From Escherichia coli (GTDB taxonomy: Bacteria; Pseudomonadota; Gammaproteobacteria; Enterobacterales; Enterobacteriaceae), in the NCBI RefSeq assembly GCF_002854065.1, contig NZ_CP024147.1: a stretch of DNA of 64,000 nucleotides. The stretch is one strand, 5' to 3'. Shown here one piece after another: positions 1 through 64,000 of the stretch. Each line of letters opens with the position of its first letter. The first letter of the stretch is position 1. The translations under genes were made by a program, and so were the position numbers. The notes under the pieces were generated by a model. The model searched no databases and had not been told where the DNA came from. It saw nothing but the letters and a program-made list of their open reading frames with translations.

Positions 1-2810
1 GTGAGTTTGCTTACGACGAAAACCACTGCATGACGCTGCACCGCCAGCCGGGCGGCGAAGGGTATTATTACCAGTGGGGCTGGTATGACGGTCCGGATGA
101 TGCGGCGTGGCGGGTAACGGGGCACCACACGGACAGCGGTGAACAGTACCGGCTGGCGTGGGACCTGGCGCAGCGCAGGCTGTGCGTGACGGACGGACTG
201 GGGCGCACGCGTTATCACCAGTGGGATGCGCAGAATCAGGTGACGGCGTACCAGGACGAAGCCGGACAGGTGACGACATTCCGCTGGAGCGACGAAGAAC
301 GACTGTTGCTGGGGATGACCGACCCTCAGGGCGGCAAATGGCGCTATGTGTATGACCGGCAGGGGCATATCACGGAGACGCACGACCCGCTGGGGCGGGT
401 GGCGCAGGCGCAGTGGCACCCGGTGTGGCACCAGCCGGAAACGGAGGTGGACGCGGCGGGAAACAGCTGGCGCTGTGTGTACGATGAACGCGGCAACCTT
501 CTTGCCGTGACCGACCCGCTGCAGCAGAACACCCGGTATCAGTATGACCACCACGGCCAGGTGGTGCAGATAACGGATGTCCGTGGGGGGAATAAATACC
601 TTCAGTGGAACGAAGACGGGCAGCTCATGCGGCATACGGACTGTTCCGGCTCGCAGACGGCCTGGTTCTACGACGAACGCACGCGGCTGATACGGATGAC
701 AGACGCGCAGAGCCACAGCACGCGCTACGGGTATGACGACAGCGGTCATCTGACGGAGGTGATACTGGCGGACGGCCGCACGGTGAATTACCAGTCAGAC
801 GCGGCGGGCAGGCTGGTGAAGTACACCAGCCCGATGGGGAGGATAACGCGCTGGCAGCGGGACGGGCAGGGCCGGGTGCGCAGCCGGACGGACGCGATGG
901 GGCGCAGGACGGCGTTCGGGTACGACGCTTACGGGCGTCTGGTCACGCTCACGAACGAGAACGGAGAACGCTACCGGTTCCGCCATGATGTGCTGGACCG
1001 TCTGGCGGAGCAGATAAACCCGGACGGCTGCCGCCAGTCGTACCGCTACAACGCGCTGAACGCGGTCACGGAAGTGGTGTTCACCGGGGACCGGGGCGGT
1101 GAAATCCGCCACCGGCTGGCGCGTGATGCGGCGGGCCGGCTCACGGCAAAGGAGACAGCCGATGGCCGTACGGAATACGTCCATGATGCGGCTGACCGGC
1201 TACTGGAAATCCGCCGCCGGCGGTCGGATGCCGGGGAAACGGACGCCCCGGAGATTATCCGCTTCAGCTACGACAGACTGGGGCGGATGCTGAGCGAGGA
1301 GACGGCGCAGGGCATCCTGACCCACCAGTACGATGAACTGGGCAACCGGACTGCCACCACCTTTCCGGACGGCAGAACGCAGCGCCATCTGTACTACGGC
1401 AGCGGCCATCTCCAGCAGATAAATCTGGACCGGGAAGTCATCAGCGAGTTCACGCGCGACCACCTGCACCGTGAAGTGCTCAGAAGCCAGGGGCGACTGA
1501 GCACGCGGCAGCTTTACGACCCCGGCGGGCGGCTGAAGCGCAGGGAGACATACAGCGGGATGCGCGGGGTGGTACCGGAGACGTTCACGGACCGGCAGTA
1601 CAGCTACAGTGGCGAGGATGAACTGCTGAAGACGCGGCACAGCCGGCGGGGGGAAACGGATTACTTCTACGACCCCACGGGGCGCATCACGGCGTGTCGT
1701 TCGGAGGATGAGGGGTATCTGGCGAGCTGGCAGTACGACGCGGCGGGAAACCTGCTGGGGAGGCGCGCGGGGGAAAGGGCCACGGCAGAAAACAGCGTGG
1801 TGCCGTTCAACCGGCTGATGTCTTACCGTGGTGTGCACTACCGTTATGACGAATTTGGCCGTGCGGTGGAAAAGGAGGGCCGGAGCGGAACGCAGAGTTA
1901 CCGTTATGATGCGGAACACCGGATGGTGGAAGTGACGACAGCGCGGGGGACATACCGGTATGTGTACGATGCGCTGGGGAGGCGGACGGAAAAACAGCAC
2001 ATCAGCCCTGACGGAAAACCGTACAACCGGACAAAATTTTTATGGGACGGGATGCGGCTGGCGCAGGAGAGCAGGCCGGAGGGGACAGGCAGCCTGTATA
2101 TCTACAGGGACCAGGGGAGTTATGAACCGCTGGCGCGGGTGGATAAGGCGGGGAAAGAGGGACCGAACCGGATACTGTATTTTCACACGGATGTGAACGG
2201 CGCGCCGGAAGAGATGACGGACAGTGACGGGAAAATCGTGTGGGAGACGGGGTATCAGGTCTGGGGTAACACGATACAGGAGAAGGACCACGGCAGGGTG
2301 GAGCAGAACCTGCGCTACCAGGGACAGTACCTCGACAGGGAAACGGGGCTGCACTACAATCTGCACAGGTACTATGATCCGGATGTCGGGCGGTTCATGG
2401 TAACGGATCCGATAGGGCTGCTTGGTGGATTAAACTTATACCAATATGCACCGAATCCGTTGGGGTGGATCGACCCGTTAGGTTTAAAGTGTGGGCAACC
2501 TGAATGGACAAATCATGGATACAAACATTTTCCTCCAAAAAACAAATCATGGAAGGATATAATTAAATCAACAAAATCAGGCCCGGCAAAATATTCTCCC
2601 GATATTGATATTAAAACGCTGGAATACGATGTTTTTAATACAGGCACACCTGTTACCAACGGTAAACCATGGAAAGTAAAAGATATGGGGAAAGTTATTG
2701 GGGCCAGTGAGGGTAAAGAATCTCAATGGGTTCGAGTTGAACTTAGCGGTGGGACAATACATGGACATCCCATATCACTTGATGAATTCCGAAGGCTAAC
2801 AACACCATGA
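1..2810 (+). CDS. Rhs-family protein, 5'-partial (YD-repeat core plus variable C-terminal toxin tip); ORF is open to the window edge
   Basis: Long ORF with repeated YD/RYxYD motifs; conserved core-end motif DPxGL (…NPLGWIDPLGLK) followed by a 107-aa lysine-rich tip; no in-frame stop upstream of the first ATG at 30. Confidence 0.9.
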   Translation, partial: EFAYDENHCMTLHRQPGGEGYYYQWGWYDGPDDAAWRVTGHHTDSGEQYRLAWDLAQRRLCVTDGLGRTRYHQWDAQNQVTAYQDEAGQVTTFRWSDEERLLLGMTDPQGGKWRYVYDRQGHITETHDPLGRVAQAQWHPVWHQPETEVDAAGNSWRCVYDERGNLLAVTDPLQQNTRYQYDHHGQVVQITDVRGGNKYLQWNEDGQLMRHTDCSGSQTAWFYDERTRLIRMTDAQSHSTRYGYDDSGHLTEVILADGRTVNYQSDAAGRLVKYTSPMGRITRWQRDGQGRVRSRTDAMGRRTAFGYDAYGRLVTLTNENGERYRFRHDVLDRLAEQINPDGCRQSYRYNALNAVTEVVFTGDRGGEIRHRLARDAAGRLTAKETADGRTEYVHDAADRLLEIRRRRSDAGETDAPEIIRFSYDRLGRMLSEETAQGILTHQYDELGNRTATTFPDGRTQRHLYYGSGHLQQINLDREVISEFTRDHLHREVLRSQGRLSTRQLYDPGGRLKRRETYSGMRGVVPETFTDRQYSYSGEDELLKTRHSRRGETDYFYDPTGRITACRSEDEGYLASWQYDAAGNLLGRRAGERATAENSVVPFNRLMSYRGVHYRYDEFGRAVEKEGRSGTQSYRYDAEHRMVEVTTARGTYRYVYDALGRRTEKQHISPDGKPYNRTKFLWDGMRLAQESRPEGTGSLYIYRDQGSYEPLARVDKAGKEGPNRILYFHTDVNGAPEEMTDSDGKIVWETGYQVWGNTIQEKDHGRVEQNLRYQGQYLDRETGLHYNLHRYYDPDVGRFMVTDPIGLLGGLNLYQYAPNPLGWIDPLGLKCGQPEWTNHGYKHFPPKNKSWKDIIKSTKSGPAKYSPDIDIKTLEYDVFNTGTPVTNGKPWKVKDMGKVIGASEGKESQWVRVELSGGTIHGHPISLDEFRRLTTP

Positions 2811-3100
2811 ACATTGATTTCTTAGGAAAAAAAGGGAATGTAATTTTTAATGACTTCTCCCTGAAACAAAGCATCCCTCTTAATGAACAGCGAGATGAAC
2901 TTAAGGAAGATATGCTCCAGGTTGAATATCCTGGTGGGTATCTTTTGGATGTTGGGTGGCGACCATCTTTTAATTTAAATGGGAATTTTTATATTTGTTT
3001 AATAAAGGATTTTGATTGGGATACTCCCATTTATAATGGTTCTGCGAAAGATATTGTCTCATTATTATTTGAAATTAACCAAGCTATAAATAAACTTTAA
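2807..3100 (+). CDS. Putative Rhs immunity protein (97 aa)
   Basis: Start ATG overlaps the Rhs stop (ccATGAac); AT-rich; position immediately after the Rhs tip is typical of cognate immunity genes. Confidence 0.6.
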   Translation: MNIDFLGKKGNVIFNDFSLKQSIPLNEQRDELKEDMLQVEYPGGYLLDVGWRPSFNLNGNFYICLIKDFDWDTPIYNGSAKDIVSLLFEINQAINKL

Positions 3101-3140
3101 AAAAGCCGGGAAGAAAATAACATCTTCCCGGCTTTTTTAT
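3101..3140. terminator. Bidirectional rho-independent terminator between convergent genes
   Basis: Perfect hairpin agccgggaag…cttcccggct flanked by A-run and T-run. Confidence 0.7.
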
Positions 3141-3143
3141 TAT

Positions 3144-3473
3144 TTAACTCTCGTCCAGCACACTAAACATCCCGTTCCGCATCCCCTTAACCACCTGTTT
3201 AACCTGATAAAGTTCCTCCCGCAGCTCCTGCACCTCGTCACTGTCAGCGATAATGGTCAGGCACCCCTCCGAAATCTTCACCGTGACACCCCGCCCGGTA
3301 TCAAATCCGGCCTCTTTCAGCCAGTCGCCCTTAAGGTTCAGGCAGGGGTGTCGTGAGTAGTACGTGGTCATGTAGGTTTTGCTGTTTATGTGGCGGGCTC
3401 TGACATAGCCGACTTTATAGCGGCGCTGTGTTTTGGAAATGGTGACTTCTGGCGTAATATCGTGTTCAGCCAT
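3144..3473 (-). CDS. SymE-like type I toxin (AbrB-fold endoribonuclease family)
   Basis: 109-aa ORF; segment LKGDWLKEAGFDTGRGVTVKISEGCLTIIAD aligns with the SymE core ([31 protein letters not shown]) as I remember it. Confidence 0.7.
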   Translation of the reverse strand: MAEHDITPEVTISKTQRRYKVGYVRARHINSKTYMTTYYSRHPCLNLKGDWLKEAGFDTGRGVTVKISEGCLTIIADSDEVQELREELYQVKQVVKGMRNGMFSVLDES

Positions 3474-3601
3474 GATTAACTACCTTGATGAGTTGCTTGC
3501 GGGGAGCGCGCTTTCGTAATCTTGCCCTGCTAGCGGATTAACTTCACAAAAATCATTTCCCAACGTCTACACTTACTCCTGTTAATATCTCAGGAGCAGT
3601 A

Positions 3602-4111
3602 ATGAATCAGCAACGATTTGATGACAGCACCCTAATCCGTATCTTCGCCCTTCATGAGTTACATCGACTGAAAGAACATGGCTTAACGCGCGGGGCGCTT
3701 CTCGATTATCACAGCCGCTATAAACTCGTCTTTCTGGCTCATTCCCAGCCGGAATACCGCAAACTTGGCCCGTTCGTGGCTGATATTCACCAGTGGCAAA
3801 ATCTGGATGACTATTACAACCAGTACCGCCAACGCGTAGTTGTTTTGCTTTCTCACCCCGCCAACCGACGTGACCACACCAACGTTTTGATGCACGTTCA
3901 GGGTTATTTTCGCCCGCATATTGATTCCACAGAACGCCAGCAGCTGGCTGCGCTTATCGACAGTTATCGCCGTGGCGAGCAACCACTTCTTGCGCCGCTG
4001 ATGCGTATCAAACACTATATGGCGCTTTATCCTGACGCCTGGCTTTCAGGGCAGCGTTATTTCGAACTTTGGCCGCGTGTGATTAACTTGCGCCATTCAG
4101 GAGTTTTATGA
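3602..4111 (+). CDS. ybgA: DUF1722-family protein YbgA
   Basis: 169-aa ORF immediately upstream of and overlapping phr (ATGA overlap), as in the K-12 ybgA-phr operon. Confidence 0.85.
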   Translation: MNQQRFDDSTLIRIFALHELHRLKEHGLTRGALLDYHSRYKLVFLAHSQPEYRKLGPFVADIHQWQNLDDYYNQYRQRVVVLLSHPANRRDHTNVLMHVQGYFRPHIDSTERQQLAALIDSYRRGEQPLLAPLMRIKHYMALYPDAWLSGQRYFELWPRVINLRHSGVL

Positions 4112-5526
4112 CTACCCATCTGGTCTGGTTTCGCCAGGATTTACGTCTGCATGATAATCTCGCGCTGGCTGCCGCCTGCCGCAATTCGTCTGCACGCGTG
4201 CTGGCGTTGTATATCGCTACACCACGCCAGTGGGCGGCGCATAATATGTCGCCGCGTCAGGCTGAACTTATCAATGCTCAACTGAACGGGCTACAAATCG
4301 CGCTGGCGGAAAAAGGCATTCCTTTATTGTTCCGTGAAGTGGATGACTTTGCCGCCAGCGTCGAAATAGTTAAACAGGTGTGCGCGGAAAACCGCGTTAC
4401 TCATCTTTTTTATAACTATCAGTATGAGGTGAATGAGCGGGCGCGGGATGTGGAAGTTGAAAGAGTGCTGCGTAACGTGGTGTGTGAAGGATTTGATGAC
4501 AGTGTGATCCTGCCGCCTGGCGCGGTGATGACTGGCAATCATGAGATGTACAAAGTCTTTACGCCTTTTAAGAATGCCTGGCTGAAACGGCTGCGGGAAG
4601 GGATGCCGGAGTGCGTCGCTGCACCAAAAGTTCGTAGTAGCGGATCGATAAAGCCCGCGCCATCCATTACGCTGAATTATCCTCGTCAGTCTTTCGATAC
4701 TGCGCATTTCCCGGTGGAAGAAAAAGCGGCGATTGCGCAATTACGCCAGTTTTGCCAGAACGGTGCCGGAGAATATGAGCAACAACGAGATTTTCCGGCA
4801 GTGGAAGGCACCAGTCGTTTGTCCGCCAGCCTGGCAACGGGCGGGTTATCGCCTCGCCAGTGTTTGCATCGCCTGTTGGCGGAACAGCCGCAGGCGGTGG
4901 ACGGTGGGGCCGGTAGTGTCTGGCTTAATGAGCTGATCTGGCGCGAGTTTTACCGTCACCTGATAACGTATCACCCCTCGTTGTGTAAACATTGTCCGTT
5001 TATTGCCTGGACGGATCGTGTGCAGTGGCAGAGCAATCCCGCACATTTACAGGCCTGGCAGGAAGGCAAAACGGGATACCCGATTGTCGATGCTGCCATG
5101 CGTCAGCTTAATAGCACTGGCTGGATGCATAACCGGCTGCGGATGATTACAGCCAGTTTTCTGGTGAAAGATTTATTGATCGACTGGCGCGAAGGCGAGC
5201 GGTATTTCATGTCGCAGCTGATTGATGGTGATTTGGCAGCCAATAACGGTGGCTGGCAGTGGGCGGCTTCTACGGGTACTGATGCAGCGCCGTATTTTCG
5301 TATTTTCAACCCGACAACCCAGGGCGAGAAATTTGACCGCGAAGGCGAGTTTATCCGCCAGTGGCTACCGGAACTGCGCGATGTACCGGGGAAATCGGTG
5401 CATGAGCCGTGGAAGTGGGCTGAGAAAGCAGGTGTGAAGCTGGATTATCCGCAACCGATAGTCGAGCACAAAGAGGCGAGAGTACAAACGTTGGCAGCGT
5501 ATGAGGCGGCGCGGAAGGGGAAATAA
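4108..5526 (+). CDS. phr: Deoxyribodipyrimidine photolyase
   Basis: 472-aa ORF; N-terminus MTTHLVWFRQDLRLHDN and FAD-binding C-terminal region characteristic of photolyase. Confidence 0.95.
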   Translation: MTTHLVWFRQDLRLHDNLALAAACRNSSARVLALYIATPRQWAAHNMSPRQAELINAQLNGLQIALAEKGIPLLFREVDDFAASVEIVKQVCAENRVTHLFYNYQYEVNERARDVEVERVLRNVVCEGFDDSVILPPGAVMTGNHEMYKVFTPFKNAWLKRLREGMPECVAAPKVRSSGSIKPAPSITLNYPRQSFDTAHFPVEEKAAIAQLRQFCQNGAGEYEQQRDFPAVEGTSRLSASLATGGLSPRQCLHRLLAEQPQAVDGGAGSVWLNELIWREFYRHLITYHPSLCKHCPFIAWTDRVQWQSNPAHLQAWQEGKTGYPIVDAAMRQLNSTGWMHNRLRMITASFLVKDLLIDWREGERYFMSQLIDGDLAANNGGWQWAASTGTDAAPYFRIFNPTTQGEKFDREGEFIRQWLPELRDVPGKSVHEPWKWAEKAGVKLDYPQPIVEHKEARVQTLAAYEAARKGK

Positions 5527-7340
<1,814 letters not shown>

Positions 7341-7427
7341 TTAATATGTCAAAAGATTGGCTATCGACGAACAGGCGAGGTAACGCTATGTTAACGGTGT
7401 AGCTATCAGAATACGGAAGGCGCGAAG

Positions 7428-8171
7428 ATGAAAAACACCGAACTGGAACAACTGATTAACGAAAAACTGAACAGCGCGGCGATTAGTGATTACGCGCCGA
7501 ATGGTTTGCAGGTGGAAGGCAAAGAGACGGTGCAAAAAATTGTTACCGGTGTCACTGCCAGCCAGGCTTTGCTCGATGAGGCAGTGCGTCTGGGCGCGGA
7601 TGCGGTCATTGTGCATCATGGCTACTTCTGGAAAGGCGAATCTCCGGTCATTCGCGGCATGAAGCGTAACCGTTTAAAAACGTTGCTGGCGAATGATATC
7701 AACCTGTATGGCTGGCATTTGCCGCTTGACGCACATCCTGAGCTGGGCAATAACGCACAGCTGGCGGCGTTACTGGGGATCACGGTCATGGGCGAAATTG
7801 AGCCGTTGGTGCCGTGGGGCGAACTGACCATGCCTGTGCCGGGACTGGAGCTGGCTTCCTGGATTGAAGCGCGTCTGGGACGTAAGCCGTTATGGTGTGG
7901 CGATACCGGACCTGAGGTGGTCCAGCGCGTCGCCTGGTGCACGGGCGGCGGGCAAAGTTTTATCGATAGCGCCGCGCGTTTTGGCGTGGATGCTTTTATT
8001 ACTGGCGAAGTTTCTGAACAGACCATTCATTCAGCCCGCGAGCAGGGATTGCATTTTTATGCTGCAGGTCACCATGCCACTGAACGTGGTGGTATTCGCG
8101 CATTGAGCGAGTGGCTGAATGAAAATACCGATCTTGATGTGACCTTTATTGATATTCCTAATCCTGCATAA
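7428..8171 (+). CDS. ybgI: Nif3-family metal-binding protein (GTP cyclohydrolase 1 type 2 homolog)
   Basis: 247-aa ORF; synteny upstream of pxpBCA. Confidence 0.85.
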   Translation: MKNTELEQLINEKLNSAAISDYAPNGLQVEGKETVQKIVTGVTASQALLDEAVRLGADAVIVHHGYFWKGESPVIRGMKRNRLKTLLANDINLYGWHLPLDAHPELGNNAQLAALLGITVMGEIEPLVPWGELTMPVPGLELASWIEARLGRKPLWCGDTGPEVVQRVAWCTGGGQSFIDSAARFGVDAFITGEVSEQTIHSAREQGLHFYAAGHHATERGGIRALSEWLNENTDLDVTFIDIPNPA

Positions 8172-8193
8172 CGAATAATCAGAGGGATCGAAA

Positions 8194-8850
8194 GTGCAAC
8201 GAGCGCGTTGTTATCTGATAGGTGAAACGGCGGTAGTGCTGGAACTGGAACCGCCGGTGACGCTGGCTAGCCAGAAACGGATCTGGCGACTGGCGCAGCG
8301 TCTGGTGGATATGCCGAATGTGGTTGAAGCCATTCCCGGCATGAACAATATCACGGTGATTTTGCGTAATCCTGAGTCGCTGGCGCTGGATGCCATAGAG
8401 CGTTTGCAACGCTGGTGGGAGGAGAGCGAGGCCCTGGAACCTGAGTCTCGCTTTATTGAAATTCCGGTGGTTTACGGTGGTGCAGGCGGACCGGATTTGG
8501 CGGTGGTCGCGGCGCATTGCGGGTTGAGCGAAAAACAGGTTGTTGAATTGCACTCCTCCGTGGAATACGTGGTCTGGTTTTTAGGTTTTCAACCGGGCTT
8601 CCCGTATCTCGGGAGTTTGCCGGAACAACTACACACGCCACGGCGCGCTGAACCGCGCTTGCTCGTTCCGGCAGGTTCTGTCGGGATCGGCGGGCCGCAG
8701 ACTGGTGTTTATCCGCTGGCAACGCCGGGTGGCTGGCAGTTGATTGGTCATACCTCACTCAGCCTGTTTGATCCGGCGCGTGACGAACCCATCTTATTAC
8801 GTCCGGGAGACAGCGTGCGCTTTGTACCGCAAAAGGAGGGAGTATGCTGA
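8194..8850 (+). CDS. pxpB: 5-oxoprolinase subunit B
   Basis: 218-aa ORF (ybgJ); synteny; overlaps the next gene. Confidence 0.85.
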
Positions 8851-9776
8851 AGATTATTCGTGCGGGCATGTATACCACTGTGCAAGATGGCGGTCGTCAC
8901 GGTTTTCGCCAGTCGGGTATCAGCCACTGCGGCGCACTGGATATGCCTGCGTTACGCATTGCTAACCTGCTGGTGGGTAATGACGCCAATGCCCCCGCGC
9001 TGGAGATCACGCTCGGTCAGTTAACGGTTGAGTTCGAAACTGATGGGTGGTTTGCTCTGACGGGTGCCGGTTGCGAAGCGCGGCTGGATGATAATGCCGT
9101 CTGGACCGGCTGGCGATTGCCGATGAAAGCAGGCCAGCGTTTAACGCTTAAACGCCCGCAGCACGGGATGCGCAGTTATCTGGCGGTCGCGGGTGGTATT
9201 GATGTTCCGCCGGTAATGGGGTCATGCAGCACCGATCTCAAAGTGGGGATTGGCGGGCTGGAAGGCCGTTTACTGAGGGATGGTGACCGGCTCCCGATTG
9301 GCAAAGCGAAGCGTGATTTTATGGAAGCGCAGGGCGTTAAACAGCTGCTGTGGGGCAACCGCATTCGCGCCTTGCCGGGGCCGGAATATCATGAGTTCGA
9401 TCGCGCCTCGCAGGATGCATTCTGGCGTTCGCCCTGGCAGCTTAGCTCGCAAAGTAACCGAATGGGTTATCGCTTACAGGGGCAAATTTTAAAACGCACC
9501 ACCGATCGCGAACTGTTATCTCACGGTTTGTTACCGGGTGTGGTGCAGGTGCCGCATAACGGGCAGCCCATTGTGTTGATGAACGACGCACAGACCACCG
9601 GTGGTTACCCGCGTATTGCCTGTATCATTGAGGCTGATATGTACCATCTGGCGCAAATTCCGCTCGGTCAGCCGATTCATTTTGTCCAGTGTTCACTGGA
9701 AGAGGCACTGAAAGCGCGGCAAGATCAGCAACGTTATTTCGAACAATTAGCGTGGCGGCTGCACAATGAAAATTGA
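8844..9776 (+). CDS. pxpC: 5-oxoprolinase subunit C
   Basis: 310-aa ORF (ybgK); overlapping operon arrangement. Confidence 0.85.
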
Positions 9777-10500
9777 CCTGAACGCCGATCTGGGCGAAGG
9801 CTGCACCAGCGACGCAGAGCTATTAACGCTGGTTTCCTCTGCCAATATTGCCTGTGGATTTCATGCAGGCGATGCGCAAACCATACAGGCTTGCGTGCGT
9901 GAAGCAATAAAAAATGGTGTCGCGATTGGCGCTCATCCGAGTTTTCCCGACAGGGAAAATTTTGGTCGCAGCGCTATGCAGCTGCCGCCAGAAACCGTTT
10001 ACGCCCAGACGCTGTATCAAATTGGCGCGCTGGCAACGATTACCCGTGCGCAAGGCGGTGTAATGCGTCATGTCAAACCGCACGGCATGTTATACAACCA
10101 GGCGGCGAAAGAGGCACAACTGGCAGACGCCATCGCCAGAGCGGTATACGCTTGCGATCCAGCATTGGTTCTCGTTGGGCTGGCAGGAAGCGAGCTGATT
10201 CGTGCAGGCAAGCAATATGGCCTGACAACGCGCGAGGAAGTGTTTGCCGATCGCGGTTATCAGGCTGACGGCTCGCTGGTGCCGCGAAGCCAGTCAGGCG
10301 CGCTGATTGAAGACGAAGAACAGGCGCTTGCGCAAACGTTGGAGATGGTGCAACACGGCAGAGTCAAAAGTATCACCGGCGAATGGGCAACGGTCACGGC
10401 GCAAACGGTCTGCCTGCATGGCGACGGCGAGCACGCACTGGCGTTCGCCCGCCGACTACGCTCTACCTTTGCCGAAAAGGGGATTGTTGTCGCAGCATAA
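9766..10500 (+). CDS. pxpA: 5-oxoprolinase subunit A (LamB/YcsF family)
   Basis: 244-aa ORF (ybgL); overlaps pxpC. Confidence 0.85.
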
Positions 10501-10535
10501 CCCCGATTAATAAAGAATGAAAAAAGGATATCACC

Positions 10536-11327
10536 ATGCCTGAAGGCCCGGAGATCCGCCGTGCAGCGGATAACCTGGAGGCGGCGATCAAAGGCAAACC
10601 ACTAACTGATGTCTGGTTTGCCTTCCCGCAGTTAAAAACTTATCAATCACAACTTATCGGTCAACACGTTACCCATGTGGAAACGCGTGGTAAGGCGTTG
10701 TTAACTCATTTTTCCAACGACTTAACGCTCTACAGCCATAATCAGCTTTATGGCGTCTGGCGCGTGGTTGATACCGGCGAAGAGTCGCAGACCACGCGAG
10801 TATTGCGGGTAAAACTGCAAACGGCTGACAAAACCATTCTGCTTTATAGTGCCTCGGATATTGAGATGTTGACCCCGGAACAACTGACCACGCATCCGTT
10901 TTTACAACGCGTTGGTCCCGATGTGCTGGATCCGAATCTGACGCCGGAGGTGGTAAAGGAACGATTATTGTCGCCGCGCTTTCGTAACCGTCAGTTTGCT
11001 GGATTACTGCTCGATCAGGCGTTTCTGGCAGGACTTGGCAATTATTTGCGGGTGGAGATCCTCTGGCAGGTTGGGTTGACTGGAAATCATAAAGCGAAAG
11101 ACCTCAATGCGGCGCAACTGGATGCACTCGCACACGCGTTACTGGATATTCCTCGGTTTTCTTACGCTACGCGGGGGCAGGTGGATGAGAATAAGCATCA
11201 TGGGGCGCTGTTTCGCTTTAAGGTTTTTCATCGTGATGGCGAACTGTGCGAACGCTGTGGCGGCATCATTGAGAAAACCACGCTGTCATCTCGCCCGTTT
11301 TACTGGTGTCCGGGCTGCCAGCACTAG
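10536..11327 (+). CDS. nei: Endonuclease VIII (DNA glycosylase/AP lyase)
   Basis: 263-aa ORF; N-terminal MPEGPEIRR (Fpg/Nei catalytic Pro2-Glu3) and C-terminal zinc finger CxxC…CxxC. Confidence 0.95.
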
Positions 11328-12370
11328 GCCGTACGTTTCGGCGCATAGGTTGAAATAAACCGCGCAATGGCAGGCCCTGTCAGCAAAATACTGAACAGGC
11401 GCAGGGTTTGCATCGCCATAATGAGCGCCATATTGGCATTGCTCCCTGCGGCGATGACCGCCACGGTATCAAGCCCGCCGGGGCTGGTGGCGAGGTAGGC
11501 AGTCATAAAATCAATGTGCATAAACCGGGTCAGTCCCCACGCCATACCCGCACAAATAGCCAGCAGAGCAAAAATCGACAGCAGGATTTGTGGTAGCGGG
11601 CGTAGTGCCCGCAGTAAGATTTGTTTATCGAAACCAAGACCAATCCGCCAGCCAATTGCCATATACGCCATCGCCAGCAGCCATTCCGGTAGTTCGATGG
11701 TGATGAGCTGACCAGACTGGAGCACTGCGCCCGCCAGCATCGGGATGAGCATCGTGCCGGAAGGAAGACGCAGCAAGCATCCCACTGTACCGGCAACGAC
11801 CGCGAGCAAAATAGTAAGCAGGAGATTAATGCTCACTGGCGGGAACCAGACGATATGCTGGTTAACCGCTTCAGCGTTATCGCCCAGCATCATTCGCGTG
11901 ACCAGAACTGCGGCCCCCGCGACAAACAGCACTCGCAGATACTGCATAAACGCCACCAGGCGGATATCTGCGCCGTAATCCTGCGCCATCGCGACCATTG
12001 CCGCCGCCCCGCCAGGCGAGGAGCCCCAGGCACCAGTATTTCCGGGCAGTGAGCTATAGCGCACCAGTAGCCATCCCACGATAGCGCTGGAAAGCAACGT
12101 CACCAGTAAAATAGCTAACACAATCGGCCAGTTAACCGCCAGCGTGGTCAGGATCGAGCCGGTCAAATTTTGCGCAATCATGCAGCCAAGAATGGCCTGC
12201 GCGGCGAGAAAAGCGGAGCGGGGGAGTTGCAGGGTAACCCCGCGCATACTGAAGATGATCCCGGCGATCATCGGCCCAAGTAATAATGCCGCCGGGAGAT
12301 GTACCGCGAGGAAACCAATAGAAAGGAGAAGTGATAGCACACATAACATTCCCCACTGCAAAACTGGCAT
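11324..12370 (-). CDS. abrB: AbrB-family putative membrane regulator/transporter (YbgN)
   Basis: Polytopic membrane ORF; synteny; start chosen at MPVLQWGM (the ORF track begins five codons earlier), so the exact start is uncertain. Confidence 0.8.
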
Positions 12371-12518
12371 CCTTTGCTCCCTCATTATTTACTCTTTGGT
12401 GTATCGATACAGCATAAAGAATGCCGGGCATGGAAAAAATAACGGTAATCAATAAAAGCCGGAAAATTGGCAATTAACCGAAGAAGCCCTCTCCGGCTGG
12501 AAAGGGCAATAGGCTAAA

Positions 12519-13580
12519 TCAGTTGTAGTTAATTTTGAAAAGTACCACTGTATCAAAGGGACCAACGTCGATGGGCGTACCCGGCGTGGATGACAATTCT
12601 GCCGTGTAGGTTTTTTCATACACTAACAGGTCGCTGGTAAAATCGGCATACTCACTGTATTTGTTGAAAGTATAGGGTGAGGCATTTTCATCCAACAATC
12701 GAAGCTTCAGGCCATTGCCAATGAGCAGTGATTTATCTTCGTCGATAAGGGTTTCATCGGTATAAAACGAAGAGCTGACTTTAAAACCGTCGGTACACTG
12801 GTCGTTTTGTGATTTGGTTGTAGTTATTTTAAATTGCTGCGACATCGTATGGCGACGAATATCCAGCACGTTAAATCGGCCAAAATCAACGACCTGGGTT
12901 TCAGGTGAGATAGCAAAGTTGACGCTGCAATCCAGCACGCGGATATTTTCCAGACCGGTAATGTGATATTTCAGATTCTTCGCGGTAGGGTCTTCGTTCA
13001 CGCTGCCTGCGCCATCAAACTGTACGACGATGTAATCGCTGAGTTTGCTCTGATAACCATGGGGCGGCATGGCGCGAACTTTAACGTAAAGCCGCATACG
13101 CGCCACAAACGTCCGCGATTTGTGCATAACGGTTGGATCGCCGGAGCAAAGTTTATTTTGCCAGCCCATCGCAATGATCTGCTCCGGGGTGTAAATATCA
13201 ATATTCTTACTGTCGATGCACTGATTCGTGTCGATGCGGCTTTTCCCAAGGCTTGCGTCATAGTCCACGCCTTCATAGGTTACGCCCAATTGATAATAGG
13301 GATCCTGAATACCGGGGTAAGGGTTTACCCAGGCGTAGACGTGCTCGCTTTCAAAATTACCGTTTGTGTTGTTGTCACAGTAGACCGGAATTTTTATATC
13401 GTCAGATTCCCAGATTTTATCGCCGGGTTTGGAATTGGCCGGAACGGCGAAGGGCATAATAGCTTCTGATTTTTCTACAGCGCCGTTTGCGGTACCAAAA
13501 TAGCAGTTCAGCGCCAGCGCCGCTTTTAGCGGCAAAAAAATCAGACAGATGGCGAGCAACACGCCTTTGGCGAATCTCAT
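12519..13580 (-). CDS. ybgO: Fimbrial adhesin-like protein
   Basis: 353-aa ORF with signal peptide, last gene of a chaperone-usher cluster. Confidence 0.8.
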
Positions 13581-14308
13581 TTTTTATTCTCCACCGGCTG
13601 CAGGCGGCATTGCCGCTGGCAGGAGAGCGTGTTCATACGCAATGCGCCGTAGTCGTCCATGTAGCCAAGATAAAACTGCTTGCCGCTATAGCTGCCCGTG
13701 CTGGTGGTGACCGAACTGAACGGTGCGACCATCGTGCTTTTAAAGCCAGGCAGCACGCCTTTCTCATCCCGCCCAAGATAGGCAATAGTCAGATAGTATC
13801 CGGTCGGGTTTTTCAGGGTAAGCTGGTTATTCTGCTGGCTAACCTGTAGCTGTTGCTCAACATGATCGCCCATTTTTTTGCGTAATGCGGCGGGTCGCCA
13901 GAATAGCTTAATGCGACTTTGGACGGCGACTTGCAGGATCGCATGGCCCTCGCTGCCTTCCGGGACAGGCGGAATTTCACGCAGGTTATAGTAAAAGAGA
14001 GATTCGCGATCGGTGGGTAATTTCGCGGTGGCGGCTTGTTTCATGATCCGAACCTGCGAAGCCGCTTTTGGCTCCAGTCGCTGGATAGGCGGCAGGGCGA
14101 CGAGAAATTCATCGCTTTTCTCTCCCTTTTCATTTTCTATCCATGAATAGGCGAGGTAGGGGAGTTTATCGCTGCGGTTTTCCACGCGCAGGCTGGTTGC
14201 TTTATCTTTGCTATTAAAGATGATGCGCGTGCGGTCAGGCTGCACTGCGCCGTGGCTGCACATACTGGCAACCAGAAGAATCAAAGGGAATCCTTTAACA
14301 AATGTCAT
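13577..14308 (-). CDS. ybgP: Periplasmic fimbrial chaperone (PapD-like)
   Basis: 243-aa ORF with signal peptide; overlaps ybgO; chaperone-usher synteny. Confidence 0.85.
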
Positions 14309-14322
14309 CGTCTTTTCCTTAA

Positions 14323-16782
14323 TTAATGACAGGGTAAAATCAGGCGCTTAGTCACATCTTCCAGATGTTCCGGCAGATGAATGGCACACGTTTTCTGGTC
14401 GCCCCAGTGCACGGTAAATTGTTGATTTTCATCGACCCCACTCAGCCATGCGTGACCGTTTTCGCCAACCATCCCGACGCTGACACCGCCTTCAGCCTGG
14501 CGAACATCGGCACCGAGCGGCGGGAAATGCCCGTTAGCATCGCTGATAATGACGTTGAGATCTTTCCCGGCGCGGGACGCCAGCGATTTAAAGCCGATGG
14601 CGCCTTCGGTCCAGGTTTCTTTCACCACGTTTTCGGAAACGGTAACGCCGTCAGGCAAGTCGTTCATATTGACCGCCACCGTCGTAGGCTGGTAGCTGGA
14701 AACAAACGGTACCACGGCAATACCAAAGCGGTTGGTGTAGTCAATATTGCCCTGAATCGGAATATCGCCCACGCCGTCGGTGCTGACCATCAGGCGTGGT
14801 TCATTGGTGGAACTGCGGCGATGGAATGCCGCGCCATGTTGAGTCGCGGTAAACGAGCCGCTCCAACTGGCACTGGCGGAAGTGTAATCATTGGCGGCAT
14901 AGGTTCCGGTCAAATCCCATTCCCCCGCCGAACTGAGGTGTTGGTAATTGCCGCTGACCTGCGCACCGTTATCCGGGCGATCGGATTGTATTCCAGCCGA
15001 CATTCCCCAACTGTTTCGTTCATCCAGGGTATCGTTCCACGACATGCGGTGGGTGGTAGTATTACTGTTGTTCTGCATGTCATAACCCAGTCGACCACTT
15101 TCCCCAATCGGTAAGGAGATCGAAAAGTAAATCTGGTTGTCGCGATCTTTATCTTCATAATGGGTGGTGTTGAACGAGGTCGAGACAGAAATATCTTTCC
15201 AGTCGCCAATGTCGACGTTAAAACCGGCGGTAATGTTGGCCGTGGTGGAGGTATCCGCATTCCACCAGCTCTGATGCAGGATGTTGGCGTAGAGATTAAG
15301 ATTCAGCGGAGTAATAGGCTGACCGAAGGAGAGGCTGATGGTTTGCTTTTCATCCTGCGCGTCGGCGTCATTGTATTTGTGATCAATGTAGTTAGCGTAG
15401 CTGTGAAAATGGCGATCGGAGAAGCGATAGGCTGCCAATGAGATGGTGCTGTTGGTCGCATCAACCTGTTTGCTGTAGTTAAAGCGGTAGCTGTAACCCT
15501 GCTCATCCTGTTGAGTATCAAAATGGCTGTCGGCCCAGGTCACGTCAAACGACAGCGCCCCCAGCCAGAGCATATTTTGCCCAATACCCAGCGCGCCGGA
15601 ACGATAGTCATCGCCTGCGAGAAGCATGCCGCCATATAGTGAAGTGTTGGAGAGCATCCCCCAGGAGACTTCATGGCTAATGAAGGTTTCATCCTCGGTG
15701 TGGTGCGACATAGAGGAACGCGGGCGACCGGCAGCCAGTTTATAGCGCACCTGGCCCTGACGCGTCAGGAACGGGGTAGAGGCCGCTGAAACCTGGAAGT
15801 TATTCACCCGTCCATCTTCTTCGCTCACTTTGACATCCAGTGTACCTTGCACTGACTGATTCAGGTCATCAATAATAAATGGGCCTGGCGGAACTTTTTT
15901 CTGGTAAATCACGCGACCAGAATGGCTTATCGTGACCGTGGCGTTAGTCTGTGCGATGCCGCTGATTTGCGGCGCGTAGCCGCGTAACTCCCAGGGGAGC
16001 ATTCGATCGTCGCTGGCTAACGCCGCACCGGTATAGGAGAAACCATCAAAAATGTTAGAGCTAAAATCGGTTTCGCCCAGGGTTAATCGGGAACCTATTT
16101 GCGGTAACGGGCGGAACAGGTAGGTCCGTGAAATCGCCCCGGATTGTTCACGGTTGTCGCCGCTATCGGACTGGCTAAGCTGATAATCGCTGCGCAGACG
16201 CCATGCCCCGGCGTTGAGGCCCGTGGTGCCATAGGCGTTCAGGTTGTTGCTGCTGCTGCCGCTTTGTGGGCGATAAGTGCTGGCAAACAGGTTGTAATCC
16301 ATCAGGAAGCCAGGAATACCGTTATTCCACGTTGAGGGTGGCGTCCAGTTTTCTGAATGCCACGCCAGCCATGCCTGCGGGATTGTAATATTGAGCTGTT
16401 GATTTGCCTGATCGAAAGTAAAGATGATTTCAGGGAAGACACTAAAATCGACACATTCTTTTATTGCAGGTAATTTTTTACGAAAGTCAGATTTAAGTCC
16501 GAAGAGTTCGATCAGCGATTCATTGATACAAGGAATAATTTTATCGCCAGATTTTTGCCAGCGAATTTGTTGCCCATTACTGATTTTATTATTATTAACC
16601 GTAACACTAACAAAGTAATCGCCGGGAGCTACGACGCCTTTTTGATTGAGCAACGAAATATCAACGCTATCCCGAATCGACTTATCGAGAACGTTAAGGT
16701 TAAATTCAGCTGTCAGCGCAGGAGGGGTTACCATTGCCAGACAGGAAAGAACAGAGAGTCGATAAATATTCACGGCATCCAT
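14323..16782 (-). CDS. ybgQ: Outer-membrane fimbrial usher
   Basis: 819-aa ORF, size and position typical of ushers; exact start uncertain. Confidence 0.85.
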   Translation of the reverse strand: MDAVNIYRLSVLSCLAMVTPPALTAEFNLNVLDKSIRDSVDISLLNQKGVVAPGDYFVSVTVNNNKISNGQQIRWQKSGDKIIPCINESLIELFGLKSDFRKKLPAIKECVDFSVFPEIIFTFDQANQQLNITIPQAWLAWHSENWTPPSTWNNGIPGFLMDYNLFASTYRPQSGSSSNNLNAYGTTGLNAGAWRLRSDYQLSQSDSGDNREQSGAISRTYLFRPLPQIGSRLTLGETDFSSNIFDGFSYTGAALASDDRMLPWELRGYAPQISGIAQTNATVTISHSGRVIYQKKVPPGPFIIDDLNQSVQGTLDVKVSEEDGRVNNFQVSAASTPFLTRQGQVRYKLAAGRPRSSMSHHTEDETFISHEVSWGMLSNTSLYGGMLLAGDDYRSGALGIGQNMLWLGALSFDVTWADSHFDTQQDEQGYSYRFNYSKQVDATNSTISLAAYRFSDRHFHSYANYIDHKYNDADAQDEKQTISLSFGQPITPLNLNLYANILHQSWWNADTSTTANITAGFNVDIGDWKDISVSTSFNTTHYEDKDRDNQIYFSISLPIGESGRLGYDMQNNSNTTTHRMSWNDTLDERNSWGMSAGIQSDRPDNGAQVSGNYQHLSSAGEWDLTGTYAANDYTSASASWSGSFTATQHGAAFHRRSSTNEPRLMVSTDGVGDIPIQGNIDYTNRFGIAVVPFVSSYQPTTVAVNMNDLPDGVTVSENVVKETWTEGAIGFKSLASRAGKDLNVIISDANGHFPPLGADVRQAEGGVSVGMVGENGHAWLSGVDENQQFTVHWGDQKTCAIHLPEHLEDVTKRLILPCH

Positions 16783-16831
16783 ACCTGAACAATATTCGCA
16801 AAAGGCGGCTAATCAGCCGCCTTAAAAAGGA

Positions 16832-17398
16832 TTATTGGTAATCCAGAACGTAAGTTGCGTTAGCAGTAACGGCCCCCGCGGTAACCGAAACTGCGTTATC
16901 CATCTGTTCCATCCAGGCAAAGAAGTTTAACGTTTGTTCTGTTGAACTTGCCAATAAGTCAATTGTTGGCGCTTCTGTTCCCAATACAACAAATGATTCA
17001 TCTTTGTTCATGAGACGTACGCCAACGCCGGTAGCCTCGCCAGCACTGATGTTACTAAGGAGCGGCGTTGCACCTGTCGTTTTAGCTGTGCTGTCGAAGG
17101 TCACGCCTACCTTTGAGACCACGCCACCGTTGCCATCATCCCAGCCTGCAATATCACAGTTGATTAAGCGAATATTGACAGGTTTTTTCTCGCTATGATG
17201 TTCTCGATTTATGTGGGATGTGGTTACTTCACCCAGGTCAATGTTCATATCAAGGTCATCAGGGTGAATTTCACAAGGTGCTTCAATAACTTCACCTTTA
17301 AAGTGGATTTCACCAGATCCTTCATCTGCAGCAAAAACAGGTGAAGCGAATAGTAGAGATATGGCCAGGGCGGCCAGTGTTTTTTGTCCTTTAAACAT
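16832..17398 (-). CDS. ybgD: Fimbrial major subunit
   Basis: About 188 aa with signal peptide (…LLFASPVFAA); first gene of the ybgDQPO cluster. Confidence 0.8.
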   Translation of the reverse strand: MFKGQKTLAALAISLLFASPVFAADEGSGEIHFKGEVIEAPCEIHPDDLDMNIDLGEVTTSHINREHHSEKKPVNIRLINCDIAGWDDGNGGVVSKVGVTFDSTAKTTGATPLLSNISAGEATGVGVRLMNKDESFVVLGTEAPTIDLLASSTEQTLNFFAWMEQMDNAVSVTAGAVTANATYVLDYQ

Positions 17399-17723
17399 AC
17401 ATGAATCCTTCATGGGCTATGATAAAGTATACTAATTATTCCGACAGAATAGTGGTTTTTTGTTCATGTAATAATATTAATGTTGCTACATTATGTTTGA
17501 GAGTTTCTCAAAGCTCTCGAATCATAAATAAAGTGAATTAATCCTATTACGAGTTTATTTAATTGTGGGTGCTACCCAATGTATTCTACATCGATTGGCG
17601 GGATAACGGTGGTGGTGAATGAAAAATTAGGATTTTATTTAGTTATCGGATATGTATTCTTGTAACGTGTAATTATGTATTTGTGTCCGATTACGTTTTT
17701 TTGTCGATAGACATAACTAACGA

Positions 17724-17759
17724 ACAAAAAAAAGCCCGCCAGATATTCAGGCGGGCTAA
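17724..17759 (-). terminator. Rho-independent terminator downstream of gltA
   Basis: Minus-strand hairpin gcccgcctgaatatctggcgggc followed by a T-run. Confidence 0.7.
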
Positions 17760-17784
17760 ACGATATATGGTTCAAATCAGATAA

Positions 17785-19068
17785 TTAATGTTTAACATCT
17801 GATTTAAAGTCTCGTTTTTCATAGCCGGTGTACAACTGGCGCGGACGGGCGATCTTCATGCCGTCACTGTGCATTTCGCTCCAGTGAGCGATCCAGCCAA
17901 CGGTACGGGCCATAGCGAAGATGACGGTGAACATGGAAGACGGAATACCCATCGCTTTCAGGATGATACCAGAGTAGAAATCGACGTTCGGGTACAGTTT
18001 CTTCTCGATAAAGTACGGGTCGTTCAGCGCGATGTTTTCCAGCTCCATAGCCACTTCCAGCAGGTCATCTTTGGTGCCCAGCTCTTTCAGAACTTCATGG
18101 CAGGTTTCACGCATTACGGTGGCGCGCGGGTCGTAATTTTTGTACACGCGGTGACCGAAGCCCATCAGGCGGAAAGAATCATTTTTATCTTTCGCACGAC
18201 GAACAAATTCCGGAATGTGTTTAACGGAGCTAATTTCTTCCAGCATTTTCAGCGCCGCTTCGTTAGCACCACCGTGCGCAGGTCCCCACAGTGAAGCAAT
18301 ACCTGCTGCGATACAGGCAAACGGGTTCGCACCCGAAGAGCCAGCGGTACGCACGGTGGAGGTAGAGGCGTTCTGTTCATGGTCAGCGTGCAGGATCAGA
18401 ATACGGTCCATAGCACGTTCCAGAATCGGATTAACTTCATACGGTTCGCACGGCGTGGAGAACATCATATTCAGGAAGTTACCGGCATAGGAGAGATCGT
18501 TGCGCGGATAAACAAATGGCTGACCAATGGAATACTTGTAACACATCGCTGCCATGGTCGGCATTTTCGACAGCAGGCGGAACGCGGCAATTTCACGATG
18601 ACGAGGATTGTTAACATCCAGCGAGTCGTGATAGAACGCCGCCAGCGCGCCGGTAATACCACACATGACTGCCATTGGATGTGAGTCGCGACGGAAAGCG
18701 TGGAACAGACGGGTAATCTGCTCGTGGATCATGGTATGACGGGTCACCGTAGTTTTAAATTCGTCATACTGTTCCTGAGTCGGTTTTTCACCATTCAGCA
18801 GGATGTAACAAACTTCCAGGTAGTTAGAATCGGTCGCCAGCTGATCGATCGGGAAACCGCGGTGCAGCAAAATACCTTCATCACCATCAATAAAAGTAAT
18901 TTTAGATTCGCAGGATGCGGTTGAAGTGAAGCCAGGGTCAAAGGTGAACACACCTTTTGAACCGAGAGTACGGATATCAATAACATCTTGACCCAGCGTG
19001 CCTTTCAGCACATCCAGTTCAACAGCTGTGTCCCCGTTGAGGGTGAGTTTTGCTTTTGTATCAGCCAT
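17785..19068 (-). CDS. gltA: Citrate synthase
   Basis: 427-aa ORF; N-terminus [36 protein letters not shown] matches type II citrate synthase. Confidence 0.97.
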
Positions 19069-19776
19069 TTAAGGTCTCCTTAGCGCCTTATTGCGTAAGA
19101 CTGCCGGAACTTAAATTTGCCTTCGCACATCAACCTGGCTTTACCCGTTTGTTATTTGGCTCGCCGCTCTGTGAAAGAGGGGAAAACCTGGGTACAGAGC
19201 TCTGGGCGCTTGCAGGTAAAGGATCCATTGATGACGAATAAATGGCGAATCAAGTACTTAGCAATCCGAATTATTAAACTTGTCTACCACTAATAACTGT
19301 CCCGAATGAATTGGTCAATACTTCCACACTGTTACATAAGTTAATCTTAGGTGAAATACCGACTTCATAACTTTTACGCATTATATGCTTTTCCTGGTAA
19401 TGTTTGTAACAACTTTGTTGAATGATTGTCAAATTAGATGATTAAAAATTAAATAAATGTTGTTATCGTGACCTGGATCACTGTTCAGGATAAAACCCGA
19501 CAAACTATATGTAGGTTAATTGTAATGATTTTGTGAACAGCCTATACTGCCGCCAGGTCTCCGGAACACCCTGCAATCCCGAGCCACCCAGCGTTGTAAC
19601 GTGTCGTTTTCGCATCTGGAAGCAGTGTTTTGCATGACGCGCAGTTATAGAAAGGACGCTGTCTGACCCGCAAGCAGACCGGAGGAAGGAAATCCCGACG
19701 TCTCCAGGTAACAGAAAGTTAACCTCTGTGCCCGTAGTCCCCAGGGAATAATAAGAACAGCATGTGGGCGTTATTC

Positions 19777-20166
19777 ATGATAAGAAATGTGAAAAAACAA
19801 AGACCTGTTAATCTGGACCTACAGACCATCCGGTTCCCCATCACGGCGATAGCGTCCATTCTCCATCGCGTTTCCGGTGTGATCACCTTTGTTGCAGTGG
19901 GTATCCTGCTGTGGCTTCTGGGTACCAGCCTCTCTTCCCCTGAAGGTTTCGAGCAAGCTTCCGCGATTATGGGCAGCTTCTTCGTCAAATTTATCATGTG
20001 GGGCATCCTTACCGCTCTGGCGTATCACGTCGTCGTAGGTATTCGCCACATGATGATGGATTTTGGCTATCTGGAAGAAACATTCGAAGCGGGTAAACGC
20101 TCCGCCAAAATCTCCTTTGTTATTACTGTCGTGCTTTCACTTCTCGCAGGAGTCCTCGTATGGTAA
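19777..20166 (+). CDS. sdhC: Succinate dehydrogenase cytochrome b556 subunit
   Basis: 129 aa starting [16 protein letters not shown]; first gene of sdhCDAB. Confidence 0.95.
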
Positions 20167-20507
20167 GCAACGCCTCCGCATTAGGACGCAATGGCGTACA
20201 TGATTTCATCCTCGTTCGCGCTACCGCTATCGTCCTGACGCTCTACATCATTTATATGGTCGGTTTTTTCGCCACCAGTGGCGAGCTGACATATGAAGTC
20301 TGGATCGGTTTCTTCGCCTCTGCGTTCACCAAAGTGTTCACCCTGCTGGCGCTGTTTTCTATCTTGATCCATGCCTGGATCGGCATGTGGCAGGTGTTGA
20401 CCGACTACGTTAAACCGCTGGCTTTGCGCCTGATGCTGCAACTGGTGATTGTCGTTGCACTGGTGGTTTACGTGATTTATGGATTCGTTGTGGTGTGGGG
20501 TGTGTGA
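20160..20507 (+). CDS. sdhD: Succinate dehydrogenase membrane anchor subunit
   Basis: 115-aa hydrophobic ORF overlapping sdhC and sdhA. Confidence 0.95.
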
Positions 20508-22273
20508 TGAAATTGCCAGTCAGAGAATTTGATGCAGTTGTGATTGGTGCCGGCGGCGCAGGTATGCGCGCGGCGCTGCAAATTTCCCAGAGCGGCCAGA
20601 CCTGTGCGCTGCTCTCTAAAGTCTTCCCGACCCGTTCCCATACCGTTTCTGCGCAAGGCGGCATTACCGTTGCGCTGGGTAATACCCATGAAGATAACTG
20701 GGAATGGCATATGTACGACACCGTGAAAGGGTCGGACTATATCGGTGACCAGGACGCGATTGAATATATGTGTAAAACCGGGCCGGAAGCGATTCTGGAA
20801 CTCGAACACATGGGCCTGCCGTTCTCGCGTCTCGATGATGGTCGTATCTATCAACGTCCGTTTGGCGGTCAGTCGAAAAACTTCGGCGGCGAGCAGGCGG
20901 CACGCACTGCGGCAGCGGCTGACCGTACCGGTCACGCACTGTTGCACACGCTTTATCAGCAGAACCTGAAAAACCACACCACCATTTTCTCCGAGTGGTA
21001 TGCGCTGGATCTGGTGAAAAACCAGGATGGCGCGGTGGTGGGTTGTACCGCACTGTGCATCGAAACCGGTGAAGTGGTTTATTTTAAAGCCCGCGCTACC
21101 GTGCTGGCGACTGGCGGAGCAGGGCGTATTTATCAGTCTACCACTAACGCCCACATTAACACCGGCGACGGCGTCGGCATGGCTATCCGCGCAGGCGTAC
21201 CGGTGCAGGATATGGAAATGTGGCAATTCCACCCGACCGGCATTGCCGGTGCGGGCGTACTGGTCACCGAAGGTTGCCGTGGTGAAGGCGGTTATCTGCT
21301 GAACAAACATGGCGAACGCTTTATGGAGCGTTATGCGCCGAACGCCAAAGACCTGGCGGGCCGTGATGTGGTGGCGCGTTCAATCATGATTGAAATCCGT
21401 GAAGGTCGCGGCTGTGATGGTCCGTGGGGGCCACACGCGAAACTGAAACTCGATCACCTGGGTAAAGAAGTTCTCGAATCCCGTCTGCCGGGTATCCTGG
21501 AGCTTTCCCGTACCTTCGCTCACGTTGATCCGGTGAAAGAGCCGATTCCGGTTATCCCAACCTGTCACTACATGATGGGCGGTATTCCGACCAAAGTTAC
21601 CGGTCAGGCGCTGACTGTGAATGAGAAAGGCGAAGATGTGGTTGTTCCGGGGCTGTTCGCGGTAGGTGAAATCGCCTGCGTATCGGTACACGGTGCTAAC
21701 CGTCTGGGCGGCAACTCGCTGCTGGACCTGGTGGTCTTTGGTCGCGCAGCGGGTCTGCATCTGCAAGAGTCTATCGCCGAGCAGGGCGCATTGCGCGATG
21801 CCAGCGAGTCTGATGTTGAAGCATCTCTGGATCGTCTGAACCGCTGGAACAATAATCGTAACGGTGAAGATCCGGTGGCGATTCGTAAAGCGCTGCAAGA
21901 ATGTATGCAGCATAACTTCTCGGTCTTCCGTGAAGGTGATGCGATGGCGAAAGGGCTTGAGCAGTTGAAAGTTATCCGCGAGCGTCTGAAAAATGCCCGT
22001 CTGGATGACACTTCCAGCGAGTTCAACACCCAGCGCGTTGAGTGCCTGGAACTGGATAACCTGATGGAAACGGCGTATGCAACGGCTGTTTCTGCCAACT
22101 TCCGTACCGAAAGCCGTGGCGCACATAGCCGCTTCGACTTCCCGGATCGCGATGATGAAAACTGGCTGTGCCACTCCCTGTATCTGCCAGAGTCGGAATC
22201 CATGACGCGCCGAAGCGTCAACATGGAACCGAAACTGCGCCCGGCATTCCCGCCGAAGATTCGTACTTACTAA
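20507..22273 (+). CDS. sdhA: Succinate dehydrogenase flavoprotein subunit
   Basis: 588 aa from [24 protein letters not shown] (FAD-binding GxGxxG); TGATG overlap with sdhD. Confidence 0.97.
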
Positions 22274-22288
22274 TGCGGAGACAGGAAA

Positions 22289-23005
22289 ATGAGACTCGAG
22301 TTTTCAATTTATCGTTATAACCCGGATGTTGATGATGCTCCGCGTATGCAGGATTACACCCTGGAAGCGGATGAAGGTCGCGACATGATGCTGCTGGATG
22401 CGCTTATCCAGCTGAAAGAGAAAGATCCCAGCCTGTCGTTCCGTCGCTCCTGTCGTGAAGGTGTGTGCGGTTCCGACGGTCTGAACATGAACGGCAAGAA
22501 TGGTCTGGCCTGTATTACCCCGATTTCGGCACTCAACCAGCCGGGCAAGAAGATTGTGATTCGCCCTCTGCCAGGTTTACCGGTGATCCGCGATTTGGTG
22601 GTAGACATGGGACAATTCTATGCGCAATATGAGAAAATTAAGCCTTACCTGTTGAATAATGAACAAAATCCGCCAGCTCGCGAGCATTTACAGATGCCAG
22701 AGCAGCGCGAAAAACTCGACGGGCTGTATGAATGTATTCTCTGCGCATGTTGTTCAACCTCTTGTCCGTCTTTCTGGTGGAATCCCGATAAGTTTATCGG
22801 CCCGGCAGGCTTGTTAGCGGCATATCGTTTCCTGATCGATAGCCGTGATACCGAGACTGACAGCCGCCTCGACGGTTTGAGCGATGCATTCAGTGTATTC
22901 CGCTGTCACAGCATCATGAACTGCGTCAGTGTATGTCCGAAGGGGCTGAACCCGACGCGCGCCATCGGTCATATCAAGTCGATGTTGTTGCAACGTAATG
23001 CGTAA
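22289..23005 (+). CDS. sdhB: Succinate dehydrogenase iron-sulfur subunit
   Basis: 238-aa ORF with cysteine clusters for 2Fe-2S/4Fe-4S/3Fe-4S centres. Confidence 0.97.
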   Translation: MRLEFSIYRYNPDVDDAPRMQDYTLEADEGRDMMLLDALIQLKEKDPSLSFRRSCREGVCGSDGLNMNGKNGLACITPISALNQPGKKIVIRPLPGLPVIRDLVVDMGQFYAQYEKIKPYLLNNEQNPPAREHLQMPEQREKLDGLYECILCACCSTSCPSFWWNPDKFIGPAGLLAAYRFLIDSRDTETDSRLDGLSDAFSVFRCHSIMNCVSVCPKGLNPTRAIGHIKSMLLQRNA

Positions 23006-23009
23006 ACCG

Positions 23010-23150
23010 TAGGCCTGATAAGACGCGCAAGCGTCGCATCAGGCAACCAGTGCCGGATGCGGCGTGAACGCCTTATCCGGCCTACAAGTCATTACCCGTA
23101 GGCCTGATAAGCGCAGCGCATCAGGCGTAACAAAGAAATGCAGGAAATCT
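23010..23150. repeat. REP/BIME elements between sdhB and sucA
   Basis: Repeated gtaggcctgataagacgcg…cgcatcaggc and gccggatgcggcgtgaacgccttatccggcctac units. Confidence 0.8.
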
Positions 23151-23305
23151 TTAAAAACTGCCCCTGACACTAAGACAGTTTTTAAAGGTTCCTTCGCGAG
23201 CCACTACGTAGACAAGAGCTCGCAAGTGAACCCCGGCACGCACATCACTGTGCGTGGTAGTATCCACGGCGAAGTAAGCATAAAAAAGATGCTTAAGGGA
23301 TCACG

Positions 23306-26107
23306 ATGCAGAACAGCGCTTTGAAAGCCTGGTTGGACTCTTCTTACCTCTCTGGCGCAAACCAGAGCTGGATAGAACAGCTCTATGAAGACTTCTTAAC
23401 CGATCCTGACTCGGTTGACGCTAACTGGCGTTCGACGTTCCAGCAGTTACCTGGTACGGGAGTCAAACCGGATCAATTCCACTCTCAAACGCGTGAATAT
23501 TTCCGCCGCCTGGCGAAAGACGCTTCACGTTACTCTTCAACGATCTCCGACCCTGACACCAATGTGAAGCAGGTTAAAGTCCTGCAGCTCATTAACGCAT
23601 ACCGCTTCCGTGGTCACCAGCATGCGAATCTCGATCCGCTGGGACTGTGGCAGCAAGATAAAGTGGCCGATCTGGATCCGTCTTTCCACGATCTGACCGA
23701 AGCAGACTTCCAGGAGACCTTCAACGTCGGTTCATTTGCCAGCGGCAAAGAAACCATGAAACTCGGCGAACTGCTGGAAGCCCTCAAGCAAACCTACTGC
23801 GGCCCGATTGGTGCCGAGTATATGCACATTACCAGCACCGAAGAAAAACGCTGGATCCAACAGCGTATCGAGTCTGGTCGCGCGACTTTCAATAGCGAAG
23901 AGAAAAAACGCTTCTTAAGCGAACTGACCGCCGCTGAAGGTCTTGAACGTTACCTCGGCGCAAAATTCCCTGGCGCGAAACGCTTCTCGCTGGAAGGCGG
24001 TGACGCGTTAATCCCGATGCTTAAAGAGATGATCCGCCATGCCGGCAACAGCGGCACCCGGGAAGTGGTTCTCGGGATGGCGCACCGTGGTCGTCTGAAC
24101 GTGCTGGTGAACGTGCTGGGTAAAAAACCGCAAGACTTGTTCGACGAGTTTGCCGGTAAACATAAAGAACACCTCGGCACGGGTGACGTGAAATACCACA
24201 TGGGCTTCTCGTCTGACTTCCAGACCGATGGCGGCCTGGTGCACCTGGCGCTGGCGTTTAACCCGTCTCACCTTGAGATTGTAAGCCCGGTAGTTATCGG
24301 CTCTGTTCGTGCCCGTCTGGACAGACTTGATGAGCCGAGCAGCAACAAAGTGCTGCCAATCACCATCCACGGTGACGCCGCAGTGACCGGGCAGGGCGTG
24401 GTTCAGGAAACCCTGAACATGTCGAAAGCGCGTGGTTATGAAGTTGGCGGTACGGTACGTATCGTTATCAACAACCAGGTTGGTTTCACCACCTCTAATC
24501 CGCTGGATGCCCGTTCTACACCGTACTGTACTGATATCGGTAAGATGGTTCAGGCACCGATTTTCCACGTTAACGCGGATGATCCGGAAGCCGTTGCCTT
24601 TGTGACCCGTCTGGCGCTCGATTTCCGTAACACCTTTAAACGTGATGTCTTCATCGACCTGGTGTGCTACCGCCGTCACGGCCACAACGAAGCCGACGAG
24701 CCGAGCGCAACCCAGCCGCTGATGTATCAGAAAATCAAAAAACATCCGACGCCGCGCAAAATCTATGCTGACAAGCTGGAGCAGGAAAAAGTGGCGACGC
24801 TGGAAGATGCCACCGAGATGGTTAACCTGTACCGCGATGCGCTGGATGCTGGCGATTGCGTAGTGGCAGAGTGGCGTCCGATGAACATGCACTCTTTCAC
24901 CTGGTCGCCGTACCTCAACCACGAATGGGACGAAGAGTACCCGAATAAAGTTGAGATGAAGCGCCTGCAGGAGCTGGCGAAACGCATCAGCACGGTGCCG
25001 GAAGCGGTTGAAATGCAGTCTCGCGTTGCCAAAATTTATGGCGATCGCCAGGCGATGGCTGCCGGTGAGAAACTGTTCGACTGGGGCGGCGCGGAAAACC
25101 TCGCTTACGCCACGCTGGTTGACGAAGGCATTCCGGTTCGCCTGTCGGGTGAAGACTCCGGTCGCGGTACCTTCTTCCACCGCCACGCGGTGATCCACAA
25201 CCAGTCTAACGGTTCCACTTACACGCCGCTGCAACACATCCATAACGGGCAGGGCGCGTTCCGCGTCTGGGACTCCGTACTGTCTGAAGAAGCCGTGCTG
25301 GCGTTTGAATACGGTTATGCCACCGCAGAACCACGCACTCTGACCATCTGGGAAGCGCAGTTCGGTGACTTCGCCAACGGTGCGCAGGTGGTTATCGACC
25401 AGTTCATCTCCTCTGGCGAACAGAAATGGGGCCGGATGTGTGGTCTGGTGATGTTGCTGCCGCACGGTTACGAAGGGCAGGGGCCGGAGCACTCCTCCGC
25501 GCGTCTGGAACGTTATCTGCAACTTTGTGCTGAGCAAAACATGCAGGTGTGCGTACCGTCTACCCCGGCACAGGTTTACCACATGCTGCGTCGTCAGGCG
25601 CTGCGCGGGATGCGTCGTCCGCTGGTCGTGATGTCGCCGAAATCCCTGCTGCGTCATCCGCTGGCGGTTTCCAGCCTCGAAGAACTGGCGAACGGCACCT
25701 TCCTGCCAGCCATCGGTGAAATCGACGAGCTTGATCCGAAGGGCGTGAAGCGCGTAGTGATGTGTTCTGGTAAGGTTTATTACGACCTGCTGGAACAACG
25801 TCGTAAGAACAATCAACACGATGTCGCCATTGTGCGTATCGAGCAACTCTACCCGTTCCCGCATAAAGCGATGCAGGAAGTGTTGCAGCAGTTTGCTCAC
25901 GTCAAGGATTTTGTCTGGTGCCAGGAAGAGCCGCTCAACCAGGGCGCATGGTACTGCAGCCAGCATCATTTCCGTGAAGTGATTCCGTTTGGGGCTTCTC
26001 TGCGTTATGCAGGCCGCCCGGCCTCCGCCTCTCCGGCGGTAGGGTATATGTCCGTTCACCAGAAACAGCAACAAGATCTGGTTAATGACGCGCTGAACGT
26101 CGAATAA
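23306..26107 (+). CDS. sucA: 2-oxoglutarate dehydrogenase E1 component
   Basis: 933-aa ORF; N-terminus [38 protein letters not shown]. Confidence 0.97.
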
Positions 26108-26121
26108 ATAAAGGATACACA

Positions 26122-27339
26122 ATGAGTAGCGTAGATATTCTGGTCCCTGACCTGCCTGAATCCGTAGCCGATGCCACCGTCGCAACCTGGCATAAAAAAC
26201 CCGGCGACGCAGTCGTACGTGATGAAGTGCTGGTAGAAATCGAAACTGACAAAGTGGTACTGGAAGTACCGGCATCAGCAGACGGCATTCTGGATGCGGT
26301 TCTGGAAGATGAAGGTACAACGGTAACGTCTCGTCAGATCCTTGGTCGCCTGCGTGAAGGCAACAGCGCCGGTAAAGAAACCAGCGCCAAATCTGAAGAG
26401 AAAGCGTCCACTCCGGCGCAACGCCAGCAGGCGTCTCTGGAAGAGCAAAACAACGATGCGTTAAGCCCGGCGATCCGTCGCCTGCTGGCTGAACACAACC
26501 TCGACGCCAGCGCCATTAAAGGCACCGGTGTGGGTGGTCGTCTGACTCGTGAAGATGTGGAAAAACATCTGGCGAAAGCCCCGGCGAAAGAGTCTGCTCC
26601 GGCAGCGACTGCTTCGGCAGCGCAACCGGCTCTGGCTGCACGTAGTGAAAAACGTGTCCCGATGACTCGCCTGCGTAAGCGTGTGGCAGAGCGTCTGCTG
26701 GAAGCGAAAAACTCCACCGCCATGCTGACCACGTTCAACGAAGTCAACATGAAGCCGATTATGGATCTGCGTAAGCAGTACGGTGAAGCGTTTGAAAAAC
26801 GCCACGGCATCCGTCTGGGCTTTATGTCCTTCTACGTGAAAGCGGTGGTTGAAGCCCTGAAACGTTACCCGGAAGTGAATGCTTCTATCGACGGCGATGA
26901 CGTGGTTTACCACAACTATTTCGACGTCAGCATGGCGGTTTCTACGCCGCGCGGCCTGGTGACGCCGGTTCTGCGTGATGTCGATACCCTCGGCATGGCA
27001 GACATCGAGAAGAAAATCAAAGAGCTGGCAGTCAAAGGCCGTGATGGCAAGCTGACGGTTGAAGATCTGACCGGTGGTAACTTCACCATCACCAACGGTG
27101 GTGTGTTCGGTTCCCTGATGTCTACGCCGATCATCAACCCGCCGCAGAGCGCAATTCTGGGTATGCACGCTATCAAAGATCGTCCGATGGCGGTGAATGG
27201 TCAGGTTGAGATCCTGCCGATGATGTACCTGGCGCTGTCCTACGATCACCGTCTGATCGATGGTCGCGAATCCGTGGGCTTCCTGGTAACGATCAAAGAG
27301 TTGCTGGAAGATCCGACGCGTCTGCTGCTGGACGTGTAG
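26122..27339 (+). CDS. sucB: Dihydrolipoyllysine-residue succinyltransferase E2 component
   Basis: 405-aa ORF with lipoyl domain ([11 protein letters not shown]) and Ala/Pro-rich linker. Confidence 0.97.
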
Positions 27340-27344
27340 TAGTT

Positions 27345-27545
27345 TAAGTTTCACCTGCACTGTAGACCGGATAAGACATTATCGCCTTCTCCGGCAATTG
27401 AAGCCTGATGCGACGCTGAACGCGTCTTATCAGGCCTACGGGAAGCACCGATGTAGGTCGGATAAGGCGCTCGCGCCGCATCCGACAAGCGATGCCAGAT
27501 GCGACGCTTGCGCGTCTTATCAGGCCTACGGGTGACCGACAATAC
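27345..27545. repeat. REP/BIME elements between sucB and sucC
   Basis: Multiple copies of the gcctgatgcgacgc / gtaggcctgataagacgcg palindromic unit. Confidence 0.8.
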
Positions 27546-27614
27546 CCGGGAGCGATACGAAATATTCGGTCTACGGTTTAAAAGATAACGATTACTGAAG
27601 GATGGACAGAACAC

Positions 27615-28781
27615 ATGAACTTACATGAATATCAGGCAAAACAACTTTTTGCCCGCTATGGCTTACCAGCACCGGTGGGTTATGCCTGTACTACTCCGCG
27701 CGAAGCAGAAGAAGCCGCTTCAAAAATCGGTGCCGGTCCGTGGGTAGTGAAATGTCAGGTTCACGCTGGTGGCCGCGGTAAAGCGGGCGGTGTGAAAGTT
27801 GTAAACAGTAAAGAAGACATCCGTGCTTTTGCAGAAAACTGGCTGGGCAAGCGTCTGGTAACGTATCAAACAGATGCCAATGGCCAACCGGTTAACCAGA
27901 TTCTGGTTGAAGCGGCGACCGATATCGCTAAAGAGCTGTATCTCGGTGCCGTTGTTGACCGTAGTTCACGTCGCGTGGTCTTTATGGCCTCCACCGAAGG
28001 CGGCGTGGAAATCGAAAAAGTGGCGGAAGAAACTCCGCACCTGATCCATAAAGTTGCGCTTGATCCGCTGACTGGCCCGATGCCGTATCAAGGACGCGAG
28101 CTGGCGTTCAAACTGGGTCTGGAAGGTAAACTGGTTCAGCAGTTCACCAAAATCTTCATGGGCCTGGCGACCATTTTCCTGGAGCGCGACCTGGCGCTGA
28201 TCGAAATCAACCCGCTGGTTATTACCAAACAGGGCGATCTGGTCTGCCTCGACGGCAAACTGGGCGCTGATGGCAACGCACTGTTCCGCCAGCCTGATCT
28301 GCGCGAAATGCGCGACCAGTCGCAGGAAGATCCGCGTGAAGCACAGGCTGCACAGTGGGAACTGAACTACGTTGCGCTGGACGGTAACATCGGTTGTATG
28401 GTTAACGGCGCAGGTCTGGCGATGGGTACGATGGACATCGTTAAACTGCACGGCGGAGAACCGGCTAACTTCCTGGACGTTGGCGGCGGCGCAACCAAAG
28501 AACGTGTAACCGAAGCGTTCAAAATCATCCTCTCTGACGACAAAGTGAAAGCCGTTCTGGTTAACATCTTCGGCGGTATCGTTCGTTGCGATCTGATCGC
28601 TGACGGTATCATCGGCGCGGTAGCGGAAGTGGGTGTTAACGTACCGGTCGTGGTACGTCTGGAAGGTAACAACGCCGAACTCGGCGCGAAGAAACTGGCT
28701 GACAGCGGCCTGAATATTATTGCAGCAAAAGGTCTGACGGATGCAGCTCAGCAGGTTGTTGCCGCAGTGGAGGGGAAATAA
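27615..28781 (+). CDS. sucC: Succinyl-CoA synthetase beta subunit
   Basis: 388-aa ORF; N-terminus [18 protein letters not shown] (ATP-grasp). Confidence 0.97.
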
Positions 28782-29650
28782 TGTCCATTTTAATTGATAA
28801 AAACACCAAGGTTATCTGCCAGGGCTTTACCGGTAGCCAGGGGACTTTCCACTCTGAACAGGCCATTGCATACGGCACCAAAATGGTTGGTGGCGTAACT
28901 CCAGGTAAAGGCGGTACTACCCACCTCGGCCTGCCGGTGTTCAACACCGTGCGTGAAGCTGTTGCTGCTACTGGCGCTACCGCTTCTGTTATCTACGTAC
29001 CAGCACCGTTCTGCAAAGACTCCATTCTGGAAGCCATCGACGCAGGCATCAAACTGATTATCACCATCACTGAAGGCATCCCGACGCTGGATATGCTGAC
29101 CGTGAAAGTGAAGCTGGATGAAGCAGGCGTTCGTATGATCGGCCCGAACTGCCCAGGCGTTATCACTCCGGGTGAATGCAAAATCGGTATCCAGCCTGGT
29201 CACATTCACAAACCGGGTAAAGTGGGTATCGTTTCCCGTTCCGGTACACTGACCTATGAAGCGGTTAAACAGACCACGGATTACGGTTTCGGTCAGTCGA
29301 CCTGTGTCGGTATCGGCGGTGACCCGATCCCTGGCTCTAACTTTATCGACATTCTCGAAATGTTCGAAAAAGATCCGCAGACCGAAGCGATCGTGATGAT
29401 CGGTGAGATCGGCGGTAGCGCTGAAGAAGAAGCAGCTGCGTACATCAAAGAGCACGTTACCAAGCCAGTTGTGGGTTACATCGCTGGTGTGACTGCGCCG
29501 AAAGGCAAACGTATGGGCCACGCGGGTGCCATCATTGCCGGTGGGAAAGGGACTGCGGATGAGAAATTCGCTGCTCTGGAAGCCGCAGGCGTGAAAACCG
29601 TTCGCAGCCTGGCGGATATCGGTGAAGCACTGAAAACTGTTCTGAAATAA
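28781..29650 (+). CDS. sucD: Succinyl-CoA synthetase alpha subunit
   Basis: 289-aa ORF; N-terminus [45 protein letters not shown]. Confidence 0.97.
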
Positions 29651-29750
29651 ATATCTGTAATAAGAAATAGCCCTCGCCGCTTCCCTCTACAGGAATGGCG
29701 AAGGGCTGTCGGTTTCGACATGGTTGGCCATCGTATGATGGCCTTTTTTA
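29651..29750 (+). ncRNA. sdhX: Candidate SdhX (RybD)-type 3'UTR-derived sRNA ending at the sucD terminator
   Basis: Sequence shows two hairpins after the sucD stop, the second (ggccatcgtatgatggcc + T-run) a rho-independent terminator; SdhX is known to derive from the sucD 3'UTR in E. coli; the sRNA sequence itself is not verified from memory. Confidence 0.45.
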
Positions 29751-30316
29751 TGCCTTAAACGGTTAACCACGGTCGAAATCTGACTGCAGGCTTGACTGCA
29801 TGACCACAGCCACTGTGGATTGCCGCAACCGACCGCAAGCCACGAATAAGAACGACGGCGAATTTCGAATCGTTACCTGATGCACTGGCTTCCCAGCGTT
29901 TGACCGTAGCGTTAAGTAAATCAACAAAAGCGATGTTCACCGCTTTTCGTCAAGTCGTGCCATTTGTCAGCCAGGATCGGGTCTTTACCCCGGATATTGC
30001 AGCATCGCAAAAATTCTTAGAGGGATATGCTATAAATCAAAAATAAAATCTTTGTTGATTGTTTATCATAATATCCACAGATATGATAAATGATATCAAT
30101 TTAATAATTTTCACTTAATGTGATTCCGGATAATTCGAAAGGCGCTGTGCTTTTCGGATTATTATTATCTGATTAAGATATTTGTCACGCCAGGCTTACT
30201 GGTTTATAAATGTCAATCATGATTCTTATAAATTATTTATTGCTGCTTTGGTTACCATTACTTCGTAATAAGTAATGTATTTTTGATTGTTTAAACTATT
30301 TTTAAGGGACGGCATT

Positions 30317-30418
30317 ATGCGAGGGAAAATACCTAAAACGGAACTGCTGGTGACTTTTGAGGTCGTCGCACGTCATGAAAGTTATACCAGAGCGGCAGAG
30401 GAGTTAGCGTTAACCCGG
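30317..30418 (+). pseudogene. LysR-type transcriptional regulator, N-terminal 34 codons only, truncated by IS1
   Basis: MRGKIPKTELLVTFEVVARHESYTRAAEELALTR resembles the LysR winged-HTH start; the reading frame runs into the IS1 terminus and stops on IS1 sequence. Confidence 0.6.
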
Positions 30419-30431
30419 TAATGACTCCAAC

Positions 30432-30935
30432 TTATTGATAGTGTTTTATGTTCAGATAATGCCCGATGACTTTGTCATGCAGCTCCACCGATTTTGAGAA
30501 CGACAGCGACTTCCGTCCCAGCCGTGCCAGGTGCTGCCTCAGATTCAGGTTATGCCGCTCAATTCGCTGCGTATATCGCTTGCTGATTACGTGCAGCTTT
30601 CCCTTCAGGCGGGATTCATACAGCGGCCAGCCATCCGTCATCCATATCACCACGTCAAAGGGTGACAGCAGGCTCATAAGACGCCCCAGCGTCGCCATAG
30701 TGCGTTCACCGAATACGTGCGCAACAACCGTCTTCCGGAGCCTGTCATACGCGTAAAACAGCCAGCGCTGGCGCGATTTAGCCCCGACGTATCCCCACTG
30801 TTCGTCCATTTCCGCGCAGACGATGACGTCACTGCCCGGCTGTATGCGCGAGGTTACCGACTGCGGCCTGAGTTTTTTAAATGGCGGAAAATCGTGTTGA
30901 GGCCAACGCCCATAATGCGGGCGGTTGCCCGGCAT
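30432..30935 (-). CDS. insB: IS1 InsB (C-terminal transposase domain, expressed as InsAB' by -1 frameshift)
   Basis: 167-aa ORF …[47 protein letters not shown]… matches IS1 InsB. Confidence 0.95.
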
Positions 30936-31129
30936 CCAACGCCATTCATGGCCATATCAATGATTTTCTGGTGCGTACCGGGTTGAGAAGCGGTGTAAGT
31001 GAACTGCAGTTGCCATGTTTTACGGCAGTGAGAGCAGAGATAGCGCTGATGTCCGGCAGTGCTTTTGCCGTTACGCACCACCCCGTCAGTAGCTGAACAG
31101 GAGGGACAGCTGATAGAAACAGAAGCCAC
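30854..31129 (-). CDS. insA: IS1 InsA (transposition inhibitor / N-terminal part of the InsAB' transposase)
   Basis: 91-aa [46 protein letters not shown]… matches IS1 InsA. Confidence 0.95.
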
Positions 31130-31184
31130 TGGAGCACCTCAAAAACACCATCATACACTAAATCAGTAAGTTGGCAGCATCACC

Positions 31185-31655
31185 CACCACGATTTGCAAA
31201 ATTTCATTGTGCGCCATGGCATCGACAATGCTGGTGGGGAAAGCATGCGAAATAAATACTTTTAGCGTAAAGGGTTCTGCCGCGACCACTCCGGTGGTTT
31301 CGGCACCGTGTGCAACAAAATTAATTCCTGTACCTGGCATGAAGAAATTTACCGTTATCAAGCCTAAGGCAATTGACAGCAATGAGGCGCAAATAAATAA
31401 AAAGAGTGTTTTAGAAAAAATACGACCAAGGGCTTTGGCATCGCCCATTTTAGCAATACCTACCACCAGGGTAGAGACCACTAACGGAGCGATAATCATT
31501 TTTATCAGTCGTAAGAAAATCGTCGTGAATATCGATATTTCTTGCGCATAGAGTTTTGCGGTTTCCGGTGAAGCAGTGTTATTGAGCACTACGCCGATAA
31601 TCATTCCAAGTACCAGCGCCAAAAGAATCATCGTGGTTAAACTTATTTTCTTCAT
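31185..31655 (-). pseudogene. Glutamate/dicarboxylate:cation symporter (DAACS family, GltP/DctA-like), N-terminal ~157 codons, 3'-truncated by IS1
   Basis: IFLRLIKMIIAPLVVSTLVVGIAKMGDAKALGRIFSKTL… aligns with the GltP N-terminal region; GGAGG RBS before ATG at 31655; the ORF continues into IS1, where it terminates. Confidence 0.8.
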
Positions 31656-31815
31656 TTTTTCCTCCATCAGGTGCACGGCGATAAATCAGAATCAGGAGAA
31701 GTAGATGCCTGAATAGAGATTCAGGCATCTACCTGCTATTACAACCTTACAAATAGCTGAAGTGTTGAACTGCAATAAGTGACGGGATGTCAGTTGGCTA
31801 AAAGTATTCGGATTT

Positions 31816-32133
31816 TTACAAATCGAAACTCATATTTAATAAAGGTGCATGTTGCTGTGCACCATAGACATCATTGTCACCTACATTCCCGGAGATAATA
31901 TCTCGTGGCATGACGATTTTTACTGCGTTAGAAGGATCAAACCAGACAATACGATGAATAAAGTCAGGTTCAACATGATATAAGCGCGCAATCAGTTCTG
32001 GGGTTAATTGCCCTGATGATTTAACTCGCTCATAGTTTTCTTTCGTTTTAAATAAAATATCTAAAACCAGTTCGTAAGGTCCGGCATTTTTCGAACGAAT
32101 GACTTGCGCCAGTGAGACAATTGACTGTTTCAT
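31816..32133 (-). CDS. DUF4387-family protein (105 aa), function unknown
   Basis: Small ORF translationally coupled (ATGA overlap) to the upstream DUF1446 gene; family assignment is from memory of the AtuA-partner family. Confidence 0.6.
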   Translation of the reverse strand: MKQSIVSLAQVIRSKNAGPYELVLDILFKTKENYERVKSSGQLTPELIARLYHVEPDFIHRIVWFDPSNAVKIVMPRDIISGNVGDNDVYGAQQHAPLLNMSFDL

Positions 32134-33500
32134 GCCTGAACTCCTTCTGGCGTCACCTGTTCAATATGGAAATCAAAACGCAGAGCGTCGTTGGCTTCAA
32201 TCAGGTGATATATGGAAAATTCGTATACCGGCCCGCCCTGGATATCAGAAGGGGAGAACGGGAACGCCAGGTTGCCTGCGGTAGCGATGCGGTTTTCATA
32301 GCCGTAGTGCAGCATGGTAGAGCGCACCAGCGAGCAAACGCTATTGGCAATTTCCTGGGTCGGTGCAACTACATCAAGGACAATCCCCAGCTCATGCCCG
32401 GCAGTTTGCATCGGTTCATGGTCGCCCATCACCCCGTTTTTACCGTACAGGTGGAAAATGATGCGAATGCTGTCATCGTCTAACGACAGGTTACGCGAAA
32501 CGCTGGTTTTGACTTCATCGATGATTTTATCGATCCCGGCGATCATGATCGGGTCGCGCGTTCCGGCGATGGTCAGACAGCGGAAGCCCACCCGTCGCGC
32601 ACCTTCCAGTTTCAGGGCATACGGCGTTTCTTCATGCTTAGAACCGCTGACGTACACTTCGCCGTCATTGACTGCTTTAAATGTGCAGCCTTTCAGGTTC
32701 AACACGCCGCCAGGTCCTGGCAGGAAGTAGGGATCGGATTTCTCATACAGTGTGTGTGCAGCTGCTGACGTTTCGGTAAATTTACGCTTCGGATTAAATG
32801 TCTTCAGCGTAAAGCCGTTGTCATCAATGATGCCCATCGCACAGTCAGAGCCTGAGCCGGGCGTTGCGGCGATTGCTGCGCACTCAAGGATTTTCCCACA
32901 ATGCAGCGCCAGACCTTCATCAAAGCCTTGCATGATCGGTAGCGCAGCAAAGCAGGCCGGGTCGTAAGCGCGCCCACCCAGCACCACTTGCGCGCCTTCT
33001 TTCAGCGCCCGCTGGAAGGGTTCGATGCCCATTTGCGCGACGATATACGTACTTTCGTCAATCGCGTCGTGGGTTAACGGCGGGACAAAATCCAGCGCCG
33101 TGATTTTGCCGTTATCCAGCGCCTGGTGGACGATGGCTTTGTCAACGTCTGCCGGGATCAACGCCATCGAGAACGAGAGGTGCTCTTCCTGGGCAATCTC
33201 ATGAATTATTTCTCGGCACCACTCCAGGTGTGGTGCGGCACCAGAACCGCCAGCCGTTCCGATCACCACCGGTATATTATTTTGCACGCCTGCGGTGATC
33301 ATATAGCGCAGATCGCGCTTGACCCCTGCGCGATCGGTAAACGGTTTGCCTGCCCCGAGGTAGTGGGGGCCTGGATCGGAAGAGCCTGCATCAACGGCGA
33401 TCAGATCGGGCGATTCTGCCATCGCTTTACGGAAGCTCTCTTCCGGGAATCCATACCCGAGGATTGCCGTTGGCGATAAGACTTTAAAAGAACGAGCCAT
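32130..33500 (-). CDS. DUF1446 / AtuA-like protein (456 aa), function unknown
   Basis: ORF immediately downstream of the methylaspartase gene (3-nt gap); AtuA-like assignment from sequence recollection, not a search. Confidence 0.6.
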   Translation of the reverse strand: MARSFKVLSPTAILGYGFPEESFRKAMAESPDLIAVDAGSSDPGPHYLGAGKPFTDRAGVKRDLRYMITAGVQNNIPVVIGTAGGSGAAPHLEWCREIIHEIAQEEHLSFSMALIPADVDKAIVHQALDNGKITALDFVPPLTHDAIDESTYIVAQMGIEPFQRALKEGAQVVLGGRAYDPACFAALPIMQGFDEGLALHCGKILECAAIAATPGSGSDCAMGIIDDNGFTLKTFNPKRKFTETSAAAHTLYEKSDPYFLPGPGGVLNLKGCTFKAVNDGEVYVSGSKHEETPYALKLEGARRVGFRCLTIAGTRDPIMIAGIDKIIDEVKTSVSRNLSLDDDSIRIIFHLYGKNGVMGDHEPMQTAGHELGIVLDVVAPTQEIANSVCSLVRSTMLHYGYENRIATAGNLAFPFSPSDIQGGPVYEFSIYHLIEANDALRFDFHIEQVTPEGVQA

Positions 33501-33503
33501 TTG

Positions 33504-34745
33504 TTAATCCTTAGCCTGCAACAGCGCGATAGTACGATTCATTTCGTTGAAGACGATATCGAGGCCTTCGTCAAAACCCATCCCTGGTTTTACCAGCATA
33601 CGCATAGGGCGAGCGGCAAGGGCGACGTGGACACAGGTGCGGGCACTAACATCAGTTTCATTGCAGGTGCCGCCCTGGTACGCTTCCATGCTGTGGCTGT
33701 TGCAGTAAAGAACCGCATCGACGATGTTGTGAATACTTCCAAGATCCGGGGTTTTGATTTGCACCATGTGACAACTGGCGGCATCAGTGAAATCAACAAT
33801 ATCCTGGTAGGTGTTACACCATTCATCGGCCACAATTTTCACGCCGGAACCGAGGCGCGTCAGCTCTTTGGTAATCGCGGTCAGCAGGCGAATTTGGTCG
33901 GGCTTGTTACCGGCATCGACCGGCCCTTCAATGTAGAGCGGCAGGCCTTGCGCTTCTTTTTCCAGGCTGGCGATGTATTGCGCACAGCGAAGCGGATCCA
34001 TATCGAAGATCAGACCGATAGTGCCGTATACATCGATGTGCAGGGTAGGGTGGTAGCGTGCGCTGGTGCGCTTGCTCAGAATGCGATCCGACAGCCAGCG
34101 GACATATTCGCGCAGTTTTTCACCTTTAAAGCCCAGCTTCTCTTCGACGTTATTAATCAGCGCATGGGGCAGCACGTCGATGCCCTTAAGGATCATCTTA
34201 TCGACGGCGATATATCGATCGTCGCCGCTCTGGCCAAATAATGGAATGGATTCCGCCACGTGTGGCAACTGCCATTCATCACAGACCACTTCAGTTTTCA
34301 GACGGCCGGTTGCCAGCGCAGTAGCATCAAGCAGCGCCTGTGATAATCCGTAGCGCACGGCGGTATGCAGCAAGTTGCCGTCAATACGCAGTTTGTCGAA
34401 GAAACGGGCATTCGGCAGGAAAGCATCCACATCGCGGCCTACCAGTAATGGCTTGATATGGTCGTTGAGGAACGGAATAAAGTGCTCTGCGAGGAACAGT
34501 GGATCGCGACCACCTGCCCCGGAATACTGTACGGCAGCACAGTCACCTACAGCGACCGCGCCGTTTTCCAGAATCAACTGTACCGATACGCACTCCCCGG
34601 CCTGACGAACGGCGTTAAACCCCTGTGTTACCGGCTCCCCGGTATAAAAAAAGCCGTCATGACCCGCTCCGTTTTTTATCGCCTGCTGGTCATCGAAATA
34701 GAATGAGGAGTAGCCAGCGGTGAACAGAGCCTGTTTTATTTTCAT
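33504..34745 (-). CDS. mal: 3-methylaspartate ammonia-lyase (methylaspartase, enolase superfamily)
   Basis: 413-aa ORF; strong similarity to clostridial methylaspartase as I remember it (…FYFDDQ.AIK.GAGHDGF.YTG…CAAVQYSGAGGRDPLFLA…HMVQIKTPDLG…). Confidence 0.9.
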   Translation of the reverse strand: MKIKQALFTAGYSSFYFDDQQAIKNGAGHDGFFYTGEPVTQGFNAVRQAGECVSVQLILENGAVAVGDCAAVQYSGAGGRDPLFLAEHFIPFLNDHIKPLLVGRDVDAFLPNARFFDKLRIDGNLLHTAVRYGLSQALLDATALATGRLKTEVVCDEWQLPHVAESIPLFGQSGDDRYIAVDKMILKGIDVLPHALINNVEEKLGFKGEKLREYVRWLSDRILSKRTSARYHPTLHIDVYGTIGLIFDMDPLRCAQYIASLEKEAQGLPLYIEGPVDAGNKPDQIRLLTAITKELTRLGSGVKIVADEWCNTYQDIVDFTDAASCHMVQIKTPDLGSIHNIVDAVLYCNSHSMEAYQGGTCNETDVSARTCVHVALAARPMRMLVKPGMGFDEGLDIVFNEMNRTIALLQAKD

Positions 34746-36190
34746 TATGGTCTTTCTATTAATTTACTGTGGGATACAGCATTGATGTCATCTACAACCA
34801 TCTGGAATGTCGGTTGGCGTCCTTCAAAGCGTGCGCGTTCCGCGACGTAATCGTGGTGGAGGTCGAGAATATCTTTTGGCAATGGAACGGCTCCGGCTTC
34901 CAGTACGCGTATCGCGCCGGTGTTGTCACGGACCGGAAGAATATTGCCCGCGTTGCAGGCGGCTGGCGCAAACGGCACATCCAGTACGCCCGCTTCAAAT
35001 GCCAGCACCGTACCGCGCGCAATATCACCATTACCCAGTTCGAACACTTTATTCAGTACCGCGCGAACCTCGCTCTTAATCAGTTCAATTTCCAGTTCAA
35101 CCGCAGGGCACGGCGGGAATTTCTGCTCATTGACCATGTTGAGCATCTGGCGGGAGGCTTTCAGCCCCTGAATGTTGGCAGCGGCAGTCGGGATACCCCA
35201 GGCTTCGTGCGGACTTTTGGTGATGACTTTGGTGGCACCAGACATCCCCGCGACGGCTGCGCCCCAGGAGATAATAGCGAACGCTTTCGATTCGTCTTCC
35301 GGAAAGCCGCCCATCCACTGGTGAAACACGGTACTCAATTCATAGTCGGTATAGCCATAGCTCTGAAAGTATTCGTGTGCAAGTTCACGCAGAGACTGGA
35401 TCGCCGCAACATCCTGCGTCAGGCTGCCGACCTGGCCATAACCAACGGTGATAGATTTCACACCCTGTTCCAGTGCCAGCAAGCCTTCGATTATCGCGAT
35501 AGAGTGCGAGATAAACGGCGGGATCAGCGTACCCGTTAGTGGGCCAAACGGTTCGCGGTTGATGCGGATCCCGTGTTCTTCATACATCCCCATTAAACGG
35601 TCGCAGTACTGCCAGTCGCGGATCGATTTTTCCAGCGTTACGCGTTTGGCATACGGAATGTTGTAGGAAATGCCACCGCCTTCATAACTGGTAAAGCCGC
35701 TGGCCATTGAGATTTCAGCCAGCAGACGCGCATCTGGCGTGCCGTGGCGGATCTGTAGCGGTTTTTGCAGGGTTTCGGTGAGGCGACGGCAAGCTGCGAC
35801 ACCATGGTTAACTACCGGTAAACCGTTCAGTTTAGAGGTTCCGGCTTCGATGGATTTTTTAATCCCTACAGCCGCTTCTTCGTACCGATTCAGACGGGTA
35901 TATGCATCGATGGTGCTTGGCAGCAGATCGCACTCTTCTTGTAGTGTTTTCAGCAGTTCGATGTGTTCGTCCATCAGCGCCACACCTGCGCGCGGTTGGC
36001 TAAGGGTTTTACCTTCCTTGTCTGCTTTCAGCAGCGCAAGAGAGAAGCGTTTATGCTCAGGGATGGTTTGTTGGTATTTAACGCCATCTTCAAAGATTTC
36101 AACATCCTTGCCGGTTTCCCAGGTTTTCAGTACCTGTTGCCGCTCGGTCATGAATTCGTCATGGGTTAATTTCTTATTTCGAAGTTCCAT
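34745..36190 (-). CDS. glmE: Glutamate mutase E subunit (methylaspartate mutase epsilon chain)
   Basis: 481-aa ORF, 1-nt stop/start overlap with mal; size and position match GlmE/MutE. Confidence 0.85.
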   Translation of the reverse strand: MELRNKKLTHDEFMTERQQVLKTWETGKDVEIFEDGVKYQQTIPEHKRFSLALLKADKEGKTLSQPRAGVALMDEHIELLKTLQEECDLLPSTIDAYTRLNRYEEAAVGIKKSIEAGTSKLNGLPVVNHGVAACRRLTETLQKPLQIRHGTPDARLLAEISMASGFTSYEGGGISYNIPYAKRVTLEKSIRDWQYCDRLMGMYEEHGIRINREPFGPLTGTLIPPFISHSIAIIEGLLALEQGVKSITVGYGQVGSLTQDVAAIQSLRELAHEYFQSYGYTDYELSTVFHQWMGGFPEDESKAFAIISWGAAVAGMSGATKVITKSPHEAWGIPTAAANIQGLKASRQMLNMVNEQKFPPCPAVELEIELIKSEVRAVLNKVFELGNGDIARGTVLAFEAGVLDVPFAPAACNAGNILPVRDNTGAIRVLEAGAVPLPKDILDLHHDYVAERARFEGRQPTFQMVVDDINAVSHSKLIERP

Positions 36191-36208
36191 TGATTGCAGC
36201 CTTAATTG

Positions 36209-37597
36209 TTATAGGGTTAAGCATTGAATACTGGTGCGCGCGGCGGCCAGCGGATCGACTCTGGCGACGTTTGCCAGCAGTGGTAATAGCCCCCGGGAAT
36301 CGCGGTAATATTCAAATTCGGTCGGTAAGAGAATGCGTTTACCGTCGTCGTTTAACTCGCGGTATTTCAACCAGTGATGCATATCGAACTGACTGGCACG
36401 CGAGAGCCATCCGCCGGATCCGACGACTTTACGCACGGTTGTCAGGTCACGTCCCATCTGTAAATCGACATTGCCGACGCAGGTGCAGACCTCTTTTTTG
36501 GTGCCCGCATGTCTTTCGGTGGCATAACCCACACACAGTCCGGCCAGGACGGTATCGAAATATTTCTCTTCTGCATTTGCGGGTAAGTAGTCGGGATGAG
36601 CGACTAGATGACGGAGGTAATGATAAAAAGCGTCCAGCTGTGCGGGTTGCTGAGCAAAATTCACATTGACTAACTCTTTCGCACTTTCACCAACCACCAC
36701 TGCCGAGACGCGCATTCCCAGATCGCCTTCCACCGTCCGTTTTACGAAGGGTTCCGGTACGCCGTGTAAAACGGTGTCGGGCGAGAGCGTGTTGGCACAG
36801 GCGGAATAAACATCGGTGGTTGCGCCGCCCATGTCGATCAGCATGAACTCTTTCCAGCTGTGATCGACGTTACTGATTGCCTTGACCAGTTCAAAGACCG
36901 TCCATGGTGTCGGCATTGGTTCTTCGCCTGTTTTATCAACAATGACATCCAGCCCTTTCCCTTTAACGATGCGTTTAAGGAATATGTCGCAAATAGCCTG
37001 GCGTGCGGCTAAAGGGTTCGGATGGTCAAGATCGGGCAGAACATTGTCGACGATGGTCAGGTCTTTATGCCCGAGGATCTCCTGCACCTCGTCCTGAATA
37101 TCCCGGTTTCCGGCATAAATAATGGCGCAGTCGAGTTTGGATTCTGCCAGCACACGGGCGTTATTCAGTCCGTAGCTTTCTTCTCCGCCGTCGGTGCCGC
37201 CGGTGAACAAGAGAATATCGGGCTGCGTTTCTTCCAGTGCCTGGATATCACGGCGGTTCAGCTTGTAGGCGTAATATTGCGCAATTTTAGCACCCGCAGA
37301 GTGAGCGGTTACTTTCGCGGTTTCCAGGGTGATAGAAGGCACCAATCCCATTGCGGCAACCGCCAGCCCACCTTTGGCAGAGGAGGAATACTTCAATGCA
37401 ACCTCACCGCTGTTTAACAGGGGGAGGGCATTATCTACGTTTAACACCTGGTTCAGGCTGGAGAAAAACCCCTTCGCCAGATGATGGGTGGTGGTTGGGG
37501 TCAGTACGTGGTTAACCAACGTTAACGCGTCCCCCTCCCGGGTGAAGAGGGCTGCTTTGGTCCACGTCGATCCAATATCGACAGAGACGATTTGCAT
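36209..37597 (-). CDS. glmL: Glutamate mutase-associated protein GlmL/MutL (ASKHA-fold ATPase-like)
   Basis: 462-aa ORF between glmS and glmE, as in clostridial glutamate mutase operons. Confidence 0.8.
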   Translation of the reverse strand: MQIVSVDIGSTWTKAALFTREGDALTLVNHVLTPTTTHHLAKGFFSSLNQVLNVDNALPLLNSGEVALKYSSSAKGGLAVAAMGLVPSITLETAKVTAHSAGAKIAQYYAYKLNRRDIQALEETQPDILLFTGGTDGGEESYGLNNARVLAESKLDCAIIYAGNRDIQDEVQEILGHKDLTIVDNVLPDLDHPNPLAARQAICDIFLKRIVKGKGLDVIVDKTGEEPMPTPWTVFELVKAISNVDHSWKEFMLIDMGGATTDVYSACANTLSPDTVLHGVPEPFVKRTVEGDLGMRVSAVVVGESAKELVNVNFAQQPAQLDAFYHYLRHLVAHPDYLPANAEEKYFDTVLAGLCVGYATERHAGTKKEVCTCVGNVDLQMGRDLTTVRKVVGSGGWLSRASQFDMHHWLKYRELNDDGKRILLPTEFEYYRDSRGLLPLLANVARVDPLAAARTSIQCLTL

Positions 37598-38046
37598 CAG
37601 ATAGCCTCTTCAAGAATACGAGTATCAACGTCATGACGTTGGTTGATATCGTGGGCCATCAGCTGACAAACATCTTCTAAGTCATGACTTGGGGCAAAGA
37701 CGCGATCAAATCCCATCTCTTTGAATTTGGTTTCCACGTCAGCGAAGTCATGTTTTCCGACCACCAGGTTACCGCCCACATAGAGCAGGATGTCCCCCAG
37801 TCCACGCTCGATGCAGCGTTCGCGCATGCCCAGACAGTCGATATCGCCATGCCCATAGATAGAGGAGACGACAATCGCGTCAGCGCCAGTTTCAATGGCC
37901 GCATCAATATATTCGTCCTGGCTGACCATTACGCCCAGATTAATGACTCTGAAGTCGTGGTTGCTAAAAACGCGGTCCAGAACTTTATTGCCTACTGCAT
38001 GGCAGTCCGCGCCAATAACGCCAATCACAAGTGTTGCTTTCTTCAT
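37597..38046 (-). CDS. glmS: Glutamate mutase S subunit (B12-binding sigma chain)
   Basis: About 149 aa from [24 protein letters not shown]…; cobalamin-binding DxHxxG motif (ADCHAVG); TGATG overlap with glmL. Confidence 0.9.
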
Positions 38047-38592
38047 GGGTAATCCTTTGTAAGACAGAGAGTAAAATAAGTTACACACGTCGTATTTATG
38101 GCCGTTCATAACGGCACAGGTTTAATATCACAGGAGTGTCTTTATCTGACCGTAATGTTGCAATTGATCTATTTTCAAAATGTCTTTCGGGAAATGATTG
38201 TTTAAAGTGTGTTTTTAAATTCCCATGTTAATTCAGTATGTTATGTCAACTAATGTCATGAATGTTAAATTTTTAAAATTAACTTGATTTAATGTATTGA
38301 GATAATTGTGATCTACTTCTAATTTGCATTTTAGTGATATGGGTTTAGCCATGAGTAAATGCATTTCATAAAATTTAAGTCGAATTTCACTGCAATTCAT
38401 CTCTGCTTAATGTAAAAATAATGTTGAAAATAACAAATGGTTAATGATTCATGCGAATTATGACGTTAGTTAGCTCTTTTGATTTTTCGTAAAAAAGAGA
38501 GGTACATGAAGGTGCTACCAGTATGAGTAACGTTAATCAAAGGTTTTATTACGTCTGGCAATAACGCAGGCCATTTTCGCGACTGGGTGGAT

Positions 38593-39015
38593 TTAATCAG
38601 TATAATCCTCATACAATATTTCAGGATTAACTGAACCGTTAACCGGGTTTTGGTGTTGAAATTTAGAAATGGCGGAGTCAATCAATGAAGACAGTATCGA
38701 AAAAATAACTGTGTCAGAACTAATTTCAATTAATCCTTCTCGTTGTTGACCAAAAAAGATATTTATCTTGATTTCATTTGTACTACGGCAATCAATATGT
38801 AGTAATTTTTGATCGCTGAGATTTTCTGTTTCATAAATGTTTTTGGCGATAGTCGGATGTATTGATGCCAGACATCTGCTCAGATAAGCCAGATCCTTTA
38901 GGGAACACCCCGCTGAGTAGAGGATGTCAGAGAATTTTTGTGTGTCAACTGTTGTCTCTGAAGCGTATGTTGCATTGACAGGAAGGGTGTTGAAAGAGAT
39001 TTGAGATGGGATCAT
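38593..39015 (-). CDS. Hypothetical acidic protein (140 aa) in AT-rich segment
   Basis: ORF in a strongly AT-rich region; no recognisable motif. Confidence 0.5.
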   Translation of the reverse strand: MIPSQISFNTLPVNATYASETTVDTQKFSDILYSAGCSLKDLAYLSRCLASIHPTIAKNIYETENLSDQKLLHIDCRSTNEIKINIFFGQQREGLIEISSDTVIFSILSSLIDSAISKFQHQNPVNGSVNPEILYEDYTD

Positions 39016-39096
39016 TATTTAAATCTTTCCGTGAGTAATAAAAATTAATCCCCAGGCATTGTTTAACAATATTTGCCATAGGGGATATATAGAAAA

Positions 39097-40041
39097 TTAA
39101 AGTATTTTATTGGCTTCGGTTAACTGATCTATAACCAGTGCCAGATTGGTAAACATTTTGAAAAAGCGATACTGGCTCGGAATATCTCTTTCAAAGACGA
39201 AACATTCAAGGTCATTGTTTGAAAAATAAAGGACTAGTGTTGCTGATTCGTCAGGGAAAACATGGAAATGTATCTGGTTACCAGAAGGAGGATAGTCCAG
39301 AAGAAGGGTATCTTTGCCCGTCACATACCTGTTGTTGTCGTGGACGCTACGCTCACACTTCATCAGAGGTGTCAGGATACTCATGTATTCATCTGATGTT
39401 AATTTATTAAAATCATCATTCATTTTAAAGAAACGATAAAGTAACAGTACATCCTCTTGCGTAACCGGTTCGTTTGTTTTTAGAGGGAAATAAGCGGGAA
39501 CCAGAAGATGAGGTTCTAATCTATTTTGTTGAGCGCTATAACTGAATTTGAACATAAATTCCGGATCGCTCATCAATTGAGCGACATAATTATGCCTGGC
39601 TTCGAAAATTTTAATTTTTATCAGGTTAAATAAGTCTGTTTCGTCATCCTGTATTAAAAGACATTGGCCATAGCAGCCAGGCTTTTTTTCATTATAAGCA
39701 GAAACGGTTATTCTGTCAGAGGTGTCAACGTTATATTCAAAAGCCAGATAGTGACCTTCTTCATCGCGATTTGTTTCCAGGTTATTTAAATTCATCACAT
39801 GAAGTGTTTGCAATGCTGATTCAATGAGCTGTTGACTCTCTGAGGTAAATGTTTCGCGCTGCGTTGTATAAAGTGTATCAATTCCAACGACTATCCGATG
39901 TGGGTCAAGGATGGCGGCAATCATCTTTATTACCTGCACAGTCACGGGTGATGTCATTGATTCTTTATCTGTTTTTAGAGAATCATTAGATGGCCAACCT
40001 GAGAAGCGATTGACAGCCGAACCGATATTATCAGGACTCAT
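39097..40041 (-). CDS. Hypothetical protein (314 aa) in AT-rich segment
   Basis: ORF with Ser/Asn/Pro-rich N-terminus, no transmembrane segments, no recognisable catalytic motif; co-directional with the 140-aa ORF. Confidence 0.55.
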   Translation of the reverse strand: MSPDNIGSAVNRFSGWPSNDSLKTDKESMTSPVTVQVIKMIAAILDPHRIVVGIDTLYTTQRETFTSESQQLIESALQTLHVMNLNNLETNRDEEGHYLAFEYNVDTSDRITVSAYNEKKPGCYGQCLLIQDDETDLFNLIKIKIFEARHNYVAQLMSDPEFMFKFSYSAQQNRLEPHLLVPAYFPLKTNEPVTQEDVLLLYRFFKMNDDFNKLTSDEYMSILTPLMKCERSVHDNNRYVTGKDTLLLDYPPSGNQIHFHVFPDESATLVLYFSNNDLECFVFERDIPSQYRFFKMFTNLALVIDQLTEANKIL

Positions 40042-40547
40042 AGCAGCAACCTCATTGTAATCAAGCGAGGCGCTGAGCGTACTCGGCTATAGAAAAACTA
40101 ACTTGCAAAAATCGCTCATTTTTCATTTATCAGGCGAAAGTGGTCTCTGTACACTCAGAAACAATCACTCCCGCTAAGTCATACCTGTTTCATCGATACA
40201 TTTAAGTGATTATTACTAATGAAACAATAACATAACGGGCTTACGGTCGGTGCTCATAAAGGCAACAATCAATTAACTTTGATAAAAATATGTTATGTAA
40301 AATAGCAACAAATTGGCTACTCTAATCAATTGGTATTATAAAAAGTGGATAAGGCGGTTCTGTTAAATAAAATACTGGTTTTTTATCTATACCTTTTCAT
40401 TGTAATAATTGTGTTGCATAAATATTTCACAATAAATTAACAATAAAATCACCAATGATCTATGGTTTATACATAATTAACATATTTGGTTGGTTTTGAT
40501 ATAAATCAATTTTTAATTCTTGAAAAAAATCTGCAAAACACGATAAA

Positions 40548-40561
40548 TTGTCGTAGATCAA
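40548..40561. promoter_or_regulatory. Putative FNR/CRP-family site in the cydA upstream region
   Basis: ttgtcgtagatcaa matches TTGAT-N4-ATCAA with one mismatch; cydAB is known to be FNR/ArcA-regulated. Confidence 0.3.
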
Positions 40562-40846
40562 ATTGATGAGATCGTGACAATTTCGCTATAAATTGATCAC
40601 TGTCGAAAAATGCAAATTTGCTCAATAAAAACCTGTTTATTGTAAGGATTTTGCGGCGTAATATAATTACGGGATCAATTTGGTTTATTCATTAACATAT
40701 TTGTAACTTTTTTATCATTGTCTTTTCCTCTTTTGATGAAATGGCAACGATAGGGGCGAGCAAATAATTTTGTATTGGGGCATGCGTGTGACCCTTTCTA
40801 ACGGGGTTCACTCTCGGAGTCTTCATGCGATGAGCAAGGAGTCATG

Positions 40847-42415
40847 ATGTTAGATATAGTCGAACTGTCGCGCTTACAGTTTGCCTTGACCGCGATGTAC
40901 CACTTCCTTTTTGTGCCACTGACGCTCGGTATGGCGTTCCTGCTGGCCATTATGGAAACGGTCTACGTCCTTTCCGGCAAACAGATTTATAAAGATATGA
41001 CCAAGTTCTGGGGCAAGTTGTTTGGTATCAACTTCGCTCTGGGTGTGGCTACCGGTCTGACCATGGAGTTCCAGTTCGGGACTAACTGGTCTTACTATTC
41101 CCACTATGTAGGGGATATCTTCGGTGCGCCGCTGGCAATCGAAGGTCTGATGGCCTTCTTCCTCGAATCCACCTTTGTAGGTCTGTTCTTCTTCGGTTGG
41201 GATCGTCTGGGTAAAGTTCAGCATATGTGTGTCACCTGGCTGGTGGCGCTCGGTTCAAACCTGTCCGCGCTGTGGATTCTGGTTGCAAACGGCTGGATGC
41301 AAAACCCAATCGCGTCCGATTTCAACTTTGAAACTATGCGTATGGAGATGGTGAGCTTCTCCGAGCTGGTGCTTAACCCGGTTGCTCAGGTGAAATTCGT
41401 TCACACTGTAGCGTCTGGTTATGTGACTGGCGCGATGTTCATCCTCGGTATCAGCGCATGGTATATGCTGAAAGGTCGTGACTTCGCCTTCGCTAAACGC
41501 TCCTTTGCTATCGCTGCCAGCTTCGGTATGGCTGCCGTTCTGTCTGTTATTGTTCTGGGTGATGAATCCGGCTACGAAATGGGCGACGTGCAGAAAACCA
41601 AACTGGCTGCTATTGAAGCTGAGTGGGAAACGCAACCTGCGCCTGCTGCCTTTACTCTGTTCGGCATTCCTGATCAGGAAGAGGAGACGAACAAATTTGC
41701 GATCCAGATCCCTTACGCGCTGGGCATCATTGCAACGCGTTCCGTGGATACTCCAGTTATCGGCCTGAAAGAACTGATGGTGCAGCATGAAGAACGCATT
41801 CGTAACGGGATGAAGGCGTACTCTCTGCTCGAGCAACTGCGTTCTGGTTCTACCGACCAGGCGGTTCGTGACCAGTTCAACAGCATGAAGAAAGACCTCG
41901 GTTACGGTCTGCTGCTGAAACGCTATACGCCAAACGTGGCTGATGCGACTGAAGCGCAGATTCAACAGGCAACCAAAGACTCCATTCCGCGTGTAGCGCC
42001 GCTGTACTTCGCGTTCCGTATCATGGTGGCGTGTGGCTTCCTGCTGCTGGCAATCATCGCGCTCTCTTTCTGGAGTGTCATCCGCAACCGCATTGGCGAG
42101 AAAAAATGGCTCCTGCGCGCCGCGCTGTACGGTATTCCGCTGCCGTGGATTGCTGTAGAAGCGGGCTGGTTCGTGGCTGAATATGGCCGCCAACCGTGGG
42201 CTATCGGTGAAGTGCTGCCGACAGCTGTGGCGAACTCGTCACTGACCGCAGGCGATCTCATCTTCTCAATGGTGCTGATTTGCGGCCTGTATACCCTGTT
42301 CCTGGTGGCAGAATTGTTCTTAATGTTCAAGTTTGCACGCCTCGGCCCAAGCAGCCTGAAAACCGGTCGCTATCACTTTGAGCAGTCTTCCACGACTACT
42401 CAGCCGGCACGCTAA
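40847..42415 (+). CDS. cydA: Cytochrome bd-I ubiquinol oxidase subunit I
   Basis: 522 aa from [28 protein letters not shown]. Confidence 0.97.
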
Positions 42416-42430
42416 GACAGGAGTCGTCAA

Positions 42431-43570
42431 ATGATCGATTATGAAGTATTGCGTTTTATCTGGTGGCTGCTGGTTGGCGTTCTGCTGATTGGTTTTGCAG
42501 TCACTGACGGTTTCGACATGGGGGTGGGCATGCTCACCCGTTTCCTCGGTCGTAACGACACCGAGCGTCGAATTATGATTAACTCCATCGCACCACACTG
42601 GGACGGTAACCAGGTTTGGCTGATCACCGCAGGCGGCGCACTGTTTGCTGCCTGGCCGATGGTCTATGCCGCTGCGTTTTCCGGCTTCTATGTGGCGATG
42701 ATCCTCGTGCTGGCGTCTTTGTTCTTCCGTCCGGTCGGTTTTGACTACCGCTCCAAGATTGAAGAAACCCGCTGGCGTAACATGTGGGACTGGGGCATCT
42801 TCATTGGTAGCTTCGTTCCGCCGCTGGTGATTGGTGTAGCGTTCGGTAACCTGTTGCAGGGCGTACCGTTCAACGTTGATGAATATCTGCGTCTGTACTA
42901 CACCGGTAACTTCTTCCAGTTGCTTAACCCGTTCGGCCTGCTGGCAGGCGTGGTGAGCGTAGGGATGATCATTACTCAGGGCGCGACTTATCTGCAGATG
43001 CGTACCGTGGGCGAACTGCACCTGCGTACCCGTGCAACGGCTCAGGTGGCGGCACTGGTGACACTGGTCTGCTTCGCACTAGCTGGCGTATGGGTGATGT
43101 ACGGTATCGATGGTTATGTCGTGAAATCGACAATGGACCATTACGCAGCCTCTAACCCGCTGAATAAAGAAGTGGTTCGTGAAGCTGGCGCATGGCTGGT
43201 TAACTTCAACAACACGCCAATTCTGTGGGCTATTCCGGCACTGGGTGTGGTTCTGCCGCTGCTGACCATCCTGACTGCACGTATGGATAAAGCCGCGTGG
43301 GCGTTTGTGTTCTCCTCCCTGACGCTGGCCTGCATCATCCTGACTGCCGGTATCGCAATGTTCCCGTTTGTGATGCCGTCCAGCACCATGATGAACGCAA
43401 GTCTGACAATGTGGGATGCAACTTCCAGCCAGCTGACACTTAACGTCATGACTTGGGTTGCGGTGGTTCTGGTACCGATCATTCTGCTCTACACCGCCTG
43501 GTGTTACTGGAAAATGTTCGGTCGTATCACCAAAGAAGATATTGAACGTAACACCCACTCTCTGTACTAA
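42431..43570 (+). CDS. cydB: Cytochrome bd-I ubiquinol oxidase subunit II
   Basis: 379-aa hydrophobic ORF immediately after cydA. Confidence 0.97.
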   Translation: MIDYEVLRFIWWLLVGVLLIGFAVTDGFDMGVGMLTRFLGRNDTERRIMINSIAPHWDGNQVWLITAGGALFAAWPMVYAAAFSGFYVAMILVLASLFFRPVGFDYRSKIEETRWRNMWDWGIFIGSFVPPLVIGVAFGNLLQGVPFNVDEYLRLYYTGNFFQLLNPFGLLAGVVSVGMIITQGATYLQMRTVGELHLRTRATAQVAALVTLVCFALAGVWVMYGIDGYVVKSTMDHYAASNPLNKEVVREAGAWLVNFNNTPILWAIPALGVVLPLLTILTARMDKAAWAFVFSSLTLACIILTAGIAMFPFVMPSSTMMNASLTMWDATSSQLTLNVMTWVAVVLVPIILLYTAWCYWKMFGRITKEDIERNTHSLY

Positions 43571-43584
43571 GTAAGGAGCTAAAA

Positions 43585-43698
43585 ATGTGGTATTTCGCAT
43601 GGATTCTGGGAACGCTTCTTGCCTGTTCGTTTGGGGTAATCACCGCGCTGGCGCTTGAGCACGTCGAATCAGGCAAAGCCGGTCAAGAAGACATCTGA
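43585..43698 (+). CDS. cydX: Cytochrome bd-I small subunit CydX (37 aa)
   Basis: Short ORF MWYFAWILGTLLACSFGVITALALEHVESGKAGQEDI with RBS aaggag; not in the ORF track because under 60 aa. Confidence 0.9.
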   Translation: MWYFAWILGTLLACSFGVITALALEHVESGKAGQEDI

Positions 43699-43991
43699 TG
43701 AGTAAGATTATCGCAACCTTGTATGCGGTAATGGACAAGCGCCCCCTGCGGGCGCTTTCCTTCGTGATGGCGCTTCTGTTAGCAGGATGTATGTTTTGGG
43801 ACCCATCTCGTTTTGCCGCGAAGACCAGTGAACTGGAAATCTGGCATGGTTTATTGCTGATGTGGGCCGTCTGTGCTGGTGTGATTCACGGCGTGGGCTT
43901 TCGTCCGCAGAAGGTTCTTTGGCAAGGGATTTTTTGCCCATTGCTTGCCGATATTGTTCTCATTGTCGGGCTGATTTTCTTCTTCTTTTAA
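43698..43991 (+). CDS. ybgE: Inner membrane protein YbgE
   Basis: 97-aa hydrophobic ORF overlapping the cydX stop. Confidence 0.85.
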   Translation: MSKIIATLYAVMDKRPLRALSFVMALLLAGCMFWDPSRFAAKTSELEIWHGLLLMWAVCAGVIHGVGFRPQKVLWQGIFCPLLADIVLIVGLIFFFF

Positions 43992-44007
43992 ATCAGAATT
44001 CTCTTTA

Positions 44008-44040
44008 AAAAATTATGGGCCGCTCCAGGCCCATAAATTT
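44008..44040 (+). terminator. Rho-independent terminator after ybgE
   Basis: Hairpin ttatgggccgctccaggcccataa followed by a T-run. Confidence 0.6.
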
Positions 44041-44140
44041 TTACGCTCCCTTAACTTGCCCTCATTCCCAAACCTCAATCGCGCGCGTATAGTAGCAGCG
44101 TTTAAAAGCTCTAACTTTTGTTGCATTACCGGGATGTAAA

Positions 44141-45234
<1,094 letters not shown>

Positions 45235-45237
45235 GCC

Positions 45238-45666
45238 ATGGCCAGAGCGCGTGGACGAGGTCGTCGCGATCTCAAGTCCGAAATCAACATTGTACCGTTG
45301 CTGGACGTACTGCTGGTGCTGTTGCTGATCTTTATGGCGACAGCGCCCATCATCACCCAGAGCGTGGAGGTCGATCTGCCAGACGCTACTGAATCACAGG
45401 CGGTGAGCAGTAACGATAATCCGCCAGTGATTGTTGAAGTGTCTGGTATTGGTCAGTACACCGTGGTGGTTGAGAAAGATCGCCTGGAGCGTTTACCACC
45501 AGAGCAGGTGGTGGCGGAAGTGTCCAGCCGTTTCAAGGCCAACCCGAAAACGGTCTTTCTGATCGGTGGCGCAAAAGATGTGCCTTACGATGAAATAATT
45601 AAAGCACTGAACTTGTTACATAGTGCGGGTGTGAAATCGGTTGGTTTAATGACGCAGCCTATCTAA
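45238..45666 (+). CDS. tolR: Tol-Pal system protein TolR
   Basis: 142-aa ORF (ExbD family). Confidence 0.95.
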   Translation: MARARGRGRRDLKSEINIVPLLDVLLVLLLIFMATAPIITQSVEVDLPDATESQAVSSNDNPPVIVEVSGIGQYTVVVEKDRLERLPPEQVVAEVSSRFKANPKTVFLIGGAKDVPYDEIIKALNLLHSAGVKSVGLMTQPI

Positions 45667-45730
45667 ACATCTGCGTTTCCCTTGCTTGAAAGAGAGCGGG
45701 TAACAGGCGAACAGTTTTTGGAAACCGAGA

Positions 45731-47026
45731 GTGTCAAAGGCAACCGAACAAAACGACAAGCTCAAGCGGGCGATAATTATTTCAGCAGTGCTGCATGTCA
45801 TCTTATTTGCGGCGCTGATCTGGAGTTCGTTCGATGAGAATATAGAAGCTTCAGCTGGAGGCGGCGGTGGTTCGTCCATCGACGCTGTCATGGTTGATTC
45901 AGGTGCGGTAGTTGAGCAGTACAAACGCATGCAAAGCCAGGAATCAAGCGCGAAGCGTTCTGATGAGCAGCGCAAGATGAAGGAACAGCAGGCTGCTGAA
46001 GAACTGCGTGAGAAACAAGCGGCTGAACAGGAACGCCTGAAGCAACTTGAGAAAGAGCGGTTAGCTGCTCAGGAACAGAAAAAGCAGGCTGAAGAAGCCG
46101 CAAAACAGGCCGAGTTAAAGCAGAAGCAAGCGGAAGAGGCGGCAGCGAAAGCGGCGGCAGATGCTAAAGCGAAGGCCGAAGCGGATGCTAAAGCTGCGGA
46201 AGATGCAGCGAAGAAAGCGGCTGCAGATGCGAAGAAAAAAGCAGAAGCAGAAGCCGCCAAAGCCGCAGCCGAAGCGCAGAAAAAAACCGAGGCAGCAGCT
46301 GCGGCGCTGAAGAAGAAAGCGGAAGCGGCAGAAGCAGCTGCAGCTGAAGCAAGAAAGAAAGCGGCAACTGAAGCTGCTGAAAAAGCCAAGGCAGAAGCTG
46401 AGAAGAAAGCGGCTGCTGAAAAGGCTGCAGCTGATAAGAAAGCGGCAGCAGAGAAAGCTGCAGCCGACAAAAAAGCAGCAGAAAAAGCGGCTGCAGAAAA
46501 GGCAGCAGCTGATAAGAAAGCAGCGGCAGAAAAAGCCGCCGCAGACAAAAAAGCGGCAGCTGCAAAAGCAGCAGCTGCAAAAGCAGCAGCTGCAAAAGCA
46601 GCAGCTGAAAAAGCCGCTGCAGCAAAAGCTGCCGCAGAGGCAGATGATATTTTCGGTGAGCTAAGCTCTGGTAAGAATGCACCGAAAACGGGGGGAGGGG
46701 CGAAAGGGAACAATGCTTCGCCTGCCGGGAGTGGTAATACTAAAAACAATGGCGCATCAGGGGCCGATATCAATAACTATGCCGGGCAGATTAAATCTGC
46801 TATCGAAAGTAAGTTCTATGACGCATCGTCCTATGCAGGCAAAACCTGTACGCTGCGCATAAAACTGGCACCCGATGGTATGTTACTGGATATCAAACCT
46901 GAAGGTGGCGATCCCGCACTTTGTCAGGCTGCGTTGGCAGCAGCTAAACTTGCGAAGATCCCGAAACCACCAAGCCAGGCAGTATATGAAGTGTTCAAAA
47001 ACGCGCCATTGGACTTCAAACCGTAA
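45731..47026 (+). CDS. tolA: Tol-Pal system protein TolA (GTG start)
   Basis: 431-aa ORF; N-terminal anchor, long Ala/Lys/Glu-rich helical repeat domain, C-terminal domain. Confidence 0.95.
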   Translation: MSKATEQNDKLKRAIIISAVLHVILFAALIWSSFDENIEASAGGGGGSSIDAVMVDSGAVVEQYKRMQSQESSAKRSDEQRKMKEQQAAEELREKQAAEQERLKQLEKERLAAQEQKKQAEEAAKQAELKQKQAEEAAAKAAADAKAKAEADAKAAEDAAKKAAADAKKKAEAEAAKAAAEAQKKTEAAAAALKKKAEAAEAAAAEARKKAATEAAEKAKAEAEKKAAAEKAAADKKAAAEKAAADKKAAEKAAAEKAAADKKAAAEKAAADKKAAAAKAAAAKAAAAKAAAEKAAAAKAAAEADDIFGELSSGKNAPKTGGGAKGNNASPAGSGNTKNNGASGADINNYAGQIKSAIESKFYDASSYAGKTCTLRIKLAPDGMLLDIKPEGGDPALCQAALAAAKLAKIPKPPSQAVYEVFKNAPLDFKP

Positions 47027-47158
47027 TCGCGATGCTGACTGTTCCGACGGTCAACATCAGGCACCGGTTGCCACGGGGTTCTGGTAGTTTTGTGTATTTT
47101 AGTTTGTTAACATTCTGCTAAATTATCGTGGGCCATCGGTCCAGATAAGGGAGATATG

Positions 47159-48451
47159 ATGAAGCAGGCATTACGAGTAGCATTTGGTTTTCTCATATTG
47201 TGGGCATCAGTTCTTCATGCTGAAGTCCGCATTGTGATCGACAGCGGTGTAGATTCCGGTCGTCCTATTGGAGTTGTTCCTTTCCAGTGGGCGGGCCCTG
47301 GTGCGGCACCTGAAGATATTGGCGGCATCGTTGCTGCCGACTTGCGTAACAGCGGTAAATTTAATCCGTTAGATCGCGCTCGTCTGCCACAGCAGCCGGG
47401 TAGTGCGCAGGAAGTACAACCAGCTGCATGGTCCGCGCTGGGTATTGACGCTGTAGTTGTCGGTCAGGTCACTCCGAATCCGGATGGTTCTTACAATGTT
47501 GCTTATCAACTTGTTGACACTGGCGGCGCACCGGGTACTGTACTTGCTCAGAACTCGTACAAAGTGAACAAGCAGTGGCTGCGTTATGCTGGTCATACCG
47601 CCAGTGATGAAGTGTTTGAAAAACTGACCGGTATTAAAGGTGCGTTCCGTACCCGTATTGCCTACGTTGTTCAGACCAACGGCGGTCAGTTCCCGTATGA
47701 ACTGCGCGTATCTGACTATGACGGTTACAACCAGTTTGTCGTTCACCGTTCACCACAGCCGCTGATGTCCCCGGCGTGGTCACCAGACGGTTCTAAACTG
47801 GCTTATGTGACCTTCGAAAGCGGTCGTTCCGCGCTGGTTATCCAAACGCTGGCAAACGGCGCTGTACGTCAGGTGGCTTCATTCCCGCGTCACAACGGTG
47901 CGCCTGCATTCTCGCCAGACGGCAGCAAACTGGCATTCGCCTTGTCGAAAACCGGTAGCCTGAACCTGTACGTAATGGATTTGGCTTCTGGTCAGATCCG
48001 CCAGGTGACTGATGGTCGCAGTAACAATACCGAACCGACCTGGTTCCCGGACAGCCAGAACCTGGCATTTACTTCTGACCAGGCCGGTCGTCCACAGGTT
48101 TATAAAGTGAATATCAACGGCGGTGCGCCACAACGTATTACCTGGGAAGGTTCGCAGAACCAGGATGCGGATGTCAGCAGCGACGGTAAATTTATGGTAA
48201 TGGTCAGCTCCAACGGTGGGCAGCAGCACATTGCCAAACAAGATCTGGCAACGGGAGGCGTACAAGTTCTGTCGTCCACGTTCCTGGATGAAACGCCAAG
48301 TCTGGCACCTAACGGCACTATGGTAATCTACAGCTCTTCTCAGGGGATGGGATCCGTGCTGAATTTGGTTTCTACAGATGGGCGTTTCAAAGCGCGTCTT
48401 CCGGCAACTGATGGACAGGTCAAATTCCCTGCCTGGTCGCCGTATCTGTGA
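47159..48451 (+). CDS. tolB: Tol-Pal system periplasmic protein TolB
   Basis: 430 aa from [21 protein letters not shown] (signal peptide); beta-propeller protein. Confidence 0.95.
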
Positions 48452-48461
48452 TAATAATTAA

Positions 48462-49007
<546 letters not shown>

Positions 49008-49016
49008 GAGAATTGC

Positions 49017-49808
49017 ATGAGCAGTAACTTCAGACATCAACTATTGAGTCTGTCGTTACTGGTTGGTATAGCGGCCCCCTGGGCCGCTTTTGCTCAGGCA
49101 CCAATCAGTAGTGTCGGCTCAGGCTCGGTCGAAGACCGCGTCACTCAACTTGAGCGTATTTCTAATGCTCACAGCCAGCTTTTAACCCAACTCCAGCAAC
49201 AACTCTCTGATAATCAATCCGATATTGATTCCCTGCGTGGTCAGATTCAGGAAAATCAGTATCAACTGAATCAGGTCGTGGAGCGGCAAAAGCAGATCCT
49301 GTTGCAGATCGACAGCCTCAGCAGCGGTGGTGCAGCGGCGCAATCAACCAGCGGTGATCAAAGCGGTGCGGCGGCATCAACGACGCCGACAGCTGATGCT
49401 GGTACTGCGAATGCTGGCGCGCCGGTGAAAAGCGGTGATGCAAACACGGATTACAATGCAGCTATTGCGCTGGTGCAGGATAAATCCCGCCAGGATGACG
49501 CAATGGTGGCATTTCAGAATTTCATCAAAAATTACCCTGATTCAACTTACCTGCCAAACGCCAATTATTGGCTGGGTCAGTTAAACTACAACAAGGGTAA
49601 AAAAGATGATGCGGCGTACTATTTTGCTTCGGTAGTGAAAAACTATCCGAAGTCACCAAAGGCTGCAGATGCGATGTTTAAAGTCGGTGTCATCATGCAG
49701 GACAAAGGTGACACCGCAAAAGCGAAAGCCGTATACCAGCAGGTTATCAGTAAATACCCTGGTACTGATGGCGCTAAACAGGCACAAAAACGTCTGAACG
49801 CGATGTAA
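49017..49808 (+). CDS. cpoB: Cell division coordinator CpoB (YbgF; TPR protein)
   Basis: 263-aa ORF with signal peptide, coiled coil and TPR region; last gene of the tol-pal cluster. Confidence 0.95.
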   Translation: MSSNFRHQLLSLSLLVGIAAPWAAFAQAPISSVGSGSVEDRVTQLERISNAHSQLLTQLQQQLSDNQSDIDSLRGQIQENQYQLNQVVERQKQILLQIDSLSSGGAAAQSTSGDQSGAAASTTPTADAGTANAGAPVKSGDANTDYNAAIALVQDKSRQDDAMVAFQNFIKNYPDSTYLPNANYWLGQLNYNKGKKDDAAYYFASVVKNYPKSPKAADAMFKVGVIMQDKGDTAKAKAVYQQVISKYPGTDGAKQAQKRLNAM

Positions 49809-49817
49809 TGCATAACA

Positions 49818-49852
49818 CACGACCAGAAGTCGCATTATTTCTGGTCGTGTCG
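49818..49852 (+). terminator. Rho-independent terminator after cpoB
   Basis: Hairpin cacgaccagaa…ttctggtcgtg. Confidence 0.6.
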
Positions 49853-49972
49853 TGCGAATCATAAGCAGTTGAGTGATCTACATCGAAATTTTTGTTGCGC
49901 TCAAGTCTGAAATCAGTAATATATGCCGCCGTTGCCACGGGATATCAAACAAACCGAAAGCAACGAAAAAGT

Positions 49973-50048
49973 GGGTCGTTAGCTCAGTTGGTAGAGCAGT
50001 TGACTTTTAATCAATTGGTCGCAGGTTCGAATCCTGCACGACCCACCA
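49973..50048 (+). tRNA. lysT: tRNA-Lys (anticodon UUU)
   Basis: 76-nt GGGTCGTTAGCTCAGTTGGTAGAGC…CTTTTAATC…GGTTCGAATCCTGCACGACCCACCA. Confidence 0.97.
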
Positions 50049-50083
50049 CTAACCTAGTTAGTTGTAGTATCCAGCGTAGTATC

Positions 50084-50159
50084 GGGTGATTAGCTCAGCT
50101 GGGAGAGCACCTCCCTTACAAGGAGGGGGTCGGCGGTTCGATCCCGTCATCACCCACCA
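50084..50159 (+). tRNA. valT: tRNA-Val (anticodon UAC)
   Basis: 76-nt GGGTGATTAGCTCAGCTGGGAGAGC…CCTTACAAGG…GGTTCGATCCCGTCATCACCCACCA. Confidence 0.97.
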
Positions 50160-50161
50160 CC

Positions 50162-50237
50162 GGGTCGTTAGCTCAGTTGGTAGAGCAGTTGACTTTTAAT
50201 CAATTGGTCGCAGGTTCGAATCCTGCACGACCCACCA
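50162..50237 (+). tRNA. lysW: tRNA-Lys (anticodon UUU)
   Basis: Identical to the first tRNA-Lys copy. Confidence 0.97.
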
Positions 50238-50288
50238 CTAATTACGGTGGGTTCGGTGGAAGTAGTTTGTAGTATCCAGCGCAGTATC

Positions 50289-50364
50289 GGGTGATTAGCT
50301 CAGCTGGGAGAGCACCTCCCTTACAAGGAGGGGGTCGGCGGTTCGAACCCGTCATCACCCACCA
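50289..50364 (+). tRNA. valZ: tRNA-Val (anticodon UAC)
   Basis: As valT, with a T-arm variant (GGTTCGAACCC). Confidence 0.97.
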
Positions 50365-50367
50365 CTC

Positions 50368-50443
50368 GGGTCGTTAGCTCAGTTGGTAGAGCAGTTGACT
50401 TTTAATCAATTGGTCGCAGGTTCGAATCCTGCACGACCCACCA
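50368..50443 (+). tRNA. lysY: tRNA-Lys (anticodon UUU)
   Basis: Identical tRNA-Lys copy. Confidence 0.97.
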
Positions 50444-50589
50444 GTTTTAACATCAAACTCAGATGTTAAGCGTGAAGGATAACGTTGCGCCAGCAACGGC
50501 CCGTAGGGCGAGCGAAGCGAGTCATCCTGCACGACCCACCAATCTTAAAGATTGGCCCCGAGTAAAAATCTTTCAGGTAACACCCGTAT

Positions 50590-50665
50590 GGGTCGTTAGC
50601 TCAGTTGGTAGAGCAGTTGACTTTTAATCAATTGGTCGCAGGTTCGAATCCTGCACGACCCACCA
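50590..50665 (+). tRNA. lysZ: tRNA-Lys (anticodon UUU)
   Basis: Identical tRNA-Lys copy. Confidence 0.97.
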
Positions 50666-50698
50666 TCCTGAATGATTAAAGCAGCATAATCCCGCAAG

Positions 50699-50774
50699 GG
50701 GTCGTTAGCTCAGTTGGTAGAGCAGTTGACTTTTAATCAATTGGTCGCAGGTTCGAATCCTGCACGACCCACCA
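50699..50774 (+). tRNA. lysQ: tRNA-Lys (anticodon UUU)
   Basis: Identical tRNA-Lys copy, followed by a terminator. Confidence 0.97.
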
Positions 50775-50778
50775 ATGT

Positions 50779-50808
50779 AAAAAAGCGCCCTAAAGGCGCT
50801 TTTTTGCT
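50779..50808 (+). terminator. Rho-independent terminator of the tRNA operon
   Basis: aaaaaagcgccctaaaggcgcttttttgct; a second copy lies at 50935–50965. Confidence 0.8.
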
Positions 50809-51117
50809 ATCTGCGATACTCAAAGATTCGAACCTGCAGCAGGTTTGAGTTGAGCGTAGCGAAACAACGGAGCCGCTCGCGGCGACGGCCCGAAGGGCGA
50901 GCGAAGCGAGTCATCCTGCACGACCCACCAATGTAAAAAAGCGCCCTAAAGGCGCTTTTTTGCTATTCAGGCATCTCTCAATTTCAATTCTTGACCCTGA
51001 TGACATACTTCGCGCTTGCTGCGTAAACAACTTTACGTCGGAGGAATAAGACGCAAAGTGTGGCATTCGGCATCTCATACGTAATTCGAGTGACTTTTCC
51101 CCACCATTCGACTATCT

Positions 51118-51135
51118 TGTTTAGCATATAAAACA
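51118..51135. promoter_or_regulatory. Putative NadR operator upstream of nadA
   Basis: Palindrome tgtttagcatataaaaca (TGTTTA-N6-TAAACA type). Confidence 0.5.
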
Positions 51136-51207
51136 AATTACACCGATAACAGCGAATATCACGCTAATGTCGGTTTTAACGTTAAGCTTGTAAAACGAGA
51201 TGGTAAG

Positions 51208-52251
51208 ATGAGCGTGATGTTTGATCCAGACACGGCGATTTATCCTTTCCCCCCGAAGCCGACGCCGTTAAGCATTGATGAAAAAGCGTATTACCGCGAG
51301 AAGATAAAACGTCTGCTAAAAGAACGTAATGCGGTGATGGTTGCCCACTACTATACCGATCCCGAAATTCAACAACTGGCAGAAGAAACCGGTGGTTGTA
51401 TTTCTGATTCTCTGGAAATGGCGCGCTTCGGTGCAAAGCATCCCGCTTCTACGTTGTTAGTCGCTGGGGTGAGATTTATGGGAGAAACCGCCAAAATTCT
51501 CAGTCCGGAAAAAACAATTCTGATGCCGACACTTCAGGCTGAGTGTTCACTGGATCTCGGCTGCCCTGTTGAAGAATTTAACGCATTTTGCGATGCCCAT
51601 CCCGATCGTACTGTCGTCGTCTACGCCAACACTTCTGCTGCGGTAAAAGCGCGCGCAGATTGGGTGGTAACTTCAAGCGTTGCCGTCGAACTTATTGATC
51701 ATCTTGATAGTTTGGGTGAAAAAATCATCTGGGCACCCGACAAACATCTGGGGCGTTACGTGCAAAAACAGACGGGCGCAGACATTTTATGCTGGCAGGG
51801 TGCTTGCATTGTGCATGATGAATTTAAGACTCAGGCGTTAACCCGCTTGCAAGAAGAATACCCGGATGCTGCCATACTGGTGCATCCAGAATCACCACAA
51901 GCTATTGTAGATATGGCTGATGCGGTCGGTTCCACCAGTCAACTGATCGCTGCTGCAAAAACATTGCCACATCAGCGGCTTATCGTGGCAACCGATCGGG
52001 GCATTTTCTACAAAATGCAGCAGGCGGTGCCAGATAAAGAGTTACTGGAAGCACCAACCGCGGGTGAGGGCGCAACCTGCCGCAGCTGCGCGCATTGTCC
52101 GTGGATGGCCATGAATGGCCTTCAGGCTATCGCTGAGGCATTAGAACAGGAAGGAAGTAATCACGAGGTTCATGTTGATGAGAGGCTGCGAGAGAGGGCG
52201 CTGGTGCCGCTCAATCGTATGCTGGATTTTGCGGCTACACTACGTGGATAA
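51208..52251 (+). CDS. nadA: Quinolinate synthase A
   Basis: 347-aa ORF; N-terminus [18 protein letters not shown]; synteny with pnuC. Confidence 0.95.
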
Positions 52252-52288
52252 CGAATAATAAGGCGTAACGTTACGCTTTGGGGGAAAG

Positions 52289-53008
52289 ATGGATTTTTTT
52301 AGTGTGCAGAATATCCTGGTACATATACCAATAGGGGCAGGCGGTTATGATCTCTCATGGATCGAAGCGGTAGGCACGATCGCCGGGTTGCTGTGTATTG
52401 GCCTTGCCAGTCTGGAGAAGATCAGCAACTACTTCTTTGGCCTGATCAACGTCACCTTGTTTGGCATTATTTTCTTTCAGATTCAGCTGTATGCCAGCCT
52501 GCTATTACAGGTGTTTTTCTTTGCCGCGAATATTTACGGTTGGTATGCGTGGTCGCGACAAACCAGTCAGAACGAGGCGGAGTTGAAAATTCGCTGGTTA
52601 CCATTGCCGAAGGCATTAACCTGGCTGGCGGTTTGTGTCATTGCTATTGGTCTGATGACGGTATTTATCAATCCGGTGTTTGCATTTTTGACCCGCGTGG
52701 CAGTCATCATCATGCAAGCATTAGGATTACAGGTTGCGATGCCTGAACTACAACCGGACGCTTTCCCGTTCTGGGATTCTTGCATGATGGTGTTATCTAT
52801 CGTGGCAATGATTCTGATGACGCGTAAATATGTGGAAAACTGGCTGTTGTGGGTGATTATTAACGTGATTAGCGTCGTTATTTTTGCACTTCAGGGCGTT
52901 TACGCCATGTCTCTGGAGTACATCATCCTGACCTTTATTGCGCTCAACGGCAGCCGGATGTGGATCAACAGCGCACGCGAAAGAGGCTCACGCGCGCTGT
53001 CCCATTAA
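52289..53008 (+). CDS. pnuC: Nicotinamide riboside transporter PnuC
   Basis: 239-aa membrane ORF downstream of nadA. Confidence 0.95.
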
Positions 53009-53946
53009 TGGTGATGATGTGAATGGCCAGACACCCCTTCATTCAGGTGGCAGTCTGGCCCATGACAAGGTTGATATTCCATCTGAATGGTGGCGTGCTC
53101 AATCTGATAGTGATCCATCAGGTAGTGTTGGATCTGATCCAACAAGGCATCGTGATCGTGTGGCGGGATCACCTGCACATGCAACGTCATCACCGGCTTC
53201 TCGCCTACCATCCATACATGCACATGGTGCACATTGCGGACTTCCGGGATTTCCCGGCACATACGACGCTTCAGTTCAGCGATATCCAGCGATACCGGTG
53301 CACCTTCAAGTAATTCATTCACGCTATCTTTCAACAGTCGCCACGCGCTACGCAGAACCAGAAGCGACACCAGTATCGAGAGAATGGGGTCAGCAGGTGT
53401 CCAGCCGGTCCAGATAATAATCAACGCGGCAATAATAGCCCCAACCGAACCCAGCAGGTCCCCGAGCACATGCAGTGCCGCTGCTCGTACGTTGAGGTTT
53501 TTCTCTTCGCTGCCGTGATGAAGTAACCAGAAAGAAAGTATATTTGCCAGCAACCCAGCCACGGCAATTGCCATCATCATGCCGCCCTCGACCGGACGCG
53601 GCGTGCGGAAGCGTTCTATCGCCTCCCAGACAATCAAAATGGTAATTACCACCAGGGCGATGGCATTCACAAACGCCGCGAGCGTGGTCAGTCTTAGCCA
53701 ACCGAAAGTGTGGCGAATGGTGGGAGGACGACGTGAAAATTGCACGGCGAGTAGGGCGAAAAGCAGGGCGGCAGTATCGGTCAACATATGACCCGCATCG
53801 GCCAGCAAAGCCAGAGAACCAGAAAGAAAACCACCAACGACTTCTACCAGCATAAACCCGGCAGTCACGCCGAAAGCATACAACAAGCGACGAGCATTAT
53901 TATCTTCTGGCAGGTGTGAGGACGTGTGTGAGTGTGAGTGCGCCAT
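53005..53946 (-). CDS. zitB: Zinc efflux transporter ZitB (cation diffusion facilitator)
   Basis: 313-aa ORF with His-rich termini ([11 protein letters not shown]… …SGHSHHHH) and CDF membrane core. Confidence 0.95.
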
Positions 53947-54059
53947 GACGAGTCATCCCTTAATTATTCTCACTTAACTTTATGACATCATACTGCTTTT
54001 AGAAGTGAAAAATTAAAAGGGAGAGACTCCGCTCTCCCATTATTGGCTATTTTGCAGGG

Positions 54060-54440
54060 TTACTGCGTGGTACCGTCGGTTTTGGTATCGACATCATTAT
54101 TGATGCCATCACCGGTTTGTACCTTTTTATTGATATCCGGACAGCGACCATCTTTGCACATGGTGTTCTTGTGCTCTTCATCTTTAGTCATTCCGTCATT
54201 GTTCATTGAAGAACCATCCGGATGCAGCATTGTGCCGCCAGAACCGTTATTTACCCCGTTATTGTCGACGTTATTTGGCGCGACATTTTCACGGGCGTCA
54301 GGGGCTACCTGGCCCGCATCAGCTGCGGCGTTTGCCTGGCCGTTATTAGTTTGCGCTCCGCTATCGGCAGCCAGTGCGGCACCGCTGGCAAGGCTTAGAG
54401 TGGCAGTCAGAAATAGTGTGGCCAGTTTTGTCATTTTCAT
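54060..54440 (-). CDS. ybgS: Secreted Gly/Asn/Asp-rich protein YbgS
   Basis: 126-aa ORF with signal peptide and low-complexity N/G/D-rich body. Confidence 0.85.
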
Positions 54441-54667
54441 AGGATGCTCCTGTTATGGTCGTTATGTCGGATAACCTCTTCCAACAGTGCATTTGCAGGT
54501 GAATATAAGACATTGGTTTAAGATTTCAGCCAGGCAAAGAAATCCAGCAGAGAATCTTGAAATAATTAACAAACAAAGGAGTTACAGTTAGAAATTGTAG
54601 GAGAGATCTCGTTTTTCGCGACAATCTGGCGTTTTTCTTGCTAATTCCAGGATTAATCCGTTCATAG

Positions 54668-54685
54668 TGTAAAACCCCGTTTACA
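54668..54685. promoter_or_regulatory. TyrR box upstream of aroG
   Basis: tgtaaaaccccgtttaca fits the TGTAAA-N6-TTTACA consensus. Confidence 0.7.
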
Positions 54686-54755
54686 CATTCTGACGGAAGA
54701 TATAGATTGGAAGTATTGCATTCACTAAGATAAGTATGGCAACACTGGAACAGAC

Positions 54756-55808
54756 ATGAATTATCAGAACGACGATTTACGCATCAAAGAAATCAAAGAG
54801 TTACTTCCTCCTGTCGCATTGCTGGAAAAATTCCCCGCTACTGAAAATGCCGCTAATACGGTTGCCCATGCCCGAAAAGCGATCCATAAAATCCTGAAAG
54901 GGAATGATGATCGCCTGTTAGTGGTGATTGGTCCGTGCTCAATTCATGATCCTGTAGCGGCTAAAGAGTACGCAACTCGCTTGTTGGCGCTGCGTGAAGA
55001 GCTGAAAGATGAGCTGGAAATCGTAATGCGCGTCTATTTTGAAAAGCCGCGCACCACGGTGGGCTGGAAAGGGCTGATTAACGATCCGCATATGGACAAT
55101 AGCTTCCAGATCAACGACGGTTTGCGTATTGCCCGTAAATTGCTGCTTGATATTAACGACAGCGGTCTGCCAGCGGCGGGTGAGTTTCTCGATATGATCA
55201 CCCCACAATATCTCGCTGACCTGATGAGCTGGGGCGCAATTGGCGCACGTACCACCGAATCGCAGGTGCACCGCGAACTGGCATCAGGGCTTTCTTGTCC
55301 GGTCGGCTTCAAAAATGGCACCGACGGTACGATTAAAGTGGCTATCGATGCCATTAATGCCGCCGGTGCGCCGCACTGCTTCCTGTCCGTAACGAAATGG
55401 GGGCATTCGGCGATTGTGAATACCAGCGGTAACGGTGATTGCCATATCATTCTGCGCGGCGGTAAAGAGCCTAACTACAGCGCGAAGCACGTTGCTGAAG
55501 TGAAAGAAGGGCTGAACAAAGCAGGCCTGCCAGCACAGATGATGATCGATTTCAGCCATGCTAACTCGTCAAAACAATTCAAAAAGCAGATGGATGTTTG
55601 TGCTGACGTTTGCCAGCAGATTGCCGGTGGCGAAAAGGCCATTATCGGTGTGATGGTGGAAAGTCATCTGGTTGAAGGCAATCAGAGCCTGGAGAGCGGG
55701 GAGCCGCTGGCCTATGGTAAGAGCATCACCGATGCCTGCATTGGCTGGGAAGATACCGATGCTCTGTTACGTCAACTGGCGAATGCAGTAAAAGCGCGTC
55801 GCGGGTAA
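54756..55808 (+). CDS. aroG: Phe-sensitive 3-deoxy-7-phosphoheptulonate (DAHP) synthase
   Basis: 350-aa ORF; N-terminus MNYQNDDLRIKEIKELLPPVALLEKFPATENAANTV. Confidence 0.97.
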   Translation: MNYQNDDLRIKEIKELLPPVALLEKFPATENAANTVAHARKAIHKILKGNDDRLLVVIGPCSIHDPVAAKEYATRLLALREELKDELEIVMRVYFEKPRTTVGWKGLINDPHMDNSFQINDGLRIARKLLLDINDSGLPAAGEFLDMITPQYLADLMSWGAIGARTTESQVHRELASGLSCPVGFKNGTDGTIKVAIDAINAAGAPHCFLSVTKWGHSAIVNTSGNGDCHIILRGGKEPNYSAKHVAEVKEGLNKAGLPAQMMIDFSHANSSKQFKKQMDVCADVCQQIAGGEKAIIGVMVESHLVEGNQSLESGEPLAYGKSITDACIGWEDTDALLRQLANAVKARRG

Positions 55809-55827
55809 TTTATAGTCGAATCGCCAT

Positions 55828-55870
55828 GACTGTACGTTTGTAGCCCTGATAAGACGCGCAGCGTCGCATC
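55828..55870. repeat. REP element
   Basis: gtagccctgataagacgcgcagcgtcgcatcaggc. Confidence 0.7.
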
Positions 55871-55904
55871 AGGCAATGTGCTCCATTGGTAGCAACGACA
55901 AACA

Positions 55905-55940
55905 AAAAAGCCGACTCACTTGCAGTCGGCTTTCTCATTT
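55905..55940. terminator. Bidirectional terminator between aroG and gpmA
   Basis: Hairpin agccgactcacttgcagtcggct flanked by A-run and T-run. Confidence 0.7.
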
Positions 55941-55955
55941 TTAAACGAATAACGT

Positions 55956-56708
55956 TTACTTCGCTTTACCCTGATTAGCAACCGCCGCTGCTTTCGCCGC
56001 GATCTCGTCAGCATTACCCAGATAATAGCGTTTCAGCGGTTTGAAATTCTCGTCGAACTCATACACCAGCGGCACGCCTGTCGGGATATTCAGCTCAAGA
56101 ATCTCTTCTTCGCTCATATTATCGAGATATTTCACCAACGCACGCAGAGAGTTACCGTGTGCAGCGATGATCACGCGCTCACCGCTCTTCATACGCGGCA
56201 GAATGGTTTCATTCCAGTAAGGGATCACGCGGTCAATGGTCAGCGCCAGGCTTTCCGTCAGCGGCAGCTCTTTCTCGCTCAGTTTCGCGTAACGCGGATC
56301 GTGACCCGGATAACGCTCATCATCTTTAGTCAGTTCCGGCGGAGTCACTGCAAAACCACGACGCCACTGTTTCACCTGCTCGTCGCCATACTTTTCAGCA
56401 GTTTCCGCTTTGTTCAGACCCTGCAACGCACCGTAGTGACGTTCGTTCAGTTTCCAGGATTTCTCTACGGGCAGCCATGCCTGATCCAGTTCGTCCAGCA
56501 CATTCCACAGGGTATGGATAGCGCGTTTCAGCACAGAGGTGTAAGCAAAGTCAAAGCTGTAACCTTCCTCTTTCAGCAGCTTACCTGCTGCTTTTGCTTC
56601 GCTTACGCCTTTCTCAGACAGATCCACGTCGTACCAACCGGTGAAACGGTTTTCTTTGTTCCACTGACTTTCGCCATGACGAACCAGAACCAGCTTAGTT
56701 ACAGCCAT
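55956..56708 (-). CDS. gpmA: 2,3-bisphosphoglycerate-dependent phosphoglycerate mutase
   Basis: 250 aa from [17 protein letters not shown] (RHG catalytic motif). Confidence 0.97.
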
Positions 56709-56909
56709 ATACTTACTCCTCAAATCATCTTTTAATGATAATAATTCTCATTATATTGCCGTGACGAAGCAACAGCAATGCTTACGCATAACCATAGCGA
56801 AAATAGTGGCGCAGTGTAAGGTTGTTGTGAATATTGAGTTGCAAATATGTCGGCGTTTGCTGGTGATTTGAACAATATGAGATAAAGCCCTCATGACGAG
56901 GGCTTAACA

Positions 56910-57950
56910 TTACTCAGCAATAAACTGATATTCCGTCAGGCTGGAATACTCTTCGCCAGGACGCAGGAAGCAGTCCGGTTGCGGCCATTCAGGGTGGTTC
57001 GGGCTGTCCGGCAGAAACTCGCTTTCCAACGCCAGCCCTTGCCAGTCGGCGTAAGGTTCGGTTCCCCGCGACGGTGTGCCGCCGAGGAAGTTGCCGGAGT
57101 AGAATTGCAGAGCCGGAGCGGTGGTGTAGACCTTCAGCTGCAATTTTTCATCTGCTGACCAGACATGCGCCGCCACTTTCTTGCCATCGCCTTTGGCCTG
57201 TAACAAGAACGCGTGATCGTAACCTTTCACTTTGCGCTGATCGTCGTCGGCAAGAAACTCACTGGCGATGATTTTGGCGCTGCGGAAATCAAAAGACGTT
57301 CCGGCGACAGATTTCAGGCCGTCGTGCGGAATGCCGCCTTCATCAACCGGCAGATATTCGTCCGCCAGAATCTGCAACTTGTGATTGCGCACGTCAGACT
57401 GCTCGCCGTCAAGATTGAAATAGACGTGATTAGTCATATTCACCGGGCAAGGTTTATCAACTGTGGCGCGATAAGTAATGGAGATACGGTTATCGTCGGT
57501 CAGACGATATTGCACCGTCGCGCCGAGATTACCCGGGAAGCCCTGATCGCCATCATCTGAACTCAGGGCAAACAGCACCTGACGATCGTTCTGGTTCACA
57601 ATCTGCCAGCGACGTTTGTCGAACCCTTCCGGGCCGCCGTGCAGCTGGTTAACGCCCTGACTTGGCGAAAGCGTCACGGTTTCACCGTCAAAGGTATAAC
57701 GGCTATTGGCGATGCGGTTGGCATAACGACCAATAGAGGCCCCCAGAAACGCGGCCTGATCCTGATAGCATTCCGGGCTGGCACAGCCGAGCAGCGCCTC
57801 GCGGACGCTGCCATCGGAAAGCGGAATACGGGCTGAAAGTAAAGTCGCACCCCAGTCCATCAGCGTGACTACCATCCCTGCGTTGTTACGCAAAGTTAAC
57901 AGTCGGTACGGCTGACCATCGGGTGCCAGTGCGGGAGTTTCGTTCAGCAC
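56910..57950 (-). CDS. galM: Aldose 1-epimerase (galactose mutarotase)
   Basis: 346-aa ORF; last gene of the gal operon. Confidence 0.95.
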
Positions 57951-59092
57951 TGTCCTGCTCCTTGTGATGGTTTACAAACGTAAAAAGTCTCTTTAATACC
58001 TGTTTTTGCTTCATATTGTTCAGCGACAGCTTGCTGTACGGCAGGCACCAGCTCTTCCGGAATAAGCGCGACGATACAGCCGCCAAATCCGCCGCCGGTC
58101 ATGCGTACGCCACCTTTGTCGCCAATCACAGCTTTGACGATTTCTACCAGAGTGTCAATTTGCGGCACGGTGATTTCGAAATCATCGCGCATAGAGGCAT
58201 GAGACTCCGCCATCAACTCGCCCATACGTTTCAGGTCGCCTTGCTCCAGCGCGCTGGCAGCTTCAACGGTGCGGGCGTTTTCAGTCAGGATATGACGCAC
58301 GCGTTTCGCCACGATTGGGTCCAGCTCATGTGCAACAGCGTTGAACTCTTCAATGGTGACATCGCGCAGAGCTGGCTGCTGGAAGAAACGCGCACCGGTT
58401 TCGCACTGTTCACGACGGGTGTTGTATTCGCTGCCAACCAGGGTACGTTTGAAGTTACTGTTGATGATGACGACAGCCACACCTTTCGGCATGGAAACTG
58501 CTTTGGTCCCCAGTGAGCGACAGTCAATCAGCAAGGCATGATCTTTCTTGCCGAGTGCGGAAATTAGCTGATCCATGATCCCGCAGTTACAGCCAACAAA
58601 CTGGTTTTCTGCTTCCTGACCGTTAAGCGCGATTTGTGCGCCGTCCAGCGGCAGATGATAAAGCTGCTGCAATACGGTTCCGACCGCGACTTCCAGTGAA
58701 GCGGAAGAACTTAACCCGGCACCCTGCGGCACATTGCCGCTGATCACCATGTCCACACCGCCGAAGCTGTTGTTACGCAGTTGCAGATGTTTCACCACGC
58801 CACGAACGTAGTTCGCCCATTGATAGTTTTCATGCGCGACAATGGGCGCATCGAGGGAAAACTCGTCGAGCTGATTTTCATAATCGGCTGCCATTACGCG
58901 AACTTTACGGTCATCGCGTGGCGCACAACTGATCACGGTTTGATAATCAATCGCGCAGGGCAGAACGAAACCGTCGTTGTAGTCGGTGTGTTCACCAATC
59001 AAATTCACGCGGCCAGGCGCCTGAATGGTGTGAGTGGCAGGGTAGCCAAATGCGTTGGCAAACAGAGATTGCGTTTTTTCTTTCAGACTCAT
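57944..59092 (-). CDS. galK: Galactokinase
   Basis: 382-aa ORF; GHMP kinase motifs (PxGxGLSSSA). Confidence 0.97.
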
Positions 59093-59095
59093 TTC

Positions 59096-60142
59096 TTACA
59101 CTCCGGATTCGCGAAAATGGATATCGCTGACTGCGCGCAAACGCTCTGCTGCCTGTTCTGCGGTCAGGTCTCGCTGGGTCTCTGCCAGCATTTCATAACC
59201 AACCATAAATTTACGTACGGTGGCGGAGCGCAACAGAGGCGGATAAAAGTGCGCGTGCAGCTGCCAGTGTTGATTCTCTTCGCCATTAAATGGCGCGCCG
59301 TGCCAGCCCATAGAGTAGGGGAAGGAGCACTGGAAGAGGTTGTCATAACGACTGGTCAGCTTTTTCAACGCCAGCGCCAGATCGCTGCGCTGGGCGTCGG
59401 TCAAATCGGTGATCCGTAAAACGTGGGCTTTGGGCATAAGTAGCGTTTCGAACGGCCAGGCAGCCCAGTAAGGCACAACTGCTAACCAGTGTTCGGTTTC
59501 GACAACGGTACGGCTACCGTCTGCCAGCTCGCGCTGAACATAATCCACCAGCATTGGTGATTTCTGCTCGGCAAAAAATTCTTTTTGCAGGCGGTCTTCG
59601 CGCTCAGCTTCGTTAGGCAGGAAGCTATTTGCCCAAACCTGTCCGTGCGGATGCGGGTTAGAGCAGCCCATCGCCGCGCCTTTGTTTTCAAAGACCTGCA
59701 CCCATGGGTACGTTTTCCCCAGTTCTGCGGTTTGCTCCTGCCAGGTTTTGACGATTTCCGTCAATGCCGCAACACTGAGCTCTGGCAGCGTTTTACTGTG
59801 ATCCGGTGAAAAGCAGATCACCCGGCTGGTACCGCGCGCGCTCTGGCAACGCATCAGCGGATCGTTGCTTTCTGGCGCATCTGGCGTGTCAGACATCAAG
59901 GCCGCAAAGTCATTAGTGAAAACGTAAGTCCCGGTGTAATCGGGGTTTTTATCGCCTGTCACCCGCACATTACCTGCGCAGAGGAAGCAATCTGGATCGT
60001 GCGCAGGTAACACCTGTTTGGCTGGCGTTTCCTGCGCCCCCTGCCAGGGGCGCTTAGCGCGGTGCGGTGAAACCAGAATCCATTGCCCGGTGAGCGGGTT
60101 GTAGCGGCGATGTGGATGATCAACGGGATTAAATTGCGTCAT
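59096..60142 (-). CDS. galT: Galactose-1-phosphate uridylyltransferase
   Basis: 348-aa ORF with HPH active-site motif (…[11 protein letters not shown]…). Confidence 0.97.
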
Positions 60143-60151
60143 GGTTGTTCC

Positions 60152-61168
60152 TTAATCGGGATATCCCTGTGGATGGCGTGACTGCCAGTGCCAGGTGTCC
60201 TGCGCCATTTCATCGAGTGTGCGCGTTACGCGCCAGTTCAGTTCACGGTCAGCTTTGCTGGCGTCCGCCCAGTAGGCCGGAAGGTCGCCCTCGCGACGCG
60301 GTGCAAAATGATAGTTAACCGGTTTGCCGCAGGCTTTGCTGAAGGCATTAACCACGTCCAGCACGCTGCTGCCTACGCCAGCACCGAGGTTGTAGATGTG
60401 TACGCCTGGCTTGTTCGCCAGTTTTTCCATCGCCACGACGTGACCGTCCGCCAGATCCATTACGTGGATGTAATCGCGTACGCCAGTACCGTCTTCGGTC
60501 GGATAATCGTTACCAAAAATCGCCAGCGAGTCGCGACGGCCTACAGCAACCTGGGCGATGTATGGCATCAGGTTATTCGGAATGCCTTGCGGATCTTCGC
60601 CCATATCGCCCGACGGATGCGCGCCAACCGGGTTGAAGTAGCGCAGCAGGGCAATGCTCCAGTCCGGCTGGGCTTTTTGCAGATCGGTGAGGATCTGTTC
60701 CACCATCAGCTTGCTTTTGCCGTAAGGGCTTTGCGGTGTGCCGGTCGGGAAGCTTTCAACGTATGGAATTTTGGGCTGATCGCCATAAACGGTGGCGGAG
60801 GAGCTAAAAATAAAGTTTTTGACGTTAGCGGCGCGCATGGCGCTAATCAGGCGCAGAGTACCGTTGACATTGTTGTCGTAATATTCCAGCGGTTTTTGTA
60901 CCGATTCGCCAACGGCTTTCAGCCCGGCGAAGTGGATCACGGTGTCGATAGCGTGATCGTGCAGGATCTCGGTCATCAACGCTTCGTTACGGATATCGCC
61001 TTCAACAAACGTTGGATGTTTGCCGCCTAAACGCTCGATAACAGGCAGTACGCTGCGCTTACTGTTACAGAGGTTATCAAGAATGATGACATCATGACCG
61101 TTTTGCAGTAATTGCACACAGGTATGACTTCCAATGTAACCGCTACCACCGGTGACCAGAACTCTCAT
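60152..61168 (-). CDS. galE: UDP-glucose 4-epimerase
   Basis: 338 aa from MRVLVTGGSGYIGSHTC (NAD-binding Rossmann GxxGxxG). Confidence 0.97.
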   Translation of the reverse strand: MRVLVTGGSGYIGSHTCVQLLQNGHDVIILDNLCNSKRSVLPVIERLGGKHPTFVEGDIRNEALMTEILHDHAIDTVIHFAGLKAVGESVQKPLEYYDNNVNGTLRLISAMRAANVKNFIFSSSATVYGDQPKIPYVESFPTGTPQSPYGKSKLMVEQILTDLQKAQPDWSIALLRYFNPVGAHPSGDMGEDPQGIPNNLMPYIAQVAVGRRDSLAIFGNDYPTEDGTGVRDYIHVMDLADGHVVAMEKLANKPGVHIYNLGAGVGSSVLDVVNAFSKACGKPVNYHFAPRREGDLPAYWADASKADRELNWRVTRTLDEMAQDTWHWQSRHPQGYPD

Positions 61169-61179
61169 AATTCGCTCCA

Positions 61180-61290
61180 TTAGGCTTATGGTATGAAATA
61201 ACCATAGCATAACAAAGATGCGAAAAGTGTGACATGGAATAAATTAGTGGAATCGTTTACACAAGAGTTTTGCCATTTTTTATGTGCGAT
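61180..61290 (-). promoter_or_regulatory. gal operon promoter region (P1/P2, CRP site, GalR operator OE)
   Basis: Minus strand reads …tgtgtaaacgattccac… (OE, 61248–61263), ttattccatgtcacactttt (CRP site) and tatgctatggttatttcatacc (overlapping -10 elements). Confidence 0.8.
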
Positions 61291-61429
61291 TAAGTGATTA
61301 TAAAACAGAGGGTTTATGAATGATTGCGCTTTTTATCTGAAAAAAAGACGCGGTTTCATGCCTGCATGTGTCGAACCGTTGGCCGGAGAGGGCGCTTAGG
61401 CCGCCTCCGGCAAGGTCAGCACTACCGAC

Positions 61430-62902
61430 TCAATATATTTTTGTCAGCACATAGCGATAGAGTCCACCGTCCGGCACGAACTCAAGACGATGGGTAATAC
61501 AGGCAGGCGCATCTTCAGCGTGGTGCGAAACAAACAACAATTGCGTTTCACCTTCGCTAATCAGCACATCAACAAAACGGCGGATAAGCTGGCGATTCAG
61601 CGGATCAAGCCCCTGTAGTGGTTCATCGAGAATAAGCAACGTCGGATGTTTCACCAGTGCGCGGACAATCAGCGCCAGACGCTGCTGTCCCCAGGAAAGA
61701 CTATGGAACGGAGCGTCAGCCGTGCGTTTATCAATGCCGAGAATATCCAGCCACTGCTGCACCAGTTTTTGCTGGCGATCCGAAACGGCCTGATAAATGC
61801 CAATCGAATCGAAATAGCCAGAAAGAATCACATTACGCACCGTGGTGCTGACCCGGTAATCCAGATGCAAACTACTGCTGACGTAACCGATATGCTTTTT
61901 GATGTCCCAGATGGTTTCGCCGCTGCCGCGACGTCGGCCGAAAAGCGTCAAATCGTTGCTGTAACCTTGCGGATGATCGCCAGTAATCAGGCTTAATAAC
62001 GTCGATTTTCCCGCACCATTTGGCCCGACAATTTGCCAGTGCTCGCCAGGATTCACCTGCCAGCTAAGGTTATTAAGAATGGGGCGATCATTATAAGAAA
62101 CCACGCCATTATTCAGCACAATGCGCGGTTCGTTGGTGGGTAAGGCGTGACGTGCTGAAGGTTCATCCGGCTCCGGCAGTTGCACACCTACAAGCTGTTC
62201 GCTATGCGCCAGTTGCGCGACGAGTGCTTGCTGGAGCAGTTCCTCTTTAGCGCCAGTTTCCGCTAAAGTACAATCCGCCAGCACGCCAGCAAACTGGACA
62301 AATTCCGGGATCTCATCGAAGCGATTGAGCACCAGTACCAGAGTAATACCGGACTGATGTAACGAGGCGAGTCGCTCAGCCAGCTGCTGACGTGAGGCAA
62401 CATCAAGGCCATCGAACGGCTCATCAAGAATCAACAAGTCAGGCTCCGACATCAGAGCCTGACACAGCAGGGTTTTTCGCGTCTCGCCAGTGGAAAGGTA
62501 TTTAAAGCGTCGGTCGAGGAGGGCGGTAATACCGAACTGCTGTGCCAGTTGCATGCAGCGCGGTGCATCCTTTACTTCATCCTGAATAATCTCAGCCGTA
62601 GAGCGTCCGGTGTCATCTTCGCCAGGGCCGAGCATATCGGTGTTATTCCGCTGCCATTCGTCGCTGACGAGCTTTTGCAATTGCTCGAAGGAGAGACGAG
62701 TGATGTGGGAAAACTGGCTTTGCCGTTCACCTTTCAAAAGCGGAAGTTCCCCCGCCAGCGCGCGGGCCAGGGCCGATTTCCCGCTTCCATTCGAACCGAC
62801 AAACGCCCAACTATCCCCCGCGTTTAACGTTAGCTGAGGCAATTGCAGCGTTTTTGTGTCGCCAAGACGAAACGTGCCTTGCAAGATTTGCAATGATGAC
62901 AT
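61430..62902 (-). CDS. modF: ABC-type ATPase ModF (two ABC domains)
   Basis: 490 aa from MSSLQILQGTFRLGDTKTLQLPQL…; two Walker A motifs (GSNGSGKS, GPNGAGKS). Confidence 0.9.
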   Translation of the reverse strand: MSSLQILQGTFRLGDTKTLQLPQLTLNAGDSWAFVGSNGSGKSALARALAGELPLLKGERQSQFSHITRLSFEQLQKLVSDEWQRNNTDMLGPGEDDTGRSTAEIIQDEVKDAPRCMQLAQQFGITALLDRRFKYLSTGETRKTLLCQALMSEPDLLILDEPFDGLDVASRQQLAERLASLHQSGITLVLVLNRFDEIPEFVQFAGVLADCTLAETGAKEELLQQALVAQLAHSEQLVGVQLPEPDEPSARHALPTNEPRIVLNNGVVSYNDRPILNNLSWQVNPGEHWQIVGPNGAGKSTLLSLITGDHPQGYSNDLTLFGRRRGSGETIWDIKKHIGYVSSSLHLDYRVSTTVRNVILSGYFDSIGIYQAVSDRQQKLVQQWLDILGIDKRTADAPFHSLSWGQQRLALIVRALVKHPTLLILDEPLQGLDPLNRQLIRRFVDVLISEGETQLLFVSHHAEDAPACITHRLEFVPDGGLYRYVLTKIY

Positions 62903-62969
62903 TTTATATCCCATTTTGTGCAGCGATTACTGACAGGGATACGTGTTTCATAACAAATTGTCAACACGC

Positions 62970-63758
62970 TTAGCACAGCGTGGCGATAATCACGCTGTCG
63001 GCATTAAAGTAGGCCGTGACATTCTGTCCTTGCTGAAGAGAAGTCGCTTCATTTACCGGCACTGTGGCGCACAGTGTTTGCCCGTCCGGTAGCGCCATTA
63101 ATACTTCGCACTGCTCTGCGCCGCGCTCAATATGACTAATAATACCCGGTAATTGGTTGTCAGCGTTTTGCGCGACCGCTTCGTCCTGAGTAATGCCTAC
63201 CCACGGCGCTTTTAGCAATATCAACACTTCTTTGCCTTCATCCAGCCCCAGACGCGCGCCGCTTTGTGCGGTAATTGCGACTTTCAGGCGTGTTTTTCCA
63301 TCAGCCAGTAAGACATCAACATGCTGTTGAACGTCATCATGATCGCGGGCGGTGATGGTACCGAACCACTGGTTACGGGCGCTGGTTTGCAGTGAAAAAC
63401 GTGAGATCGCGGCCAGCAGGCTGTTCAGCGGCAGGGCGTCATCGTCACTTAACACATCAAAGGCTTTTTGCTGGATTTGCGCCAGTAAGTCATAGAGCTG
63501 AATCAGTCGCTGACCATAGCGGGTCAGTACTGCGCCGCCGCCACCTTTACCGCCTGTTGCACGCTCGACCAGAATATGCTCACTTAACTGATTCATCTCG
63601 TTAATGGCATCCCAGGCGCTTTTATAGCTGATACCGGCATCTTTCGCTCCCTGGCTAATGGAACCGGAAAGCGCAATGTGTTTTAGTAGCGAAATGCGGC
63701 GCGGGTCGGCGAATAATTTTTGTTGGAGCTTAAGGGTGAGAAGGATTTCGGCCTGCAT
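62970..63758 (-). CDS. modE: Molybdate-responsive transcriptional regulator ModE
   Basis: 262-aa ORF with N-terminal HTH and tandem Mop domains; synteny. Confidence 0.95.
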   Translation of the reverse strand: MQAEILLTLKLQQKLFADPRRISLLKHIALSGSISQGAKDAGISYKSAWDAINEMNQLSEHILVERATGGKGGGGAVLTRYGQRLIQLYDLLAQIQQKAFDVLSDDDALPLNSLLAAISRFSLQTSARNQWFGTITARDHDDVQQHVDVLLADGKTRLKVAITAQSGARLGLDEGKEVLILLKAPWVGITQDEAVAQNADNQLPGIISHIERGAEQCEVLMALPDGQTLCATVPVNEATSLQQGQNVTAYFNADSVIIATLC

Positions 63759-63868
63759 AACAATGTCCTGGCAAAAGTCTTATTGTGACGGAAAACGAAC
63801 GCCACGCAAAGCTGACCGCACAAAAGGGGAGTGCTTTTCTGTGCTTAGCGGTTAGAATAGTCTCATGA

Positions 63869-64000
<132 letters not shown>

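Follow-up and report, generated by a model that had tools for sequence, protein, structure and literature searches.

The 64,000-nucleotide stretch of Escherichia coli DNA analyzed here (the window) carries, with a probability that we put at about 0.85, an enterobacterial methylaspartate (mesaconate) pathway island, in the form of a six-gene unit whose accessory half has been deleted and whose catalytic capacity is probably retained. The locus is real, ordinary and already known. A "clostridial" B12-radical pathway beside TCA-cycle genes looks surprising, and an earlier note on this DNA implied as much, but the cluster was described in E. coli O157:H7 by Kronen & Berg in 2015 (PMC4682846), is annotated in RefSeq, and is carried by 1,121-1,135 of 5,426 complete E. 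coli genomes (~21%, or about one in five). Its synteny across genera has also been published, and methylaspartase activity in enterobacteria was reported before 2015.

Identification of the six genes

The genes of the unit, and the hairpin that follows it, are:

37597-38046, minus strand: glmS, glutamate mutase B12-binding subunit S, 149 aa (NF002612; 61.3% identity to C. cochlearium GlmS)
36209-37597, minus strand: glmL (mutL), glutamate mutase accessory/reactivating protein, 462 aa (TIGR01319, NF040745)
34745-36190, minus strand: glmE, glutamate (methylaspartate) mutase catalytic subunit E, 481 aa (TIGR01503)
33504-34745, minus strand: mal, 3-methylaspartate ammonia-lyase, 413 aa (TIGR01502)
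32130-33500, minus strand: cmlA, putative citramalate lyase large subunit (AtuA/DUF1446 family), 456 aa (Pfam AtuA; PDB 9ERQ chain A)
31816-32133, minus strand: cmlB, putative citramalate lyase small subunit (DUF4387), 105 aa (Pfam DUF4387, E=2.9e-39; PDB 9ERQ chain B)
31701-31732, minus strand: perfect 14-bp hairpin with a 4-nt loop, dG -24.3 kcal/mol, between cmlB and the symporter gene (below)

The earlier note proposed the first four of these as glutamate mutase and methylaspartase genes, and they are uninterrupted open reading frames exactly where it placed them, with coordinates and lengths that match the RefSeq annotation in other strains. Assignment was made by the NCBIfam equivalog cut-offs, which all four proteins exceed, so the proposed identities hold. 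GlmS scores 253 bits with NF002612 (cut-off 110) and 247 bits with TIGR01501 (cut-off 136), whereas the methylmalonyl-CoA mutase C-terminal domain model gives it 49 bits, under its cut-off of 57, and all remaining B12 families give 45 bits or less. The 61.3% identity of GlmS was measured against chain A of the C. cochlearium structure 1I9C, and its DxHxxG base-off/His-on motif is kept as D14-C-H16-A-V-G19. GlmE matches a single family, methylaspartate mutase E (TIGR01503, 862 bits versus a cut-off of 390), and is 58.3% identical to C. cochlearium GlmE; it is identical to the latter at all nine aligned active-site positions that we take from the 1CCW/1I9C literature, namely the substrate-binding R66/R100/R149/E171/Y177/Y181 together with H150, K326 and E330. 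GlmL, encoded between glmS and glmE, scores 510.5 bits with NF040745 (cut-off 475) and 897 bits with TIGR01319. Mal scores 544 bits with TIGR01502 (cut-off 286) and, across its whole length of 413 residues, shares 93.7% identity with the MAL of Citrobacter amalonaticus (1KKO). In an ungapped alignment (C. tetanomorphum numbering) it is identical at the ten positions that we take from the 1KCZ/1KKO literature to be catalytic, ligand or pocket residues: K331 (the base), H194 and Q329, the Mg2+ ligands D238/E273/D307, and the pocket residues Q172/T360/C361/L384. The motif and the lyase catalytic residues on which the earlier proposal depended are thus all conserved, and the structural matches are to glutamate mutase (1CCW/1I9C/6H9E) and methylaspartase (1KKO, 1KCZ). 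At the level of sequence the four genes are confirmed as real, intact and correctly identified, and the predicted chemistry, glutamate to methylaspartate to mesaconate, is fully supported.

The operon continues through cmlA and cmlB

The junctions from glmS to cmlB are, in order, a 1-nt overlap, an 18-nt gap (glmL-glmE), a 1-nt overlap, a 3-nt gap between the mal stop and the cmlA start, and a 4-nt overlap of cmlA by cmlB. TGATG overlaps had been noted at glmS/glmL and glmE/mal; the first is as described, while the second reads TAATG and is still a 1-nt overlap. Do glmS, glmL, glmE and mal then form a self-contained four-gene operon with mesaconate as its end product, as the earlier note had it? 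The four genes are intact and coupled, but the string runs on through the equally coupled cmlA and cmlB, all E. coli loci examined share this six-gene order, and the first hairpin along the operon appears only past cmlB. In addition, the two further proteins are near-identical to a solved citramalate lyase: CmlA aligns without gaps over its full length to chain A of 9ERQ, deposited as "Citramalate lyase, subunit A (cmlA)", at 92.5% identity (E=4.8e-293), and CmlB shows 84.6% identity to chain B, deposited as "Citramalate lyase, subunit B (cmlB)" (E=5.2e-57; also PDB 9EVF). From this identity and coupling, the encoded route would end at pyruvate plus acetate and not at mesaconate, and we give the four-gene reading almost no credence. 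The hairpin at 31701-31732 is a possible operon-internal terminator or attenuator.

RefSeq labels the products of cmlA and cmlB "AtuA family" and "DUF4387", respectively, and the functional name is absent from both RefSeq and NCBIfam. AtuA was reportedly once proposed to be an acetate-releasing lyase. We suggest that genes with these two labels be read as CmlAB, which makes the operon one of six genes. The window pair is predicted to be a citramalate lyase, a name that follows the PDB depositors and one preprint (10.64898/2026.01.16.699985), which states the activity for the Raoultella enzyme and from which the 9ERQ/9EVF enzyme appears to be that of Raoultella planticola. A literature search for a primary CmlAB paper found none, and for DUF1446 no functional study besides that of Kronen & Berg was found. 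The notion that DUF1446 plus DUF4387 could be newly proposed as the missing citramalate-cleaving enzyme was set aside, because the pair has already been deposited in the PDB as CmlAB and so its role is not a new idea.

Location of the island and an IS1-associated deletion

The island and the features at its damaged end are:

29758-40470, no strand: variable island between sdhX/sucD and cydA; the same site in K-12 holds mngR-mngA-mngB
30317-30416, plus strand: 5' stub (33 codons) of a LysR-family regulator gene, cut by IS1 (window 28501-30416 corresponds to 1702-3617 of the compared locus L001)
30417-31184, minus strand: IS1, 768 bp, insA/insB intact, terminal inverted repeats present, 99.9% match to EC2641 IS1B
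31185-31655, minus strand: N-terminal 157 of 426 codons of a GltP/DctA-type dicarboxylate/amino acid:cation symporter gene, truncated by IS1 (partial NCBIfam matches)

The alignment with K-12 MG1655 ends at window position 29757 and restarts at 40471, with sucCD (27615-29650) on one side and cydA (from 40844) on the other, so the island does lie between sucABCD and cydAB as had been claimed. The accompanying remarks on composition are also borne out: operon GC is 0.525 and that of the whole window 0.513, and the adjoining segment (38047-40843) is AT-rich with a GC of 0.351.

The locus is, however, not "complete" as the earlier note described it. The IS1 element, the only one within the window, stands in place of 4,021 bp that are present in intact strains; comparison with O157:H7 TR01 and with CUWW06, whose flanks are 100% identical, places the deletion with single-base precision. 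Lost with these 4,021 bp are most of the LysR gene (annotated at 3518-4423 of L001), cobO, the mesaconase gene fumD, and two thirds of the glutamate-type symporter gene, whose remnant is matched by the NCBIfam GltP/DctA profiles only over profile positions 2-164 (the full gene used for comparison is that of EDL933). The linked LysR regulator, the only linked regulator, is thus destroyed in the window strain. No target-site duplication surrounds the element; its flanks, ...GTTAACCC on one side and CACCACGAT on the other, are not repeats. It is not the insertion that CUWW06 carries, since the CUWW06 site is empty here and the 9-bp duplication of that insertion lies elsewhere. Among the 5,426 complete E. 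coli genomes, no other has the deletion junction, and EC2641 has a separate, independent IS1 truncation in the same segment. The window strain is therefore a rare natural deletion variant without fumD, cobO, the symporter and the LysR regulator, and together with its flank-identical intact relative CUWW06 it makes a pair with which to ask which accessory genes the pathway needs.

The proposed pathway and the state of the operon

In the reading that we prefer, glmS-glmL-glmE-mal-cmlA-cmlB would be transcribed as one unit from 38046 down to 31816 on the minus strand. GlmS/GlmE with adenosylcobalamin would convert L-glutamate to (2S,3S)-3-methylaspartate, with GlmL as accessory/reactivating protein; Mal would remove ammonia from methylaspartate to give mesaconate; a class I fumarase would hydrate mesaconate to (S)-citramalate; and CmlAB is predicted to split citramalate directly into pyruvate and acetate. 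Intact strains additionally have in their island the glutamate-type symporter, the dedicated mesaconase FumD, the adenosyltransferase CobO and the LysR regulator. Since none of the six enzyme genes is damaged, the catalytic capacity should be retained, and the truncated strain would probably rely on housekeeping functions, with FumA/FumB hydrating mesaconate, BtuR adenosylating B12 and carriers of the GltP/GltS type providing uptake; the genes for these presumed substitutes (fumA/fumB, btuR, gltP/gltS) lie outside the window. The mesaconase activity of FumD and the promiscuity of FumA/FumB have been published (PMC4682846).

Are the six genes still expressed and in use? The operon of the window strain could be a silent, functionally dead remnant, decaying and with neither expression nor flux. 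Four island functions have been removed by the IS1-associated deletion, EC2641 has suffered its own truncation of the same segment, the hut genes (below) are already gone from most island versions, and even in O157:H7 with an intact island Kronen & Berg detected no methylaspartase activity, saw no growth on glutamate and identified no condition that induces the genes (PMC4682846). Against this, none of the six ORFs is damaged and all match those of a strain with the complete island at 100% identity, which makes the deletion too recent for decay to be judged, and dN/dS values of 0.00-0.15 for all six genes (versus a ~97%-identical allele) indicate strong purifying selection across E. coli. The fumD segment is kept in 1,122 of ~1,123 island-bearing genomes, which shows that the island is being maintained overall; mesaconate can be hydrated by FumA/FumB (PMC4682846), and that the LysR protein regulates the operon is itself only presumed. 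We consider a dead operon doubtful, though clearly the most serious of the alternatives, and infer that the six genes are expressed in the window strain. A LysR pseudogene as the general cause of the lack of expression in O157:H7 was rejected, as the TR01 gene is interrupted by an internal stop whereas EDL933 has an intact copy.

Could the enzymes serve some purpose other than glutamate catabolism, such as assimilation of mesaconate, citramalate or methylaspartate, or supply of methylaspartate for a secondary metabolite? Both glutamate mutase and MAL catalyze reversible reactions, which engineered E. coli has been made to run backwards (10.1101/2025.11.12.688011), and the lack of any demonstrated growth of E. 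coli on glutamate (PMC4682846) would fit such a role. But the intact island has a glutamate/aspartate-type symporter, a mesaconase and a predicted citramalate lyase, and in ~13% of carriers also glutamate-producing hut genes, which together make a coherent catabolic route, and no biosynthetic NRPS/PKS-type genes adjoin the operon. We judge another direction or role to be very unlikely, and retain glutamate catabolism.

A possible link to histidine catabolism

One further remnant lies in the island:

29909-30046, plus strand: 3' remnant (last ~46 codons) of a hutH-type histidine ammonia-lyase gene, aligning to the end of the EC19 gene

The EC19 gene is a full-length HAL gene of 556 aa, and the matching peptide ends ...STKAMFT..VVPFV.QDRVFTPDIAASQKFLEGYAINQK followed by the stop; the EC2641 annotation calls the same remnant a 48-aa "histidine ammonia-lyase". 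In the ~13% of island carriers mentioned above, hutU-permease-hutD-hutI-hutG-hutH directly adjoin the LysR gene and the glm/mal/cml genes, and the hutH 3' stub is retained in all other island versions examined, including the window. One might see the E. coli island as fundamentally the later half of a pathway for histidine catabolism and not a stand-alone glutamate fermentation unit. We hold this to be an improbable, speculative reading, but if the true feed or inducer were histidine, urocanate or formiminoglutamate, the missing inducing condition in O157:H7 would be explained, and the truncated strain and the intact, 100%-identical CUWW06 would be a natural test pair for the accessory genes. 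The hutH remnant and the IS1 truncation are minor additions to a known island.

The upstream region

The AT-rich segment upstream of the operon comprises:

38047-38592, minus strand: AT-rich 546-bp region upstream of glmS, GC ~0.31, presumed promoter/regulatory region
38593-39015, minus strand: AT-rich orphan ORF, 140 aa
39097-40041, minus strand: AT-rich orphan ORF, 314 aa

No Rfam family matched anywhere in 29500-41000 at E<=1, and so no cobalamin riboswitch is seen upstream of glmS. Promoter and terminator counts were not above those of shuffled sequences, and no convincing glmS promoter was found, a point against the preferred reading. Consensus scans upstream of glmS turned up neither FNR nor sigma-54 sites, and a single weak CRP-like one that has 2 mismatches. 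Neither AT-rich ORF has a Pfam, NCBIfam, PHROG or PADLOC match, and two large protein searches returned homologues in Escherichia/Shigella only, or fragments. The dN/dS values listed for the two ORFs are 0.28 and 0.67; they are inherited with the island in E. coli and were found in 1,134 genomes.

Comparison with known systems

The O157:H7 island has the same sucD-cydA site and the same genes in the same order as the window, with 99% nucleotide identity and 0-4 residue differences per protein between the window and EDL933. Mal differs from EDL933 Mal at 2 residues, and the O157:H7 MAL is active in vivo (10.1101/2025.11.12.688011). Unlike that island, the window has lost fumD and cobO, along with most of the LysR gene and two thirds of the symporter gene, to the IS1-associated deletion, and so it departs from the statement of Kronen & Berg (PMC4682846) that fumD is co-localized "in all cases". 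The same authors gave DUF1446 no function and left the fate of citramalate open; CmlAB appears to answer both, and this reading would close the 2015 gap.

With the clostridial pathway of C. tetanomorphum and C. cochlearium the window shares the glmS-glmL-glmE-mal order, clearly homologous proteins (GlmS 61%, GlmE 58%, and Mal), identical catalytic residues, and the overall conversion of glutamate to pyruvate and acetate. The two differ downstream of mesaconate: in clostridia the mesaconase is the two-subunit MesAB and the citramalate lyase a CitDEF-like complex with activation genes (PMC4682846), whereas the enterobacterial island has the single-chain class I fumarase FumD (absent in the window) and the unrelated two-subunit CmlAB. 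The CmlAB proteins of 9ERQ/9EVF are equal in length to the window proteins (456 and 105 aa), the window pair being known from sequence. Citrobacter amalonaticus MAL (1KKO/1KKR) comes from another host species and is functionally no different from the window Mal. The haloarchaeal methylaspartate cycle, which assimilates acetate, turns mesaconate into its activated form, mesaconyl-CoA. Unlike that cycle, the window has neither a CoA-transferase nor a mesaconyl-CoA hydratase, and what is encoded instead is the route through mesaconase and citramalate lyase.

Identity of the core genes

Four minus-strand ORFs between the suc and cyd genes (29650 is the last position of sucC/sucD, 40844 the first of cydA) had been read in an earlier note as a complete glutamate mutase and methylaspartase operon. 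All four coordinates were reproduced exactly, and the ORFs are free of internal stops:

37597-38046, minus strand: glmS, 149 aa
36209-37597, minus strand: glmL, 462 aa
34745-36190, minus strand: glmE, 481 aa
33504-34745, minus strand: mal, 413 aa

TGATG overlaps had been given for two junctions; glmS/glmL is indeed TGATG, and glmE/mal is TAATG, though also a one-base overlap. The glmL-glmE spacing is 18 nt. The remark that the composition is host-like is upheld because the GC content is 0.525 in the operon and 0.513 in the window, versus 0.351 in the neighboring 38047-40843 region. The curated NCBI equivalog cut-offs (NCBIfam models) were our yardstick for protein identity, and all four proteins clear them by a wide margin.

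Scores of the core proteins against NCBIfam models, in bits (cut-off in parentheses)
GlmS: NF002612, 253 (110)
GlmL: NF040745, 510 (475)
GlmL: TIGR01319, 897 (204)
GlmE: TIGR01503, 862 (390); sole family match
Mal: TIGR01502, 544 (286)

The objection that GlmS belongs to another B12 mutase type fails because the methylmalonyl-CoA mutase domain model gives it only 49 bits, which is under that model's own cut-off. Against the solved C. cochlearium subunits, identity is 61.3% for GlmS, which contains the B12-binding motif D14-x-H16-x-x-G19, and 58.3% for GlmE, in which the equivalents of R66, R100, R149, H150, E171, Y177, Y181, K326 and E330 are all unchanged. Mal shows 93.7% identity to the enzyme of Citrobacter amalonaticus (1KKO), aligns without gaps with that of C. 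tetanomorphum (1KCZ), and keeps Q172, H194, D238, E273, D307, Q329, K331, T360, C361 and L384, so the objection that the lyase has lost catalytic residues fails as well. The conservation was computed; the choice of important residues follows the structural literature. The four genes had been named correctly and the feature is real.

Extent of the operon

The operon does not end at mal, as the earlier note had it; two more genes follow, the first beginning 3 bases past the mal stop and the second overlapping the first by four bases:

32130-33500, minus strand: cmlA, 456-aa ORF, Pfam AtuA (formerly DUF1446)
31816-32133, minus strand: cmlB, 105-aa ORF, Pfam DUF4387

NCBIfam has no model for either product, and in the loci of O157:H7 TR01 (L001), EC2641 (L002), CUWW06 (L004), O157:H7 EDL933 (L005), EC19 (L006) and MRY15-117 (L007) RefSeq calls them "acyclic terpene utilization AtuA family protein" and "DUF4387 domain-containing protein", respectively. 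These names stay at the family level despite PDB entries 9ERQ/9EVF, whose depositors named the chains "Citramalate lyase, subunit A (cmlA)" and "subunit B (cmlB)". A PDB sequence search matched CmlA to chain A (E 4.8e-293, 92.5% identity) and CmlB to chain B (E 5.2e-57, 84.6% identity), both full-length and ungapped. From these matches and the tight gene spacing the transcription unit is therefore predicted to be glmS-glmL-glmE-mal-cmlA-cmlB, and with CmlAB present the encoded route would end at pyruvate and acetate rather than at mesaconate, the end product proposed earlier. Compared with the EC19 allele (~97% identical), the six genes give dN/dS values of 0.00-0.15, indicating purifying selection within E. 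coli; across the species, then, the island is no relic. In the window cmlB has GC 0.384 and a GC3 of 0.321 (0.31 in EDL933), below the GC3 of its five partners (0.53-0.60 in the window, 0.53-0.61 across the window and EDL933), and it differs from the EC19 allele by a single synonymous change.

The first strong hairpin occurs only past cmlB, at 31701-31732 on the minus strand (perfect 14-bp stem, 4-nt loop, dG -24.3 kcal/mol). It occupies part of the 160 nt that separate cmlB from the symporter gene, has a T-rich, non-canonical tail behind it, and may act within the operon as a terminator or attenuator that divides two transcription units. No Rfam family, hence no cobalamin riboswitch, was found at 29500-41000, and promoter-like and terminator-like sites do not exceed their frequency in shuffled sequence. 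Upstream of glmS there is no FNR or sigma-54 consensus and a single weak CRP-like site.

Truncation by IS1

The locus had also been called complete, and in this strain it is not. The intact order (O157:H7 TR01, EDL933 and other strains) is sucD, LysR-type regulator, cobO, class I fumarate hydratase (fumD), dicarboxylate/amino acid:cation symporter, DUF4387, AtuA-family, mal, glmE, glmL, glmS, two hypothetical genes, cydA. Window 28501-30416 aligns with L001 1702-3617 and window 31185-41500 with L001 7639-17955, and between these blocks a 768-bp IS1 (30417-31184) stands where L001 has 4,021 bp. Only 33 codons of the LysR gene remain, cobO and fumD are wholly gone, and the symporter gene has lost the last 269 of its 426 codons.

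The window holds no second IS1. Both the ends of this element and its insA/insB are intact, and no target duplication flanks it, an arrangement that could stem from an adjacent deletion mediated by IS1 or from recombination between two copies of the element. The deletion is, by sequence comparison, very recent, since CUWW06, with ~15 kb of flanks 100% identical to the window, has the whole island (its IS1 is at another site, with a 9-bp duplication). When 5,426 complete E. coli genomes were searched with a 241-bp probe for the IS1/symporter junction, no further genome had it. The cobO-fumD-symporter segment occurs in 1,122 of them; apart from this strain, only EC2641, with a different IS1 deletion, has the operon without it.

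IS1 lies at four different positions in four strains, all sucD-proximal (window 30417-31184, L004 6001-6768, L002 3926-4693 and L006 1516-2213), and the window and EC2641 carry independent deletions reaching into the symporter gene; the island seems to have a hot spot for IS1 at this AT-rich, sucD-proximal end. In O157:H7 TR01 the LysR gene of the island (L001 3518-4423) is interrupted by a stop codon, and it is intact in EDL933 (L005 2561-3466) and CUWW06, so regulator loss recurs by different routes.

Proposed pathway

Glutamate would be taken up, normally by the island symporter, and converted by GlmS/GlmE with adenosylcobalamin to (2S,3S)-3-methylaspartate, GlmL keeping the mutase active. 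Mal would then release ammonia to give mesaconate, a class I fumarase would hydrate this to (S)-citramalate, and CmlAB would cleave citramalate to pyruvate and acetate. On established E. coli physiology, pyruvate would be used onward through pyruvate formate-lyase and Pta-AckA, yielding ATP. The genes for the mutase, Mal and CmlAB steps are intact in this strain; FumA/FumB, GltP/GltS-type carriers and BtuR may substitute for mesaconate hydration, uptake and B12 adenosylation, respectively, which we infer because their genes lie outside the window. External corrinoid is required because E. coli has no de novo B12 synthesis (10.1101/2025.11.12.688011). Because the LysR gene is lost, it is a serious possibility that the truncated copy is silent here.

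Distribution and flanking sequences

The four-gene core is present in 1,121-1,135 of 5,426 complete E. coli genomes (~21%); one of 1,137 places matching glmS-mal is on a record classed as plasmid. The island (29758-40470) occupies the place of K-12 mngR-mngA-mngB. Alignment with K-12 puts the sRNA gene sdhX at 29651-29751 (plus strand), at the sucD 3' end and ~6 nt before the island; an Rfam scan spanning it gave no match at E<=1. Identity to K-12 is 93.9% on the cydA side (40471-41889) versus 98.4% on the sucCD side (27100-29757), which suggests that the island arrived with, or adjoins, a recombined divergent segment. Three further features lie within the island:

29909-30046, plus strand: hutH-type 3' stub, final ~46 codons of a gene for histidine ammonia-lyase
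38593-39015, minus strand: orphan ORF, 140 aa, AT-rich, between glmS and cydA
39097-40041, minus strand: orphan ORF, 314 aa, AT-rich, between glmS and cydA

In EC19 (L006 1-8305) and MRY15-117 (L007 11140-18881) a full hutU-permease-hutD-hutI-hutG-hutH set adjoins the LysR and glm/mal/cml genes, and this segment occurs in 144-145 of 5,426 genomes. Because Hut enzymes make glutamate from histidine, the long form would encode a route from histidine through glutamate to pyruvate and acetate. Both orphan ORFs occur in 1,134 genomes, their distribution tracking the island; they have no domain, phage-family or defense-family match, and homologues were found in Escherichia/Shigella and none beyond. 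With a dN/dS of 0.67, the 314-aa ORF may be under weak constraint or may not be a gene at all.

Comparison with published systems

Kronen & Berg 2015 (PMC4682846) reported that 26.5% of E. coli strains, and among O157:H7 strains 90.6%, have the cluster, characterized FumD as a mesaconase/fumarase, and showed FumA and FumB to be promiscuous mesaconases too. They noted the DUF1446 gene downstream of mal, its function then unassigned, did not find citramalate lyase activity ("the fate of (S)-citramalate ... is still unclear"), and found no condition giving gene expression or methylaspartase activity in O157:H7. Earlier work by Kato and Asano, as cited in that paper, found methylaspartase activity in many enterobacteria. 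O157:H7 Mal expressed in vivo is active (10.1101/2025.11.12.688011), and the window Mal differs from that of EDL933 by two residues; in vivo, mesaconate is turned into (S)-citramalate by the FumA of E. coli itself (10.64898/2026.01.16.699985). The system is not new, having been published before and being widely annotated; its sole unusual aspect in this strain is the rare IS1 truncation.

Follow-up and report, generated by a model that had tools for sequence, protein, structure and literature searches.

Results

The glm operon and the gap upstream of it

The window analysed here, a stretch of 64,000 nucleotides, covers the Escherichia coli chromosome around sucCD and cydAB and carries between those operons an island for glutamate fermentation by the methylaspartate pathway. 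The operon of this island has the order glmS-glmL-glmE-mal-atuA-like-DUF4387, all on the minus strand, with mal encoding methylaspartate ammonia-lyase, and DUF4387 is followed on the same strand by a dicarboxylate/amino-acid symporter gene. Where the island is intact, as in O157:H7 FRIK2069 and strain A30, fumD (mesaconase) and cobO come after the symporter gene, and then a LysR-type regulator gene in convergent orientation. About a fifth of complete E. coli genomes carry the island, including O157:H7, O55:H7 and O145, as do many other enterobacteria. The same gene cluster has been described by Kronen and Berg, who found no condition under which O157:H7 expresses these genes (PMC4682846). The features that frame the present analysis are:

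37597..38046, minus strand: glmS, methylaspartate mutase S subunit, first gene of the operon
38047..38592, minus strand: the whole intergenic gap from glmS to an orphan 140-aa ORF, 546 bp, 32% GC
30317..30416, plus strand: 5' remnant of a GcvA-like LysR regulator gene, with its ATG at 30317 and 33 codons that hold the HTH only
30417..31184, minus strand: IS1, 768 bp, bridging a deletion

The limits of the gap are exact, being set by the glmS ATG at 38046-38044 (minus strand) and by the stop codon of the upstream 140-aa ORF at 38593. A preliminary description of this DNA had reported roughly 550 bp of very AT-rich sequence upstream of glmS, separating the operon from an AT-rich two-gene module, and both points hold: the gap lies between the two, and its GC content of 32% compares with 51% for the whole window, with 300-nt windows going down to about 26%. 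AT-rich DNA upstream of glmS is a conserved property; the 500 nt preceding the gene have 24-37% GC in 53 of the 53 enterobacterial loci examined. Among 5426 complete E. coli genomes, 1135 contain the gap, in which nothing is annotated.

A conserved block within an otherwise variable gap

The upstream DNA of 80 loci encoding GlmS relatives was compared. Alignment over the greater part of the gap is possible for Escherichia sequences only; what the other genera have in common is a short core some 120 nt 5' of the ATG. Aligning 28 upstream regions with MAFFT brings out a series of invariant columns, TTnTGAAAATAGATCAATTGC, in AT-rich surroundings that otherwise do not align. The information content of 51 unique upstream sequences from about 15 genera, anchored without gaps on ATCAATTG, is high across a block of about 34 bp, and the gap can be divided as follows:

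38161..38194, minus strand: conserved operator block TTTCCCGAAAGACATTTTGAAAATAGATCAATTG, about 34 bp, predicted to lie at -66 to -33
38165..38177, minus strand: T-N11-A box TGAAAATAGATCA with the dyad TGA-N7-TCA, centred at about -43 and part of an invariant 17-mer at 38161-38177
38203..38592, no strand: fast-evolving AT-rich spacer with no conserved element

The invariant 17-mer, TGAAAATAGATCAATTG (38161-38177, minus strand), is present in exact form once, on the glmS strand, in 39 of 39 Enterobacteriaceae-type loci, mostly about 100-135 nt 5' of the ATG, with an insertion at locus L014 that places it at 232 nt; the window holds no second match to it, even with 3 mismatches. A related block, CAAGAT..CTGAnAATAnATCAATTG, occurs in Yersinia, Hafnia, Budvicia, Morganella, Yokenella and two unclassified enterobacteria. 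The T and the A of the T-N11-A box are found in 51/51 sequences (100%), and the TGA and TCA arms in most, the left arm being TTA in Morganella and TCA in Yokenella. The block was found only in enterobacterial loci (L004-L055 and L057); four more distant loci that we checked have no good match. Its conservation is not neutral or residual similarity, because glmS itself has diverged strongly at third-codon positions, where E. coli and the other genera share 44-56% identity and only 8% of positions are invariant across 10 taxa.

The same contrast is seen at shorter evolutionary distance. Among 10 E. coli-level variants, at most about 11% diverged, the block has 0-1 variable sites, and counts per 30 nt amount to 0-3 in 38053-38202 and to 3-11 in 38203-38592, so that the former stretch resembles glmS coding sequence and the latter is as variable as the upstream orphan gene. 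At the level of whole genomes, a 56-bp stretch containing the block is at least 99% identical in 1121 of the 1135 E. coli genomes and single-copy in each, whereas the whole gap reaches at least 99% identity in 3. The contrast in variable sites suggests that only the proximal ~150 bp (38047-38202) are functional and that the distal ~390 bp are spacer.

The history of the neighbouring genes bears on the distal part as well. The upstream orphan genes (140 and 314 aa), for whose proteins no family was found in Pfam or NCBIfam, are absent outside E. coli, and in Citrobacter, Klebsiella, Salmonella arizonae, Pseudescherichia and E. whittamii glmS faces cydA directly. The distal ~140 bp of the gap are missing wherever the E. 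coli-specific two-gene module is missing, which indicates that the module is an E. coli-specific insertion and that these ~140 bp are its flank rather than part of the glm control region. Repeats within the gap amount to nothing beyond the short two-copy matches typical of AT-rich DNA.

Could the gap instead encode a small protein? A 55-aa ORF at 38233-38400 on the operon strand is open in the window and in O157:H7, but it is frameshifted in Escherichia sp. MOD1, carries stops in E. whittamii and E1V33, differs between E. coli variants mostly by amino-acid-changing substitutions, and sits in the fast-evolving part of the gap. With its frame not conserved in close relatives, we reject a protein-coding role, which has hardly any credibility left.

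A predicted promoter at a fixed distance from the block

Downstream of the block, conservation resumes in a hexamer that would serve as the -10 element of a promoter whose -35 element overlaps the end of the block:

38158..38163, minus strand: predicted -35 hexamer TTGCAA, with the TTG invariant at about 2 bits per position (51 loci)
38135..38140, minus strand: predicted -10 hexamer GACACT, with invariant A-11 and T-7 at 2.0 bits each
38126..38130, minus strand: predicted transcription start, at about 38128, deduced from the position of the -10
38047..38125, minus strand: predicted 5'UTR of about 82 nt, with the Shine-Dalgarno sequence AAAGGA at 38053-38058 and a small hairpin, GCCGTTATGAACGGC, at 38101-38115

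The two hexamers are separated by exactly 17 nt, with no indel, in 51/51 loci, and the sequence of this spacer varies freely, its information content of mostly 0.2-0.6 bits forming a trough between the block and the -10. It is this fixed spacing, together with the invariant A and T at positions 2 and 6 of the hexamer, that identifies the TTG at the end of the block as the -35 and the hexamer as the -10. The -35, the 17-nt spacer and the A-11/T-7 pair are the sequence features of a sigma-70 promoter. The -10 reads GACACT in E. coli, GAAACT in Citrobacter, CACATT in Yersinia and Morganella and CATATT in Yokenella, matching the consensus at 3-4 of six positions (3/6 for GACACT). A consensus promoter scan returned 11 promoter-like sites against 12.3 expected, none of them the conserved promoter, which the scan missed because GACACT agrees with the consensus at just three positions. 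Such a poor -10 argues for dependence on an activator. A conserved TATTAA 13 nt further downstream in Enterobacteriaceae is an alternative -10 candidate.

A T-N11-A motif with imperfect dyad symmetry is the defining box of LTTRs, whose sites typically lie at about -70 to -35 (PMC11495319). The block combines a T-N11-A dyad with a span that, given the start we infer, runs from -66 to -33 and touches the -35. Across loci the block lies 92 to 288 nt from the ATG but at a constant distance from the -10, and is therefore tied to the promoter rather than to an RNA fold or the coding sequence. We conclude that positions 38194-38161 with the adjoining -35 and -10 very likely constitute an operator plus an activator-dependent sigma-70 promoter. 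This bears directly on the preliminary description, which had recognised no regulator site in the gap and had held that view for as long as no well-defined one came to light: footprinting across 51 loci reveals a conserved operator-plus-promoter at 38135-38194, with a T-N11-A dyad and -35 and -10 elements. The wording 'leader/promoter region', which it applied to the entire gap, is right in that the gap holds the promoter and the leader of the operon, but the predicted leader RNA takes up only about 82 nt, and not 550.

Expression data are available for EDL933 in the form of Cappable-seq tables covering LB, minimal medium, LB with malic acid and LB with NaCl, each in exponential and stationary phase (eight conditions; PMC10469882). 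In these eight conditions the glm genes have no TSS, nor is there a start at the predicted position (PMC10469882). This agrees with a promoter that needs activator and effector to be active, and it is uninformative on the predicted start itself. In the gene-TSS table the regulator has one TSS, in one condition, and the next entry is the 314-aa orphan gene.

An alternative is that the operon has no dedicated control. The block could be a UP-element-like part of a constitutive promoter silenced by H-NS, or the operon could be read through from the orphan genes. The region is indeed very AT-rich, positions -57 to -47 partly match a distal UP subsite on inspection, a consensus scan detected no terminator-like site between the 140-aa ORF and glmS, and EDL933 has TSSs at the orphan genes, at 855177 and at 853892, the latter inside the 140-aa ORF. 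Yet neither UP elements nor H-NS sites need invariant G/C-containing positions such as GATCAATTG, and the Yersinia-type block fits the UP consensus poorly. Read-through is at odds with a block that is universal and orphan genes that are absent outside E. coli, and the -10, at 3/6, is too weak for a constitutive promoter. The H-NS nucleation motif TCGATAAATT, allowing up to two mismatches, has two occurrences in the 546 bp, where the rate over the whole window predicts about 0.8, and by this comparison it is not enriched in the gap. On balance we regard the absence of dedicated control as improbable. Silencing of the AT-rich gap by H-NS, as a layer on top of a specific operator, is plausible from base composition.

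The leader shows no sign of a riboswitch

Genes for B12-dependent functions are often under riboswitch control, and the methylaspartate pathway is B12-dependent. Together with the small hairpin in the leader, this makes it reasonable to ask whether the conserved sequence acts as RNA, as a riboswitch or leader element responding to B12 or glutamate, as part of a longer 5'UTR with its start further upstream. The preliminary description, which saw no cobalamin riboswitch by eye, is borne out by the covariance-model scan: no Rfam family, the cobalamin riboswitch included, reaches its gathering score in the part of the window near the gap, the cobalamin riboswitch has no such hit in the window at all, and at E<=10 the interval 37900-38800 gives nothing but a chance snoRNA match. 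Nor do nine orthologous loci from other genera contain a cobalamin riboswitch or any other Rfam family. RNAalifold, applied from the -10 hexamer to the ATG, yields no consensus structure (-0.35 kcal/mol, 0 compensatory pairs), and shuffled sequences fold as well as the leader of E. coli does (MFE z = 0.09). The predicted 5'UTR is conserved within E. coli and not between genera. The conserved bases form one contiguous invariant block and not helices, the block keeps its place relative to the -10-like hexamer while lying 92-288 nt from the ATG, and in Yokenella the same block precedes an unrelated operon. We therefore reject a structured cis-regulatory leader RNA, on the folding results in particular, and judge a role of the block as RNA to be very improbable. 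Control of the glm genes appears to act at transcription initiation, through a protein.

The linked LysR-type regulator and its loss

Which protein would bind the block? A literature search found no characterised regulator of the enterobacterial methylaspartate pathway. The island's regulator, WP_001214266, belongs to the GcvA/DsdC/AmpR-like LysR subfamily, and an orthologue is linked to the pathway in at least four arrangements, across eight genera and two metagenomic contigs. In E. coli, Klebsiella, Citrobacter, Lelliottia, Buttiauxella and Pseudescherichia the gene is convergent after cobO, and in islands of the E. coli type it lies about 10 kb from the glm promoter. The Yersinia orthologue (64% identity) is upstream of and divergent from sumT, the Yokenella orthologue (57% identity) is upstream of and divergent from a btuCD/btuB/btuF-like operon, and in the two metagenomic contigs the regulator stands beside fumD-cobO, at the far end of the cob operon. 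Weaker operator-like sites are seen about 100 nt upstream of fumD in these two contigs.

The most telling result on the identity of the binding protein comes from Yokenella. There, the intergenic region from which the regulator gene and the B12-uptake-like genes diverge contains the block a second time (26 of 29 nt identical, TCAAGTTGTCTTCAwwTTTTwTCAATTGC), and 17 nt beyond this copy stands a -10-like TATATA that precedes the B12-uptake-like genes. The corresponding intergenic region of a related metagenomic contig is well conserved only in the block and its -10. A candidate operator that has been duplicated into the promoter region of the linked regulator points to that regulator as the protein that recognises it, and we infer that the linked GcvA-like LysR protein is probably the activator at the conserved operator, a reading that we hold with fair but not full confidence.

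Several observations weigh against this assignment. The best-conserved dyad of the glm block is centred at about -43, where LTTRs usually have their weaker activation site, and not near -65. Moreover, the E. coli-type regulator gene is convergent and some 10 kb away, with no copy of the operator upstream of it. More broadly, neither the islands of E. coli, Klebsiella, Citrobacter, Buttiauxella, Lelliottia and Pseudescherichia, searched for a second operator copy, nor the upstream regions of seven LTTR genes contain one above shuffled background. An 11-nt identity, AATAGATCAAT, upstream of the Klebsiella LTTR gene and a related element in Citrobacter did not generalise, and we set them aside.

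A real operator might be bound by some other chromosomal regulator common to the Enterobacterales, for example a response regulator or a global anaerobic or amino-acid regulator, and the LysR protein would then control only fumD-cobO or B12 genes. Besides the missing operator copy at the promoter of the E. coli LTTR gene itself, such a regulator would account for the block being kept in Morganella and Budvicia, where we saw no orthologue of the regulator within 10 kb of glmS, and a protein search turned up no named Morganella orthologue. The upstream half of the block also resembles a direct repeat, GAAAG.../GAAAA..., spaced by about 12 bp, and methylaspartate ammonia-lyase of enterobacteria is said to be induced anaerobically, in work of Kato and Asano from 1997. 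The placement in the metagenomic contigs shows, however, that having no regulator within 10 kb in Morganella and Budvicia does not amount to its absence from the genome, as the gene may lie beyond that distance, at the opposite end of the cob operon.

Sites of the known regulators fit the block poorly. A class II site for CRP or FNR reads TGTGA-N6-TCACA or TTGAT-N4-ATCAA and is centred at -41.5. The arms of the glm dyad, TGA-N7-TCA, are 7 nt apart in all loci, and in the correct register 2/5 left-half positions match on inspection, so we reject such a site; proteins of the CRP/FNR family are unlikely because of this spacing of 7 and not 6 nt. By inspection we recognised no match to the ArcA, NarL, IHF, ArgR, Lrp or Fur consensus, and readings of the block as a site for any of these proteins, for CRP or FNR, for sigma-54 or as a UP element were rejected or are weak on spacing or mismatches. 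Against a shared chromosomal regulator, and in keeping with a local one dedicated to the operon, E. coli genomes carry the site only once, and the Yokenella duplicate lies in the divergent promoter of the LTTR gene. Taken together, we think a different regulator unlikely, though likelier than the other alternatives.

In the strain studied here the regulator is gone. The preliminary description had a LysR-type gene truncated by IS1, and this is correct: the gene starts with its ATG at 30317 and is cut after 33 codons by IS1 (30417-31184), which joins regulator codon 33 to about codon 165 of the symporter gene, with loss of the remainder of the LysR gene, cobO, fumD and most of the symporter gene (its 3' part). 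This junction is found in 1 of 5426 complete E. coli genomes. The preliminary description treated the control of the operon as open, which is supported: with the linked LysR regulator destroyed by IS1, control may be lost in this strain. As IS1 removed the regulator, the glm promoter is predicted to be orphaned and silent here.

Discussion

The gap upstream of glmS combines a conserved block of about 34 bp, a fixed promoter geometry and a leader with neither a known RNA family nor a conserved or unusually stable structure, next to a pathway that is linked to a LysR-type gene in several arrangements. We consider it probable, from comparative sequence data, that the gap comprises an LTTR operator and a weak, activator-dependent sigma-70 promoter, orphaned in this strain, with a distal part that is spacer. 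In this model the GcvA-like LysR regulator, encoded with the pathway genes, would bind the operator at -66 to -33, of which the promoter-proximal half is the invariant T-N11-A box TGAAAATAGATCA, so that the operator is fused to the upstream edge of the promoter. Together with a co-inducer, the regulator would recruit RNA polymerase to the poor -10 or reposition it there, acting as an activator rather than as a repressor. Activation would then switch on glmS-glmL-glmE-mal-atuA-DUF4387 through a short unstructured leader, without a riboswitch, and the distal AT-rich spacer of about 390 bp may add silencing of the H-NS type.

How does this arrangement compare with known systems? The promoters activated by GcvA at gcvTHP and gcvB, by BenM at benA and by DsdC at dsdXA share with glm the T-N11-A box with imperfect dyad symmetry, a conserved, putatively protein-binding stretch at about -65 to -35 and a weak core promoter, as well as the linkage of a regulator of the GcvA/DsdC subfamily to a catabolic amino-acid pathway. 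Yokenella has the classical divergent arrangement of regulator and target. The E. coli glm system differs in that its regulator gene is convergent and about 10 kb away, with no autoregulatory copy of the site found, in that the best-conserved dyad is promoter-proximal (about -43) and not distal, and in that the glm site is known from sequence. Operons under a cobalamin riboswitch (RF00174 clan, as in the btuB and cob leaders) have in common with glm the B12-dependent enzymes near cob, btu and cobO genes, but glm has neither a covariance-model match nor a conserved or stable leader structure.

The clostridial mutS/glmS-mutL-mutE-mal clusters have identical enzymes and the same order glmS-glmL-glmE-mal (PMC4682846), to which the enterobacterial cluster adds the AtuA-like and DUF4387 genes, the transporter, FumD, CobO and the LTTR. 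H-NS-silenced islands of E. coli resemble the glm island in low GC (26-36%), a horizontally acquired context and no detectable expression in the laboratory; glm differs from them in its lack of motif enrichment and in that its conserved part is a specific operator and not generic AT-rich DNA.

More tentatively, and with considerable doubt, the block might be the operator of an undescribed protein-based regulon, in which a GcvA-like LysR protein takes the place of a riboswitch for a B12-dependent pathway. If so, glutamate mutase, mesaconase and adenosyltransferase and, in Yokenella, B12 uptake would be co-activated, and the signal would be glutamate, methylaspartate, mesaconate or the corrinoid itself. 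Such a regulon would account for the silence of the island under all conditions tested to date.

For the strain studied here, the loss of the probable activator together with fumD, cobO and the transporter means that the remaining glm genes are probably a transcriptionally orphaned, decaying and silent remnant. For the enterobacteria at large, the operator-promoter located here and its candidate regulator make the regulation of a widespread glutamate-fermentation island directly testable, and the operator sequence may serve as a marker for finding the remainder of the regulon.

Deletion and unassigned sequence within the island

In the island of the window, an IS1-mediated deletion (30317–31676) has joined codon 33 of the LysR regulator gene to approximately codon 165 of the symporter gene, with the loss of cobO and fumD. 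The exact LysR/IS1/symporter junction is present in only one of 5426 complete E. coli genomes, and independent IS1 insertions have occurred in the same island in other strains, inside the regulator gene and in the symporter–fumD interval. Two further parts of the window carry short or orphan reading frames:

29755–30046: short ORFs in GC-rich DNA, flanked on one side by the sucD terminator/SdhX region and on the other by the AT-rich promoter of the LysR gene
38593–40041, minus strand: two AT-rich orphan genes of 140 and 314 aa

The GC-rich stretch looks like what is left of a gene that lay at the edge of the island. The orphan proteins have no match in Pfam or NCBIfam; the gene pair is specific to E. 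coli and evolving fast, and its insertion site is the cydA/glmS interval. Cappable-seq tables for EDL933 place one transcription start site upstream of the 314-aa gene and another just inside the 140-aa ORF. In the O157:H7 strain FRIK2069, the RefSeq locus tag A8V30_RS04325 is missing from the numbering exactly at the gap between glmS and the 140-aa ORF, suggesting an earlier annotation at this place that was later withdrawn.

Conserved elements in related islands

Two conserved elements were found at other positions in related islands:

L084 (a comparison locus), approximately 14640–14660, and also L088, L090 and L091: palindrome ATACAG-N7-CTGTAT, in the gap between the DUF4387 and symporter genes
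L051 (Klebsiella and Citrobacter DNA upstream of the LysR gene), about −112 from the ATG: ATCATGGA(A/G)T(A/G)GATCAATGACA, in K. oxytoca and C. amalonaticus

The palindrome, which may serve as a second site of regulation or form a hairpin in the RNA, is conserved in this internal intergenic region of Klebsiella, Citrobacter, Buttiauxella and Lelliottia islands and is absent from the equivalent E. coli gap (window 31677–31815). The Klebsiella copy of the LysR-upstream element has 11 nt (AATAGATCAAT) in common with the glmS operator; the element was not found in E. coli, Lelliottia or Pseudescherichia.

Connections to B12 genes

Cob operons usually carry a cobalamin riboswitch. Upstream of cbiA, none was detected in Morganella (L086 2456–3234), even at E ≤ 1, or, at the gathering score, in Budvicia (L098 4816–5476). 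Three other loci show pathway genes or the glm operator next to B12 genes:

L099 10001–13753 and L100 10001–15906: LysR orthologue with fumD-cobO, on two metagenomic Yersinia-like contigs
L097 4577–4612 and 9443–9478: glm operator copies in Yokenella

On both metagenomic contigs, the LysR orthologue and fumD-cobO directly follow cobT, the distal end of the cob operon in these contigs, so that methylaspartate pathway genes can be divided between the two ends of the cluster for B12 biosynthesis. In Yokenella, the duplicate glm operator lies upstream of an operon of btuC/btuD/TonB-receptor/btuF-like genes, with the LysR regulator gene in divergent orientation to it. This placement before genes resembling those for B12 uptake suggests that glutamate mutase and B12 uptake form a single regulon in Yokenella.

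Follow-up and report, generated by a model that had tools for sequence, protein, structure and literature searches.

Orphan genes (ORFans) in the AT-rich, H-NS-type accessory DNA of the Enterobacteriaceae have a low GC content and no homologues outside their genus; they are under weak purifying selection, patchily present, frequently pseudogenised and annotated as hypothetical proteins. Two further kinds of system come close to an AT-rich two-gene unit. Type II toxin–antitoxin and toxin–immunity loci consist of co-directional pairs in which one protein is small and acidic. Nle effectors with class I chaperones (CesT/SycE) are likewise AT-rich, have polar N-termini rich in Ser, Thr, Asn and Pro, lack a signal peptide and come with a small acidic partner. 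The CesT/SycE chaperones have the element order α-β3-α-β2-α.

Here we describe a locus with traits of all three, some of whose carrier lineages are LEE-positive, as with the effectors. It comprises two genes, referred to as A and B, in a stretch of 64,000 nucleotides of Escherichia coli DNA (contig NZ_CP024147.1; hereafter, the window). An earlier note, made from the letters of the window, had described the pair as a segment of separate horizontal origin whose architecture would fit a secreted effector with a chaperone, a toxin–immunity pair or a small anti-phage module; it had proposed homology and structure searches as well as pangenome and neighbourhood surveys as checks, and had named frameshifted copies in relatives as evidence that would count against it. 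Our analysis favours a different reading: A and B are probably genuine orphan genes confined to Escherichia, old residents upstream of the cydAB control region rather than a recent cassette, which confer a conditional, non-essential benefit. Both genes were already known from RefSeq, where they occur as hypothetical proteins in thousands of genomes, and the annotation of ECs_0767 and ECs_0766, their counterparts in O157:H7 strain Sakai, is the same. Literature searches by locus tags and accessions found no paper on either gene. What this analysis adds is the evolutionary status of A and B and the exclusion of several mechanisms.

Results

Two AT-rich genes between the glm island and cydA

The features of the locus, in window coordinates, are as follows.

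38047-38592, minus strand: B–glmS spacer, AT-rich (GC 0.32), with short ORFs only (55 and 71 aa) that are not in the RefSeq annotation
38593-39015, minus strand: gene B, 140 aa, 15.6 kDa, pI 4.67; ECs_0766 (ECs0766) of O157:H7 Sakai
39016-39096, minus strand: A–B spacer, 81 bp, GC 0.28
39097-40041, minus strand: gene A, 314 aa, 36.3 kDa, pI 4.83; ECs_0767 (ECs0767) of O157:H7 Sakai
40042-40146, minus strand: upstream stretch of A, 105 bp, with a GAGG ribosome-binding site located 8-11 nt 5′ of the ATG
40147-40206, no strand: outer boundary of the DNA that is specific to the module; the TPR-type E. coli haplotype, which lacks the module, becomes homologous at 40206
40207-40846, plus strand: cydAB control region, AT-rich and divergently common to A and cydAB

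The two co-directional minus-strand ORFs of 314 and 140 aa that the earlier note had listed were found at these positions, and its impression of an AT-rich segment between the glm and cyd genes was confirmed by base composition. The GC content is 0.385 for A and 0.366 for B, as against 0.50-0.53 for the flanking genes glmS, glmL, mutE and cydA and 0.513 for the whole window; the spacers flanking A and B are likewise AT-rich (GC 0.28-0.33). At this locus, glm denotes the glutamate (methylaspartate) mutase genes glmS/glmL/mutE and not glucosamine synthase. At the local composition, stops make up ~6.5% of random codons, and the chance of an open frame is ~6e-10 for the 314 codons of A and ~8e-5 for the 140 codons of B.

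Both encoded proteins are acidic, with 44 Asp/Glu against 27 Lys/Arg residues in A and 17 against nine in B; the acidity that the earlier note had ascribed to B therefore stands, whereas its count of eight Lys/Arg was one too low. The N-termini of both are polar, with an abundance of Ser/Thr/Asn/Pro and little Leu. For A this had been remarked on before, and these four residues indeed account for 13 of residues 1-30. A probably consists of this polar, disordered N-terminus followed by mixed α/β regions. Kyte–Doolittle hydropathy averaged over 19 residues peaked at 1.25 in A and 1.52 in B and indicated no signal peptide or transmembrane segment in either protein, in line with the earlier description of A.

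Selection on the two reading frames

The pattern of substitutions shows that A and B are real protein-coding genes under weak purifying selection. The dN/dS ratio was 0.30-0.55 for A and 0.17-0.37 for B; the corresponding values were 0-0.21 for glmS and glmL and ~0 for cydA. Ratios significantly below 1 were confined to the annotated frames, two wrong frames of A giving 0.78 and 0.92, and changes were commonest at third codon positions. Fisher tests of nonsynonymous against synonymous changes were significant for A, both in the comparison with E. albertii (p=3e-7) and with a minor E. coli allele (p=6e-6), as well as for B (p=2.7e-4). Selection on the frame, the mark of a coding gene, was thus found. 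Since a dN/dS of 0.3-0.55 is high, the constraint must be weak. The A proteins of E. coli and E. albertii align over their full length without gaps at 64% amino acid identity, with 23% divergence at the nucleotide level; the best-conserved part comprises residues 31-90 (80-83%).

A and B have no relatives beyond Escherichia and Shigella

Family and structure databases yielded nothing credible. Specifically, single-sequence searches of Pfam with A and B gave best, spurious E-values of 0.2-0.3, NCBIfam a best E of 0.045 at 13 bits against a cut-off of 221, PHROGs a best E of 0.058, and PDB sequences, searched by phmmer and by profile, E ≥ 0.78; PADLOC-DB v2 returned no family at E ≤ 1 for either protein. 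The earlier observation that neither protein has a recognisable motif thus extends to Pfam, NCBIfam, PADLOC, PHROGs and PDB, all of which came back empty.

The remote-homology searches led to the same narrow set of organisms. An initial, word-indexed search of 5.8 billion protein clusters returned exclusively Escherichia/Shigella sequences for both, with five clusters only for A and E. coli/Shigella relatives only for B. A HMMER profile scan of 1.84 billion (1.84e9) representatives with A gave 14 matches, every one a fragment or a frameshifted form of A. This exhaustive scan covered A, and B was covered by the word-indexed search; the HMMER library is an imperfect census, with no full-length A representative among the matches listed. 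The relatives of B include frameshifted and truncated alleles. Among ~100,000 species-representative genomes, A was detected only in E. albertii, in Escherichia sp. MOD1-EC7003 and on two MAG contigs, which match E. coli at 93-94% identity and probably reflect contamination during binning. No homologues of A and B were therefore found outside a narrow taxon, as is expected of orphans.

Structure prediction and fold comparison were carried out as the earlier note had proposed, but the models were unusable. AlphaFold2, run on shallow alignments, reached a pLDDT of 43.9 for A and 40.1 for B, and a Foldseek comparison of the A model with the PDB found nothing at E ≤ 0.001 or below E=0.19, with query-normalised TM-scores ≤ 0.17 that are meaningless at this pLDDT. 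The element order in the low-confidence model of B is three helices, three strands and one long helix. Because a repeated β-β-β-helix pattern appeared in the low-confidence models of both proteins, we also considered that B is a paralogue of half of A, or that A is an internal duplication. Both ideas were rejected, as hhalign gave E-values of 0.027-0.62 with probabilities < 2%, and Smith–Waterman scores fell within the range of shuffled sequences.

Distribution in E. coli and alternative cargo at the sucD–cydA interval

In the pangenome survey, the pair was present in 1135 of 5426 complete E. coli genomes (~21%), each with a single chromosomal copy except for one genome with two, and was missing from ~79%, K-12 included. 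Carriers among the matches listed include O157:H7, O145:H28, O157:H16, ST648 and ETEC strains, and come from dog, chicken, cattle, human and wastewater sources. The 2.7-kb segment 38100-40840, which contains the pair, is 100% identical to E. coli CUWW06 and ~98.5% identical to O157:H7 strains. In all 60 complete genomes that were sampled, the annotation includes both CDSs.

The neighbourhood survey gave a uniform picture: the gene order was glmS–B–A–cydA in every sampled E. coli case, while E. albertii has cydA–A without glm. The surrounding order (sucABCD, glm island, B, A, cydAB) is that of the chromosomal backbone. K-12-type genomes carry mngRAB between sucD and cydA instead, and another E. 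coli haplotype carries a gene for a TPR protein there. No integrase, defence gene or mobile-element hallmark was seen beside A and B, and no phage copies of the pair were found. Three matches were labelled as plasmids; these records look like mislabelled chromosomes because they are 0.73-4.9 Mb in size and are labelled non-mobilizable.

The pair is older than the E. coli–E. albertii split and is lost piecemeal

In the TPR-type E. coli haplotype, the cydAB control region matches that of the window as far as position 40206, at a distance of 165 bp 5′ of the A start, and a glmS remnant of ~100 bp is retained in colinear order (GlmS residues 69-102, E=8e-6). With both the remnant and the control region up to 40206 in common, this haplotype must have arisen by deletion of the island together with A and B.

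In E. albertii, the order is cydA, the control region, A, ~960 bp of AT-rich non-coding DNA, a gene of 258 aa and sucD; the glm island is absent from this locus. Nucleotide homology to the window covers cydA, A, the spacer and the first 26 nt of B, beyond which a 44-bp piece of B is all that can be recognised. Likewise, tblastn recovered B residues 1-9 and 30-60 in different frames. For A, at least 12 distinct full-length alleles of 314 aa were found in E. albertii, along with one allele of 271 aa, and in the type strain NBRC 107761 a frameshift splits the gene into 209 + 108 aa. Among the five E. albertii loci that we examined, B was degraded in all five and A was intact in four, the type strain being the frameshifted exception.

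The cryptic-clade strain Escherichia sp. MOD1-EC7003 retains the order cydA–A–B–glmS with intact glmS and glmL ORFs, and both A and B are pseudogenes. An ERIC-like element interrupts A, a second copy of this element follows A, and the first ~93 codons of B are deleted. In addition, B is truncated in S. dysenteriae, and some E. coli alleles of B are frameshift forms of 160 aa. The pair is hence eroding bit by bit, through deletions, frameshifts and ERIC insertion.

Collectively, the cydA–A(–B) arrangement, control region included, is orthologous in E. coli, E. albertii and the cryptic Escherichia clade. Because the cydA–A arrangement is orthologous in E. coli and E. albertii, the pair must already have existed before these two species diverged; its inheritance has been vertical, with repeated loss. 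The separate horizontal origin that the earlier note had read from base composition is supported to the extent that the GC content is low, and this low GC may record an ancient acquisition; a recent acquisition is contradicted by the orthologous locus in E. albertii and the cryptic clade, and neither a donor nor a mobile-element copy was found in any collection searched. Frameshifted relatives, the evidence that the note had named against itself, do occur, and several lineages carry frameshifted or deleted copies; most copies are nevertheless intact and show purifying selection.

Upstream and spacer regions

The 105 bp 5′ of A are 88% identical between E. coli and E. albertii, compared with 77% within the coding sequence of A and 63-68% in the intergenic DNA nearby. 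We regard this stretch as the probable 5′ UTR and promoter of A. No terminator-like site was found in the A–B spacer, and A and B may therefore be co-transcribed. The cydAB control region contains one perfect FNR-consensus box, at 40496-40509. On the other side of the pair, the B–glmS spacer presumably holds the promoter of the glutamate-mutase operon. An Rfam search of 37900-40900 gave no match, and promoter and terminator scans returned hits at chance level only.

Discussion

Several features of A and B could also mark functionless relics, either the decaying remains of something acquired long ago or spurious proto-genes within AT-rich, silenced DNA, persisting mainly by inertia. Their dN/dS is high, pseudogenes have arisen on several occasions (in E. 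albertii NBRC 107761, MOD1-EC7003 and S. dysenteriae as well as among E. coli alleles), ~79% of E. coli genomes do without the pair, and AlphaFold2 predicts no fold for either protein. We nevertheless consider relics unlikely, given that dN/dS is significantly below 1, and in the annotated frames only; that no stop or indel has entered the 314-codon frame over 23% nucleotide divergence, at a composition where ~6.5% of random codons are stops; that all 60 complete genomes sampled have both CDSs annotated; and that the 105 bp upstream of A are conserved better than its coding sequence (88% versus 77%). Prospects for an unrecognised substrate of the LEE or ETT2 secretion systems are poorer, and we find it quite improbable that A, and possibly B, is a non-LEE-type effector, with B as a second effector or as a chaperone. 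Intact copies occur in ST648 and in dog, chicken and wastewater isolates; the locus belongs to the chromosomal backbone and not to a prophage, pathogenicity island or T3SS cluster; and in CUWW06, which is 100% identical over the 2.7-kb segment, the ETT2 locus (yqeG to tRNA-Gly) has been replaced by IS1/IS2. The carriers do include O157:H7, O145:H28 and E. albertii, lineages that are LEE-positive, and A and B resemble nle genes in being AT-rich and effectors in lacking a signal peptide or transmembrane segment. Their polar, Leu-poor N-termini, rich in Ser/Thr/Asn/Pro, would suit secretion as well, but AT-rich codons by themselves yield such a composition. Although B shares its small size and acidity with class I chaperones, its predicted element order, at low confidence, differs from that of CesT/SycE, and B is gone in E. 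albertii, where A is kept. No trafficking or effector domain was found in A or B, and searches of Pfam, NCBIfam and PDB with single sequences or profiles linked neither to a family of effectors or chaperones. The effector–chaperone pair of the earlier note is thus unsupported, given the missing homology, the loss of B beside an intact A and the loss of ETT2 in CUWW06.

The fate of B in E. albertii also bears on the idea of a toxin–antidote pair, either a type II toxin–antitoxin or a toxin–immunity system, in which one product neutralises the other. As A has remained open there (at least 12 distinct full-length alleles listed) and B has been destroyed, leaving fragments, A cannot depend on B as its antidote, immunity protein or chaperone, and the toxin–immunity pair envisaged by the earlier note finds no support. 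It is true that a co-directional unit of a large gene followed by one for a small acidic protein has the toxin–immunity order, and that the family is orphan and fast-evolving. However, the genes do not overlap but are separated by an 81-bp spacer, no toxin, antitoxin, immunity or trafficking domain was detected in A or B with Pfam, NCBIfam, PADLOC or PHROGs, and a single copy at a fixed position, with no mobile elements and no relatives in other taxa, is unlike toxin–antitoxin and polymorphic-toxin families. A pair of this kind is therefore highly improbable; the reverse polarity, with B as toxin and A as antidote, is compatible with the pattern of loss and has no positive support. A small anti-phage defence module is very improbable, too. 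The sucD–cydA interval is polymorphic in the manner of a variable chromosomal hotspot, its cargo being mngRAB in some genomes, a TPR protein in others and the glm island with A and B in yet others, and the pair consists of AT-rich accessory genes to which no function is assigned. Yet PADLOC was empty even at E ≤ 1, no defence-type domain (nuclease, NTPase, TIR, SIR2, HEPN) was found with PHROGs or Pfam, and A and B decay independently of each other. The neighbourhood holds no defence genes, integrases or mobile-element hallmarks, copies on phages or true plasmids are lacking, and the pair is strictly vertical, confined to one genus and one locus, with no relatives elsewhere; a fixed, single-copy, vertically inherited locus is not what the earlier note's anti-phage module would lead one to expect.

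In addition, a role as an accessory of the glutamate-mutase operon is excluded, because E. albertii has A without any glm genes. This idea is also countered by MOD1-EC7003, where the glmS and glmL ORFs are intact and A and B are pseudogenes.

We thus favour old, Escherichia-specific orphan genes of conditional benefit. Under this reading, A would be a soluble, acidic, cytoplasmic α/β protein that works alone, since its frame stays open throughout E. albertii even though B has been lost there. It is probably expressed from its own conserved upstream region. Judging from composition and position, A would lie within AT-rich DNA of the kind silenced by H-NS and would share the oxygen-responsive control region of cydAB, which suggests a link to oxygen. 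B may be a dispensable accessory or else an independent small acidic protein. The benefit of the pair would be conditional and non-essential rather than addictive or immune. A bolder proposal, which we hold to be distinctly unlikely, is that A founded a family with a new fold and a new activity, having arisen or been captured in the Escherichia ancestor. A could then be an unrecognised factor, secreted or directed at the host, in lineages of phylogroups D/E/F and of E. albertii, or an oxygen-linked modulator divergent from cydAB, with B as an independent second factor. As far as the sequences go, a secreted role of A and B is possible.

For now, A and B join the many other orphan pairs of the E. 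coli accessory genome that have yet to be characterised. If A is active, it would be a genus-specific factor of O157:H7 and other phylogroup E strains, ST648-type lineages and E. albertii that is absent from K-12, and its chromosomal position would be a useful marker for the history of the hypervariable sucD–cydA locus. The main value of the analysis is negative: the toxin–antidote, defence and recent-transfer readings are removed, and A and B are not functionally locked together. Of the earlier description, the AT-rich pair without a recognisable motif remains; its three pair architectures do not, and a horizontal origin is ancient at best.

Compared with known systems, A and B depart from type II toxin–antitoxin and toxin–immunity pairs in their 81-bp gap, in the lack of toxin or antitoxin domains and in their single, fixed locus without mobility; in E. 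albertii, moreover, A is intact although B, the putative antidote, has been destroyed. They differ from Nle/CesT systems in having no homology to these families, in lying outside any prophage or island and in being kept without LEE or ETT2, and here, too, the partner is lost while A stays and the predicted element order of B is not that of the chaperone fold. The closest likeness is to the ORFans of AT-rich, H-NS-type DNA described at the outset. Unlike these, A and B are not part of a prophage or island with mobility genes but occupy a fixed backbone site by cydA that is common to E. coli, E. albertii and the cryptic clade, and A, with 314 aa, is long for an orphan.

Haplotypes of the sucD-cydA interval

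The E. coli locus L003, which carries a gene for a TPR protein in the sucD-cydA interval, retains a trace of the glutamate mutase (glm) island.

L003 about 5695-5790 (NZ_CP069445.1, sucD-TPR-cydA haplotype): diverged glmS remnant, ~100 bp

The remnant aligns with GlmS residues 69-102 at 54% amino-acid identity (E=8e-6) and is colinear, with the TPR gene on one side of it and the cydA control region on the other. The TPR-type haplotype is therefore a deletion derivative of an ancestor that possessed the glm island together with genes A and B.

Further features were seen in E. albertii and in strain CUWW06.

L004 9907-10683 and L014 4906-5682 (both E. albertii): gene for a 258-aa protein, with a B remnant on one side and sucD on the other
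L012 9436-10133 (CUWW06): IS1 copy directly following sucD, where the glm island has its edge
L018 40136-42803 (CUWW06): former ETT2 position, yqeG to tRNA-Gly

The N-terminus of the 258-aa protein resembles a signal peptide, and a search for Pfam matches to this protein found none; L015 has its gene in split form, and the type strain (L010) has a truncated version. In CUWW06, IS1, a GhoT/OrtT-family toxin gene and IS2 stand in place of the ETT2 type III secretion locus (yqeG/tRNA-Gly).

Gene A and the B–glmS spacer

When A was compared with a library of 50%-identity representatives, the matches comprised only fragments of ≤ 131 aa and frameshifted forms, and no full-length 314-aa representative was returned from this library; full-length A sequences are plentiful in the 90% clusters. 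Escherichia sp. MOD1-EC7003 (L011) has two inserts, one within A and the other directly after it.

L011 8349-8469 and L011 9091-9209: inserts of ~120 bp each

The first includes CCCCAGTCACTTACTTATGTAAGCTCCTGGGGATTCAC, the ERIC/IRU core in reverse complement, and the second is a diverged copy in opposite orientation.

The B–glmS spacer contains short ORFs only; it is listed here with the adjacent glmS ORF.

38047-38592: B–glmS spacer, 546 bp, GC 0.32
38233-38400: short ORF, 55 aa
38466-38681: short ORF, 71 aa, overlapping the end of B
37597-38109: longest glmS ORF, 170 aa, start at 38109

In RefSeq, glmS is annotated with its start at 38046 and a length of 149 aa (MKKATLVIG...), and the current Sakai annotation lacks a locus tag ECs_0765 between ECs_0764 and ECs_0766.

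The cydAB control region

The following stretches upstream of cydAB were compared.

Window 40400-40846; L002 (K-12 type) 5930-6373; L003 6195-6641; L004 7197-7643: cydAB upstream control region
Window 40496-40509: perfect FNR-consensus box TTGATATAAATCAA, ~340 bp upstream of cydA

Across 40400-40846, the window haplotype is 90-98% identical to E. albertii and TPR-type E. coli, but only ~82% identical to the K-12 type, to which homology ends at ~40471. The box TTGATATAAATCAA is the sole perfect FNR-consensus match in the 64-kb window; its E. albertii counterpart, TTGATGTAAATCAA, is conserved except for one change in the first half-site, and K-12 has TTGATATTTATCAA. The cydAB regulatory DNA of K-12 has been heavily studied. 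Given its lower identity, it is this K-12 sequence that is the outlier within the genus.

Follow-up and report, generated by a model that had tools for sequence, protein, structure and literature searches.

Cytochrome bd-I serves the respiration of Escherichia coli when oxygen is low and is important for growth in the gut, and only for K-12 has its regulation been elucidated. The cydAB promoters of that strain have a literature of their own (Cotter et al. 1997, Govantes et al. 2000, Lynch and Lin 1996). According to the K-12 papers, including Myers et al. 2013 and Park et al. 2013, ArcA activates cydAB by counteracting H-NS and FNR represses it; five promoters have been described, and H-NS binds the K-12 spacer. 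Under the ChIP peak at K-12 cydA, Myers et al. 2013 give two FNR motifs 52 bp apart, TTGATATTTATCAA at 770333 and TTGTTCTCGATCAA at 770385, and place the former at -53.5 relative to the promoter. Park et al. 2013 define three ArcA ChIP-seq regions in K-12, i.e. cydA1 at about -581, cydA2 at -409 to -378 (770260-770311) and cydA3 at -143.

We analysed the DNA upstream of cydA in a 64 kb stretch of E. coli sequence (hereafter the window, to which all coordinates refer unless stated otherwise). According to the annotation, cydA for cytochrome bd-I subunit I occupies 40847-42415 on the plus strand, and its protein is identical to that of K-12 (WP_000884361.1); RefSeq places the start at the ATG at 40847, and the ORF list also permits 40844. 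The interval upstream of it, 40042-40846, comprises 805 bp of non-coding DNA with 33.0% GC and is flanked by genes with ~50-55% GC. It holds no ORF of 60 aa or more in the ORF list, and its left neighbour is a 314 aa gene on the minus strand (39097-40041), taken from the ORF list and annotated as hypothetical. The locus thus has the long non-coding spacer (>600 bp) directly 5' of cydA that is typical of a K-12-type cydAB control region. We conclude that the part shared with E. coli genomes lacking an adjacent two-gene module, 666 bp at 40181-40846 on the plus strand, is in all likelihood a complete oxygen-responsive control region and leader of cydABX-ybgE, orthologous to that of K-12, present in a deeply diverged allele (W1) and presumably working by the K-12 mechanism. 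Its FNR and ArcA sites exist, score well and keep their K-12 distances, and their positions are conserved across Enterobacteriaceae; binding, transcription starts and regulation in W1 are presumed by transfer from K-12.

An earlier note, made from the sequence of this DNA, had pointed out the long AT-rich non-coding stretch before cydA, a site at 40548-40561 resembling the FNR consensus, and the existence of several cydAB promoters under ArcA and FNR. The first is borne out by the length and composition given above, and the third agrees with the published K-12 work. The flagged site, TTGTCGTAGATCAA (FNR-2), matches the consensus at 8/10 positions, with a perfect right half ATCAA and 3/5 matches in the left half, and overlaps the predicted start of P1. 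It has the inverted repeat and the 4-nt spacing of an FNR box and keeps the outer TTG-N8-CAA. Taken alone, as a match with two mismatches, it is close to chance: the window contains 46 FNR matches with at most 2 mismatches, compared with 31.9 ± 5.5 in shuffled sequences. It becomes significant because of its context, namely a perfect box 52 bp away and alignment with a recognised K-12 FNR site. The perfect box, TTGATATAAATCAA (FNR-1, 40496-40509), is the sole TTGAT-N4-ATCAA without mismatch that the consensus scan found within the 64 kb window; it lies exactly 52 bp upstream of FNR-2 and at -53.5 relative to the predicted P1. Both this box and the ArcA boxes described below emerged from the scans for FNR and ArcA sites and had not figured in the earlier note. 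The two boxes (0 mismatches at 40496-40509, 2 at 40548-40561) bracket the predicted P1, and a second FNR site reportedly lies at -1.5 of P1. In the alignment with K-12, FNR-1 pairs with TTGATATTTATCAA and FNR-2 with TTGTTCTCGATCAA (770385); since the flagged site aligns with this K-12 FNR motif, it lies in conserved rather than inserted DNA.

Two further elements follow FNR-2. Immediately downstream, the K-12 stretch GCTGAAAGGCGGTAAT (about 6093-6110 of the K-12 locus L002), which we take to be the Cra (FruR) site of Ramseier et al. 1996, reads GATGAGATCGTGACAA in W1 (40562-40580). The stretch is variable among genera, therefore Cra control may be allele-specific. At 40593-40606, 45 bp after FNR-2, a third FNR-like element, TTGATCACTGTCGA, is found inside the block GCTATAAATTGATC....TCGAAAA. 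In a 12-sequence alignment the block around it is conserved in most of the genera examined, and we found no published assignment for this element in the cydAB regulation literature consulted.

For ArcA, Park et al. 2013 published 128 boxes, and 115 of these went into our position weight matrix (PWM). The 805 bp interval yields 7 hits of at least 12 bits, compared with 0.53 expected, and none of 200 shuffles reaches that number. The hits fall into three regions. The distal one, ArcA-1 (40262-40296), consists of two overlapping boxes, AAGTTAATTGATTGTTGC on the minus strand (14.0 bits) and TTGATAAAAATATGTTAT on the plus strand (17.3 bits), at -576 and -559 from the ATG. ArcA-2 (40400-40483, -438 to -372) is a cluster of four boxes scoring 13.9, 20.5, 14.5 and 16.2 bits. 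The proximal ArcA-3 (40692-40709, minus strand, -146) is the single box AAGTTACAAATATGTTAA with 20.5 bits, which corresponds to the K-12 cydA3 box aggttgcaaacatgttaa. Thus PWM hits of 14-20.5 bits represent cydA1, cydA2 and cydA3 at K-12-like distances from the ATG, where ArcA-1 is the putative equivalent of cydA1 by its position and PWM score.

The consensus scan predicts promoter P1 on the plus strand at 40520-40549 (TTGAAA, 18-nt spacer, TAAATT) with a start at ~40556, a position that we inferred from the published -53.5 location of FNR-1; its -10 element TAAATTG is invariant across 12 genera. A second promoter-like site with 10/12 matches was found by the same scan downstream on the plus strand (TTGTAA, 16-nt spacer, TATAAT; 40640-40667) and is a candidate for one of P2-P4. 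It lies within a 39-nt block that four E. coli sequences, drawn from both alleles, share without a difference and that is almost unchanged across 12 genera. By number, promoter consensus matches are not enriched in the interval, with 5 found and 4.6 expected from shuffles. If the K-12 mechanism is transferred to these sites, H-NS would silence the AT-rich control region under aerobic conditions, and its GC content of 31-33% is consistent with H-NS binding. As oxygen falls, phosphorylated ArcA would bind at 40262-40296, 40400-40483 and 40692-40709 and relieve the silencing, upon which P1 and the downstream promoters would fire. Under full anaerobiosis, FNR dimers on the boxes at -53.5 (40496-40509) and -1.5 (40548-40561) would repress P1, so that expression would peak in microaerobic conditions.

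To compare these sites across genera, we collected outgroups by a protein-seeded scan with one genome per species, giving at least 80 loci. The matches listed include 14 Enterobacteriaceae genomes and no other Escherichia or Salmonella species; together with three E. coli sequences, the 14 form a set of 17. The layout of FNR-1, FNR-2 at +52 and ArcA sites recurs in the 14 other Enterobacteriaceae genomes among the matches listed. FNR-1 is present with 0-1 mismatch at -334 to -348 in 17/17 sequences (14 genomes among the matches listed and the three E. coli). FNR-2 follows 52 bp after FNR-1 in 16/17 and 51 bp after it in one, always with the right half GATCAA (among the matches listed); its left half has the TTGTC form in 7/14 of the outgroups among the matches listed. 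Likewise, a plus-strand ArcA-1 box of at least 13 bits occurs at -557 to -614 in 15/17 sequences (14 among the matches listed plus three E. coli); at the same offsets, 13 bits are reached in only 1/23 of the more distant Enterobacterales among the matches listed, which served as the negative control. ArcA-2 is found at -400 to -415 in 14/17 of the Enterobacteriaceae sequences (among the matches listed), and its core ACA..TTAACA..TCAC is invariant across 12 genera. An ArcA-3 box of at least 13 bits lies at -141 to -151 in 16/17 (among the matches listed), with none in Enterobacter sp. Bisph1. In the 12-sequence alignment, the invariant blocks coincide with the FNR and ArcA sites, the third FNR-like element and the 39-nt block.

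It has to be considered whether the whole interval could instead be horizontally acquired, H-NS-silenced filler from the adjacent island, in which the FNR-like match arose by chance. Its 33% GC, its position next to an AT-rich orphan module and the near-chance level of two-mismatch FNR matches in the window would all fit such an origin. However, both TTGTCGTAGATCAA and the perfect box upstream of it align with FNR sites known from K-12, 17/17 Enterobacteriaceae sequences (14 among the matches listed and 3 E. coli) share the layout, and the module-specific part extends only from 40042 to ~40180. Moreover, island-free outgroup control regions are equally AT-rich (33-38% GC among the matches listed). 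Because of this similar composition, we regard the AT-richness of 40181-40846 as ancestral and not as a mark of acquisition. For the interval as a whole we therefore consider this origin extremely improbable; for 40181-40846 it is ruled out by the alignments, and it holds only for 40042-40180.

The left boundary of the control region can be placed by distribution and by alignment. The segment 40042-40205 is present in 1138 of 5426 complete E. coli genomes, namely those with the two orphan genes and the methylaspartate-mutase island. Similarity to module-free (island-free) E. coli, in which the gene order is sucD, a TPR gene and cydA, begins at 40181-40206 and runs at ~90% to the ATG (89.8% over 40181-40846 for locus L003). 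The cydA gene of Citrobacter werkmanii, Citrobacter sp. FP75 and Pseudescherichia vulneris is directly preceded by glmS and glmL, with neither orphan gene in between; in the Citrobacter alignment, 38047-38325 matches the glmS side and 40429-40846 (80%) the cydA side. From the module-linked distribution and these two alignments it follows that the acquired piece spans ~38326-40180 and the control region 40181-40846. By these comparisons, the leftmost 140-165 bp (40042 to ~40180-40205) is assigned to the inserted two-gene module and not to the control region; the spacer 40042-40180, which occurs in the same genomes as the module and has no similarity to K-12, is presumably the 5' region of the 314-aa gene. 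The earlier note had expected a boundary between conserved cydA control DNA and an acquired AT-rich part within the interval, and such a boundary does exist at ~40181-40206. The acquired part is confined to the left end; 40181-40846, about 80% of the interval, belongs to the control region instead. The control DNA, in turn, is conserved in that it is orthologous to K-12; it is a deeply diverged allele and not K-12-like in sequence.

The orphan AT-rich module itself (38326-40180) consists of two minus-strand genes, encoding 140 aa (38593-39015) and 314 aa (39097-40041), and searches of both proteins with Pfam and PADLOC gave no match. It is inserted between glmS and the control region of cydA; Citrobacter and P. 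vulneris, which share the adjacency of glmS and cydA, do not have it. The K-12 counterpart of the control region begins at about -640, after a terminator-like hairpin 3' of mngB (L002, 5714-5733), and is of about equal length. More broadly, the space between sucD and cydA is a cassette hotspot: in E. coli it holds mngRAB (59%), the TPR gene (~20%) or the methylaspartate (glutamate fermentation) island (~21%). mngB, the TPR gene and the methylaspartate island adjoin cydA in other Enterobacteriaceae genera as well, and sucD is the direct neighbour of cydA in many Enterobacterales. In the window, the K-12-like spacer on the sucD side ends at 29753, and the variable cassette extends over ~29754-40470. 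The left part of the methylaspartate island (29650-32130) appears truncated and carries IS1-like sequence, and 28500-34800 was matched colinearly over at least 80% in only 2/5426 genomes. Among its large ORFs, the 64 kb window shows no evident counterparts of the fumarate hydratase and symporter genes of strain CUWW06.

The most strongly conserved part of the region is the end of the cydA leader (40773-40846, plus strand). It comprises two hairpins, H1 (40788-40811) and H2 (40819-40843), the Shine-Dalgarno sequence AAGGAG (40836-40841) and a mini-ORF, ATGCGATGA (40825-40833). From -70 to -1, both E. coli alleles, Citrobacter and Superficieibacter are 100% identical, although cydA itself is only 94% identical to Citrobacter and 88% to Superficieibacter. 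Folding with RNAalifold and pair counts revealed changes on both sides at all 7 pairs of H1 across genera. H2, which pairs with the Shine-Dalgarno sequence, has at most one-sided variation in 18 Enterobacterales, with no pair changed on both sides. The conservation of the leader together with H2 suggests translational control of cydA. The mini-ORF was rejected as a conserved feature of the leader: Hafnia, Serratia, Yersinia and others have lost it and kept the SD-pairing hairpin.

Such conservation might also be expected if the interval hid a small gene missed by the annotation or an RNA of a known family, and a minus-strand 44-aa ORF (40692-40826), the 2-codon mini-ORF (40825-40833) and the conserved hairpins of the leader could be read in this way. 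We consider it very unlikely. An Rfam search of 39900-41000 at a permissive threshold detected no family, and its best matches were at chance level (E-values of 0.36 and 0.74, both to eukaryotic miRNA models). The 44-aa ORF covers the least conserved stretch (40711-40760), the mini-ORF is gone outside Enterobacteriaceae, and the hairpins suit a structured mRNA leader rather than a separate gene.

Although the architecture is that of K-12, the sequence of the W1 allele differs strongly from it. Homology to the K-12 region does not extend over the full length, which affects the identity of the allele and not its architecture. K-12 can be aligned from ~40422-40470 to the ATG (76.9% identity over 40422-40846), and no similarity to K-12 was detected from -640 to -425 (local alignment compared with shuffles, z = -0.7); a recognisable homology of the distal halves was accordingly dropped. 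From -385 to -71, W1 and K-12 are 73% identical, and over the same span either allele is 70-76% identical to Citrobacter and 71-73% to Enterobacter cloacae. The W-type sequence is marginally nearer to Citrobacter (75-76%) than to the K-12-type sequence (73%), and no near-identical donor was found among the matches listed. The last difference between the two types is at 40772; from 40773 on, they are 98.5% identical over 6.1 kb, and within E. coli the first 600 nt of cydA reach 99.5% identity (94% to Citrobacter). The change from 73% in the control region to 99.5% in the coding region gives a sharp breakpoint, as expected of a switched regulatory region.

Both types are common. Among 5426 complete E. 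coli genomes, 3178 (~59%) have the K-12-type and 2236 (~41%) the W-type distal module, and the latter split about evenly into the island-linked W1 and the TPR-linked W2. W1 is the allele of the window, O157:H7 being identical over the distal module, and W2 is found in ST131 strains; the two are 97% identical proximally and ~80% distally. Strain HH97 (L004, 5001-5638) is a natural recombinant with a W2-type distal and a K-12-type proximal half, whose breakpoint at about -380 falls in the conserved ArcA box ACAT(G/A)ATTAACATA. The predicted strengths of the sites differ as well. ArcA-1 scores 17.3 bits in W1 and 20.2 bits in K-12, ArcA-2 20.5 and 13.0 bits, and ArcA-3 20.5 and 15.3 bits, respectively; the downstream -10 element is TATAAT in W1, and K-12 gives no equivalent scan hit. 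FNR-2 contains 2 mismatches in W1 compared with 1 in K-12 and 1 in W2; with this extra mismatch, repression at P1 could therefore be weaker in W1. From these scores, a quantitative regulatory difference between the W1 and K-12 alleles is possible. A literature search of incomplete coverage found no published cydA promoter dimorphism or switched cydA intergenic region, and an exact CydX look-up returned only the three E. coli haplotypes.

These data raise the question of whether the W allele entered by recombination from a different lineage and gives island-bearing and B2-type strains an oxygen-response curve of bd-I that differs from that of K-12. In such an event, the homology arm on the right would have been provided by the ultra-conserved leader and cydA, and the control region would have been replaced together with the neighbouring cassette. 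The two types are as far apart over -385 to -71 (73%) as other genera are, compared with 99.5% in cydA; identity jumps to 98.5% from 40773; and each allele is linked to its own cassette (mngRAB, TPR gene or methylaspartate island), all of which also occur beside cydA in other genera. The recombinant HH97, the intermediate allele frequencies (3178 and 2236 of 5426) and the different strengths of the ArcA sites, FNR-2 and the downstream -10 element point in the same direction. However, all recognised sites are kept at the same spacing, which points to conserved rather than changed function; the comparison of E. coli with other genera among the matches listed shows neither an import nor its direction; and unconstrained positions may be saturated in both alleles. 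We therefore view an import with altered response as possible, yet doubtful. Similarly, it is only with caution that we put forward two ancient bd-I control haplotypes in E. coli (three if the sub-types are counted), cassette-linked at ~59:41, that might tune microaerobic bd-I expression differently.

For studies of bd-I regulation, the consequence is that ~41% of complete E. coli genomes, O157:H7 and ST131 included, have the K-12 site layout and little of the K-12 sequence. K-12 site coordinates and strengths should thus not be transferred blindly to W-type strains. At the same time, a layout kept in two diverged alleles and in 14 other Enterobacteriaceae genomes (among the matches listed) amounts to a natural phylogenetic footprint of the essential elements. 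If the alleles were indeed tuned differently, O157:H7, other island-bearing strains and ST131/B2 strains would respond to oxygen unlike the K-12 model behind all cydAB regulation studies.

Taken together, the closest known system is the K-12 cydAB region, i.e. the mngB-cydA spacer with P1-P5. Like W1, it has cydA downstream with identical CydA, ~640-665 bp of control DNA, two FNR boxes 52 bp apart around P1 (predicted in W1) and three ArcA regions at equal distances from the ATG; it is AT-rich, as expected of an H-NS target, and the last 74 nt of the leader are identical. Unlike a copy of W1, it matches at 73% over -385 to -71 and cannot be aligned upstream of about -425. Its upstream neighbours are mngRAB, a terminator and a REP element, whereas W1 has the orphan module and the methylaspartate island. 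With respect to the sites, W1 has one more mismatch in FNR-2, higher-scoring ArcA-2 and ArcA-3, a lower-scoring ArcA-1 and a perfect TATAAT downstream, and GCTGAAAGGCGGTAAT is not conserved. Other Enterobacteriaceae (Citrobacter, Kluyvera, Enterobacter, Pluralibacter, Superficieibacter and others) have the same FNR-1/FNR-2/ArcA layout and the same conserved blocks. Citrobacter and Pseudescherichia vulneris even resemble the W1 locus in having methylaspartate mutase genes immediately upstream of cydA; neither they nor the other Enterobacteriaceae have the two orphan genes, and in their distal halves no sequence shared with W1 is detectable. The control region is thus of a known kind, in an allele that has drawn little notice, and its divergence within the species is the modestly surprising part. 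In horizontal regulatory switching, a promoter region is reportedly replaced between conserved genes. A related term, 'switched intergenic regions', was used by Thorpe et al. 2018 (Piggy). As in regulatory switching (Oren et al. 2014; Thorpe et al. 2018), the cydA locus combines near-identical coding DNA (99.5%) with a diverged or unalignable upstream region, a sharp breakpoint and versions that segregate within the species. Unlike a switch to a new regulator, however, the cydA versions are orthologous in architecture with all sites kept, and the change looks like an exchange of equivalents.

Follow-up and report, generated by a model that had tools for sequence, protein, structure and literature searches.

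The DNA analyzed here, a 64-kb segment of the Escherichia coli chromosome (hereafter, the window) that extends from an Rhs element to acrZ, carries on its plus strand the genes of the cytochrome bd-I oxidase: cydA (40847..42415), encoding subunit I, the packing partner of CydX; cydB (42431..43570), encoding subunit II; and cydX (43585..43698), encoding the single-helix small subunit. The last gene of the operon, ybgE (43698..43991; PF09600, NF007881), is followed by an intrinsic terminator-like hairpin with a 9-bp stem and a T-run (44013..44044, plus strand) at the end of the cydABX-ybgE unit. The cydX ORF consists of 37 codons and a TGA stop, with the start ATG at 43585-43587 and the stop at 43696-43698, and is translated into the 37-aa peptide MWYFAWILGTLLACSFGVITALALEHVESGKAGQEDI. 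The gap between the cydB stop codon (43568-43570) and the cydX ATG is 14 nt, and within it lies the Shine-Dalgarno sequence AAGGAG (43573..43578, plus strand), located 6 nt before the ATG, with a duplex energy of -8.4 kcal/mol, the 54 annotated genes in the window having a median of -5.8. At the other end, the final A of the cydX TGA is the first base of the ybgE ATG (43698-43700), forming the overlap TGATG. A preliminary description of this DNA had placed a 37-aa cydX between cydB and ybgE, with a good ribosome-binding site and a TGATG overlap with the ybgE start, and each of these elements was recovered here, the ORF running from ATG to TGA at precisely the positions given there, the motif being AAGGAG with a 6-nt spacer, and the overlap amounting to one shared base.

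Between cydB, cydX, and ybgE, no terminator-like sites were detected, the first one downstream being the hairpin after ybgE, and cydA, cydB, cydX, and ybgE are predicted to form one transcription unit. Within this unit, cydX would be translated from its own strong Shine-Dalgarno sequence. The Shine-Dalgarno sequence of ybgE is weak (-2.4) and its start codon lies inside the cydX stop, so that translation of ybgE is probably coupled to termination at cydX. At the head of the operon, cydA opens with tandem ATGATG (40844-40849): the list of predicted ORFs starts the gene at 40844 (523 aa), and RefSeq starts it at 40847 (522 aa), the latter start having the better-spaced Shine-Dalgarno sequence (-8.0 vs -4.5).

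Identification of cydX and acrZ in the window

The cydX product is 100% identical, over all 37 residues, to chain X of PDB entry 6RKO, described as "Cytochrome bd-I ubiquinol oxidase subunit X", and the same protein sequence recurs in nine PDB entries in all (6RKO, 6RX4, and seven others). It also scores above the cut-offs of the Pfam family PF08173 (YbgT_YccB; 53.9 bits, cut-off 26.2) and of the NCBIfam equivalog TIGR02106 (70.7 bits, cut-off 31.6). The gene is called cydX in the annotations of both K-12 (b4515) and the E. coli strain CUWW06 (WP_000270282.1). Compared to K-12 CydX (YbgT), there is no difference at the protein level, nor is there one in the position after cydB, the Shine-Dalgarno sequence, or the overlap with ybgE; the 144 nt flanking cydX are 99.3% identical to K-12. 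Given the identity to the resolved chain, the cydX product would be a physical subunit of the cytochrome bd-I complex.

CydX consists of one transmembrane helix that contacts CydA transmembrane helices 1, 4, 5, 6, and 7 (PMC8951039). It carries an acidic tail and is required for cytochrome bd-I, a high-affinity quinol:O2 oxidase, to assemble, to be stable, and to be active (PMC4325964, PMC8951039).

The second small gene, acrZ, lies at the very end of the window (63887..64000, plus strand), where the first 38 of 49 codons of this AcrB-binding small membrane protein are present (114 nt, with the ATG at 63887-63889). The Shine-Dalgarno core GGAG (63877..63880, plus strand) is located 6 nt before the ATG (energy -5.9). 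The preliminary description correctly had acrZ running off the window but set its start at 63888, one base off. The encoded fragment is identical to residues 1-38 of chain C of PDB entry 4C48 and to chains in six further entries. Its closest known counterpart is K-12 AcrZ (YbhT, b0762), from which it differs in ending at codon 38. The fragment scores 85.6 bits against PF10766 (cut-off 26.2), covering model positions 1-38 of 48. Because the window ends at codon 38, the last 11 codons and the stop are known only from near-identical genomes; acrZ is annotated as a 150-nt gene in both CUWW06 and K-12 (b0762). Its placement is also that found in K-12, downstream of, and divergent from, modE.

The acrZ promoter may be co-regulated with acrAB via a MarA/Rob/SoxS box. 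Using a marbox-like consensus and allowing up to 2 mismatches, we found no match upstream of acrZ (63759-63886), and the same consensus produced 20 matches in the whole window vs 16.5 expected, that is, no enrichment. Identity to the AcrB-AcrZ structures (4C48, 4CDI, 5NC5, 6SGR, 6SGS) suggests that the product encoded here would bind the transmembrane domain of AcrB. AcrZ, a 49-aa protein with a single helix, attaches to the efflux pump AcrB at its membrane domain and allosterically tunes the export of some drugs, chloramphenicol among them; together with cardiolipin, it alters the drug-binding pocket of AcrB allosterically, and cells without AcrZ are more sensitive to chloramphenicol (PMC7267776).

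Taken together, we consider it practically certain that the ORF at 43585-43698 is cydX, which stands third in the cydA-cydB-cydX-ybgE operon, and that the ORF at 63887 is acrZ. No observation made here speaks against either identification. The gene names used in the preliminary description are therefore correct, as judged by PDB identity, family HMMs, and the K-12 annotation. Both are known small proteins that are annotated already in public near-identical genomes.

The genome nearest to the window is that of strain CUWW06 (NZ_CP182139.1), which is colinear with it and 99.9-100% identical, except that IS1 is placed differently, with a loss of ~4 kb, and that tolA and the lysine/valine tRNA cluster differ slightly. 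The IS1 element (30417-31193) lies 345 bp further right than in CUWW06, and 4,021 bp are gone (region 30317-31655), so that cobO and a class I fumarate hydratase are absent, along with the remainder of a LysR regulator and the greater part of a dicarboxylate symporter. The tolA gene (45731-47026, plus strand) is 1,296 nt long in the window vs 1,281 nt in CUWW06 and 1,266 nt in K-12, a variation that presumably sits in the repetitive central domain. At 50811-50912, the window is ~100 bp longer than CUWW06; Rfam matches within 49973-50930 comprise seven tRNA genes and two RtT repeats (50375-50541 and 50805-50930). Another Rfam match, to the CpoB/ybgF thermometer (142 bits), spans the pal-cpoB junction at 48908-49046.

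The K-12 MG1655 equivalent of the window lies at about 738.9-794.9 kb; a methylaspartate/glutamate-mutase cluster and two AT-rich hypothetical genes stand where K-12 has mngR-mngA-mngB. The 14 kb from ybgA to ybgD (3496-17410) are 90.2% identical to K-12, compared to about 98-99% in the rest of the shared window, which suggests a recombined or divergent segment; the adjoining ybgD-gltA spacer (17411-17783) does not align to K-12. At the left end of the window (1-2810), the 3' portion of a gene for an RHS repeat core protein, with 64% G+C in the first 2 kb, is followed by a small putative immunity-type ORF (2807-3100). A SymE-family type I toxin gene (3144-3473, minus strand) adjoins the Rhs element and contains, on the opposite strand, an Rfam match to the Hfq-binding sRNA isrA (3274-3402, plus strand; 112.9 bits).

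Comparison of cydX-like loci and the nature of the ORF

For the comparative analysis, a degenerate DNA pattern for MWYFAWILG, the first 9 codons of cydX, was scanned against one genome per species (100,044 species). The scan yielded at least 120 cydX-like loci from alpha-, beta-, and gamma-proteobacteria, in agreement with a published survey in which CydX occurred across all three (PMC4325964). Among the matches listed, the ORF is 32-56 codons long in all 119 complete cases, most of the ORFs are preceded by an AGGAG-type motif, and a cydB homologue is located directly upstream in 114 of the 116 loci for which sufficient upstream sequence was available, with a median cydB-to-cydX gap of 12-14 nt. 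The first 9 residues are fixed by the search pattern and provide no independent evidence; codons 10-30 were left free by it. Across these codons in the 119 ORFs among the matches listed, the entropy is 1.66 bits at third positions vs 1.15 at first and 0.92 at second positions. Within the same aligned set, A13 is present in 119/119 and E25 in 117/119 of the ORFs, and the tail is variable and acidic (33% D+E vs 13% K+R). The product from the window has the N-terminal hydrophobic helix, the conserved MWYFAWILG start, A13, E25, and the acidic variable tail that characterize CydX. Such variation points to a protein-coding gene under purifying selection.

The arrangement of cydX relative to ybgE is less uniform. 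A ybgE homologue was found downstream of the cydX-like ORF in 35 loci among the matches listed; the stop and start codons overlap by 1 nt in 17 of these, an ATGA-type overlap occurs in 2, and 16 have no overlap. The overlap being present in some loci only, coupling of ybgE to cydX appears plausible in Enterobacteriaceae and is not universal.

Could the 37-codon ORF be a chance frame in the cydB-ybgE spacer, with AAGGAG serving some other role, for example, as a ribosome-loading site for ybgE? Chance ORFs are indeed plentiful, with 79 ORFs of at least 20 aa overlapping the 5 kb between 40000 and 45000, and shuffled intergenic DNA has Shine-Dalgarno-like motifs ahead of short ORFs no less often; the length of 37 codons is not in itself significant. 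All the same, of the intergenic ORFs in the window with 30 codons or more, cydX alone combines an ATG or GTG start with a Shine-Dalgarno energy of -6 or better. More to the point, a chance frame would not match, residue for residue, a chain seen in nine PDB entries for the purified oxidase, nor pass curated family models, and it would not recur as a 32-56-codon ORF after cydB in 114/116 of the loci among the matches listed, in three proteobacterial classes, with variation biased to third positions. This reading, to which we assign next to no probability, is already refuted. Nor do we give any credence to the ORF being the bd-II paralogue AppX/CbdX (YccB) instead of the bd-I subunit. The two proteins are homologous single-helix subunits of the same Pfam family, AppX/CbdX binding AppC at a position equivalent to that of CydX (PMC8951039), and the cydX product does produce a weak match to the CbdX model NF011333 (E=1.3e-4). 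However, this match reaches 21.7 bits, far below the cut-off of 57, and the CydX equivalog is passed; moreover, AppX/CbdX belongs to the appCB operon, whereas the gene in the window follows cydAB, and its product is identical to chain X of the bd-I oxidase. The identification of the ORF as cydX is retained.

Short ORFs in the AT-rich segments

The preliminary description also proposed that functional small ORFs could be hidden elsewhere, especially in the AT-rich segments at 38100-38590 and 40040-40840. We therefore performed a small-ORF scan in which all start/stop pairs spanning 8-59 codons on either strand (3,129 pairs) were scored for Shine-Dalgarno pairing, with dinucleotide shuffles of the same intergenic DNA as the control. 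Among intergenic ORFs of at least 10 codons, 4 were observed at an energy of -6 or better vs 7.8 +/- 3.3 expected, and 18 at -4 or better vs 21.0 +/- 4.5 expected. Thus, Shine-Dalgarno-preceded intergenic ORFs are not enriched over the shuffles.

Five of the candidates were examined individually and rejected as genes: the ORF at 51060-51131 (plus strand), for which neither the GTG nor the Shine-Dalgarno sequence is conserved in K-12; the ORF at 61316-61399 (plus strand), which is frameshifted relative to K-12; a 9-codon ORF at 44005-44034 (minus strand), within the ybgE terminator hairpin; an ORF of 11 codons at 27344-27379 (minus strand), across the sucB stop; and the 34-codon ORF at 30317-30421 (plus strand), which keeps a good Shine-Dalgarno sequence and looks like a small gene but is the N-terminal stub of the LysR regulator cut by IS1.

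The first AT-rich segment (38047-38592) lies between glmS and the gene for a 140-aa hypothetical protein. Comparison of six E. coli strains that carry this island (96.8-100% identity) identified it as the most variable stretch of the island, with 7.1% variable sites. A 55-codon ORF on the minus strand (38233-38400) is intact in this comparison, and its changes are distributed evenly over the three codon positions (6/5/5), compared to 4/1/13 in glmS and 6/4/15 in the 140-aa gene. In 3 of 5 strains, a frameshift disrupts a 48-codon ORF on the same strand (38466-38612). The best Shine-Dalgarno energy of an ATG-started ORF in this segment is -3.9.

Beyond this segment, two AT-rich (35-37% GC) hypothetical genes encoding 140 and 314 aa (38593-40041, minus strand) lie between the glutamate-mutase cluster and cydA. 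Of 5,426 complete E. coli genomes, 1,134 carry the pair, O157:H7 included. Neither protein has a match in Pfam, NCBIfam, PADLOC, or PHROGs, and a tblastn search of phages and plasmids with the 314-aa protein retrieved no phage match, the only 'plasmid' matches being two records of ~4.9 Mb (evidently chromosomes) and one 730-kb E. coli record. These genes look like horizontally acquired orphans.

The second AT-rich segment (40042-40846) is the region upstream of cydA. The control region of cydA is long and multi-promoter, and is regulated by ArcA, FNR, and H-NS. K-12 shares the segment only from 40471 onward (376 bp), and the curated K-12 annotation contains no gene in this shared part. Within the segment, a hydrophobic 31-codon ORF (40345-40440, plus strand) is intact in the six strains, with 4 changes, none of them at a third position. 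Alignment of the cydA upstream regions from Citrobacter, Enterobacter, Superficieibacter, Pantoea-like, Yersinia, and Rahnella loci revealed conserved blocks at ~40556-40690 and 40775-40846, without codon periodicity. The latter block, in the cydA 5' UTR, contains a 21-codon uORF (ATG at 40782), the TGA of which overlaps the cydA ATG. Both the block and the uORF are the same, letter for letter, in E. coli, Citrobacter, and Superficieibacter; in-frame stops break the uORF at the loci of two related genera, and Pantoea, Yersinia, and Rahnella lack it. Because relatives break the uORF by stops, the conservation of 40775-40846 is probably at the RNA or regulatory level. In the literature, nothing relevant was found on a uORF or leader peptide of cydA.

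On balance, it is very unlikely that these two segments hide further functional small protein genes. Many short ORFs are present, including the intact frame at 38233-38400, the hydrophobic one at 40345-40440, and the uORF shared by E. coli, Citrobacter, and Superficieibacter, and even validated small genes in the window (ybgU and ybgV, described below) have weak Shine-Dalgarno sequences. Against these observations, there is no ATG-started ORF with a Shine-Dalgarno energy better than -4.5 in either segment, and base composition alone predicts hydrophobic frames in AT-rich DNA. Furthermore, 38047-38592 is the most variable part of the island, its 55-codon ORF has no codon-position bias, the 48-codon ORF is frameshifted in some strains, and the 31-codon ORF lacks third-position changes. 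The cydA uORF, in turn, is stopped or missing in relatives, K-12 has no gene in the shared 376 bp, and short ORFs are not enriched over shuffles. We conclude that both segments are regulatory or spacer DNA and contain no supported small gene; judged by ribosome-binding sites and conservation, this part of the preliminary proposal found no support. We see only the slimmest chance that a short frame from the cydA leader or the strain-specific AT-rich island is translated and plays a local regulatory role. The best candidate for such a role is the 21-codon uORF, which, in Escherichia, Citrobacter, and Superficieibacter only, could modulate how cydA is translated; the 55-codon ORF at 38233-38400 is a weaker candidate.

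Small genes in the gltA leader and the detection of small proteins

As a general statement, the proposal that small proteins are hidden elsewhere in the window stands, even though it found no support in the named AT-rich segments: two such genes, both missed in the preliminary description, lie in the gltA leader. One is ybgU (19274..19381, minus strand), which encodes a validated small protein of 35 aa that matches PF23495 (E=3.8e-29; 100.5 bits vs the cut-off of 27). The other, ybgV (19258..19290, minus strand), starts with GTG, encodes 10 aa (VVDKFNNSDC), and overlaps the 3' end of ybgU. Their sequences are identical to those of K-12 YbgU (b4735) and ybgV (b4768), which occupy the same place between gltA and sdhC; in CUWW06, ybgU is annotated as 'hypothetical protein'. 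In K-12, YbgU was detected by epitope tag (PMC6001520), and ybgV by ribosome profiling and tagging (10.1101/511675); ybgV has been given as a possible uORF of gltA (PMC7815308).

The Shine-Dalgarno energies of ybgU (-4.3) and ybgV (-4.0) are inside the noise, whereas that of cydX (-8.4) stands out. With ybgU and ybgV falling within the shuffle noise, scoring of ribosome-binding sites alone is powerless here.

The biological import of these identifications is small: CydX and AcrZ are among the best-characterized bacterial small proteins, with structures solved and phenotypes known. A 60-aa threshold for the display of ORFs nevertheless conceals four curated genes in 64 kb, namely, cydX, acrZ, ybgU, and ybgV, and finding such small genes takes homology, synteny, or ribosome profiling.

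Follow-up and report, generated by a model that had tools for sequence, protein, structure and literature searches.

A 15-unit allele of the tolA tandem-repeat tract in Escherichia coli, with one AAAAK unit in three adjacent copies

In Escherichia coli K-12 MG1655, the tolA gene contains a tract of 13 imperfect repeats, each 15 or 18 bp long, which Zhou, Michiels and Aertsen have termed a hypermutable contingency locus (2012, PLoS One; PMC3477136). According to an earlier survey, as cited in that paper, the tract varied from 8 to 16 units among 234 isolates, 66% of which carried 13 units (Zhou, Vanoirbeek, Aertsen and Michiels 2012, Res Microbiol 163:316). The effects of unit number are described for isogenic engineered alleles with 2, 6, 8, 13, 26 and 39 units (PMC3477136). 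Tolerance to deoxycholate increased with the number of units over four orders of magnitude, tolerance to 0.6 M NaCl at pH 5 was lower with 2, 26 or 39 units and equal to wild type with 6, 8 or 13, and fd phage plated on each non-13 variant at 28-43% of the wild-type level (PMC3477136). Expression matched the wild type in the 6- to 39-unit variants, and every variant, the 2-unit one among them, fully restored SDS tolerance and at least partly complemented a tolA deletion (PMC3477136).

The same work describes how the tract loses units. Contraction occurred at 6.9e-5; it fell to 15% of that value in recA, rose 3.3-fold in uvrD and was unaffected in mutS, and among 150 deoxycholate-selected colonies there were zero spontaneous expansions (PMC3477136). 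Units 12 and 13, which overlap the segment that binds YbgF (CpoB), never took part in laboratory contractions (PMC3477136). At the level of the protein, a structured domain II is required for full stabilisation of the outer membrane, and colicin import tolerates replacement of this domain, even by disordered or TonB-derived segments (PMC10666116). The length of domain II varies widely among Proteobacteria (PMC12204202).

Here, we analyse a 64,000-nucleotide stretch of E. coli chromosomal DNA (contig NZ_CP024147.1; hereafter, the window), whose tolA gene almost certainly carries this known in-frame VNTR, at the C-terminal end of TolA domain II, in the form of a 15-unit allele. The tract and its variability are already published, and what is new is a rare allele architecture that lies within the published range.

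Identity of the gene and extent of the tract

A preliminary description of this DNA had assigned an ORF of 431 aa to tolA, and this assignment is correct (Table 1). The protein scores above the cutoffs of two family models, the NCBIfam equivalog NF007065 (555.8 bits, cutoff 213) and TIGR02794 (308.5 bits, cutoff 59.45), and the gene shares 99.9% identity with tolA as annotated in strain 100416. It is located between tolR and tolB in the gene order ybgC-tolQ-tolR-tolA-tolB-pal-cpoB, according to the window's ORFs and the annotation of 100416 and K-12. The SHLS motif, whose definition and role are given in PMC10666116, is present at positions S18, H22, L29 and S33, and these positions are invariant across 10 alleles. 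Solved structures of domain III (1tol, 2x9a, 3qdp and 1s62) match residues 302-431, and the window protein also matches the K-12 TolA chains of cryo-EM entries 9k49 and 9ddm, which are full-length. With its frame kept and all of the defining features that we tested present, the window allele is an intact TolA.

Table 1. Coordinates of tolA, its domains and repeats, and the overlapping antisense ORFs in the window
Feature	Coordinates	Strand	Description and basis
tolA CDS	45731-47026	+	GTG start, 431 aa plus stop, 1296 bp; ORF list
TolA domain I, N-terminal membrane-anchor helix	45731-45832	+	AlphaFold2 helix, residues 3-34
TolA domain II, Ala/Lys/Glu/Asp-rich, predicted helical	45905-46642	+	Residues 59-304; AlphaFold2/DSSP, composition
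tolA tandem-repeat tract	46397-46633	+	237 bp, 15 units of 15 or 18 bp; primer bounds of Zhou et al., Tandem Repeats Finder, autocorrelation
Three adjacent AAAAK units	46553-46597	+	GCGGCAGCTGCAAAA / GCAGCAGCTGCAAAA / GCAGCAGCTGCAAAA; nucleotide and protein alignments
Last two units, AAAEK and AAAAK (K-12 units 12-13), with the two tract-closing Ala codons	46598-46633	+	Intact 3' of the expansion; alignments
TolA domain III (C-terminal domain)	46733-47017	+	Residues 335-429; Pfam PF06519, E = 2.1e-38, full profile 1-96
Spurious antisense ORF, Ala/Phe/Ser-rich	46069-46773	-	234 aa; ORF list
Spurious antisense ORF, Leu/Gln/Pro-rich	46188-46682	-	164 aa; ORF list

Within domain II, AlphaFold2 and DSSP place two helices, at residues 59-207 (pLDDT up to 91) and 226-304 (pLDDT 65-74), which are separated by a low-confidence break at residues 208-225. 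The pTM of the model is 0.27, so that the arrangement of the helices is unreliable and the model serves as support for secondary structure only. In that capacity, the model and the literature (PMC10666116, PMC12204202) together support the predicted helical nature of the repeat tract.

We delimited the tract by the primer sequences of Zhou et al. (PMC3477136), applied to each allele, with GCTGAGAAGAAAGCGGCTGC and GCAGAGGCAGATGAT as the sequence bounds for parsing units. Under equal primer bounds, the K-12 tract is 207 bp long and contains 13 units. Tandem Repeats Finder reports both a period-15 array (46406-46629, 14.3 copies, score 157) and a period-78 super-repeat (46401-46627, 2.9 copies, score 268). 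Across 46397-46633, the base identity at lag 15 is 0.734, compared to 0.503 +/- 0.033 in codon-permuted controls (z = 7.0), and the identity at lag 78 is 0.730 (z = 5.8 against the same type of control). When codons were shuffled only among synonyms, keeping the protein, the excess fell to z = 2.3 at lag 15 and z = 2.1 at lag 78. Therefore, the peptide repeat accounts for most of the periodicity of the DNA, and the DNA itself contributes a modest further signal.

The preliminary description had drawn the repeat array more widely, across 46100-46660, an interval that encodes TolA residues 124-310 (of the 190 residues from 124 to 313, 99 are Ala, 42 are Lys, 24 are Glu and 10 are Asp). The claim stands for 46397-46633, which is a true tandem array, but not for 46100-46396, which is rich in Ala, Lys and Glu but is not periodic at 15 bp (z = -1.6), with only weak short repeats according to Tandem Repeats Finder. 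Consequently, we regard 46100-46396 as low-complexity sequence and not as a tandem array, and we reject the reading of the whole 46100-46660 interval as such an array, since the 15-bp periodicity is lacking upstream of 46397. The two motifs that had been quoted as near-identical short repeats are both found in the window, aaagcggcagcagagaaagctgca from 46439 onward and gcagctgaaaaagc at 46601-46614.

The long antisense ORFs across tolA had been dismissed as spurious, and we agree. Both are of low complexity, a Pfam search with both ORFs returned no family (for the 234-aa ORF, none at E <= 0.1), the K-12 and 100416 annotations contain no antisense gene at tolA, and no Rfam family overlaps the tract; on these grounds, we reject them as real antisense genes. 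The antisense frames across 46100-46660 have only 1, 0 and 2 stops in about 187 codons, because GCN, AAR and GAR codons are being read backwards. Annotation pipelines should disregard such long antisense ORFs, which arise from Ala-codon bias, and should expect tolA lengths besides 421 aa.

Elsewhere in the window, the Rfam matches include the CpoB/ybgF thermometer between pal and cpoB, isrA, ES036, two naRNA4 elements (REP-derived), seven tRNAs (Lys and Val) and two RtT elements, with match positions at 48908-49046, 3274-3402, 5589-5631, 23012-23082, 27456-27526 and 49973-50930. All of these elements are expected for this region of the E. coli genome.

Origin of the additional units

We now turn to the comparison with K-12. 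The tolA gene of MG1655 (b0739) is 1266 bp long and encodes 421 aa, in line with the length given in the preliminary description. The window TolA aligns to the K-12 protein over its full length (E = 2.9e-222) and has a three-domain layout in common with it; it differs by 10 additional residues in domain II and by the substitutions E158D and A186T. In the nucleotide alignment, the two genes are separated by 18 SNPs and one 30-bp gap. This gap is an in-frame insertion that accounts for the whole length difference from K-12, and it consists of two added copies of the 15-bp sequence GCAGCAGCTGCAAAA, which encodes AAAAK. The resulting AAAAK triplet is directly followed by GCAGCAGCTGAAAAA (AAAEK), and K-12 has a single AAAAK at that place. 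Unit 11 of K-12 is therefore tripled in the window allele, giving 15 units versus 13, a number that falls inside the published 8-16 range, although the exact placement of the 30 extra bases is ambiguous within the repeat. Aligning with K-12 and counting units, as the preliminary description had proposed, thus yields two more in the window and not an identical number.

A further difference among alleles concerns an A-run at 46280-46287 (tolA codons 184-186), which grows by substitution from one allele to another. These codons read AAAAAAGCC (Lys-Lys-Ala) in K-12, AAAAAAACC (Lys-Lys-Thr) in the window and AAAAAAAAC (Lys-Lys-Asn) in 100416. Apart from this A-run, the tolA genes of the window and 100416 are identical, and the difference could be either a real mutation or a homopolymer-associated sequencing error.

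Judged from the alignments, the extra 30 bp represents two in-place duplications of a 15-bp segment, taken from the array's own sequence. Compared to the window, the tolA gene of XJ34 has 0 SNPs and a 30-bp gap, the gene of CUWW06 has 1 SNP and a 15-bp gap, and the gene of 100416 has 1 SNP and no gap, with the same three AAAAK copies. The gene of SMS-3-5 is 18 SNPs away, as is that of K-12 MG1655 with its 30-bp gap, and its own gap is 15 bp. A single tolA haplotype, with 0-1 SNP over about 1.27 kb, comes in versions with 1, 2 and 3 AAAAK units, and therefore the copy number changes faster than point substitution. The two-copy state is found both on this haplotype (CUWW06) and on a different one (SMS-3-5). 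The single unit of XJ34 starts with GCA, like copies 2 and 3 of the window, and copy 1 of the window and the K-12 unit start with GCG. From this, we infer that the K-12-like length of XJ34 is probably a secondary contraction.

The three-copy architecture was found only in 100416 among the best 60 of 5,426 genomes, and another three-copy allele on a typical E. coli haplotype would rank among those best 60. Strain 100416, a human stool isolate from the Gambia, is about 100% identical to the window across the ~23-kb stretch around tolA, and the whole window differs from it by 19 SNPs in 58.7 kb aligned. The independent assembly of this strain bears directly on whether the 30 bp could be an assembly or sequencing artefact over a real gene of K-12 length. 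Assemblers can miscount repeats, and some complete genomes carry apparent tolA errors (A1.S1.18 and NIPH17_0036), but 100416 shows an identical three-copy structure, the two-copy intermediate is present in CUWW06 and SMS-3-5, the reading frame is intact, and the 237-bp tract with its 30-bp insertion fits well within a single read. An artefact is thus extremely improbable, and we reject it because the same structure exists in an independent genome, together with its intermediates.

The same neighbours also decide against a second explanation, according to which the 431-aa allele did not expand locally but came in whole through homologous recombination with a divergent lineage or species. Outside the repeat, the window tolA is SNP-identical to that of XJ34 and 1 SNP from that of CUWW06, the surrounding 23 kb are 99.6% identical to XJ34, and the new units are exact copies of the sequence that flanks them. 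An import is very improbable on this evidence, even though E. coli core genes recombine often and tolA haplotypes differ by ~18 SNPs between lineages. We reject a foreign origin of the extra segment, since its flanks are SNP-identical to a 13-unit allele and its units copy local sequence. Transfer may have spread the allele, with the extra units themselves made locally.

For such local duplication, a likely route would be misalignment between neighbouring near-identical 15-mers, whether through slippage during replication or through unequal exchange that depends on RecA. We infer this mechanism for expansion, the laboratory observations being of contraction. The preliminary description had named slippage as the cause of length change; the change in copy number is borne out, but laboratory contraction proceeds mainly by RecA-dependent recombination and not by simple slippage (PMC3477136).

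Other differences between the window and the near-identical 100416 lie outside of tolA. In the window region 30413-32076, an IS1 copy (about 30413-31185) has the opposite orientation to the IS1 of 100416 and adjoins a ~4.0 kb deletion compared to that strain. Lost through this deletion are cobO, the gene for a class I fumarate hydratase, the 3' part of the gene for a dicarboxylate/amino-acid symporter and most of the gene for a LysR regulator. The window segment 31726-32076 (351 bp) is absent from 100416, at the place where 100416's own IS1 sits. Therefore, two very close strains differ by IS1-associated rearrangements.

An accessory island occupies about 30400-40900 of the window, between sucD and cydA, in place of K-12 mngR/mngAB. 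Its genes encode methylaspartate (glutamate) mutase (glmS, glmL and an E subunit), methylaspartate ammonia-lyase and an AtuA-family protein, and it contains two further hypothetical ORFs, one of them annotated in 100416 as a pseudogene with an internal stop. The 23-kb query is matched across at least 80% of its length in one place by 202 of 5,426 genomes, which suggests that the island is a minority feature.

Length variation across E. coli

A search of 5,426 complete E. coli genomes located tolA in 5,425 of them. We characterised its length distribution using two even-step samples of the ranked matches, comprising 98 distinct genomes, so that the following figures are matched lengths and not a full census. 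The K-12 length of 1266 bp was found in 65 of the 98 sampled genomes (66%), which agrees with the published 66% share of 13-unit tracts. The other lengths in the sample were 1185, 1188, 1215, 1221, 1251, 1254, 1260, 1275, 1281, 1290, 1296, 1299 and 1311 bp, and three further genes, of 1310, 1310 and 1142 bp, are apparent pseudogenes.

Eighteen tolA alleles were fetched, and the 15 intact ones were aligned first. In these, each length change is a multiple of 3 and is located inside the repeat-rich part of domain II, and domains I and III are essentially invariant. Across the 17 alleles finally aligned, all indels are in that part of domain II, and all except two are within the array or just before it. 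The tract is thus length-variable, as the preliminary description had anticipated, with sampled tolA genes from 1185 to 1311 bp. The aligned intact alleles encode 404-436 aa, and natural alleles encode 394-436 aa by matched length. A length of 431 aa is reached via at least three different rearrangements, in the window, OkiPb01697 and ST2747, and therefore length alone does not identify an allele.

Rearrangements also extend to the end of the array. In FDAARGOS_1285, the final AAAAK unit lacks 4 residues, and OkiPb01697 has a 10-residue AAAAKAAAEK duplication that involves the last units. These alleles show that the last array units (K-12 units 11-13) rearrange in the wild, contrary to the laboratory contractions, which spared units 12-13.

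Three sampled genes depart from an intact frame or from an intact length. The tolA genes of A1.S1.18 (1310 bp) and NIPH17_0036 (1142 bp) are annotated as pseudogenes, and that of TUM11356 (1310 bp) is taken to be one from its length. The frameshift in A1.S1.18 is a G6-to-G5 change at tolA nt 980, in the Gly-rich linker and outside of the array, and it is probably a sequencing error. The NIPH17_0036 gene has a frameshift with internal stops.

Possible consequences and comparison with known systems

An alpha-helix rises by 1.5 Å per residue. The 10 additional residues would accordingly lengthen the predicted helical domain II by ~1.5 nm, if it forms one continuous straight alpha-helix. Extrapolating from the 2- to 39-unit variants, a tract of 15 units may slightly shift the trade-off among tolerance to bile salts, tolerance to osmotic-acid stress and the entry of filamentous phage. 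By interpolation within the engineered series, the 15-unit allele may be marginally more bile-tolerant and a marginally worse co-receptor for filamentous phage; the series steps from 13 straight to 26 units, and the phenotype of 10 more residues may be nil. The broader proposal of the preliminary description, that repeat length can affect phage import, is supported by the reduced fd plating of the engineered non-13 variants (PMC3477136).

Whether such a shift matters to the cell depends on how tolerant the spacer is. There is a nearly even chance that the length difference is real and yet selectively neutral, the product of a high mutation rate in a tolerant spacer, with no measurable effect on the stability of the envelope or on the entry of phage or colicins. 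The wild-type expression of the 6- to 39-unit variants, the at least partial complementation and full SDS tolerance conferred by all of the variants, the import of colicins through disordered or TonB-derived domain II and the natural range of matched lengths are all in keeping with neutrality. However, two thirds of strains have exactly the 13-unit length although contraction occurs at around 1e-4 to 1e-5 per cell, which points to stabilising selection, and neutrality is also at odds with a deoxycholate tolerance that scales with the number of units over four orders of magnitude and with the poorer plating of fd on every non-13 variant. At the other extreme, the three perfect AAAAK units beside the reported CpoB/YbgF-binding segment may be a recent selected variant of a gut lineage, for example one with more bile-salt tolerance or less filamentous phage entry, but we consider this unlikely.

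In either case, the tolA tract illustrates, in textbook fashion, how an in-frame tandem repeat in bacteria tunes the length of a protein that spans the periplasm, and it is usable as a typing marker. Three known systems place it in context. As in phase-variable contingency loci, its repeats mutate much faster than point substitution. Unlike those loci, its units are in frame and generate a graded length, not an on/off switch, and mutS has no effect on the rate. We reject on/off phase variation for this tract, since its units are 15 or 18 bp long and intact alleles differ by multiples of 3.

The second system is domain II of TonB, a homologous periplasm-spanning force transducer whose length varies among species (PMC10666116, PMC12204202). 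Both proteins have a repetitive low-complexity spacer that connects an inner-membrane motor anchor to a C-terminal domain binding an outer-membrane target. The Glu-Pro/Lys-Pro repeats of TonB form a polyproline-II helix and not an alpha-helix, and they lack sequence similarity to TolA; the TonB model gave only a weak, sub-threshold match to the window TolA (15.8 bits, cutoff 265).

The third and closest system is the tolA repeat of Zhou et al. itself, which shares with the window the gene, the tract, the 15- or 18-bp units and the Lys/Ala-rich peptide. The difference is one of allele only: the window's extra units are unit 11 tripled, located just 5' of units 12-13.
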